Below, piece by piece: positions 1-64,000 of a stretch of 64,000 bases of DNA (the stretch's first letter is position 1; every line of letters starts with the position of its first letter). Position numbers and translations under genes: made by a program. The stretch spans positions 2,232,001-2,296,000 of the forward strand of contig NC_092680.1 in NCBI RefSeq assembly GCF_964355755.1, given 5' to 3'. The stretch comes from Antedon mediterranea. Taxonomy: Eukaryota; Animalia; Echinodermata. The notes beneath the pieces were generated by a model. The model saw only the letters and a program-made list of their open reading frames with translations, was not told the origin of the DNA and did no database searches.

Positions 1-785
1 ATTGAAACAACGACTTGTTGAAAAATAAGACAAATTAAATATAAACTTTAAAAAAAACGTTCATTATAAAGAGTTGGGCCCATATGTTAATTTATTATTC
101 ATCGGAAAAAACATATCGCCGCTACATTCCTAAAAAAACGAAGGACCTTTTACAAGCACATCACCCTGGTTTACTATTAAATACATTCGCAGTGTAGGAC
201 ACATGCCAAGCCCCGAGTAGAATTTACAATCAATAGACGTTCCTCTTGTATATTTTATTTTCTATTATTCAGATTGTGTCCTTTGTTACTGTATAAGTTA
301 GGCCTAAGGCTTGGTTGTAATACACTAATATCATTACATTCTACGGCATAAGTGACACCTTCACCCAGGGGTGTGTAACATAATGACATAATGTGAACGT
401 AGTCACATAATTTTAAACAGCTCTTTTTGTTACAATTTTTATTTCATAAATTCACGATGATTTTTAATTGTATTGAATATTGTTGCAATAAATTACTTTA
501 AATTACTATATGACCATTATTGTTAGTAGGTGCAGTAAGCACGTTTCCTCGTATTTTTACCTGAACAAATATTATCAGAAACATTATTATAATTTTCAAG
601 GCCTTTTTGTGCGTTTGTCAACTTACATCATTCTCGTTTACATCGTCTTAACGTCAGTGGTGACATCGCCATGGCGTTATCGTCGTATCGACACGTCGTG
701 ATGCGCTATCAATGTCAATCGATGGGTGCCATCGTTGTAGGCATCGTTAACGTCGTTTGTCTTGGTCGGTTCGATGTTTTACTAA

Positions 786-995
786 TTGCCGATGGCGATA
801 TTAGCGTTGCCGATAGCGTTGTCGATGACGTTATTGGCGTTGTCGATGAAGTTATTGGCGTTGTCGATGGCGTTATTGGCGTTGCCGATGGCGTTAGTGG
901 TGTTGTCGATGGCGTTGGTGGCGTTGTCGATGGCATTAGATGGAGTTGCCGATGGCGTTATTGGTGTTGTCGATGGCGTTATTGTCGTTGTCGAC
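786..995. repeat. GC-rich 21-bp minisatellite (GGCGTTGTCGATGGCGTTATT, about 9-10 degenerate copies)
   Basis: The periodicity is directly visible and explains the overlapping heptad-repeat ORFs. Confidence 0.85.
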
Positions 996-1390
996 GTCGT
1001 CCTCAACGTTATCGGCGCCGATGCTTATATCAAGGTCATCTGGGCGCCTACCTATTTACAATTAACGTCCTCACATTGTCATGATTTAATGCAGCTCGAT
1101 TTAATGTATACATTTCAGTGTTAATTATATTTGTATATCATATTTTTTATTATATTAATTCTGTTTACATTGCATAAAACGTTTGGGAACTACAAGATGC
1201 CCTCTATCGGTTGAAAGCAGAACTGAACCGTAAATTAGTTCACGAATAATTACAATATCTATTTATAGACCAGATATCATCCCACGCTTTAGATTGCAAT
1301 TTACATTGAATGTATACGTTCAAAAATTAACGAACCAACCAGTATCACGTGTTATTATTTTATTCTTAACTTCAGTATTACTCTCTACTA

Positions 1391-1520
1391 TGACGTCATC
1401 TTATTGGTGTTATGTCGTCACAAAATATTATGTTCTTCTTTCTATCCTTATTATATGGTGACGTCATCTTAATGGTGTTATGTCGTCACACATCATATTC
1501 TTCTTTCTATCCTGTTAATG
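1391..1520. repeat. Tandem duplication of about 68 bp, each copy starting with TGACGTCA
   Basis: TGACGTCATCTTA.TGGTGTTATGTCGTCACA...TTCTTCTTTCTATCCT at 1391 and 1459. Confidence 0.75.
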
Positions 1521-3290
1521 GTCACATGAGTGTGGGGCTATTTTATTCGGACTATTAAAATCATAAATGAACAGGAAAATGCCTATGGAAATACATTGCT
1601 TGTGATTGGTCAAAACTTGCGTTGTGGCTTACGCTAAGTCCTGCGTTTGCAAGGGGTAGTACTGTACGTGTATTTGTCTCTGTACGTTAATTTATATGTG
1701 ACTGACAATACTGAAAAAAAACCAACAGACCGAAAAATAGACCTTATCCAGTCTAGTTCGCGGCACTGCATACATACATACATACAGCCTAACCGCACAA
1801 TGCATTAATACTAAAATGTTATCGTCTCGAAAATATGAATATATATTTTGACAGCAGACGCCGATATTTTGTAGTTTCTTAGGAGACTATTACTGCGTTT
1901 TTAGTTAGATGTGCTGTCAGCTAATACGACACCCATTGTGCAGTGGGAAGAACTCGGTCTATAATTGTAGGTCTCATCTGATGGCCTAAACATAAGCGAA
2001 TATTCAATTTCATTGAAATAAGTTGCGATCGGATCAGAAAAGCTCTGTCTTCGTTTTAATAAACCTTTGCTGACAACCCTAGTATAATTCCAAGCTCCGG
2101 GGGGAAACGACAAGCACTGAATACCAATGATGATGTCATTGTCAATGTTGCGACTAAACCATGACAACGTTCATTGTATAGATAGTGTGAATTTGGGACT
2201 TACGATCCGTGACTGACAAAGTAAAGACAAAAAAAATTGAATATAAATTTTAAAAATAGATTGATCAAAGATAGTGTTGTAAAATGAAAAAGAGTGCGAG
2301 TCGAACCAAGGAAAAAATAATGTTTTAGACCATATGACCATTGAGCGGAATTCGAACTAGAAGTAAAATATAGCAAAGCTGTGTTTTTAGACCATGCTTT
2401 ACTGGTATTAAAAAGGCCATATTGCAGTCTAACCTCAATTCCACTGCAACATCTTGGGCATAACTGTACTCAGATCTTGCTAATGATATCTGCCAGTGCC
2501 AAACAGACCTACATAGAAAATACGGTAAATTAAATACATGTTTTGTTATAGACTAGAAATTCTAGCCCGTAATTAGTAAAGATAAATATTTTGGCACATA
2601 TGGCGTTCCATACGTAATAATATAATAATTACAATGCAGACGAAAATCGAAACGTCGACTGGTGGACTAACATAAAAAATACAATACATACTCTGGGCAA
2701 GTAATATGCCCTACCTTCGTCTCTTCAAAATCATTTGTGTAATAATTTCATCAGAAAAAAAAAAGAAACCTCCTCCACTCTCCCCTTCTTACATTTCTGT
2801 CAGAATCTTCCAATACCGTAGCTCGACAATAAATTTCTGTCTTCTACAAATAGTGCCTAATGCAAATAATGTCATTAGCCTGCTCGGTTTAACTACATCA
2901 TTTCCTATATCAAACACCGGTAAATGATATTTCATTATTCGCATTAAAACCCAACGGTATCATATTATAGGACAGACATCATATTTCTATAACTTCTGTA
3001 TTTATTTTTTGTGTGTATTCCAGATGTTGAAGTTGTTATTATTATTATGAAGGTCGGATGTTTATGAACTAAGGCGATAAACTGGGTTACTGTGGTCCAC
3101 CTTAGTGAACTATAGGAAGTAATTGTTGCACCCATACTATTTATGTATTTCTTGAATGGTATTGCCATTGTAGAGCTCAGTAGTAGGTATATCAGGCGTG
3201 ATAAAAACATACGAATTGTGTTTTCTGCAAGTCACTACCGTAGGCCTACCTATGATGTAAGCAGGCTTGTGGTGGGGAAAAACTTACTAG

Positions 3291-3434
3291 AGCTTGGTTC
3301 TCAATAGGACGCAAGCCGCAACGCAAGCGAATGACCAATCACAAGCGATGGTTTAGTCTAACTGTCGCGTGTGATTGGTTAACTCGCTTTGTTGCGTCTA
3401 CGTCCTTGCGTTACGTCCTAGTAGGAACCGAGGT
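3291..3434. mobile_element. Fold-back MITE family C (related copies at 62438-62584 and about 1597-1650)
   Basis: Imperfect end-to-end palindrome: CTTGGTTC..TAGGACG..GACCAATCACA / TGTGATTGGT..CGTCCTA..GAACCGAG. Confidence 0.75.
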
Positions 3435-3742
3435 TGATGAATGACTTAAGCGCAACGCAAGTATAATTTGACTCGCGCACACACACAAGCAAGTGATGGT
3501 TACTGCCGCTTGGCTTGTTCAATTTTCTGGCGTTGGGCTTAGCGGGAACACTAATAGAGTAACTAATATAAGCTTTATGTGAACAGTCGACTGCTGTATA
3601 GTGGGGCATCTTGTGTTCTCTCAAGCCTTTGTCCACTCCACTCGCTATTTCATTTCAAAAATCTTTCCACCGTCTTCCCCTTGTATTTTTTTCAACTATC
3701 AGCCTTAAGTACATAATTATAGTTATCTCATCTGCGCTCTAA

Positions 3743-3856
3743 TTTTAGTCGCGTGCAACGCGACTCTACAGCTCACTATGTCGGTGGATTAGTCGGTCGG
3801 TCGGTGAACACTAACTTGAGCACGCGACTGCAGTAATGTATATGGCCTTGTTTTTC
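3743..3856 (+). mobile_element. DINE-1/HINE-like (Helentron-derived) short element
   Basis: Sub-terminal inverted repeat AGTCGCGTGC (3747) / GCACGCGACT (3820), a (GTCG)n microsatellite and T-run ends. A second copy lies at 59703-59806. Confidence 0.65.
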
Positions 3857-6800
3857 AAATGGACTGGTTGGAGAACCAGAAGATACTCATTGCATTTCGC
3901 TTTCTCATAAATATTTCCCGCTGCCTTTTTTCAGCCATCGACATTCATTCAAGGCATCGGGTTAAATGAATAAAAGATTACTTTTTAACAGTAGGCCTAG
4001 GTGTGTTATAAAACATATAATAATTGTTTTGTATGATGTGGAAAATATTTGAATTCGTTAAAAACTTGATTGTCGTATTCAACTCGATTTCGCTTCGATA
4101 TTCTCCCTATTCAACACATATACATTATTTTTATAATGCATTAAAGGTCAAAGGTCAAATCAAAAAGTCAAATAAATTTTCATTGTATTCTGTATCCTCT
4201 GCTTAGTAATGTTTAGTAAGTATATGTTTAGTTTTTTAACACTAGAAGTGTAGAGGTGTCTTGCCCCTTAAGCAAAATACATGTTTTATTAAATTGTTGG
4301 TTAGTCATTGTATCTATAATGTTAAAGCTATGAAAAGTTTGGTAGTAACAATACTTAATTTTCAGTAATCAACATTAATGTACAAAATACCCAAGGACAG
4401 TCAATAATAACATAAGAAAACGATAAAGGTCACAATCATAAAAAAAAACCTCTTCAGCGTAATGTCTCAATCCATATTTACTTACAATCAATAAGATATA
4501 CTTTAAAAAGCTTTGACAAGGTTACATTTTTATATTCACGCTAAAATTTCCAAAACATGAAGAAAAAAATGAATGATAAATGTATAACTCAGCTACAGGC
4601 ATGAACTTTATAAGATAAGATAACTTTATTTCGTCCACAAAACAAGTAGAAGTAATAGTGCTTGTCTCATACAAAGTTAAAACATAACGGAAAAAAAATA
4701 AAACAATTCAATCCTAAAGTTATTAACATCAATATCAACTCAAAAAGTCATAATCATCAACAAAATAGAAAAATAAATTATCTACAATATATAATATTTT
4801 GTTAAATGTACAAGAACAAGTAGGGAAAAATAAATAAACAAAATAACTTTAAAGGATACATTTTTCTGAAGAGAATTCCATTTTAAATGTTTGTGCAATA
4901 TCCGAAACAGATTCAGATTATAAATGTGTAGGCCTATAACTCAGTTACAGTCATGAACTTGATAAATAACATTTGGTTCAATGTACAAGAACATTTCTAA
5001 AGCGAATTTCATTTTAAATGTTATTGCAATATCCAAATTGGGCAACAGAAATTGACACTGAAAGTTGGCAACAAAATTGATTCTGTTCATAATCATTGTA
5101 CTAGGGTTCAAGGGCTTAATGGTGATACAATAGTTAATTTCTAGGAATGAGTTTGTTAAGAACAACAGTTTGTGTATACAAACGGAAACACGTTTTTCAA
5201 ATAAGTTTTTATGTCGTCGGTAGGTTCAATGTTATCTTCCTTATTGTAGTCTATTGGCGGTACACAGACGTGTGTCAACACTCTGCGTATTCAGTATTCA
5301 TTTATTCATGGTGAAACACAGTAAAATATGTACATGTCTTGAAATTATTTTTGTTCAAACTTAAAAATTACATAAAAATATCAAAATGAGTTAAAAAAGG
5401 TTAAAATTTTGTAAAATACAAATAAAACACATCCTTTAAAATATTTAAGCAAGATTGATGTGTGAAGAGTAGAAATCTAATGAGGTAGGCCTAAAGAAGT
5501 CATTAATTTTTGACGTACATCTTATACATATTTTTCTGTATTTTACATAGGCCTATCATTGAAACACATCAATTTATAAAACCTTTTAATTTCATAATCT
5601 TTCAACCTATAAATTAATACGAAAGTTCAATAAGCCTTTAACATTAACCGATGGAAAAGTGGAAAGTTATCTTAACTAGGCGGCGCTGTGTTTTGGACTT
5701 TCTTGAGGAGATGGTATACTTATATTGCTACTGCAGCTTGGATTGTTAATATCAATGCATTATAATCAACATGAAACATGGTTTTGAATTAATTAATCAA
5801 GATATATCTCTATGGTATTACTCCAAAGCGGGAGTAAATGGCGCCAGTCAGATTATCAAAATGGCTGTTATGTCCGTAAGCCTATTTATCAAATTGGATT
5901 GTTAATGTGACCGCTATTGTTATCCACATATAAAAACACAATAGAAAATAATAAAAGACTTGCCGGGAACAATATGATATTAATATATATTCTCATGTTA
6001 ATCGAATTTTAACAATGTATGTTTTGAATATTGAATCGTGTCAATGTGGTTCAGGTCAAACCGCCAACAAAGTGTAAAGGCACCGATTGTAATAAGGAAG
6101 GAATTTAACATATCACAAGCAGTCAATTTTTTTGCGTTTCATGCGCTGCACAGAATCAGTCGTAAATACAGTAGGACTACAGTACTATACCTAGCTAAAA
6201 CTAAAACTAATCTCTGTTTTGATGATAAACTCTGAATTATGTTACTTTAAATAAGGTATATTTACACTTTACAGATTCAATATTGCATACACATATATAA
6301 TGTTTAATCAATCAATCGTATTTTTAGTTGTAAAAATAAAATTCTTAAAGTTGTATTTTGTGTCTGTGAGATAATTCACTCACATTTATTTACATTCTTC
6401 ATTACCTAGCAATAACAATTTTAATTATGATAATATATCATTGTAACACACTTCATATCAATGAAAATTATTTATTATTGTATTATTAATTTTTTTTATC
6501 CATTTCCGATATGGAAAGTTCACTAATGCGCATGCGTATTAATATTTTTATCTACTTGGAGGGCCTAATCCGAATTTCCTCAGTTTCCAGTTAAGCTTGA
6601 GGACAAATATAAATAATTTACCTTTACCTTTACTTTTTGTAACGTGGAAATGCGCAAAAGTCGGGAATGTTCAATTCACACAAATATATTCGCTAACGGA
6701 AAAGGGACTTTACACATTGTTACGCCCCCTTGATTTATTACTTTACTTTTTACATTTAAGGAATCCTAATATAATTATTCTGAAACAATACGATTTAAAG

Positions 6801-7083
6801 CTTTATGCGATATTATGATATAAAAAGTGTTAGGCCTACATGTTAATATAAAAACTCCGACAAGACAAACAACCCAAACATTGTGATTCAATATTACGAC
6901 AATGTTAGGATTTAAATATTTACATATTTATGCCATAGAGGAATTTCCTCCGGAATCTTGCGATGAAAAATTATTGACCAATCAAAACTAAGACAAACAA
7001 ATTATGAACCAATAAAAAGTATATTGTTTGAAGGTTTGCATGGCGAAATCAAATGTTGATATAAAGTTTGCGGTACACCACGT

Positions 7084-7312
7084 GTCAAATGGCCGAGCGG
7101 TTAAGGCAGGGGCGCCGTTTACCGTACCTAAAGAGCCAACAACATCGGCAAGGGTTCGAGGCCGACTCGCTCCTAGTTCTGGTGGTGGAACAAGTCTTCT
7201 CGGATAAGGACTATAAACCGTAGGTCCAGTGTACACAGTTATAACCTGTGTGCACTTTAAAGAACCCAGTTCATTATTCGAAAAGAGTAGGGGGTTACCC
7301 CGGTGAACTGAT
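7084..7312 (+). mobile_element. tRNA-derived SINE with a Deu/Nin-like central domain
   Basis: Box A TGGCCGAGCGG (7090-7100) and box B GGTTCGAGGCC (7153-7163), followed by TCGGATAAGGACTATAAACCGTAGGTCC...TTAAAGAACCCA...TTCGAAAAGAGTAGGGG, which resembles the DeuSINE/Nin conserved core. No full cloverleaf can be formed. Confidence 0.8.
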
Positions 7313-7502
7313 TCAGTTTCAGTTTCAGTTTATTTTCCATTTCAATTTATGAACATAAGATAAACATTTTGGTTCACAAAATAGCCCCTGTATCAGGGGG
7401 ATTACCACCTATCTGATAGGACAGTGATTAATTCACTATTGGTAATCCTTGGCCAAATTGCCTAAAGACATAAAATTAAATTTAAAAAATAAAATAAATA
7501 TT

Positions 7503-7568
7503 AGTTCTGAAAAGAACTGTTGAGTTTCTCGACGTTTCGATCAATATGCTTTGATCGTCCTCAAAGTA
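7503..7568 (-). mobile_element. Penelope-like element terminal fragment with a degenerate minimal hammerhead motif
   Basis: The minus strand reads ACT-TTGAGGA-CGATCAA-agcata-TTGATC-GAAACGTC-GAG...CAACAGTTCTTTTCAGAACTA. This gives a hammerhead core (CUGANGA read here as UUGAGGA), a stem II and GAAACGUC, as in PLE-associated minimal hammerheads. Confidence 0.55.
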
Positions 7569-7739
7569 AGTAGCAAAATAAGCAACTAACAAAACAAGAA
7601 CAGAACAAGCTTTGAAAATACAAGTGTCAAATAAGCAATTCGGTTAAATACAAAAAATACCTAATACGAAAATACAAACCAATTTAATTGTTCACCCTAA
7701 CTCGACCAATTTCAAACACCTCTTTTACCCTTATTTATT

Positions 7740-7932
7740 TGTTTGTCTTGTCTTCGTCCATAGTTTGTCTCTTGCGTATGTACCGTCTGTATAACCCCTG
7801 TTTGTCTTGTCTTCGTCCATAGTTTGTCTCTTGCGTATGTACCGTCTGTATAACCCCTGTTTGTCTTGTCTTCGTCCATAGTTTGTCTCTTGCGTATGTA
7901 CCGTGTATAACCCCTGTTTGTCTCTGTCCATG
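7740..7932. repeat. 59-bp minisatellite, about 3.2 copies
   Basis: GTTTGTCTTGTCTTCGTCCATAGTTTGTCTCTTGCGTATGTACCGTCTGTATAACCCCT at 7741, 7800 and 7859. Confidence 0.9.
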
Positions 7933-10900
7933 AACATTGATCTGAATGTTCTAACCTTGTTTTCCTGGTGGAACCTGTCTTAAAGCTTTCTGAGCTTATT
8001 TGATTTCTTCAGATACAACGCATAAACTATTTGCTTCATATTTTGTTATCATATTTTGAATTTTGCTTTTTGTAAATAAATAAATGAATGAATGAATAGA
8101 GACAATTCTTTTAAAGCTTCTTTAAACAACAAAAGCCCAGTAGACATAACTCATTCACGAAGTAATTGGTCAACGAAATTGACTTGATCTTACGATTAAA
8201 ACTATTACGTTAATGTCATAAACGAACATTTTACAAATGTTTATTGCATAGAACATGATTGAACATGACTCAGCAGCCTATCGTTCAATACGAAATAATA
8301 TATGATCTATCATAAAACAAAACAAAGGACAACCTCATCAAGCAAATATAGGTTAGAAGTTAGAAACATCATAATAGACATGTTAATCGACAGTTAAAGT
8401 TTGAAATAATGTTCAAAGTTATACTAATATTGTGGCCTAGTTTAAGAACCCAACATGGTTTCATTTGACTAAGGATGATTTAAAACAACAATAAACGTAA
8501 ACGATATGCAAATAGTTGCATGATGCATACATATGAACGTTTACACATACATTATAGTTAAATTAATATTTGTTGTGTAGCAAATGCTGTTCGCGCAAAA
8601 CAACAATAAGGAGTTGACTTCGTAAATGTATCTACTCGTATCAGCAATGAAAACATGGAACCGGTCTACATCATTGTGAAATAACATTACAGTTTTTTTT
8701 TTAAAGTAGAATGCACATGTGCTGGAGAAACATAAATAAGCCCAAAGAGCTTTAAGGCTAGTTCCACCAAAAAAAAAATAATTCACTAAAATTAATTAAT
8801 TCAATTACGTAACAATAATCACTATGGTTACTGTATTCACGCATTACACAGCGCTGCATAGAAGATGGATCACAATTCAAACAAATCAGAGACGTTTTAA
8901 AGTGTTTATCAAGAGTTGAAACTTTCGTTGGTGAGAAGATGTTCGATACGATTGTATAGCTTATTTAAAACAATAGTATTAACGAATACAATTAATTAAT
9001 TTAAATTACAAAAAAGTAAAAGTAATTATTTCAGTTACAAGCTAAAAATAAACATTAAGAAGACCACCATAATATAGTAAATTGTAAAGAAAATGAAAAC
9101 AGTATTAACAATTAACTTTATTATTATTTCATTGATCATAACTAGGCCTATAACAAAGTCAATCAGTTTGTTTCATTTTCATTTGGAATAATAATAATTA
9201 TTAAATGATGATATTACCGTAGCCTACATTTTTGTTTTCTTCATGTTGATTGATTGGTCAGTCGATTGGTAAATTGTTTGGTCGCCACTACTTAAATATT
9301 GTATGTAAGCCACGCCTGGCTACTTGAATGTGCCAGCCGTAAGAACGTGATTGGAATACGTGTGTTGTTCACGGTTAGTTTGTAACAAAAGTAAAATATC
9401 TTTTTTTACAGGGCTTCATTGCTTAGAAGGAAACTGAGGTTTTTTATTTTCATCTGCTGGAGGAAGAATGGAGGGAGAAAGGATGCTGTTTGAATCCGGA
9501 GGTAAGAAGGTTACCAAACGAAAAAATTGCAATATGTTGTCAAAATACGCGGATTAATATTTTGTATAAATTACCCTCCTTCGTAACGTCCTGAATGAAA
9601 GCTCCTCTAATATATTGTAATCTAAGACGGTTAACAAACGCGAGGTGGTTTGCACCAATAAGCAATCGTACAGTACCAATTCTGACGGTTACATGCGCAT
9701 GCGCACTAAGTGTTTTTTTTTATAATAAATACTTGGAAATGCTTGATCAAACTTGTATTCATGAAAATTTACCCATGAAAACGTACCCATAAAATGCACT
9801 CTGCCCGCGTTCATTATCCGGTGATAAGTTTGTTACCAGAATGCCGATTCAAACAGCGTATGAAATTGGATATATTGCGTCACCCAATTCAATACAGCCA
9901 TATAGTCATTACTAAATGACTTGCGATGGTCAGTTAGACTCTGTCTGGTAATGCATAATATCTTTCCCGAATGCATAGGTAGGGTTACGTTAACCTGTAT
10001 TTATGACTCTACACTTTTTTAAATGTTAAACCACAAAATAAAATAGGTCAATCGTTATTTTCAATATTAGGAAAAACTATATATTAATAAATGAAAACTT
10101 ATAATAAATGAAAACTAATTAAATGACATATGATTCAACTACTTATAAACCTACGATCATGAACTGCTAATAACTTGGGTCAAGGGTCAACATAACATTC
10201 AGCCAGTAAACTGCTATCGTTCATTGATTATATCATAGAGATATTATAGTGAACTATAATATCTCTATGATTATATTTACCTAAGTGATATATTATATGT
10301 AAATTAAAGGCTCATATCAATGACGACACTTATGCTGGCGACGCATTAATCAACTGTAGACTAATTCCACTAATCAGCATAAACGCACCCAGAATAGATT
10401 CAAAGTAGAATGCTATAGTCATTTCCCGAGAAATTAACTAACAAACTATATTCTAAATCATCTAGCTTAATCAACCGGTTTCCCTATGGAGCGCCGCCCA
10501 TGAGCTTTGGTCAAAATAGTTGTTTTGTTGTCTGCTCCAATTTAATACCAGTGGTTAATTTACGTTATTCTGTTTCTCGCTCTCCCGAAGGAGAAACCTT
10601 TTAACTGGGTCTCAAATTCTCCGTGTGTTCTAACAACTTCGATTCAATCTATTTATGTAACCCAGAACTCAGTCCACGATTCTGATTACTTTTTAGAGTG
10701 TGTAAACTATTTATACGTTATTAGTAATTGATAATCAACTTTGGTGTATTGTTGATAAAGTCATGTTATCAGTAACTGACATTATCTTAAAATGAATTTT
10801 TTCAATATGTGTTTCTGAGTGCACTCGATAGATGCAAGCGAATGTCATTGAACATGAATTTGTTCAAACGGTGTTTCTTATTGATCTATCGGTGAATGAA

Positions 10901-11990
10901 TATGTACTCGGACAACTAAAAAAACGCACGCGAGTGTCAATGATAAATTTGTTCAATTGGTGTTTCTGATTATAAGAGGATTTGTTTCGGTTAATCGATA
11001 TGTACTCGAAGGTTCCCGTACTCGAATTAATTCAAAGTTATTTGAAAAAATACGCTTAAATGTATCGCGTGTAATGACACCCGATAAGTACACGCGAGTA
11101 TCTCGCGGTGGCGCTAGACAATCCTGGATCCAGCATCCATTAAAACAAGAATATTGTAAAAAAAAAATATTTTCTTTGTTTGATAAGGTATCATGATTTA
11201 AAAACGATTGTAGCAAATGTTATTTGATAGTCAATATATTACAAAAATACGTGATGCTCTTTCTTGGACACTCGAGCACGAAATTTGTTTTGAATGATGA
11301 TGTCTTTATCTGTTTAGTCACCTCAGATAATACACTTTGTAATAAAACAACAAAAAACAAGATCAATTTTTTCGAATTTGGCCCTTCATAGGCTGTATTA
11401 GAGAATCGTTGCTCATCATGTTGGAAAATGAATTTCCTCCAAAATATCAATTACGTACAATTCAATGGATTGTATATGTCTACTTCCAGATTCTCGGTAT
11501 ATCAAATGCTAAATTAATTTACAAGGTAAAGACATCAAGAACACATTAGTTGTTAAAATGAAATTTCTATAGAAAACAAGAAGCAATTATAACTGAATCA
11601 AAATATACCAAATACACTGGTTTTAGTTCATTGAAGTGTTTAAAAAAAACTCTGTTATGATGGGGGGAAGAGAAATCTCACGCTTCCCCCTGATGCTGAT
11701 CAATCAAAATTATTTTTATAAATTTTATTTGTAAAATAAACTTATGTCGTATTTTATTAAGCACTTAAAGGCGTGTTTTTATATTTTTAATGTAATTTTA
11801 CTATAATACCGTAACTTTTTAATGTTTTGATATTTTAACTCACGCTTTCTGCTTTTTATTGTTATATTGTAGTTTTATATCCTTTTAACTCCATTTTATT
11901 TGTATTGTTCTTGTTTTCTTGTGACACTGATTTTGACCAAATAAATGAATGAATGAAAACTCATTTCGTTTAGATTCTACAGAATTTACA

Positions 11991-12076
11991 CAAGGATATA
12001 TAGGCAAGGATATATAGGCAAGGATATATAGGCAAGGATATATAGGCAAGGATATATAGGCAAGGATATATAGGCA
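11991..12076. repeat. 14-bp minisatellite (CAAGGATATATAGG)x6
   Basis: Perfect tandem copies. Confidence 0.95.
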
Positions 12077-12364
12077 TAACAAAATTCAAAACTTGAAAAA
12101 AAAACACTGAATGAAACAATAAACTGGGTTGTAACAGGATATACATATTTAGAGGGGAAACGGGTTCGAGTACGATATCGAGGTGGCCACGAGAAGAATA
12201 CAAATTCACATTTCAAAGAGAACAAAAATCTAACATCTTTACAAAAACAGAATTTAAGCTTGTATTTTTCTTGAAGCTACAAAAGAGTCATGGTTAGGGT
12301 GAAAGTGGTAATAACTCTTTTCAAATGAATTTCACTAAAATGTATTGACAACAGAAACATTTAA

Positions 12365-12696
12365 AGATGAAGAAATTATTCTTAACAACATTTTTGTTGA
12401 ATATACCATTTTAATGTAATATAATAGTTATCCACTTTGAGCAAAAATTGGATTGAAAAAAAAATGTATTTACCTGCAAAAACTGTAATTTAAAACAAGA
12501 AATAGTAAAAATGGCTGCCACAATAGGTTTTTGATTGAATTTAACCATTTATTTTGTCATTTTTAAAGTGAAAACATTATTTTTTTCGTTTTTTTTTCTG
12601 CGAAAGTGATAGACTTTATTAAAACTATAAAATAACATATTCAAAGTCTGATTTAATTAATCTTCATTTTTCATGTTTTTAGGGGACAATACATCT
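12365..12696. mobile_element. TTAA-target MITE family B (Kolobok-like), reverse orientation
   Basis: TTAA|AGATG...GGGACAATACATCT|TTAA. The body is the reverse complement of the copies at 15370 and 18866. Confidence 0.8.
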
Positions 12697-12736
12697 TTAA
12701 ACGATAGCTGTAACTTGTGTGGAAGGAATGGTTTAA

Positions 12737-12883
12737 AGCTCTGTCCACACTATTAAACTTTGATGTGATGTGCCCAAATATGGTAGTAACATGGCCAAAT
12801 ATGGTAGTGATATGACATCATCATGTCCATATATGGTTACATCATATTTTTGTCACACAAAGTTTGATAGTGTAGACAGGGCT
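12737..12883. mobile_element. PIF/Harbinger (Tourist)-like MITE, family A
   Basis: TIRs AGCTCTGTC(T/C)ACACTAT / ATAGTGTAGACAG(A/G)GCT, TAA on both sides, and an internal AAATATGGTAGT duplication. Six copies occur in the window. Confidence 0.85.
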
Positions 12884-13587
12884 TAAGAAGAAGTGTATCG
12901 TCACACATTAAAAAATAACAGTCAATTGTTTTAAAAGCAAAGCTTCTTACATCATCAATCTATCTGCATTCTTGCGCGTGCGTAAAGAAAACTCAGACAA
13001 TAAAAACAATCGACGTCGATGTAGTGATTATGCTATCGATTGTAACTGGGTCACTCGGTCAATATACGATTTCTTGAGGTGTTATTATAGCTCTTATGAT
13101 GCAACGAATGCTGCAAAATAATTCAATTGATTCAAAGTAAAACAAACTTGAACCATGATAATACGTCTTAAACAGTAGACACGATTAAAAACGTTTTCTT
13201 TCTGTATATGACGCAATAGCGTTTTGGTTTTGCGTTTTAGACGCAATGTAAACGCAATTCAACTTTTTATACATTTAAATTAAATTCTAACCCCAATAAA
13301 CATTAGCTTTTATCTTATAAATTAACGGAAATAAATGATTACTATATTATTCGTCTGTCAATGAAAAATCTTCGGGATTGATGTATAGGCATATACAGAT
13401 TATTTTTAAGATCAAAACATTTGATTTCAATAGCATAATATTATAGTATATCATCTGTTCTTTTGCTATTTTTTTTGGATTATTTAGTTCCGTTTAATGT
13501 TCTTTATTAGTTATACGTTTCTATATAAAGGCCTATATCTATAAATACAATCATTTGAGTCAGTTTAGAACATAGAGTAAGAGTGAC

Positions 13588-13745
13588 AGTTCTGTCTACA
13601 CTATCAAACTAATTTGATTAAAAGTGTGATGTGTCTAAATATTGTAGTGATATGCTCAAATATGGTACTGATATGACATCATCATGCCCTTATATAGTCA
13701 CACCACAGTTTTTGTCACATCAAGTTTGATAATGTAGACAGAGCT
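13588..13745. mobile_element. MITE family A copy
   Basis: TCTGTCTACACTATCAAACT...AGTTTGATAATGTAGACAGAGCT. Confidence 0.8.
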
Positions 13746-14097
13746 TTAGATTGGCAGATCTTAACATTCAAGTGTAGGCCCTACACGGCAAAAAATCCTA
13801 TCCTTAAATTCCAGTAATTACAATTTATTATGTAATTGAAACCAATCAGCATGAAGAATAGCCATGTCTATGCATTAATGCAAGTAATTATTTTCTGACC
13901 ATCACCTGATTGTTGTAAATATCTCGTAAGGTTCTTCAACTAAAAATAATCAATATTATATCACTACAAGGTATGAAATTAGTTTTCATACGTCTGTCTG
14001 ACCTCACGACCGACCTATATTCTAAAGGTTGATAAAGTGCAAGGCTTAAGTCCAGCAGATTGCGTCTGATGCAAAGGTAGCTTCTTGTGCATCCTAA

Positions 14098-14160
14098 AGC
14101 TCTGTCTACATTATCAAAATTTGATTTAAAAAGTGTGATGTGCGCAAATATGACAGAGCT
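14098..14160. mobile_element. MITE family A, internally deleted copy
   Basis: AGCTCTGTCTACATTATCAAA...GACAGAGCT; both termini are kept, flanked by TAA and TTA. Confidence 0.75.
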
Positions 14161-15369
14161 TTACGCTGACAAACCTTTTATTGGTCTTTCCCGGATGTCA
14201 TATTGCGCGCGCATGGTGTAATACGCTTTTTTTGGCAAGCGTAATCATCATACATATTTCTAACTAGTGTAAATCAAGCACTAGGTCTATTCTGGTAATG
14301 TACAGGCAATTTGAAGCAGACTATCAAGTGGGCCTAGTATTCACCCCAAACGTAGGAGGGCAGTGTAACTCTATTCGTGTGAACCCTCCACCCTCCCAAA
14401 ATTTGTCCAAACATAATAAAGAGAGCGGAATAATAAAAAATAAAGTATTTGATTTTTTAGCCTTCTGAGTGATCAACGTTCCAATGATATATTCTCCAGT
14501 TATCTTAGTATGTTTTACGGTACTACTTTTGAATTAATTTGTCATTTTTTACGTTTTACACAATTCAGTTGAATGCGCATTTATTCTTAATTGGAACTTG
14601 TCAAATGTCGGAAATATGGACGACATTGCTTCAACAATTACTTTATGCTTTCTTCACGCACAACAATTGTACACAATTACTCAACAAAAACTCATTTAAA
14701 TCGTGTTAAAACGTGGTTAAATCGCCTGTTACGGAAACTAGAATCTTTTGTACCAGTGCGCCTTTTAAACGTGTAAAGTCGCTTTATAACGCTGCATCGA
14801 CATCCGATTAATTACTTATTTATCTTAATTTTGTTGACCCGGATTTATTTCACTAATCAAATCGTACGGCACTTGAATCGTATCCAATTAGAGAGAGAAG
14901 CCTCTCTCATCACTCGGCGAGAAATGTCAACAAATCGTTGAAGAACTAGGACAGGTCAGATGTCTGCCCTTGGGTGCCAATTCAACCTTCATTATATTCT
15001 AGGCATCTTTTACCCACAGCAGCAAAACCAGTATACCACCGTTATTAATATGATTCCTGCATTCATAGTTGGCATAATTTTCCAATTGGCTTAGCACAAA
15101 ATACGATCGTATTTATAATCGCTTGATGTTGAATGGTTCAATTGATCTACCATGTCTATGCATCTCTCCAGATTGATCTTTTGGAGTGATAGAGCGATCG
15201 ATTTGTTCAATTGGTCAAGTTCTGCTTGGTCAGATTCATTGAAAACGTTGGTCCAAAAGATTTGAATGATTACGTAATCAATTATGTTCTTCCAATAGAC
15301 AAGATAGTATTATATAAAACAACAAACGTCTTAATTAATTAATTAATTATTCAACTTAATTATTATTAA

Positions 15370-15682
15370 AGATGTAGGCTATTGTTCCCAAAAACATGAA
15401 CTAATAAAGATGAATAAAATCCGACTTTGAGTAGTTTATTTTTTAGTTTTAATAAAGTTAATCAGTTCCATAGAAAATAATGTTTTCACTTATAAAATGA
15501 CAAAATAAATGGTTCAATTCAACCAAAAATTCATTGAATTTTTTTGCTTTAAATTACAATTTTTCCAGGTAAATTAATTGGTTTTCTATCCAATTTTTGG
15601 TCAAGGTGGATAACTAATAAGTAACATTAAAATGGCATATTAAAAAAAAATGCAAATTATTTTTAAGTGGGACAATACATCT
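15370..15682. mobile_element. TTAA-target MITE family B (Kolobok-like)
   Basis: TIR AGATGTA(ggcta)TTGTTCC...GGGACAATACATCT with a TTAA TSD. AG..CT termini fit Kolobok better than piggyBac. Confidence 0.8.
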
Positions 15683-16676
15683 TTAAATTGATTATGGTTT
15701 TCAATGTTATTTTAAATGTTGTTTTCAGTAGTGAACTTGAAGAAGTATGTAGTAGTGTGACCTTTTATAGTCAACCCAATTAACATTAACAATAAAGAAC
15801 AAGGAGTAGGCCTAACCTACATACATTATGTATTAATAATCAATAATTTACATAAAATAACCATTAACTACGTATGAAATTAGTTTTCAACGATGAGTGA
15901 AAAATAATCAATATGATATACCGTTAAAGTCTTTTTACAAGGCCATTGTACTTTTTTTGGATAAAATACTGATTTTAATACCACACCCGTTATTAACGTT
16001 ATTTATAACGTTATTACATATAACCTTATAGCTATATAATATTATACACAAACATCATGTTAAACAATACCACGAATGCCTATAAAATTTAAGAATAATA
16101 ATAATAATTTTGTAACAATAAACATGAACAACCACTCTCCGTTGACCTGGACTAAAGTGCAAACAACAAGCATTTACGTACATCTCATGTATATTTCACA
16201 GACACATTTAACCTGATATTGAAAGAGAGTTCACGATAAGAAAAGGTAAAACGGTTAACAATGTTAATATCAAATTAAATGGTAGAGAAGTTTACTAATG
16301 TGATATGGGATTAAAAATGCTCGAAGAGGTAAATCATTATTATTCCTTTAAAATGATGCTGTTTAATAACTGAACTACATCTAACCAACCAACAAAATAA
16401 TTGATTATTTTACCCTTGTTTAAAGGGCTGCATGTTGGCAGTAACACTGTTCTACATATATGTGCTTTTTTCTTTGAATTTTACACTGGACACAACAAAA
16501 AGGAAATTCGTTTAAGGTTAAAACGTTAAATGTCAGTCTTTATTGACTTTCAGAATTACTTTGTATGTCCTTGAACATTTTAACTTCTTTTATTAAAATA
16601 AAACATATCAGGAAATTGTGGTTTTCTCGGAATTTAAATAGAACTTACCAACCATATCAGCATTTTCTTTAATTAT

Positions 16677-17002
16677 AAATAAATCCACTCCTACTGAAGT
16701 TACTAATTGGTTTTAAAATGATATAAATAGTGAACATTTAAAAATGAATTTACTTTTAATATCATTACTAATTCTGTGCTTTTTTTGTATTTCTACTATA
16801 AAAATGGAAGAATGCAAATAAATAAACCCACTCCTTCTGAAGTTACTAAATTGGTTTAGAAATGATATAAATAGTGATAATAAACTTTCTCTTTTTGTAT
16901 TCTATGCTATTTTTATTTACTTTATTTTTTTTAATGGAAGAATACTATTTCCAATAATAATAATATAATCCTGGTTCTGAAATTACTGAAGTGGTTTTGA
17001 AA
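16677..17002. repeat. Degenerate tandem repeat of about 140 bp (2-3 copies)
   Basis: CCACTC..CTGAAGTTACTAA.TTGGTTT..AAATGATATAAATAGTGA at about 16685 and 16828, with a weaker copy at about 16970. Confidence 0.6.
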
Positions 17003-18230
17003 TAATTTGTAAGCGATTCTAAACGTAGGCAAGTTCATATTTTCCAACAAGCTTTTCATTAAATGAACAATACGGTACACCTTTAACCTACAAATATATG
17101 GAAATGATCACAACATGATAGCACAATACATTCCTTGAATCACCGTCAAGAGTCCCTTAAATCAGGAAATACATTCACAACATCTGGTAATGTATTAAGT
17201 TTAGATCAATACTTCCTTGTGTATAAATGAAAAACATGTACAGTACTACTGAAAACAATACAATTCGAGATTGTTCACTTTACCCATTGAGGATTTTACT
17301 TTAAATTTATTCAATAATGTTTCTTATATTTTTCTGGAACCATACTGAATTATTGTTTTGAATTGTTAATGTGGTTATTTTGTGTTTAATCAAAATAATG
17401 GTGTTTTTATATGTTTTGGAAAGTTTACACAGTAATTGTATAAACTTGAGGCAGAAGTCATCAACAAATAATACAGAACATTTTAGGATGTATTCGTACT
17501 ATATATGAATTATTAACATTTGTATATAAGAACAAGTTAGGTAATTTTGTATTTAATCACCATTGTAATGTTTTAAATGTTTTGGAATGTTCATGTCAGG
17601 CAGAAATCATATATTGCATAATATACTGTTTTTGTTGTTTATAACGTGTAGAGTTATCGACCAAGATGACAACTTTCAAGAACAATGAACAGACAGCATT
17701 AGGGAAATATAACACTATATTGAATTCATTTCTGTTTCCCTAATGCTTCTTCAGATGTTTTATCACAGTTTGGAAACTTCTTCAGTCGCAGTTCATGAGT
17801 TCAGGATTTTTGTTGAAAAATAAATGTTAGGCTCAACCATACTAATATATATATATAATTATATATATATTACTTTTCAGCAATGCTGGTTTATATATTT
17901 ATGATATTGCACAATGTCAAGAAATGTCAAGTACTTATGAAATTCCCTTTTATCAATTCCGGTAAAAGGAAATATCTGCACAGTTTTTTAAGGTCAGTGG
18001 TGGTGCTATGGAGCACAGAGCATTTGGGGTTAAATAAATAAATAAAGATGGTACATTTTCCAGAAAAAGCAAGGTTATTAAGGAAGATAATATGTTGAGA
18101 AAGAAGGAGTGAGCAGACAAAGAAGAAGAAACAAAAAAGGTGTTATGAGAAGTATGTTTAGATGGTTATGTTTTACAAAAAGATGAAGTGGAGTGAGATT
18201 AGATGTGAAAGAAAGGAAAAACAAATTAAA

Positions 18231-18376
18231 TGAAGGTAACCAGCGAAGAGAGATTGGATATGTTTTAAGAAAAGATGAAGGTAACCAGTGAAGAGAGATT
18301 GGAAATGTTTTATGAAAAGATGACGATAACCAGTGAAGAGAGATTGGATATGTTTTACGACAAGATGAAAATAACC
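18231..18376. repeat. 45-bp purine-rich minisatellite, about 3.2 copies
   Basis: TGAAGGTAACCAGTGAAGAGAGATTGGATATGTTTTA.GAAAAGA at 18231, 18276 and 18321. Confidence 0.85.
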
Positions 18377-18865
18377 TTAGGATAAGATGAAGAACAATAT
18401 ACAGAAAACATTAGATTGTTTGACTAAAAAATAAGAAGATGATATATGGTGCAGTATAGAGCGAGTTCAATGATTCTTTAAAAGAAAAATTACCACAGAA
18501 ATGACGAATATTACTATTTATTTATTATTATTCTTTTGTTTATCCCATTCAAAGAAGAAGATGTATCAATGCAGATAAGCATAATAATAACAATAATACT
18601 CACAATGCAAATATCGAAATTCAGCCGTTTAATATGCAGATGCCCTGGAGTTTATTGTTTCTAGACATAGAGTACCGTTCGAAAATCGGCTGAATATAAT
18701 ATGAACTTTCAACAAGATAACAGAATCAGTTCTGCTTTATTCTTAATTTTCTATCCTTTTAAAAGTATACATTAGGCTTAATTCTATTTGTATTTAATAA
18801 AATAACTTTATTATTTTGTACAAATAGTTTGTTTATTGACAAACGGATTTCAAAAAAAATATTAA

Positions 18866-19200
18866 AGATGTTATATTGTCCTCCAAAAACATGAAAAATA
18901 AACATTAATAAAATCAAACGTTGAATAGATTATTTTGTAGCTTTAATAAAGTTAATCACTTACATAGAAAAACACGGAAACAATTAATGTTTTCACTTAC
19001 AAAATGACAAAATAAATGGTTAAATTCAATCAAAAACCCATTGACTGGCAGCTATTTTTGCTTTAAACGACAGTTTTTTAAGTAAATACTTAATTTTCCA
19101 ATCCAATTTTTGGTCAAAGTGGATAACATTATGTGACATTAAAATGGCATATAGAACAAAAAATGTTTTTATTAATTTTTGTCAGTTTGACAATACATCT
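18866..19200. mobile_element. TTAA-target MITE family B (Kolobok-like)
   Basis: TTAA|AGATGTTATATTGTCC...GACAATACATCT|TTAA. The interior aligns with 15370-15682. Confidence 0.8.
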
Positions 19201-20169
19201 TTAACAATTGTTTGCAATTTGTAGTTATCTGCTTAAACTAAGTTGAAAATGTTCCAATTTTGTCATTTACTCTTTTAATCGTGATAGCAAAGGTCAAAGT
19301 TCATAATACAATATGGCCGTATTAAGAATAATTATCAGTCAAATGGTTTTTTAGAAACTAAATTTACATCGTCAAGTCATCACATTTACATATCAGTCAT
19401 AAACAATCAACTCATCTTTGTGACCCATTTAGTTAACAAGTTCACAAGGTGTTTAAGCCAGCATTAATGACTAACATAAATATTAATTCTTATTTTGTAA
19501 GTTCTCTGTTCAACCTATTTATTTAAGAAAAACAAGTGTATTCTTTAAAGAAGTTCAAAGGCCGAAGGCTACACATTAAACTTTAGTACAATAAATGAAG
19601 CTAAAAACGCGTTTGTTACGTCGGACTAATAATCAATCGTCTCATTTTGTAAAAAAAAATGTCAATTCAATTCAATTATATTATATTATTTCGTCAAGCA
19701 CTTTGGCTCGAAAATGATCTTGCTTGTCACGTATATAACACATTAAAAGTATTATCAAATGGATAAAATATAAACACCAAGGGGTATATTATATATATAT
19801 AAATTTTATTTATTCACGAGACTGATGTGCAGTACAACTTGTTCAATCAATATTGATTGTTTTTACACAAGTTCGTGATATTACACAAAAAAAAACCAAC
19901 ACCATATAAATACGACAAAAAAGATAGAAAAAATTGAAATTGAAAAGAAAACAATTACAGCAGAATCCCCTTTTCCGACACCTCTATTTAGGGTACACCA
20001 TACGGGTACTTCCCGTGTAAACGGGAACCCCTATTCAAGTGTAAAATTCAAAAGCAACAAATACAAAATAATATAAGGTGGTTTAAACATGGCAATAGTA
20101 AAAATACCATAACAATGTAGAGAACAGTGATTGTATTAAAAATTGGATAAAAGGTATAAGTTCACCTGA

Positions 20170-20700
20170 CAACATTTGCATTAAAAAGTCTCAAAGCAGA
20201 TGGGAGAAAAGAATTTCGTAATCTATTAGTTTTTATTATAGGGCAGCAAATTCTACCACAACATATTTGTTGAGTGGATGGCTTTCCTCGATTTCTATAC
20301 ATTTTGTAGCAAGTTCTTCTAATGTATTAACATTGATACCAATTATTGTACTAGCTATACCTTAGTTATTTTCTCTTTCGAATTTATTAATGTTTTTTTT
20401 TCATCAGCCTATTAAACCATACTGTACAGCAAAAATGTAAAACATATTGAATAACAGATTGATGAAATAAATATAAAATATCTCTATTAACATTAAATTT
20501 CTACATTCGTCTGATAAAATATAACCTTTGGTTGCATATATACTTTTGGTATTGCGATTCCAGTTGAGTTTATCATCTAAAAATATTTCAAGGTATTTGT
20601 GTTCAGTAACAATTTATACTTCATCATTAAAAATAGTTTCATGCCCGCTGTATTCCTTCTAAAGTAAATAATCAGTTCTTTTCTTTTCTTAACATTAATG
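20170..20700 (-). pseudogene. Decayed 3' fragment of a Rex/Babar-like (CR1-group) LINE RT ORF
   Basis: Translation across stops and frameshifts gives INVKKRKELIIYFRR ... HKYLEIFLDDKLNWNRNT ... QRLYFIRRM*KFNVNRDILYLFHQSVIQYVLHFCCTVWF ... IKTNRLRNSFLPSALRLFN, which matches the typical C-terminal region of this clade. Confidence 0.75.
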
Positions 20701-21594
20701 GTTTTCCTAATATTAATGGTTTTCTTAATTTGTAATACAACACTTGGTACCAACTGATCTGCCGCACTGTAATAACAGTTGTCGCACTTGTAATAACTAA
20801 GCTCAGGTTCGCACTTAGTAATATGTAGCACATGTAGTATTAACTGCCGGTCGCACTTTGTAATACTGTACCATATTCTGTCTCAGTATATTACAATTAA
20901 CTCAATGTCTTACTAAGATATATTAATAATAAAGTAAGATTAGATATGATGAATTATCATCATTTGATTGGACAATTTAGGTCACATGATAAAAAGTAAG
21001 TGCCTTATCAATCCGTCCACAGCGCGGTGAATTCCGATTTATATGATAAAGATCTAAAAGTAATAACCTGTATACACCAACAACCCACTTGAAACCCACC
21101 CATTCTAGCCATACTAGATATTAGACTGTAAGATTATATATCTTTTTAATATTAATGACCATATCATTATGAATATAAACTAGGACACGACATTGAAAAT
21201 GGCGCCAGTCAAATTTAATGACCAAAATTAACACATTTCAGTGAAGTAGTAAAAATTAGCATTTTAAAAAGTTTAATAATCTAATTATTTATGTTTCTAG
21301 TTTAATTTCAAAAGATACATTGATTAATTCGGTACAAAAGAATATCGACCTTTAATGTACGCTAGGATAACGGTCTTCGTTACAAGGTTTGGTTCTGTGT
21401 ATGTGTGATTTTGTTTGTATCATATTGCTTTAATTAACTCTTTCTAGAAACGGAACCATGTATTTTCTTTTCTGTCAAAACTTCCTTTTTTTATTCTCCA
21501 TATCGAATCCAAATTGTTATTAAACTTAAAACAACTTATTTCTCTTTTGGCATACAAACTTTTATGTAGCCGACTCAGATTTGTGTTCAATTTG

Positions 21595-22070
21595 TGAAAA
21601 AAATGCCAAATTTCAACCCTTTAATTTTTTGACATAACTAGTTACTATGGCTCTATAAGATAATAACATATGTGCATATGTGACAATATTATCGCATATT
21701 TATTGAATTTTAAAAAGTGGATATTTAGGGAATTTTTCGAAAAATGGCAAATTTTCGACCCTTTTATTTTTGGACATAACTAGTTACTATGGCTCTATAC
21801 GATGATGATAACACAATATATGCGTATATATGGCAATATTATTTCATATTTAGTGAATTTTAAATAAGTGGATATTTTGGCCATCTTTCGAAAAAAATCC
21901 CTGTACTATATATAGTACAGGAAAATTGTCGAAAAATTGGCAATTTTCGACCCTTTTATTTTTGGACATAACCAGTTACTATGGATCTATACGATGATGA
22001 TAATACATTATATGCGCATATATGGCAATATTATTACATATATTTATTGAATTTTAAAAAGTGGATATTT
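21595..22070. repeat. Older related repeat units flanking the satellite (three copies; the tail recurs at about 30905-30990)
   Basis: These units share TTTTCGACCCTTTTATTTTT.GACATAA..GTTACTAT with the satellite but continue into a different module (TATATGCGTATATATGGCAATATTAT...AAAAGTGGATATTT). That module reappears in the same orientation after the array. Confidence 0.75.
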
Positions 22071-23824
22071 TGGCCATTTTTCGAAAAAATCCATGTACTA
22101 TAGTAGGCCTACAGGGAAATTTCCGAAAAATGGCCGATTATATTTTCGACCCTTTTATTTTTTGACATAAATGGTTACTATTGCACAATAAACATGCGCA
22201 GAGTCGAATAATGGGTTCTGCGCATCTCAATTGTGCTATCATAACTATATTTGACATAAATGGTTACTATAGCATAATAAACATGCGCAGAGGCGAGTAA
22301 TGGGTTCTGCGCATGTCAATTGTGCTATAGTAATCAGTTTTATCGAAAAATAAAAAGGTCGAAAATTAGCCATTTTTTTGAAAAAATCCCTGTACTATAG
22401 TACAGGGAAATTTCCGAAAAATGGCCGATTTTCGACCCTTTTATTTTTTGACATAAATGGTTACTATTGCATAATAAACATGCGCAGAGTCGAATAATAG
22501 GTTCTGCGCATGTCAATTGTGCTATCATAACTATATTTGACATAAATGGTTACTATAGCATAATAAACATGCGCAGAGGTGAGTAATGGGTTCTGCGCAT
22601 GTCAATTGTGCTATAGTAATCAGTTTTATCGAAAAATAAAAAGGTCGAAAATTTGCCATTTTTTGGAAGAAAAACAGGGAAATTTCCGAAAAATGACCGA
22701 TTTTCGACCCTTTTATTTTTTGACATAAATGGTTACTATTGCATAATAAACATGCGCAGAGTCGAATAATGGGTTCTGCGCATGTCAATTGTGCTATCAT
22801 AACTATATTTGACATAAATGGTTACTATAGCATAATAAACATGCGCAGAGGCGATTAATGGGTTCTGCGCATGTCAATTGTGCTATAGTAATCAGTTTTA
22901 TCGAAAAATAAAAAGGTCGAAAATTGGCCATTTTTTGGAAAAAATCCCTGTACTATATATAGTACAGGGAAATTTCCGAAAAATGCCCGATTTTCGACCC
23001 TTTTATTTTTTGACATAAATGGTTACTATTGCATAATAAACATGCGCAGAGTCAAATAATGGGTTCTGCGCATGTCAATTGTGCTATCATAACTATATTT
23101 GACATAAATGGTTACTATAGCATAATAAACATGCGCAGAGGCGATTAATGGGTTCTGCGCATGTCAATTGTGCTATAGTAACCATTTTTATCGAAAAATA
23201 AAAAGGTCGAAAATTTGCCATTTTTTTGAAAAAATCCCTGTACTATAGTACAGGAAAATTTCCGAAAAATGGCCGATTTTCGACCCTTTTATTTTTTGAC
23301 ATAAATGGTTACTATTGCATAATAACCATGCGCAGAGTCGAATAATAGGTCCTGCGCATGTCAATTGTGCTATCATAACTATATTTGACATAAATGGTTA
23401 CTATAGCATAATAAACATGCGCAGAGGTGAGTAATGGGTTCTGCGCATGTCAATTGTGCTACAGTAATCAGTTTTATCGAAAAATAAAAAGGTCGAAAAT
23501 TTGCCATTTTTTGGAAGAAATCCCTGTACTATAGTACAGGGAAATTTCCGAAAAATGGCCGATTTTCGACCCTTTTATTTTTTGACATAAATGGTTACTA
23601 TTGCATAATAAACATGCGCAGAGTCGAATAATGGGTTCTGCGCATGTCAATTGTGCTATCATAACTATATTTGACATAAATGGTTACTATAGCATAATAA
23701 ACATGCGCAGAGGCGATTAATGGGTTCTGCGCATGTCAATTGTGCTATAGTAACCATTTTTATCGAAAAATAAAAAGGTCGAAAATTTGCCATTTTTTTG
23801 AAAAAATCCCTGTACTATAGTACA
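22070..23824. repeat. 286-bp satellite, left block (about 6 monomers)
   Basis: Each monomer has two related ~90-bp hairpin modules (GACATAAATGGTTACTA...CATGCGCAGAG...TTCTGCGCATGTCAATTGTGCTAT) and one module centred on TCCCTGTACTATAGTACAGGGA. The repeated ORFs at 23188 and 23474 show the 286-bp period. Confidence 0.95.
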
Positions 23825-26800
23825 TCCCAGGGAGCTTGGCTATGAAATTTTGAGAAAATTAGGGGGTTGGGATTATAATTGGATTGCATTAACAACGGAT
23901 TTATCATAGGTCTTGCATCCAACTTTAGCCTAAATTAGGGGGTGGGATTATACTCGAACATGGAATTATACATGGTTATATACAATAAATTGTATTTTAC
24001 TTCTGGTAACTACAGTATTTAGTAAATCATTTTGGGGCAGTACAGTAGAATCTCCCTCGTATTAAAGGGACACTGTGAAATGGATGAGAGGAATAGCTGT
24101 TCTAGGGCCAACTCCTGTTAAAGGGGACACTAATTTGTAGTTGTTCTATTATATTGCGTTTAAGTATAGCATACTGGTAGCCTGGTGATTAAACATTCCC
24201 ATTGTTAAGAAGCTGGTTCATTGGCTGATGGTGGTAACATTTGCATATGTTAATTATAGTTGTCGAAGTTGGATAATAGCGAACATTCGTTTCGGGTTGA
24301 TAGACGAAGGAGACGTTAATTTGTCGGTTGTTGAACACGATTGGAATTTACGTTCCACTCATTATGGTCCGTTGAATTACCATCTACCATCCCGAAACAG
24401 GAGCTTGCTAATGTAAAAAGCACAAACAAGTTTTAAATATTATTACTGTTATATTTATTATGCTGGTAACTGCACTAGCCATTAGACCAATGTGTATTTT
24501 AATGTTCTGTGCCTTTGAAAAAAAAAATAAGAAGCTTTTGCTATTAATAGATTATATTATACTATATCATTAGTTGATAAGTATTTTATGCACTTTCAAT
24601 GTTGTTTTGAATTTAAAAGTGTTCATTGCTGTTTAGTATTTGATTAATATTGATTATTATTATCAGACCCCTCCCCCCAGGCCTGGGGGAGGGGTCTGAT
24701 AAAAGAATACCCCCCACGAAAGCTCCGCGTGTCGTAAGAGGCGACTAAAGGAGGACTGCAGTAACAGCAGGGGGTCGGGCGCTGTTGGGTGGCACCAACA
24801 GGGTCATAAAACCGGCATATCCCCAAATACGTTCTGCAGTAGAGGCGAGTTTAGGCCGCCTCTAAATAGGCCTAGCCATGCCCTGCATTAGGCAGCAGTG
24901 ATGCAGTATGGGTGTCTCGGCGGAAGATCCATTTCTAGGACAACGGCAGACCTCAGCACACATTGTCAGGCAAGATGGTGATCCCATTTATGGCTGATAG
25001 ACTGCGGTGAAGAAGGCAACGGGAAACCACTTCACTATCATTTTTCCAAGAACAATTATGAAGTGTCACAATTCAAGAATGAAAGCTAACGGCGTAAAGG
25101 GGGTACATCCATCGTATGAAGGAGGCTCCTCGCCCGGTAGGGTGTCTCATGTGCGACAGGTGGAGCTCGACCGTCATCAAGCTACTGTCCGCAATAGAAG
25201 TACAATCAGACTAGGAACGTGGAATGTGAGGACCTTGTATCAAGATGGCAAACTTGAAAATGTTAAGCAGGAAATGATAAGACTCAATATCAATATATTA
25301 GGGATAAATGAAACTCATTGGACAAATAATGGTGAATTTATGATTGATGCTTACAAGATGATTTACGCTGGAGGAGACAAACATGAAAAAGGTGTAGGGT
25401 TGCTTTTGGATGGTGATATGGCTAAATGTATGCTGGGCTATTGGGCTGTGAGTGAAAGAGTTATGCTGGTCAAACTGCAGGGACAACCCTTCAATATCTC
25501 TATCATAGTGGTTTATGCACCTACAGCTGACAGCACAGATGAAGAGATAGATAACTTTTATGCGACCTTAGACCAGGCCAAATCCCAATGCAAATCAGAT
25601 GAGATAAATTTCATCATGGGTGATCTGAATGCAAAGGTTGGCCATGAACAAGATGGAAACACAGTTGGAGAGCATGGGATGGGTGAAAGAAATGCGCGTG
25701 GCGACAGATGGGTGAACTGGTGTAAAGCTAAGGATATGACCATAACAAATACATGGTTTAAAGAGCATCCCAGACGAATATACACATGGAAGAGCCCTGG
25801 TGATGTGACGAGGAATCAGATTGACTACATTGCAGTAAACAGTAGGTGGAAAAGGGCAGTGACTCATGCAAAAACATATCCAGGGGCAGATTGTGGAAGT
25901 GACCACATTCCAGTGGTTTGCACACTTCAATCAAAGTTAAAAAAGGTGAAGAAAGCCAAAAATGTACAGAAATTAGACTTTGAGCAGCTAAACAGTCCGG
26001 AGATCCGTTTGGAATATTCCATTCAAGTGAGGAATAAGTTTGACATCCTTGTAGATGAAGGTGAAGAGATTACGTGGGATGCAATGAGAGACATCCTTGT
26101 TGAGACAGCCAAAGAATCCTTACCTAAGAAAGAGAGAAGAAGGAAGAACAAATGGGTGTCGGAAGAGATACTATCAATGATGAGGGATAGACAGAAGATT
26201 AGTAGTAGATCAAGTAAAGAATATAAAGATCTAGATAGAGAAATTAAGCAAAAGTGCAGGGAGGCAAAAGAAAAGTGGCTTAACACACAGTGTGAGGAGA
26301 TTGAGAGTGGACTAGAGAACAACAACCACAAGATTTATCAGAGACTTAATGAGATCACTGGAAGGAAGTCTGGCTGCTCAAACTCTGGATGCATTAAGGC
26401 AAAAGATGGAACAATGCTTGTTGAAAAGACTGATATTTTGAAAAGATGGACAGAGTATATCGGGGAGCTGTTTTTTGATGTTAGACAAGCAATGCCAAGC
26501 TTTCCTGACTCAGAAGAAGGACCAAAGATCTTGAAAGCAGAAGTACGAACAGCAATCAAGAGGTTGAGGAAGAATAAGGCGGCAGGACCGGATGGTGTAG
26601 TCATCGAGATGATTGAGGCATTAGAAGAGTATGGAGTGGAAAAGTTAACTGAAGTGATCAATAAGATATACGAGGATGGAAGCTTCCCTGAGGACTTGAG
26701 TAAGTCCATTTTTATTGCCCTTCCGAAGAAACCAGGTGCTGTAGAATGTGAAAAACATCGTACAATCAGCCTCATGAGTCATGTCACCAAGATCATTCTG

Positions 26801-28044
26801 AGGATACTACTTATGAGAGCAAGAAGCAGATTAAAACCAGAGATTGGGAGTGAGCAGTTTGGTTTTGTAAAGGATTCAGGCACCAGGAATGCCATCTTTG
26901 TGATAAGAATGATAACTGAAAGGGCAGTGGAGATGCAGAAAGATGTATACATGTGTTTCATAGACTACACCAAGGCATTTGACAAAGTAAGGCATGAGCA
27001 GCTATTTCAAGAACTTAGCAAGCTTGACCTACATGGAAAGGATCTTAGATTGTTGCAAAATTTGTACTGGAAACAGACTGCATGCATGAGGGTAGATGGG
27101 GAGTGCAGTGACTACACAAGTATTGGAAGAGGAGTGAGACAGGGCTGTGTAATGTCACCAGACTTGTTTAACTACTATAGCGAGTTGATCTTGAGGGAGC
27201 TAGATAATGAGAAGGGTTTGAGAATTTGTGGTAGAAATATTACAAACATCAGATATGCAGATGACACAGTTCTACTGGCAGAGTCAGCTGAAGATCTCCA
27301 AAGGTTGCTGGATGTGGTTGTAGTAGAGAGCGAAAAGATGGGTCTGTCTATAAATTGTAGTAAGACAGAGTGTTTAGTAGTGTCAAAAAAGGAGAGTCCA
27401 ACGTGTAACCTTCAAGCAGGAGACCAGTTAATTCAGCAGGTGTCCTCTTTTAACTATCTTGGGAGCAAAATAACAGATGATGCCAGGTGTGTAACGGAGA
27501 TAAAGAGAAGGATAGTCCTTGCGAAATCCGCATTTGGAGAAATGGAGAATATCTTGAAGAACTGTGCGATGAGTATGGAAACCAGGTTGCGTGTATTAAA
27601 CTGCTACATCTATCCTGTGCTGATGTATGGAAGTGAAGCCTGGTCAATCACAACTGACCTCAGAAAAAGATTGGAAAGCTGTGAGGTGTGGTTTCTAAGG
27701 AGAATGATGAGAATTCCATGGACAGATAGAGTTAGTAATGAAGATGTATTGATAAGAGCTGGAGTATGCAGGAAACTACTGAAGGGTATTAGGATTAGAC
27801 AGATGAGATTCATGGGACATGTGTTGAGGAAGGGAGGTCTGGAGAACTTGGCATTAACGGGGAAAATAGAAGGAAGAAGGAGCAGGGGGAGGAAAAGAGT
27901 CACTTGGTTGGCCAGCATAGCTGAATGGATTCGGAATAGAGGCGAGAATACCAAAGAAGTGGAGTTGCTGAATATGGCAATAGACAGAGAATTGTGGCAC
28001 AACATGATCGCCAAAGTCTCATGATATGGCACTTCGAGAGAGAG
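23825..28044 (+). mobile_element. RTE-clade (BovB-like) non-LTR retrotransposon insertion, 4220 bp, with TSD ATAGTACA
   Basis: The satellite breaks after ATAGTACA (23817-23824) and resumes with ATAGTACA (28045-28052). The insert has a single APE-RT ORF and a very short 3' UTR ending in (GA)n. An RTE-type 5' motif, GAAGGCAACGGGAAACCACTTC, is at about 25012. The recognisable GC-rich RTE 5' region starts at about 24660. Confidence 0.93.
25058..28024 (+). CDS. RTE LINE ORF: AP-like endonuclease plus reverse transcriptase (988 aa from the first ATG; frame open from 25007)
   Basis: APE motifs GTWNVRTL, GINET, MGDLNAKVG, NQIDYI and GSDH. RT motifs KAAGPDG, RTISLMSH, QFGF, FIDYTKAFDKV, GVRQGCVMSP, YADD and FNYLGS. 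No stops or frameshifts. Confidence 0.95.
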   Translation: MKCHNSRMKANGVKGVHPSYEGGSSPGRVSHVRQVELDRHQATVRNRSTIRLGTWNVRTLYQDGKLENVKQEMIRLNINILGINETHWTNNGEFMIDAYKMIYAGGDKHEKGVGLLLDGDMAKCMLGYWAVSERVMLVKLQGQPFNISIIVVYAPTADSTDEEIDNFYATLDQAKSQCKSDEINFIMGDLNAKVGHEQDGNTVGEHGMGERNARGDRWVNWCKAKDMTITNTWFKEHPRRIYTWKSPGDVTRNQIDYIAVNSRWKRAVTHAKTYPGADCGSDHIPVVCTLQSKLKKVKKAKNVQKLDFEQLNSPEIRLEYSIQVRNKFDILVDEGEEITWDAMRDILVETAKESLPKKERRRKNKWVSEEILSMMRDRQKISSRSSKEYKDLDREIKQKCREAKEKWLNTQCEEIESGLENNNHKIYQRLNEITGRKSGCSNSGCIKAKDGTMLVEKTDILKRWTEYIGELFFDVRQAMPSFPDSEEGPKILKAEVRTAIKRLRKNKAAGPDGVVIEMIEALEEYGVEKLTEVINKIYEDGSFPEDLSKSIFIALPKKPGAVECEKHRTISLMSHVTKIILRILLMRARSRLKPEIGSEQFGFVKDSGTRNAIFVIRMITERAVEMQKDVYMCFIDYTKAFDKVRHEQLFQELSKLDLHGKDLRLLQNLYWKQTACMRVDGECSDYTSIGRGVRQGCVMSPDLFNYYSELILRELDNEKGLRICGRNITNIRYADDTVLLAESAEDLQRLLDVVVVESEKMGLSINCSKTECLVVSKKESPTCNLQAGDQLIQQVSSFNYLGSKITDDARCVTEIKRRIVLAKSAFGEMENILKNCAMSMETRLRVLNCYIYPVLMYGSEAWSITTDLRKRLESCEVWFLRRMMRIPWTDRVSNEDVLIRAGVCRKLLKGIRIRQMRFMGHVLRKGGLENLALTGKIEGRRSRGRKRVTWLASIAEWIRNRGENTKEVELLNMAIDRELWHNMIAKVS

Positions 28045-30895
28045 ATAGTACAGGGAAATTTCCGAAAAATGGCCGATTTTCGACCCTTTTATTTTTTGAC
28101 ATAAATGGTTACTCTTGCATAATAAACATGCGCAGAGTCGAATAATAGGTTCTGCGCATGTCAATTGTGCTATCATAACTATATTTGACATAAATGGTTA
28201 CTATAGCATAATAAACATGCGCAGAGGCGATTAATGGGTTCTGCGCATGTCAATTGTGCTATAGTAACCATTTTATCGAAAAATAAAAAGGTCGAAAATT
28301 TGCCATTTTTTTGAAAAAATCCCTGTACTATAGTACAGGGAAATTTCCGAAAAATGGCCGATTTTCGACCCTTTTATTTTTTGACATAAATGGTTACTAT
28401 TGCATAATAAACATGCGCAGAGTCGAATAATAGGTCCTGCGCATGTCAATTGTGCTATCATAACTATATTTGACATAAATGGTTACTATAGCATAATAAA
28501 CATGCGCAGAGGTGAGTAATGGGTTCTGCGCATGTCAATTGTGCTACAGTAATCAGTTTTATCGAAAAATAAAAAGGTCGAAAATTTGCCATTTTTTGGA
28601 AGAAATCCCTGTACTATAGTACAGGGAAATTTCCGAAAAATGGCCGATTTTCGACCCTTTTATTTTTTGACATAAATGGTTACTATTGCATAATAAACAT
28701 GCGCAGAGTCGAATAATGGGTTCTGCGCATGTCAATTGTGCTATCATAACTATATTTGACATAAATGGTTACTATAGCATAATAAACATGCGCAGAGGCG
28801 ATTAATGGGTTCTGCGCATGTCAATTGTGCTATAGTAACCATTTTTATCGAAAAATAAAAAGGTCGAAAATTTGCCATTTTTTTGAAAAAATCCCTGTAC
28901 TATAGTACAGGGAAATTTCCGAAAAATGGCCGATTTTCGACCCTTTTATTTTTTGACATAAATGGTTACTCTTGCATAATAAACATGCGCAGAGTCGAAT
29001 AATAGGTTCTGCGCATGTCAATTGTGCTATCATAACTATATTTGACATAAATGGTTACTATAGCATAATAAACATGCGCAGAGGTGAGTAATGGGTTCTG
29101 CGCATGTCAATTGTGCTATAGTAATCAGTTTTATCGAAAAATAAAAAGGTCGAAAATTTGCCATTTTTTGGAAGAAATCCCTGTACTATAGTACAGGGAA
29201 ATTTCCGAAAAATGGCCGATTTTCGACCCTTTTATTTTTTGACATAAATGGTTACTATTGCATAATAAACATGCGCAGAGTCGAATAATGGGTTCTGCGC
29301 ATGTCAATTGTGCTATCATAACTATATTTGACATAAATGGTTACTATAGCATAATAAACATGCGCAGAGGCGATTAATGGGTTCTGCGCATGTCAATTGT
29401 GCTATAGTAATCAGTTTTATCGAAAAATAAAAAGGTCGAAAATTTGCCATTTTTTTGAAAAAATCCCTCTACTATATATAGTACAGGGAAATTTCCAAAA
29501 AATGGCCGATTTTCGACCCTTTTATTTTTTGACATAAATGGTTACTATTGCATAATAAACATGCGCAGAGTCGAATAATAGGTTCTGCGCATGTCAATTG
29601 TGCTATCATAACTATATTTGACATAAATGGTTACTATAGCATAATAAACATGCGCAGAGGTGAGTAATGGGTTCTGCGCATGTCAATTGTGCTATAGTAA
29701 CCAGTTTTATCGAAAAATAAAAAGGTCGAAAATTGGCCATTTTTATGAAAAAATCCCTGTACTATAGTACAGGGAAATTTCCGAAAAATGGCCGATTTTC
29801 GACCCTTTTATTTTTTGACATAAATGGTTACTATTGCATAATAAACATGCGCAGAGTCGAATAATGGGTTCTGCGCATGTCAATTGTGCTATCATAACTA
29901 TATTTGACATAAATGGTTACTATAGCATAATAAACATGCGCAGAGGTGAGTAATGGGTTCTGCGCATGTCAATTGTGCTATAGTAACCAGTTTTATCGAA
30001 AAATAAAAAGGTCGAAAATTTGCCATTTTTTTAGAAAAAATCCCTGTACTATAGCACAGGGAAATTTCCGAAAAATGGCCGATTTTCGACCCTTTTATTT
30101 TTTGAAATAAATGGTTACTATTGCATAATAAACATGCGCAGAGTCGAATGATGGGTTCTGCGCATGTCAATTGTGCTATCAGAACTATATTTGACATAAA
30201 TGGTTACTATAGCGTATTAAACATGCGCAGAGGTGAGTAATGGGATCTGCGCATGTCAATTGTGCTAGTTTATCAATAAAAAAAAAAAGGTCGAAAATTT
30301 GCCATTTTTTTTTTAAAATCCCTGTACTATAGTACAGGGAAATTTCCAAAAAATGGCCGATTTTCGACCCTTTTATTTTTTGAAATAAATGGTTACTATT
30401 GCATAATAAACATGCGCAGAGGCGAGTAATGGGTTCTGCGCATGTCAATTGTGCTATCATAACTATATTTGACATAAATGGTTACTATAGTACAATTGAC
30501 ATGCGCAGAACCCATTATTCGACTCTGCGCATGTTTATTATGCTATAGCATGCTATAGCATGTTTATTATGCTATAGCATAATAAACATGCGCAGAGTCG
30601 ACTAATGGCTTCTGCGCATGTTAATTGTGCTATAGTAACCAATTTTATCGAAAAATAAAAAGGTCGAGAATTGGCAATTTTTTTGAAAAAATCCCTGTAC
30701 TATAGTATAGGAAAATTTTCGAAAAATGGCCGATTGTCGAATAAATGGTAACTCTTGCATAATAAACATGCGCAGAGACGAATAATAGGTTCTGCGCATG
30801 TCAATTGTGCCATAGTAACCAGTTTTAACATAAATGGTTACTATAGCATAATAAACATGCGCAGAGTTCTGCGCATGTTAATTGTCCATTTTTTC
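28045..30895. repeat. 286-bp satellite, right block (about 10 monomers, degenerating at the end)
   Basis: The 286-bp period is seen at 28273, 28559, 28845 and 29131. Monomers are nearly identical. There is an inverted module near 30481-30591. Confidence 0.95.
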
Positions 30896-33800
30896 GAAAT
30901 ACTGTATATGCGTATATATGGCAATATTATCGCATATTTATTAAATTGTTAAAAGTGGAAATGTTGGACATTTTTCGAAAAAAAAATCCTTTTGATCTTT
31001 CTGTTCATGTCAGTAAAACAACATGTTTGATGGATAAACACACACTAATTATGTTTAATTTAATGTTTTAGGATACAATATTTGTTTTCTTTTTTCTTAT
31101 TGCATTGATACAAGGATATTGAAATAACAGAATGCATTTAACGCAATACAAACTGCATCAACATTTTATTATATTGATACAAGTGTCTTTGACACACAAA
31201 GGTTGTAAATCCAAGCACGATTATTATTATTATCATTTTTTTTATATTATTATTGTGGAGATATAAAATAAAATATATAGGTTTGACCTATTGGACCTAC
31301 TATGACCACGTAAAGGTCATATACATGAATAGTCTCATTTTATGACGTCATCAGAGACTTTTTGTAAACACTACAGCTATCTGTTCCTGTTACACTCTAA
31401 AATAGTAACAATCTTTAAACAATTCGCTGACCAACGTAGGTGGTACCGAACTGACCAATATAACAGAGTGGATGTTTAGACAGATTGTTGTTATGCTAAA
31501 CAATGTTATACTAATTCAGTACTTTTAAGATTGAGAAAATATCAAAGTTAAATTCAGAAAACAAGGAATGGGAGGGTTCTGGATTAATTACAATGACCAT
31601 GTAAAAAGAAAGTATTGGTTTTTAAAGCAACATACTGAGTAAAATACCAACGTCTTAAAATTGTTTCCTCCTTGAACAAATGCAATTTTTACTAGACTAT
31701 TAAACACCCTTTCCCCGTAAACCACAAGTTGATTTCTTTGAAAAAAATAACTTCAAAGTAAAAAACTTAACTCATTACGATTCTAGATCAATATTGAAAC
31801 GAATTAATATATTGTACAGAACTGCCAGTACGGTAAAAGTTTCGGACTAAAATAGTTTTAAGTGTAAAACATTGAAAGCTAAGCTCTCTGGTAAACACAG
31901 CTTTAGCGGGAGATCTACACAACAACACATTTTTCAACCTACATATAAAAATCAAACTATCGTTATAATTGATTTCATCTGGTTACACCAGGTATAGAGA
32001 GATACAAAGAAACATACATCAGGTTCATTTCCTGCAACCGCCATCTTCCTTTTTACATTAGCTATTTACATGTTTCGGCATCGCAGCCTGGTGGGTTAGG
32101 TTCAATCAAATTATGACTGTCGTATATCAACAATCTAATATAATACATTTTTTTTAAAGAAACAAACACGCCAAAACGTATAAACATATAGAAAACATCT
32201 GTCAGTATGGTATACACTGATTAACGAATCATGCGCAATTCTTACAGAGGTACTAAGTGAATTCTGAATCAAAAAGATCCAGTAGTAGTAGTCAGTTACG
32301 AACTATAATTGTCAGCAGCGAGATGGAGAACGCATGCGCAAAGCAACTCACAATCGACGCGCGCGCTTAAAAATTCAAAATGCTGATGAAAACTGTACGC
32401 TTGGTGTACACTACTGACAACATATCCAAGGTAAAAGCAAATTCAAAAAGCAATAACATATTAAATGTTGTTCAATATGAATCTGGAAATAAGTTCAGTA
32501 GTACCAACGAAGTAGCAGCGTTTCCGCATTTACCAATCAGTATATACCAGAAAAAAAACACACAAACAAATAAAGTTCATGACATACCATACGCTCCCAT
32601 TAAAAAGAGAACAATTATATCTTAAATTACAAATATATTTTGATTTTGTTTCTATGCCAGTTAAGATTCATTTATGAAACATGTATGTATTAAAATATGT
32701 CGACAAATCGGTGTCAAACTTTGGGTAAATTATTACTTTTAAGTAACTATTATTATAATAATAATAATTTAACCCATTGCGTTTCACCAGGAAGAAATAA
32801 AACTAATAGTTAAACACATTTATATTGGTATACAAAAAAGATATAATGTAAATTGGGAAATTCCCCAACCTGTTGATCATCAATAAAATACATCCCAGCT
32901 TTTATAAGTAGGCCTATTACAATCAAACAATGGAGAATAGGTTACTGTACTTTGCAGTTCAAGTGACCGTAAAAGACAAGAACCGATAGAATACGCTATT
33001 GTGACGGCGGTATCTAAATTATATTACTTTAAAGATCCTCAGTTTCGTCATCAATATCAACAGATTAAATAAAACTAAAAAATATTTTAGAAAGAAAATA
33101 CACACAGATTAAACGGTTTACGCAACGACAAAAGTTAAAATGCAGTGGTTTAAAAATACAGGAATGCATCACCATTTCACAACCATTTTGACGGTACCCT
33201 GTTTGACAGCCAGACTATCAATCAGACTAGCCTAGGCTGCCACTATACCAACCAGCAACACCTAATCTGTCACACACACAGTACTTTTTGTTGAAAACAT
33301 TTTGAAATACAGTTAATATGTAGGCGGGATACATAGTATACGTTTTAGTCTTCAAGTTTCAACAAAGTTTCTCCATCTATTTGGAAAATGTACCCTGCGA
33401 AAATGTTGACCCTATTATTGATAGTTATACGAACTACTTTTCTTACTTTTTACATTTTTCGACGTTCTTATAATACATTGAATACATAAAGGTATCAAGG
33501 TTTTCTTACTAATAAATTGTACGGTGATGAATTCACCAATTTTTCCTCCAAAAATGACTATTCAGGCCTACAAAGTCACCTTATTTTGTTACGATGCATG
33601 GACAACTGACACTTGAGTTTGTGTTAGACCCTAAAGAACTTGTGTGTTCAATTGACTCATTGAATGTATCATTTTACCACTGCGAATACCGAGAAGTGAA
33701 TTTAGATGTTCGTATGAATATTCGTAAAACCAAACGATATGTTTCGTTGAAATATTATAAGAATAATAAATGTTCTTATTTAACAAGAATGGTACGGGTT

Positions 33801-34383
33801 GTATCTTGATCCTCTGCTTATAAGTTCATAGTAAATATACATACTTCGAAATCTTTTATTTCAGTAACATGTTCTGTTATGCGCATGTTTTGCGTCGATA
33901 TCCAATTGGTATGTTGTTTTTCATTGAGTTGATTTTACGTTGTGTATTGCACAATGCGCATGTTCAGATCAAGTAGTTCAAGGCGGAGGGACACATTGCT
34001 TCACAACATTCGACAACTCTTTGGAATACTATTCGCTCTGCGAATGAATTTCTTATAATATAGCTTCTGCTAGTCCAATACATTGTATTGTCTTAGAAAG
34101 CGTGAATATTTCAGTCAGACTGGAACTGAAGGCCGCCATAGAAATGATTTCAATCGACCTTTGGAATCCAAAATACACTCATGTGTACAGTGGATCTGTT
34201 TAAATATTTATGATAATGTTTTAGCGGTTACTCGCTATAACACGAATATGAAAATAAATTTGGTTTCGTATCTAACAAACAGCTGCTCTCTGTAAACCAC
34301 TTAACCTCATTTAAACGGCTGTTATTTCAGTCTAGGAATTCTAAATACTAAACGATACTTTTCCGTCAGTTGCCGTACGATAG

Positions 34384-45018
<10,635 letters not shown>

Positions 45019-45349
45019 TCAGCTAGCCCTGTTGCCAGCTACCAGGATGAATACCAACACACGAAACAAGGAAGAAAAAGAAAAAAAAACAACGTTAAGT
45101 CGGTGGTTACATATTGTATATATCCAATCACAACAGAATCGTCTTCCGCATTAACGCACCAAGCGGCTGATCATTTGTTTTAACATGCAATAAATATATC
45201 CACATACATAGGCCGAGCGATAGTGAACACTTTTAAAATTATTTGTAATTCAGTTTTTGCTTTGCTAGGCTAGATCGCCGTACCGAAACGTGTTAAGAAA
45301 ACACGCTTCCGAACCATGCAGTCGCGTTGATACGAGCGGATTAATTTTC

Positions 45350-45670
45350 AAAAGTGGGACGTACAAATGGTGTGTCTGGCTATAGAGTTGAACTATGACT
45401 CCAACATTGCGACTGTCGGTTTCTATGACATCTGTTTCCATATACGGTGTTGGATGTCATGTAGGTTAAAGGGGTGATTGGTGCTTAGTATTCGAAGGTG
45501 TTCGGTCACTGTCCCGGTCTGTGGTTACCCTATCAATCAGCTTTGAACAATCAGACTCGCTATTGGTTACTTTTTATTCTCGACTCGTAGCCCGGCAATA
45601 TCACTACGCCAGATATTGTATTTTTTAAGGAAGCCGTGGCATCCAGGGTCAAGCCCGTACGCTACCAATC
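45350..45670 (-). promoter_or_regulatory. Candidate COUP-TF proximal promoter (CCAAT boxes, DR1-like element next to a TATA-like sequence)
   Basis: CCAAT on the minus strand at 45477-45481 and 45562-45566 and on the plus strand at 45665-45669. The minus strand reads GAGTCA-T-AGTTCA (45401-45389) followed by ACTCTATAG. The region is relatively GC/CpG-rich and lies about 0.35-0.65 kb upstream of the ATG. The TSS cannot be determined from sequence. Confidence 0.5.
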
Positions 45671-47228
45671 ACCACTGCCTGCGTTTGTTTTGGCGACAGG
45701 TCACGTAAAAAGAGACAAAGGTGCGAAAGGGTAGCATCAGTAAATAAAACAAGATAACAGGTTGGAACGTCTAGCATAATGTAAACACACGACAACATAT
45801 TTAACACTCGTAATGAAAAATGTTCACGAAATGACATTTTCAATTCGATAGACGAAATTATAGAACCTGAAGCCAAATTAGGGAGGTATTTAAAAAGTTC
45901 AGAATACTTAGCCTTCAAGATTCTGTGTTTTTATCTTTAAAATCTGTCACTTAAGTTCACCATATGGTAACATTCAGTGTCAAGTTATAATGTAAAAGAG
46001 TAAATCACGTAGATAAAAAATGTGTCATTTGTGCCGTACCCTCAAACGGTATTGTACGCGCGATAGGTGCGCAATACGGTTTTTTAAAGATAAAACTTTC
46101 AAAATACGTATAGTAGTTAGGCCTATTTTTGTTTTGCTTATTATGCAGTAATACATCGCAATTTCCTACACTCCCACACGCGATAGCGATACGGGTGTTA
46201 TTGACATCGATGAAAATTACCCTCTACTAACAAATTCTTATTAATTTTCTATTCGTTAACCCGTTTCCAACAGTGCCGTAAACCGACATACATTTCGCAA
46301 ATAAGTCAATGAAGCGGCATGACTTTGGACCTGCAGGCCATAGTTAGTTCGACACCGTACGTCTACGCAGGTCTTCTGTACCTAAACTGCTGTGCCAGTA
46401 TTTGGCTTCAACCCCTCTGTTATTACAAGGAAATAAGCGAATTTCCTGCTGAACGCAGTTCGTCGCGTGTGTTGCTTTGGTTGTCATAATAAGCCTGATA
46501 CGTTCTCGTTCATCTTCACAAAATTAGAAATAATTTGTAACCTATGAGTCGACAGTGTGTCTGGCACTATGATAGATATTGGTCATTTTCTATCAAACAT
46601 CTACAGCAAATATACGCAGTTTAAATTTTATTTCGAGTACTACGTGTTAGTATTAATCAACAACCACCATAAGCTGAACGGTCGAATTCATGCTGTATTC
46701 TCAATTATTATCATTATTATTATTTTTATGACGATGTGAATTCAATTGGCAAAAGCCAGTAAAAAAGGGTATTTGACCCGACCTGGCTTCGAAGAACGAG
46801 GGCAATCGTTTTAACCCACACAATCCGATTCAATCGAGCCCGGTAGTGATAATTAAAAATACGTAATATAAAAGGGTTTTGGTATATCTATAGTAGAAAG
46901 TGCGGTACTGTACACTAAACTCATTGATACTTTAGCAAACATAAAACCTTTCAAAGGCCAGACACTATTGTTATTTCGCAAATATCCATAACGATTCATA
47001 ATGCCAAGGGGTTTGTTGAATACTATATCTACAACGTTCAACGTATACATTTTTATTCCGGGTAATGTCTGTTCGTATTCATGTAGGCTATAAAAACAAT
47101 TGTGCATGTTCAGGCTACACCCCTAGGGCGGACCAAAACCTTGGTATACGAAAAGAACACTTGATATTCATAAACATATATGGCCCAGAAGAATATACCT
47201 TATGAAGCACATGATTTAGGCCTTTATG

Positions 47229-49628
47229 GGGAAGCACATTAAATTAAACCAACTAGGCAACTGTACTATCGCCTTGCCCATAAATAATACTATTCATGAT
47301 ATGTTAAAACATTCTATATTAATAGGAATCACATTAAATTAGATGTGATTATACTAATACTTACACTACTTATTTTTTTGAAGAAAAGCGCGATTTACAA
47401 AAAAAATCACAATAGGCCTAAATTTAGAATTTTTGTTACCCTTAAAAACGAAAGGAATAAAAAAAACATTACACATGTTCGTTAGTAAATTGGAACAGGA
47501 AATCGCACAAGTGTGCCTAAAATCGCACAAGTGTGCCTAAATGTATGCTACGCCTCCGGTTTAACACGAAGGGAATCAAATTAAATTAGAAATTAATATA
47601 CCTAGATCAATATCGATTAAATCGATATAATATATCTGATTTACACAGAAATTGCAACTAAAGTTGAGTATGCAGATTAACAACAAGATCGAAAATTAAA
47701 TTCTAAAATATTTCTATATTGAGAAGTTTTTTTTCTATAAGCTTTATATAGGTTATATTTCTGTTTAGGCCCTATAAATAAAACTTGAAAGAACTATTGG
47801 AAACAAATTAAATAGGTTATGTATGGGTTTGAAAAGCGAATCACATCAAGTCCATTATATCTATAATAAATGTATAAATATAAAGCCAGAATAAAAATAA
47901 TTATAGACATAAAAATAATCTTTAAACAAAAAGATGCAACACTACATGGCCTGTTTTTAAAGTTTTTAAGAAAATCATTTAAATCTTATTCTAAACATAA
48001 CTAGAAGGGTTAATTATACGATAAATTGTCCGAGGTTGCAATCTCCAATATTAAAAAATTGGTATAAAAACGTAAATAAAAAAAAGGGAATCACATTAAA
48101 TTAAATTAAATAATTTCAAATGTACCACCAAAAATTGTAATAGGCTTAGGCCTATGTAAACAAATTATAAACAATATTATTTACCGAACAAAAAGACGCC
48201 TATGGGAAATCACATTAAATTTAATTAAATCATTTTAAATGTACCTACACTAATATCGTAGGCCTAGGCCTAGTAAAACAAACCAAATATATCAAATATT
48301 TTTAGCGAACAATAATGCTTAAATTTCTAGTAAGTAGGGAATCACATTAAATTAAATGTACTCTCATTACAGCTAAAATCACCCGTCAAAAAATATACAG
48401 GCACTGTGTGACTTATCATTAAAAACCAATATGGAAAGAAATGTTCGACACCATCACATTTATTGAACATTATTTCTAATAGGGAATCACATTAAATTAT
48501 ATACCAGTCTAACAAACACGATACGACAGTAAAACAAAAGTATCAATACATTGACATTTAAAAGTTAAAATTCTCTTTAATCGAAATGTGTAAAAAAAAA
48601 ATGTTGATAAAAAATATCTATATTAGGGAATCACATTAAATTAATATCTTGAACACTCAAACCAAGCTAATTCACAGAAAATATATACCAGGTACTAATT
48701 GTACATAGGCTTATGTCATCATTACAGTATTTAAATGTGCACGAATACAACATAACTAGTAGGGATGTAAGGGGAATCACATTAAATTAAATCCATGAAA
48801 CCTAAAGCTAGCTAATTAAATACGTTTTTATTTAAGTTTCCCTGGTTACTTGGATTATAATTACTGTAACACTAAAATATGTATGGATACAATGTACCGA
48901 ACAATTCGAATTTGAGAGGGAATCACATCAAATTAAAGCCTGAATTCCTCATTCATGGCCTATAATTAAATAAATGCAATATAGGCCAATCATCAATGAA
49001 GACATCATTAGGCGGAAAAAATACATAAGCAATATTAATTTAGGATTATAATTTCTTCTTTTTAATTAATGAGAGTGAATCAGAGATTTAACCTTATACA
49101 CAGACGTATAAGCAAAATAATGTAGTGGCATGGGGGGCCTACTCATTTTATGAAACGGCATCGCAGCAGACAACGAAAGGGAACCATGAATTATATTTAA
49201 TAACACGTGTTGGCAGGAGCAAGACAACTGATGGAATATTTTACATCATCATACACAACTCTACGGTAACTCAAATGTTTACAACAAGGAAATCACATTA
49301 AGTTAAACATTATTCATTAACAACAATAACTAATTAATATATTTAGGGCTAATGGAAAAATAAAAGATTGTTTTGCATGATGCGAGTCTTGAAGGGTAGG
49401 CCCTGTTCATGTTTTTTGGATAGGCCAAGTTTCGATTGCTTTACATGGGAATCACATTAGATTAATGCTGGCGGTAACACTCGCTACGAGGTCACCGACC
49501 AACCTAGTACAGTAGTAGTTATGATACTAATTTTGTCGAACTAAATGAATATTATGAATAAATAATTAAATTGTTTTTAATGATATATAGAATATATACA
49601 TTTTTGAACAGGGAATCACATTAGATTA
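47229..49628 (+). repeat. Interspaced direct-repeat array of the 18-mer GGGAATCACATTAAATTA (at least 13 copies, diverged spacers)
   Basis: Exact copies at 48086, 48337, 48482, 48626 and 48772. One-mismatch copies at 47229, 47324, 47571, 48918, 49447 and 49611. Two-mismatch copies at 48205 and 49288. Weak traces at 47836, 49075 and 49794. All are on the same strand. Confidence 0.92.
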
Positions 49629-51954
49629 GCCATGCGTTACAGAACAGGTTTTCACATCGTTTTAATAATTGTGTTGCTCTGCATTATGTATGCGGACACG
49701 ACAAACTGTTAGGCTTATAGGAACGCTGAGGAGGAGATACCGTTATAAATAATGTACGGATAGTCTGTGGTGATTGTTTTGGTCATCGTAATTAGAAATC
49801 ACGTGATCTTAACGGTGCTATTTCAACATTTGATATACAGTAGTAGTATTACGTACGGTATAAAATGACGTTATTCATCATTTTAAAACAATTTATCGGT
49901 AACATACTATTTTATATTGAACTACTAATTGTGAGTGAGGTATTGTTATGGAAATGCACTGCAATTAAACCATTTTTTAAAACTTGACCTTTTATGAAAT
50001 GTTATTCAACATTTATTTTGTTGTTTGTAAACGTTCAATAACAACGAACAAAAACAATAATTGAAAATGGATCTTTATGGACTATATAATTATAAATTTG
50101 CTGGGTTATATCACATTTGTTTTTGTGTACTATATATAACCTAGACATTGTATGTCTCCATCTTTCTACATTAATTAACCTATATTTTAGATAGTATTTA
50201 GATTTAGATAGATCAGTATAGTTCTCTTGCAAAATAATGACAATTTAATACTTAATTACTATATGTACTGAAAGTCATGCTAGCTTTGATTAATTCTATC
50301 AATATTCCGAAGCGTTTAAAATCACTTGAGGACACTCTAGCTAATTCTTCCACAACTAAAGTCAAGGTAGAAATGCTAATCTTATCGGCTAGACGGTATG
50401 TGTTTATTATGCAATGGTAAGCTGGTCCAAGGGCGTGTCCTCATCAGGTGAAGGATATTGAAAAAAAGTTAACTTTGATGGTTTTAATCGAAAATGAAAT
50501 AAATATATTTGTATTTTTTATGTATAATTTATAAGGAGGAATATTAAGAAAGGAGTAGGCCCAAAAAAGTTAAATTGGGGAAGTTTTTACCGGAATTTCC
50601 CGTTTGAAATTTCCAAAGGTAAGAATAAGGATAAGTGGTACTGTAGTAAATATAGTAAACTCTTTCAATGCGAGTACAATTTAAAAGTGAAATTTAAGAA
50701 AAATCTACCTACAATGGTAATTTATTTTCGTAAAATCATTAATAAAATAAATTAAAATACAAATTAAAAAAAGTATTAACCATATATTTTACAATTTCGC
50801 TTTCCTCTGGTAAACTTGTTTTGGTTATATTTTAGGCCTTTTTATAATCCTATAAAATATGTAAAACATATGCCAACTAGTACAAAGACACATATAGGCC
50901 TACTGTTTATGGTCATCATGATTAAGGCTATACTATACATATTTACATAAATATAGTTACCAGCAGCAGCAAATCAGTATAACAGAGGTTGATTTGTACA
51001 ATGATTTATTAAGTTCATTTTAATTAGGCCCACGCAACAGGTATACATGTTTATTACCAAAATAGCATACTGTTGAACATGTGAAGGTTTACCATTTGCA
51101 TAATCGTATGTTATACCAGGCTATCTGTGTACATAATTATCAAATGAATTATGATTTAAATTAATATTTTATGCAAACAAATCAGTCATCAACCAAATAT
51201 GCATTAATTTAAACACAGCTAAAATAATAACAATAAGACAGATACTAAACAATTATTATAGACTTTGTTGACAAGATCACAAATAAGTTACTATTATTTA
51301 TTATTATTAACATGTGTTGTGTCTACGATGCCGACGTGTATCCGTAGTATTATTGTTACTGTTTATATAATGTATACCGCCGCGATTGACTTCGTTCCGC
51401 CTTACCTTAAAGCGTTTTACTTGTCAGCACTCCTATAGACTTATCCTACGACGAAAAACTCTCATAGTAAACCTGCAACACATTAAACACTGCTATATAG
51501 ATAATAAGTTGTGAAAACTAAATAGTATATAAGTCCACTACTCTTAATCATCACTCCGTTCTCTCTAACGTAATGGGGAAGACACAGACATTCACCATGG
51601 TTTTAAACGAATGCTTAATTTGGATTTAAACTTATTGTAAAGGATCCCTCTACGGCAGACAGACGAACCCTCGTCATTAAATATATCCCCGAGCGAGAGA
51701 GCTGCTTGCACGAACAGCCTGTCTATAGAAACGGCTACCCTTCTATCATTTCAAAACATCAGACATACAAAATTGATCCATTTACGCATGGCGGTATTAA
51801 TCAATATCCAACGCATTGATTTACCGTTGATGTAAACTGATAGATTATATGATAGCGTGGGACATTTTTTGTTGTTAATGTACCCACATTTTATAAGACG
51901 ATACGCTTTCATATAATATCATTCATCTTACTCTGCTTATTCCACGGAACATAC

Positions 51955-52076
51955 CAAACTAGTGTGATGTACCCAAGTATGGTAGTGATATGCTCAAATA
52001 TGGTAGTGATATGATGTCCATATATGGGCACATCACATATTTTTGTCACATAAAGTTTGATAGTGTAGACAGAGCT
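51955..52076. mobile_element. MITE family A copy (left end lost)
   Basis: GTGATGTACCCAAGTATGGTAGTGATATG...AAAGTTTGATAGTGTAGACAGAGCT. Confidence 0.8.
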
Positions 52077-55000
52077 TTAAGTGACCAATAAGAATACTGT
52101 ACTAAAAAATCGATGCGCACGTACACAATATGTAGGCCTATTACGCATGCGTCAATGTCATGTAGTCTCCATTTTGTCTGTTGATGTAAAATGTCTTGAA
52201 TATGTAGCTCTACATACATACTAATTTGTAGTTTCAGTCGAAATTTAATTACCGAATTCGGCTTGTTACATATCTTATAATCAGTATTATTAATATTGTA
52301 ATAATGGATAATGAATTCTATTGTAATTATTGAACTTCAAACGCGCACCGTATAACAACAAGATTTAAATTTTACAATAAACATTCAAAAGCCTTAATTA
52401 TTATTACTATTATCAATTTTTATTTCAAAACATTATGTTTAATATAGGTGTAGGCCTGGCTGTATATAGCTATACTGGATAAGGTGTAATAACACAAGGA
52501 AAACACACTCATATATAAATCCCTTTTATACAACCATTTTGTAGCAAGTCAATATTTTCAAATCTGATTTATTTTTGTTTTCTCATTCGTGATCTAATTT
52601 ACATATTATGTATTTGTACAACGTCTGCCATGTCATAATGCTCAATGTTCTAACAAATATAGAAATACTCGATTTTAACCAAATCTATATACAGTACCGT
52701 AATATTCACGTAATTCACTGTACAAATTGGTATAGAGTACAAACCCCTATATTAGTTGTCCCCTGATTAGGGTGGTCCCCTTAATAAGGCTTATATTAGG
52801 CCTATACTTTCGTAATACGGGGTTTCTCCTGAATAGGAGGTGTTCCAAAGGAAAGGTTATTATATATACTTTGTATAAATTTACTTTGGCCTATTCTTCA
52901 TTTACATATTAACACTCTGATATATATTTACACAGTCTCTCACTCTTGCAGTCTGTTATGGCATTATGCTCACTGCAATCCTGCAATGTAGGCCTAACTT
53001 GATTTCAACATTTCTAATCTGATTCGATTCTCGTTTAAATTGGATATTCATGTAGGAGGCGTGAGTGTATGATGCATAATAATAATAAAGTGTTGTCTAT
53101 TGAATACGGTACTTGTGAATGCGTAAATCTATTTATCTAAATTGTGTTGCATTGCACCCTGGAAATAATCAAAATACAAAATAATAAAACAAAATAAAAG
53201 CATTACCTGCATAAAACCAGATTTCTACCTTAAAAACCGAGTAAACATATATCAGTATAGTTTTTATATTTTTTCAAGTTGTTAATTTTGATGACAATTT
53301 AAGCCATTCAAATAGCACTATATTACTGTAGGTTATTATAGATAAAACTATATTTTGAAGTAACATTAATTCTCTAATTTTAATCTTAATAAAAAAATAA
53401 TTTTTAATGTTACCTATCGGTACAACTGGTTATAGATATATCAATCGTTATGGATAAAACTTACTCAACGTAACATAACTTTAAAAGATCAGCCGTTATA
53501 GTCTTTTGTTAACAACAATTATCAAGGCATACATATAATTATATTGGTATTTTCAAGCCTACAGGTATGTGTAAAACATTGCTGTAACCGGTAAATGATA
53601 ACGATGATAATTTATATAAGTCAATGTGTTATCAGCTTTTATCGAAGGTTCATACACTAATGATAAAAACATAATGATATTACAAAGCTATGAGTTCTGT
53701 TTTATGATTGGCATATAACAATGAAATACAGAATATATTGACAAAAGTAACACACAAATAAATAAAAGGTAATTCATTTTTTATTAAGGTGCTTAACACC
53801 GTCAACAAAATTACGCGCGCGTACAAAAACACATAGTAATCAACGTCAAAAGAAAACATCTTCGCGAATTCAATTTGATTTAAAATAACCACCACACTTT
53901 CACAAAAAGTTCATAATAATGGTTTCAAATTTGACCGACTGATCACAAAGTAAAGGTTACAATTCTAATTTATTCATTACTATCGCAGCATAATTAAATT
54001 ATTTTATAAATTAAATTATATGTTCCAATTTGTTGAACATTATTATTAGACTTGTTGAAGAACAGTATCATTTTATTTAACACCAAACACAATTTTATAT
54101 GAATATTTAAAGTAGTATTTTTAAGTAGGCCTAAACTTTGTATTTTAAGGACAATGTAAGTGATATGCTTAGTACGGTACCGTAGTATAGTAGTGAAGGT
54201 GATATACTAGTAGTATTTAAGGACAAATATCTCACTTAAAGGATAAACTAAGTATTTAAGGTTTCAGAAAACATCGTTTTCAGCAACATTGTGTGTTTCC
54301 TAATTTCATTTGGCGGATTGGGAACAAAGGTGATTGAATGCTATTACCCTAATTTATCTAAAACGGTTACATAATTAATAATTAATGGATATCTCGTTCA
54401 AAAATGTGTATATTAACTAATTTACGTGTAACACATTGCTGTCTCATAGACCCATAAAATGTGATCAGATCATATCAAATTCTAATCGCATATAAACACA
54501 GTGTTATCAATGTACAAATATATCAAATATTAAAACTTATTTGTTCGTTTGTCTACTAGCAAAGTTCATTTTCATAATAAATTACCTTTCAAATAGAACA
54601 AATAAAAAAGGATGATTTCACTGGGTATATTCGGAGACAAGAGTTTGCTACGAAGAAGAAATTGGACGATAATGGCTGAGTGAAAAGACTAAAAAAAAAG
54701 AGCTGAAGATCCTAAAGAGTGGTAGAGACGTCAATGAGAGACAAGAGACAAACTACTGCGTACGCGTATTAATTCTGATGTTCAGCTTGAGTACGCGCAT
54801 TGACTACATGATGATATCACATCAGAAATTGATTTTATAGCAGGGGATAAGATTGTTTTATTTACATTGCTAAACATGCCAATTTACTATAGTAAACATT
54901 TGTGAGACGTATAAGCTTTTTCAATATAAACACGTAGAGGTCATTATGTAAACACAAAGGTCATCCATAACATATCTTAGTCGCAAATTCTAAGTTAATC

Positions 55001-56252
55001 ATAATTATATGTGTAGAATAGCTAAACAGAGATATTTTGATTGTACAATCACCTGCTTGTTGTGACGGTAAATCGCAAAATGCACGACAAGATTACCGTA
55101 AACCACGCCTCATGCCTTTAATAGAACACTAAAAGGTTGGTTCATAGCTCATTGTAACTTTCATAGGAAAAAAAATCTACGGTATCGATCATTATAATGA
55201 CGTCATTTACTTGATCGACACTAGTCAATGTTTTTAGTGGTAAGATTCTAGTTATTGTAGTATTTATATTGTCTTATTCAACACTTCTAAATATGATATA
55301 AACGTTTTATTATGTTATAATGATTTCTACAGGAAGACATGTTCAGTAGTATTTATCATGTCATAACCTTTGATCTAGGCACATTTTAAGTGTTTTACTA
55401 TAGACCTACACTTCCATATATGTTTATAGAGGTACCTATTTTCGTTGATTTGTATAATACGCTATTCCATCCATATACCTGTATAACATTTTAGATAAAA
55501 ATGAAACAGACGATAGGTGTAACTATCTTATAAGGCGGGGAAAACAGAGTGTCTTCTTTATAGTGTCCCCTGAATAGAGATTGGGCCAGAATGTTGACAC
55601 ATTTCTGTCCGTCGTCGATTTTGGTTGCTGTCTTAATAGGGGTGTCCCCAAGTAGGGTTTTCTGTATTAGTTTAAAATTAGAAATTCTAATTTTAAATAG
55701 AAAGACTTTGATACGGACATGTTGGTCTGATACAGAGATTTTCAACAGATAAATTCTAAGTTTTATCTGTATCAGTCTTAAGTTTATTTGCTAATTAAAG
55801 GTGACTCGATGTACCATACTCACGCCATATGTTGACTCGCTGTTTAAACTCGTGTGTAAACTTATTTCTGACTGACATATCGTAATGTCAATCAGACAAA
55901 TGTGTGTAAATACATAGGTGGTAATTTATTTTTGACACAGACAACAATCGTAACACAGTGAACAAGACAAACTGGCTGAAGTACTGCGTTTACCATCGTT
56001 ATCAAATGGCTACTTTTAAGGCAGCAGGCTATCATTCATGCACATGCAAATATACCATTTTAAGGTAGTTAATCTAAGGAAGAGTGAAATTATACTCTTC
56101 CTTGGTTAATCTTAAACGAAAAGAGTGAAGATTTAGCAGCAACATAAAGGGAAACATCCCTCCTTCTTTTCCAAGAGAAAACTAAACAAACCAAAAATAA
56201 GTTTTATCTGTGGAGAGTTTGTTCTTTAGCATGCTTGTGCTGGTTTTGGTAA

Positions 56253-56405
56253 AGCGCTGTCTTCACTATAAACCTAGTGTGATGAGCCAAAATATGATTG
56301 TGATATACCCAAATAATATGGTAGTGATATGACATCAAATTCATCATGTCCACTATGGGCACATCACATTTTTTTGTCACATAAAGTTTGATAGTGTAGA
56401 CAGCT
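56253..56405. mobile_element. MITE family A copy
   Basis: AGCGCTGTCTTCACTATAAAC...AAAGTTTGATAGTGTAGACAGCT. Confidence 0.75.
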
Positions 56406-58748
56406 TAAGACAAAATTAACTTTTATCTTAAGAGGAGAGAGTTTGTTCCTCTGCTTAGCTTGTTTTGTACTGCCTTTTTCAAAGTTAAGTTAAATCTTTG
56501 GTGAGTTTGTTCTTATACATTGCTTGAACCAACATTAGAGTATCTTAAAATGAGAGTGTGTCTTTGAAAATGTCTGTTTTAAATAATTCTTAATGATTTT
56601 CATTTTTCAAGTAATATTTTGTTTGGTTAATTTTCCTGTTTTCTAACATTTTCTGTATGACAACATTTTATTTTATTATTTTTGTTTTGTTTTTTCAAAA
56701 GTGTTATGATGCCTGTACAAAGTTCAATTCCGTACCGCCCTCAACATGTATAACATCATTTCACGGAAACGTTATTTTCACACACATAAAATTGAAAAGA
56801 TTTTATTATCGAATGATACAAAACATAAGGTCATCGCTCCATTGTCAACTATTGTATCCACCCACAACAATAATACAAAAAAGAAATACATATACAAAGA
56901 CGAGGGTTATAACACGATAACTACATTATATTTATCTTAAAAGCAGAGACATCTCTGAACACAACCTAATCCTATGTGCCGTGTTTTCAATAGATGTTTT
57001 TAGAACTACAATTCTATTCTTTGGAATTTGTGCTTAGTCAGACGACCACACTTAAATTCCAATTATCGTATTATGCTTACAAAATAATAGAAACGAAAAT
57101 AACTGAAACGTCAGACAAACTTTCACAAATAAATTATTGTCGAATCTTGTTTTCTATATTATAATCATCTTCATCATTATCATAAATAATCACCATTGTC
57201 ATTAAAGAAATCAGCATGAACAATAGTTATACTACTGTATTCATTTGACTATTTGACCATATGTAGGTTAATTTTTGAACCTTAGAAATGTTACTTATAA
57301 AATTTAAATTGAATATTAGAGTACCTTTTTTCAATATATTTCTATTAGTGACTGAAATGTCAATTGAATATATCATAAAGGTCAACCTTTGGCTATTGAC
57401 TTCCGTAATTGATCAATGGAAATCGACTTTTTAACATTAACGCATACATAATTTTAATTTCGTAATTTGATCAGCTTTATAGAAAAAGATATCAATATTT
57501 ACATTTCGTGGTTGTAATGAAGATCACCATACACGCCCAAAGATGTTGTTCAGATGTTGATGAAACAATGCGCGCGTAACTTTGTGTCGCACAATATTAA
57601 ATGTATCTTTAAATTATTTCTTATACAGAGCAAACATATTGAATATCTTAATCTTATTGCTATCATAACCTGGCAGTAACACAATATTCTTTAAATGGTA
57701 TAAAAGAATGAACCAATAATATCAATCGACAAAGTTATACGGAGTCTCGTGAAACTTTATTCTTCTTTTAATACTTAGGCCTATTTGATATTTACACTAG
57801 TTAGACAGTTATTTATCTGTTTGCTAACTTGATCAATCAATCAATTAAAATACTAGTCATTAGGTCAAGTAACTAATCATTATACTATGAAACCTCATCA
57901 ATCAATCAATCGGTCAAGCAATCAATTGCATAATCCAACCACGAGCAAACAACAGGTTCGGAATAAAACTGATTTCTAGATCAGCATCAAATCTAAAATC
58001 AAGTAAATACAGACAACTTTCTTTTCGACTGTATACTTTTCAATTTAACTTACGGTGTAAATGTATGCTTTTTTTTACTGTTTTCAAATAAATGTTATGC
58101 AAATAATGACAAACTAAAACTAATTAATTTGCTGAGTATGTATAATTCAACATATAAACCGTTAACAATAACTTGAACGAATAGTTTTGTTGATTTATAA
58201 ATAAATAAATGTAAACAAACTGCTATGTGATTCGTTTGCGTAGATCTTGAGGAATCAGTACGATTTCTTTTCTATTTTCAGTTACTCATTTGCCACAAAT
58301 AAATTAACAAAATAATTAATGTAACCAGAACATCCAATCCAATTAGGCTTATGAATTTTAACGAATATTTTCCTATTATTGTAGCGTATGTACAAAACCC
58401 AATAAACGCGACATAACGTAATCGAACATGGAATGAAAACATTGATTGTCATAAGATTTTTTTTCTTATTTTGATTGTGATAATTTATTCTGAATTTTCT
58501 TAGAAAGTTACTCCCACGAAATAGTGAAAATTATACAAAAATATGAAAATTACAATGAGACATAATTGAAGTTGGCTATTCGTCCGTATAATCGGGTATG
58601 TATTACCGAAAATACAATTACCTACTGAGTTAACGATCCTTAACAATAATTGAATGTTATAAAGTAAAAAGTGTAAGTTTGGGTCACTAAACAAATGATA
58701 TGTATGTAGGCCTAGATCCAGAATGATAATTTTCAAAAATATTAGGCC

Positions 58749-58869
58749 TATGGCTATATGGAGAGCCATATGGCTATATGGAGAGCCATATGGCTATGTG
58801 GAGAGCCATATGGCTATGTGGAGAGCCATATGGCTATATGGAGAGCCATGTGGCTATATGGAGAGCCAT
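58749..58869. repeat. 20-bp minisatellite (TATGGCTATATGGAGAGCCA)x6
   Basis: Near-perfect tandem copies. The junctions form the palindrome AGCCATATGGCT. Confidence 0.95.
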
Positions 58870-59702
58870 TATTTTTTTTACTTTTTGGCATCAAAACGAC
58901 AGTTTATAAAGTTGCGAATGAGCTTCTGAGGTATAAAGAGTAAAAATTAAACAACATTTAAAAATCAAAGATCATGTGAAATTATTTTACCAAATGGCTA
59001 AAGGGCATGTGATTCAGATATTTAAAAATCTTGAATTTATTGATTATTATGTTATATCGAATATTAATGAGATTGATAAACTATAAACAGCCGTTTTAGA
59101 GGAGGAATACAAATAAACACAAAGCGAATGGCAGTGAGACTTATTCACAGACAATCAGATCATGACTAGGCTCCGGAACGTTCTACCCTTAGGCTTGGTG
59201 CCACAGCTATTGCATTTAAAGTGGTTTTCTCATATTATACATACATTTTCAAGTGAATTAAGATGTTTATGATTTAAAACCATGTCAAATATATAGTTAA
59301 ACAGTGCTATTAAATCTATTAGTATTTTGCCTCACGACTAAACCCGTGCTTTATTGTGACAGCTTCAACTAAACATTTGAAAGACATGAAGAGCAAAGGA
59401 CAGTTTAAGTATACTGAGATTTGAATCTATTTTGTTTTTTATCTATTTTTTGTAATTAAAAATAAACATATTAGAGGGCATAATTGTGGTCCTTCTTTTT
59501 GAAATTATTAGAAACTTGTTTTTCTTTTTAAAATAAATTATTTTCTATGAAATAAGGACAGGATAGTAAATAAACACAATAGTAGCCATAAGATAGACCT
59601 TAAAAATGACCGTTAATAACAGTATATTAATTATTTGTATGTATTTTATATGTTGTGTCTACTGTAAATTGTATATGGCAGAAAATTGAATAAAACAAGT
59701 AA

Positions 59703-59806
59703 TTTTAGTCGCGTGCAAACGCCACTCTACAGCTCACTATGCCGGTCGGTCGATTGGTCGGGCGGTAAACACTAACTCAAATTATACTCATGTATGGCCT
59801 TGTTTA
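59703..59806 (+). mobile_element. DINE-1/HINE-like short element, second copy
   Basis: TTTTAGTCGCGTGCAA..ACTCTACAGCTCACTATG.CGGTCGGT...ACACTAAC...TATGGCCTTGTTT, shared with 3743-3856. Confidence 0.65.
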
Positions 59807-62437
59807 AAAATAGAAACAGTGTGTATAGAACAATAGGCCTAATTAATTTATATTTATTCACGTATATACGGTACTCCATCGTTATCATCACTTTGTTGTT
59901 TTTCGGTGGTAAAACAACAATATTGCGGTTTATATGTTTATAAGCGTAACCACCCTCTGCGTAGTTTGTATTGAATAGTACGCAGAATCGTAAATGTTTT
60001 AAGTTATGCAATATCCGTCATGACTGCAGGTCGCCATTCTTGTTGAACAGTTAATTCAATCTACAATGTCATGACCTGTGACTAGTTTATTCTCCGACTG
60101 TCTTCTTAATTATTGCTTTAATCAATCAGTACTGGCTTAACTCGCCACAATCAATTATTTATATAATGATATTAAATACAAATGATCATTGCAGTACAAC
60201 TTCTAAGAATTTTAAACTGTACAAATAATTACTAATAGTAGGCCTATTCATGACAATGACCATGACAACTTTTTTTTTTGTACGGTGAATTACAAATGAA
60301 AATATAACAAACAAAAATATTGTTTTTAACAGAAATTCATCACTGTATGTTTAAAGATATTACGTTGTTTAAACAAATGAGAAAAATTAAAAGTATGTAT
60401 TAATAATAACTTATTATTTATTTTAATTATTTAAGGCAAACAATTTATTTCGTTGAAATTAACTGTCTATGCCTACCCCTCCTCCGTTGTGGATAATAAC
60501 TAATGATTTTTGTCATTAATTTTCGCAATCCCTGTATTACATATTGTTCAGTATTTTTAATCCTAGCTTTGATGGAAATTTGTATAATAATGTATTTTTG
60601 TGATTTCAAACAGAAATAATGAGCCAGGATAAACGACAAACAATTATATATGACATTATGACATTATGTCGACAGTGATTCAATTATTAATATTTTGTTA
60701 TGTTAATATATACTGTTTTTGTTGCCAGTATATTAAAATTTCAGGAGACAATTTTAAAAAAATGTAAAAAAAGATCGTTTTTGCTAAATTCGTATTTAGA
60801 TTTAAATCATTATATCTATTTTTAAAAAACACTTAAAACCACTTAGTCCAATACCAACTTTATTTCTTTCTACTAGAGCGCCCCCTAATTCTAGAAGTTT
60901 TGAAACTTCCGGTCGATAAACTGGTCACTGATCACGTCGTATGATTAGTGCAACTGGTTGCATAGCAACAAGTTTTGACAACACCATCCTATTACCAGGT
61001 ATAAGTCCATTTTATTTACCGATTTGTAAATTATTCGATCTGTCTATATTCAACCCATGCTACGACACGCTTTATATGGACCAATGGTCATTTTAATTAT
61101 TTTAATTAATGTCTATATCCATCTAGCCTAATGTTTTATTGTTTAAATACCAACCAAGCGTATACGAATTCAGTTTGATGAGTTTTTTAAATGATTGCAA
61201 AATATATTTAGGCCTACAAAATGTATTTAAACCTGTAATATCATTTTTCTTTTGCTTCTATGTCATCTTATTTTAATGATTTAAATTTTGTTTCTAAAGT
61301 AGATTTTATTAAGATTTTAACCAGCCTGTTAGTGACGATGATTCGCTGTTGGTCTGGAAAATGAAATAGAATAAAATAAAAAATAAACACATTTGGATGT
61401 TATGCGATTTTTTTTTTATACCAGTATAATTTATAGTGAACCAGTAACTAAATTAGAATTATTGTTAATAATTAAACAAAGTTCAACGAAATTGTAACAT
61501 GGTTATGTCGTTATACATGCCAGCCATCATAGGATCAAAAGGCGTTGATTACTAGACTTAGTATTTAACCCGCAAATTTGTGATCTCTGTATATTTAGTG
61601 TTATCCTTGATTTACAACTTCCAAAAGTCTAAATTGGTTAGTTTTATTCTGCCAATTAAACCAGGGACGTTAGTAACGAAATTTATATTGTATGTCGCCG
61701 ATGAATAATATATTCGAATTCAATTTAAAAAGAACGAAATTTATTTTGACGTTTCCACTCTTTATTAAATATAAAACATATGTTCTATAAAAAGAAGTAA
61801 TGATTTCAGTAAAATATCATCATCCTTGTGACGAACTCCAATTATTTATATTTTAGGAACTTTTTGTAGAAAATCCCTTTAAAAGGATATAAATGAGAAT
61901 CCAAGTTGAACCACACAAACCAGAGGGATATTGTTGTTTGTACCGTAAGTAAATTTAGAATATTGAAATAAATTACCGCCTAACTAGGCCCTGTTATTTC
62001 AAAGCAAAATGTCAATGAATGTTACAAGTAAGGGGAGAGGAATCACTCTACTACCCTTGGTGACATCTTTGGTCCTACACAGAAATCTTGAAGGAGGTCA
62101 ATAGCTTTATTTTTGGATAAACTACTACACAATAACTCGGTTATCATTTGAGATTAAAGAAGCTTGTTTTTTTCACGTGCCCTGTACCACGCATCTTCTC
62201 CTCGCTTTTCGTATTCAATGTGGCTATTTTCAACATCTTATGTATATTTTTGCACATTTTAAAGTTTTCTTGCTTGATTTGTTTAATTGTAAATTAGTAC
62301 CAACTGCAGTCGGAATCTTAACTTTCATGTTAAAAAAACAAGTTATATAAACCTGTTAATCAGACGAGGCCTAACAGACGAACGAATTACAATAGGTATA
62401 CATCTTGATAACGACAAATGTAGGCAATTAGCCGGTA

Positions 62438-62584
62438 AGCTTGGTTCCCACTAGGACGTAACACTAGGACGCAACGCAAAGACGTAACGCAACGAAAAGT
62501 GATTTGACCAATCACAAGCGACGGATTATTTGAACAGTGACTCATTAGTCAATTCGCTTGCGTTGTGCGTACGTCCTTGCGTTT
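62438..62584. mobile_element. Fold-back MITE family C copy (right end lost)
   Basis: AGCTTGGTTCCCACTAGGACG...TGACCAATCACAAGCGA...CGCTTGCGTTG..TACGTCCTTGCG aligns with 3291-3434. Confidence 0.7.
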
Positions 62585-64000
62585 GATAACTGGTAAACGT
62601 TTGTTTCCAGAAAATCATAGGATGTTTTTGAATTTTTAGTGATATTATTATTGATTTTTTAAAATATTGAATATTCATAACATTTAAATGTTTAAATATC
62701 AAATTGTATGATTTCTCAGAATATTATTGTAGGTCTATTAAACTAATATCTTGTAGGTGTGCACATATAATTAATATTCATGACGTGAGTTACATGTTAT
62801 GAATATTCATATGCATGTTCGTTACACCTGGCTACAGGTGAGTTGCAATTAGTTTACTGGGATGAGAAAATTAATTTACAAATAAGATCAATTTTGTCGA
62901 TCACATTGAGAAACTAACTGCTCAAAAAGATTGTGTTTTCCCAATATTTTTCGAAATTTTTTGAATTGCTATGATTTCTCAGAAACTGCTTATTTGTATA
63001 TATACAAATTGCTGGCATACCTATTTAATATAGGCCTATATTGAAGTAAATAATAGAAATAAATACTACACTAATCGATTTATAGTTCCCAAACTGAAAC
63101 CTCTGTGCAAATGAAGAGGTCCCGTAATGTATCCGGTGTCCCCTTCCCTTTTCTTTCTCTCTTTTTTTGTGTTAATTTGTTTCAGCATGACAGAAAGAAA
63201 CAGTGATAAAGCTACAATAAAAACCCATGGTATTAATAAGTGTTTTAACATGCCCTTAGTTGTAGATTTCCAGTATGAAGACAGTATGACAAGAAGAGTT
63301 TAGTTAGATCTGAGCTGTGGATTACGTGCCTAGATATACCCGTCAAACGTTAAATGATACGAAACAATTTGATTTATATCGAGTTCATTTCTGCATATTT
63401 ATTCAACGAGCGGGAACACAACTGTGGTTTGATTCGTCAATGAGTTGCAACCTCCTCCCTCGTTTGAATAAAACACAAAATAAGGAACATAATCTTTCCG
63501 CCAAATCTCTTAAATCTGGTTCGCGTATACATCATGTTATATACGCTTGGTTTCTAATTTGACATTGTATATAATGTAATTCGACTGAGACTGAAAAAAA
63601 TTATATGTATTGTGGTAAAGGTTTTCGCGAGTCTTTCTGACACCATACGGATTCTAGTTCATTGTTTGTGGATATTTCCTCGGTTAGCAATATAAAGGTA
63701 AAGATTACGAGAGAAATGGTGATCTGAATGTCAACGTCTGCTTCAAAGGTCAATGCTTTCCAGGACTTAATGAACATAGTGTATTACCATTACATCAAAT
63801 CCTTCTCTTGATCTTTATACACAAATACAAACATTACTACTACCGGTATATAATAACAGCTAAACAGATGTTTTCCCAGAATACTAAAGATCGATACTTG
63901 GTAACTAATAACATATTAATTATACAACACATATTGGTAGACATTTATTAAATATTGGTAGACATTTATTAATATAATATAATAATAATAATACTGTACT

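Follow-up and report, generated by a model that had tools for sequence, protein, structure and literature searches.

On structure, the array described here seems most like the MORC3-repressed element (MRE) of IFNB1, a tandem-repeat enhancer with clustered SPI/PU.1 motifs, in which clustered motifs have been retained throughout the mammals even though the units differ in size and consensus (PMC13373173, in the excerpts available). A unit of the MRE holds about five short ETS-type motifs and has a definable consensus, and both factor and function have been shown (same excerpts). The present array resembles it as a tandem repeat near a (here putatively) regulated gene, as a homotypic cluster, and in its variable unit number, but carries a single near-invariant 18-bp word per unit, has spacers near saturation within the one array, and has a role that is only predicted. 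Within the array, the motif is likewise kept above the rest of the unit; between species, this holds only when the outermost copy (copy 1) is left out.

The gypsy insulator, which lies within a retrotransposon, comprises 12 Su(Hw) sites in 340 bp at a pitch of ~28 bp, according to partial texts of two accounts (PMC2374998; PMC5416891). It, too, repeats a single site some dozen times in an AT-rich setting; however, the present array looks single-copy, has a pitch of 95-515 bp and a different sequence, and the likeness is one of layout only. In Meloidogyne, a CENP-B-box-like motif, Box 1, is conserved in divergent satellite monomers, and a persistence based on exchange has been proposed (PMC3694981, in the sections at hand). 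Common to both cases are a box of 17-18 bp, very divergent monomers, and junctions at the box, but the Meloidogyne motif belongs to abundant satellite families with homogeneous arrays, whereas the present word occupies one 2.4-kb locus beside a developmental gene and forms no homogeneous array.

Echinoderms provide a precedent for repeat-born enhancers in the RSR enhancers of the strongylocentrotid spec genes, which are lineage-restricted and repeat-derived (Dayal et al., 2004, as cited in an excerpt of PMC5010895); these form a repeat family, in contrast to the present array, which is tandem and local and has a single conserved word in each unit. The same gene as that next to our array has been studied in Paracentrotus lividus: the upstream sites RE1-RE3 of Coup-TF module a are bound by embryo nuclear proteins and lie at -532 to -232, the study covering only 1930 bp upstream, as far as its available text goes (PMC4227642). 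However, these are single sites, and a likeness of our word to RE1/RE2 was rejected, as the 8 bases in common with RE2 are not above chance (p = 0.14, 0.12, and 0.44 under three nulls). The literature listings within reach of our search, which lack most subscription papers, yielded no description of the array or of the 18-bp word.

The array and its genomic setting

In the 64-kb window (the whole stretch of DNA that was analyzed), a search allowing up to 3 mismatches finds the 18-bp word 13 times, always on the plus strand, five times exactly and never with more than 2 mismatches. Copies 1-7 start at 47229, 47324, 47571, 48086, 48205, 48337, and 48482, and copies 8-13 at 48626, 48772, 48918, 49288, 49447, and 49611, such that the array spans 47229..49628 (29% GC). 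The array is a real feature: 0.24 matches are expected by chance, and 13 copies were reached in none of 100 shuffles; as the word was chosen from the same data, the shuffle test overstates the rarity, but the gap is nevertheless large. The initial annotation had given the same copies, strand and positions, and its start-to-start distances (119-146 bp in the core; 159 and 164 bp at the end) were reproduced exactly within the full series of 95, 247, 515, 119, 132, 145, 144, 146, 146, 370, 159, and 164 bp. Its period of ~145 bp fared less well: the value describes four neighboring intervals (145, 144, 146, and 146 bp), i.e., only 4 of 12. The five exact copies are central, within a core formed by copies 4-10 (48086..48935, plus strand; intervals 119-146 bp), and decayed copies lie at the array edges.

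All 18 motif columns are kept in 11-13 of the 13 copies, compared to at most 10 of 13 for flanking columns (array alignment). The word has an information content of ~30 bits, and the lowest-scoring copy reaches 24.5 vs. 11.4 for the top site outside the array. The initial annotation had not seen the motif elsewhere in the window; a single other site in the 64 kb, at 5311, has 4 mismatches or fewer. Its account is refined by two decayed copies with 5 mismatches each (starts 47798 and 47836; 47798..47853, plus strand; 0.3 expected), both of which fall inside the 515-bp gap of the array. The A-skew of the array is strong (0.15), and Tandem Repeats Finder, run on the window, did not report the array among its repeats. 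Immediately after copy 2, one 8-base half of that copy recurs in inverted form, which creates a short palindrome (47328-47350).

COUP-TF, the gene nearest to the array, is encoded on the minus strand by three coding exons: exon 1 (44413..45015; N-terminus and DNA-binding domain), exon 2 (41472..41984; part of the ligand-binding domain), and the last coding exon (34384..34660; start approximate). Exon 2 is 95-96% identical to the proteins of sea urchin, sea star, and sea cucumber, 91% to that of a hemichordate, and at most 86% to those of vertebrates, which identifies the host as an echinoderm. The N-terminus looks unlike its counterparts in these three echinoderm classes, and a homologue search with the N-terminal 135 residues found none. 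Because the gene is on the minus strand and the first ATG of the exon-1 frame is at 45015, the array lies 2.2-4.6 kb upstream of COUP-TF, as had been annotated. A probable COUP-TF promoter occupies 45420..45570 (minus strand), such that the array lies ~1.7-4.1 kb upstream of it. Two CCAAT boxes (45562 and 45477) are found there, along with a CArG-like box near 45439-45448. Compared by eye, these boxes match a published alignment of the conserved Nr2f promoter (PMC10735318, supplement, in the portion available), and the bilaterian-conserved Nr2f promoter appears to be present here. The array itself contains three ATG frames of 42-46 codons, but no gene and nothing longer, and the 14 kb beyond its far side hold no other gene. 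That COUP-TF is the target gene of the array is assumed from this proximity.

A single contig from run X1, 9744 bases long, runs unbroken through the array (42250-51993), although X1 is probably the window's own source and thus not independent. The two ends of this contig fall at an ATCT microsatellite and within a ~120-bp element that occurs at least five times in the window; a contig of a related organism, B, breaks within the same element. Assembly graphs break at repeated words, and as the contig crosses the array unbroken, the array should have no near-identical copy elsewhere. It therefore looks single-copy in the genome, and old, diverged relatives may exist. No terminal inverted repeats were found around the array, and the best outside match of a nine-unit profile scanned over the window was no better than E = 0.03. 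A dispersed young transposon or MITE was rejected because inverted ends are missing, no unit occurs elsewhere in the window, and the spanning contig is unbroken; an ordinary satellite was rejected because the monomer is not homogenized, with spacers 63-77% identical at best vs. 98% in the window's own 286-bp satellite. This bears out the earlier view that the array is no ordinary satellite, and the possibility raised with it, that the motif is part of a common dispersed transposable element or satellite, did not materialize in the contig, the ends or the spacers.

The surroundings are rich in repeats of other kinds. The ~120-bp element is MITE-like, with inverted ends (51955-52080), and contigs of two organisms break inside it; further copies lie at about 12733-12884, 13588-13748, 40202-40398, and 56260-56403. 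Two blocks of the 286-bp satellite (22110-23824 and 28045-30509; 98% monomer identity) flank a 1007-codon ORF (25001-28024, plus strand), which, recognized by eye, looks like an RTE-type LINE with endonuclease and reverse transcriptase. Ordinary minisatellites occur at 786-994, 7740-7928, 11991-12076, 18230-18408, and 58749-58869 (periods 21, 59, 14, 45, and 20). Outside the window, a two-copy pattern of the word was found at 2 loci in metagenome contigs (L001:283-670 and L002:70-665), which were rejected as relatives: they belong to an unrelated homogeneous satellite of ~130 bp with 3-4 mismatches to the word. This satellite carries a 15-base part of the word, and a second satellite of ~120 bp lies beside it. 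A lone copy of the word in one viral contig, in DNA of 25% GC, was taken as chance.

Duplication of units and conservation of the word

Several spacers retain traces of common descent. Units 4 and 5 (48086..48336, plus strand) represent an older tandem duplication, with spacers 77% identical (z 13), copy 4 being followed by one extra AATTA step. Units 6-9 (48337..48917, plus strand) measure 145, 144, 146, and 146 bp and combine four exact motifs with faintly homologous spacers: their sum-of-pairs score is 53.0 vs. 41.6 ± 3.2 for shuffled sequences, none of 300 shuffles reached it (p = 0.003), and the largest z among 38 control sets from the rest of the window was 2.95. Spacers had been described as mostly unalignable, which is accurate for 76 of the 78 pairs; the other 2 align locally at p < 0.02 (units 4/5 being strongest), and the faint homology of spacers 6-9 also departs from that description.

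The array differs in unit number between related organisms. Two runs of organism B, X6 and X8, fill all 30 bins into which 46900-50100 was divided, with ~4% substitutions (in X8, 74 relative to the window in 46900-48721 and 60 in 48731-50092). In both runs, 48765 is joined, with two letters in between, to a point 140 bp further back, at 48626, where motif 8 begins, and the depth of the resulting loop is 100 vs. 45-55 in X6 and 392 vs. 230-247 in X8, with the caveat that contig depth is a rough measure and that both runs come from one study. We read this as a gain of roughly two further 142-bp units in organism B, i.e., ~3 copies of unit 8 (48626..48765, plus strand). Joint and loop depth imply that the array gains or loses whole units. 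Spacer homology and this unit gain both reveal a tandemly duplicated make-up, and the array is likely an old tandem repeat that grew by copying a unit of ~145 bp. In an organism C (run X14), 49451-49970 is covered, and the sequence departs from the window by 14 substitutions and 14 gap letters. Runs X13 and X9 gave no match over 48082-49700, a result that carries no weight as evidence. Run X5, another sample of organism A, has zero differences over 421 bases (49054-49474), including copies 11 and 12; X5 is represented there by two contigs of low depth (2.6-4), whose RNA origin is a guess and no evidence of transcription.

The initial annotation proposed that the motif had been kept while the spacers drifted. 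Within the array, this is borne out: copies of the motif differ pairwise by 8%, whereas spacers 8/9 align at 63% vs. 60% for shuffles. A neutral simulation without gene conversion left four units with an identical 18-bp block in none of 5000 runs when the spacers were 60% identical, in 1 of 5000 at 70%, and in 72 of 5000 at 80%, and hence the argument holds only if the spacers are taken to be as diverged as they look. Between species, in the comparison of motif and spacer that the same annotation had suggested, the outcome is divided. Over all 8 scorable copies, organisms A and B differ at 4 of 145 motif and 66 of 1461 spacer positions (p = 0.23). Without copy 1, the counts are 1 of 127 vs. 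66 of 1461 (p = 0.024), an exclusion decided post hoc after the data had been seen, and in the core alone 1 of 91 vs. 39 of 662 (p = 0.034). These counts rest on the 78 differences listed for X8, from listings that gave 40 out of 140 and 40 out of 80 rows, assumed to be complete and in positional order up to 48994, with 48338-48359 and 48626-48763 masked for piece overlap. The scorable copies are thus 8 of 13, copies 6 and 8 being masked and copies 11-13 lying beyond the listed differences. With 3 substitutions between A and B, the outermost copy 1 (47229..47246, plus strand) behaves as a drifting edge copy. The sole other motif change, in copy 5, is towards the consensus, and a single one of the 20 listed indels reaches into a motif, where it affects the first base (copy 2). 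We consider it likely that the 18-bp word is kept by selection.

Unit length and the anatomy of the word

The similar length of the central units could reflect constraint or descent. Four consecutive intervals within 2 bp have a probability of 0.0013 if lengths wander like other short intervals, and any four of nine intervals within 2 bp one of 0.02, both calculated post hoc; in organism B, the length of units 4-7 is kept within 2 bp despite eight indel events. Some constraint on unit length is possible, but the 145-bp period may be explained more simply as the length of the duplicated unit. The initial annotation had instead related the period to the nucleosome, the core of which comprises 147 bp. 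This idea found no support, because an 18-bp site plus a 147-bp core exceed a 145-bp period. Moreover, 145 bp falls below measured nucleosome repeat lengths, which are ~250 bp in sea urchin and ~160 bp in human cells (bioRxiv 10.1101/2025.05.12.653534, in the portion available). The core spacers measure 126-128 bp, and lengths of 144-146 bp are confined to 4 of 12 intervals. A constant helical phase of the motifs was not found (R was 0.18-0.30 over the full set of copies and reached 0.65 in the core with one of the four periods tried), nor was AA/TT periodicity in the array. A nucleosome-phased array in the usual sense was therefore rejected on sequence grounds, as its period fits no core plus linker and its motifs keep no constant helical phase.

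The word itself can be read as a predicted composite site in which three ATYA cores, set 5 bp apart from start to start, come after GGGA. On the COUP-TF strand, these cores are TAAT/TAAT/TGAT, which we take to be of the homeodomain type. Among variants in the 14-bp core part, 5 of 7 hit linkers or keep TAAT/TGAT/TAAC-type cores (p = 0.016-0.10, post hoc). An invariant footprint of 18 bp would also fit six zinc fingers. With ~30 bits and near-zero degeneracy, the word is stricter than ordinary enhancer sites, a strictness that would suit one long-footprint protein or RNA pairing equally.

Explanations for the array

The explanation that we favor, and to which we give about an even chance, is that of a predicted homotypic binding array, built by tandem duplication, which would act on COUP-TF as an enhancer or silencer; a binding array of this kind was among the candidate roles named in the initial annotation. 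The row of 13 words would have arisen as one ~145-bp unit was tandemly duplicated over and over, with selection holding only the word in each unit as a predicted protein-docking site. Unequal exchange would add or remove whole units centrally, while edge copies decay and spacers drift, and the 145-bp period would be inherited as unit length, perhaps partly constrained. Because each word is a putative composite site, copy number would tune the input to COUP-TF, i.e., set its strength or threshold. With 126-128 bp between them, occupied words would keep nucleosomes out instead of phasing them. Overall, the array is probably selected, private to this locus, and still changing in unit number. A bolder version, which we think distinctly unlikely, invokes an as yet undescribed DNA-binding system of echinoderms that reads a triple-core word and needs the ~145-bp spacing. 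The word would then be recognized through GGGA and its three homeodomain-type cores, which would lie on alternating faces of the helix, the array would form a nucleosome-free protein scaffold, and unit number would serve as an evolvable dial for COUP-TF that is still turning between sister species.

A single long-footprint protein per word, e.g., one with a cluster of six zinc fingers, could instead make the array an insulator, boundary, or tether, a possibility that we regard as unlikely but deserving of attention. Eighteen contiguous near-invariant bases (~30 bits) would suit such a protein. The layout recalls the 12 Su(Hw) sites of gypsy in AT-rich DNA, and Su(Hw) recognizes a compound consensus of ~26 nt, according to the available parts of these reports (PMC2374998; PMC5416891). 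That all copies share one orientation also fits, but is uninformative, as tandem duplication alone yields it. However, such factors have many genomic sites, mostly single ones, in the account excerpted (PMC2374998), whereas no further contig matched the motif in runs X1 or X8 (a weak point, as the records were filtered), and the 14 kb beyond the array offer no other gene to insulate from. Even less probable, in our view, is a non-functional relic, i.e., a decayed satellite or transposon-internal repeat in which the short box persists via exchanges and short conversion tracts. The duplication joint of organism B falls on the first base of the motif, edge copies decay, and the all-copy test between species gave p = 0.23. 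In addition, the 17-bp Box 1 is conserved among satellites only 32% alike and marks their junctions (PMC3694981, in part). Crossing-over, however, copies motif and spacer jointly and would not itself purge motif mutations, and the neutral simulation (0-1 of 5000 at 60-70% identity, without gene conversion) argues against this reading. So do the missing terminal inverted repeats, the lack of a related unit elsewhere in the window, the unbroken contig, and the 98% monomer identity that a true satellite displays in the same window.

The words might also act in RNA, as protein- or small-RNA-binding repeats in a non-coding transcript, either divergent or upstream. In Xist repeat A and NORAD, conserved cores are joined by variable linkers, and the single strand, the sharp edges, and the A-skew of 0.15 would be in line with a transcript. 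We nevertheless judge this to be rather improbable, since no conserved fold was found around the motif on either strand, Rfam gives one match in 10 kb (E = 4.2), and the variants point to no pairing rule. Hardly credible, finally, are CRISPR-like acquisition, in which the word is copied whenever a foreign or unique spacer joins the array, and a small-RNA gene cluster with the word as promoter or processing signal of each spacer. The repeat-spacer look and the fact that only 2 of 78 spacer pairs align (p < 0.02) might suggest either, but spacers descend from one another, growth in organism B copied an existing central unit, and decay affects both ends instead of being polar, and a CRISPR-like array was rejected on these observations. 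Small-RNA promoter or processing signals, which the initial annotation had listed among candidate roles, found no support: no second conserved element at a fixed distance and no hairpin accompany the motif. A miRNA or structured-RNA cluster was rejected, as the motif pairs over 4-15 of its 18 bases and lies on a different arm from copy to copy, and no Rfam family was matched.

If the array is a relic, it would be a clear case of a short box that outlasts its own satellite. If, as we favor, it is a functional binding array, it would show, as is seldom possible, how tandem duplication builds and prunes an enhancer next to a conserved neurodevelopmental regulator: within 2.4 kb, old duplications lie alongside recent ones, copies at the edges have decayed, and unit number differs between species. 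With its 30 bits and 13 copies, the word is exceptionally well suited as bait for the binding factor, and the array would make the tuning of a developmental gene by site copy number directly testable.
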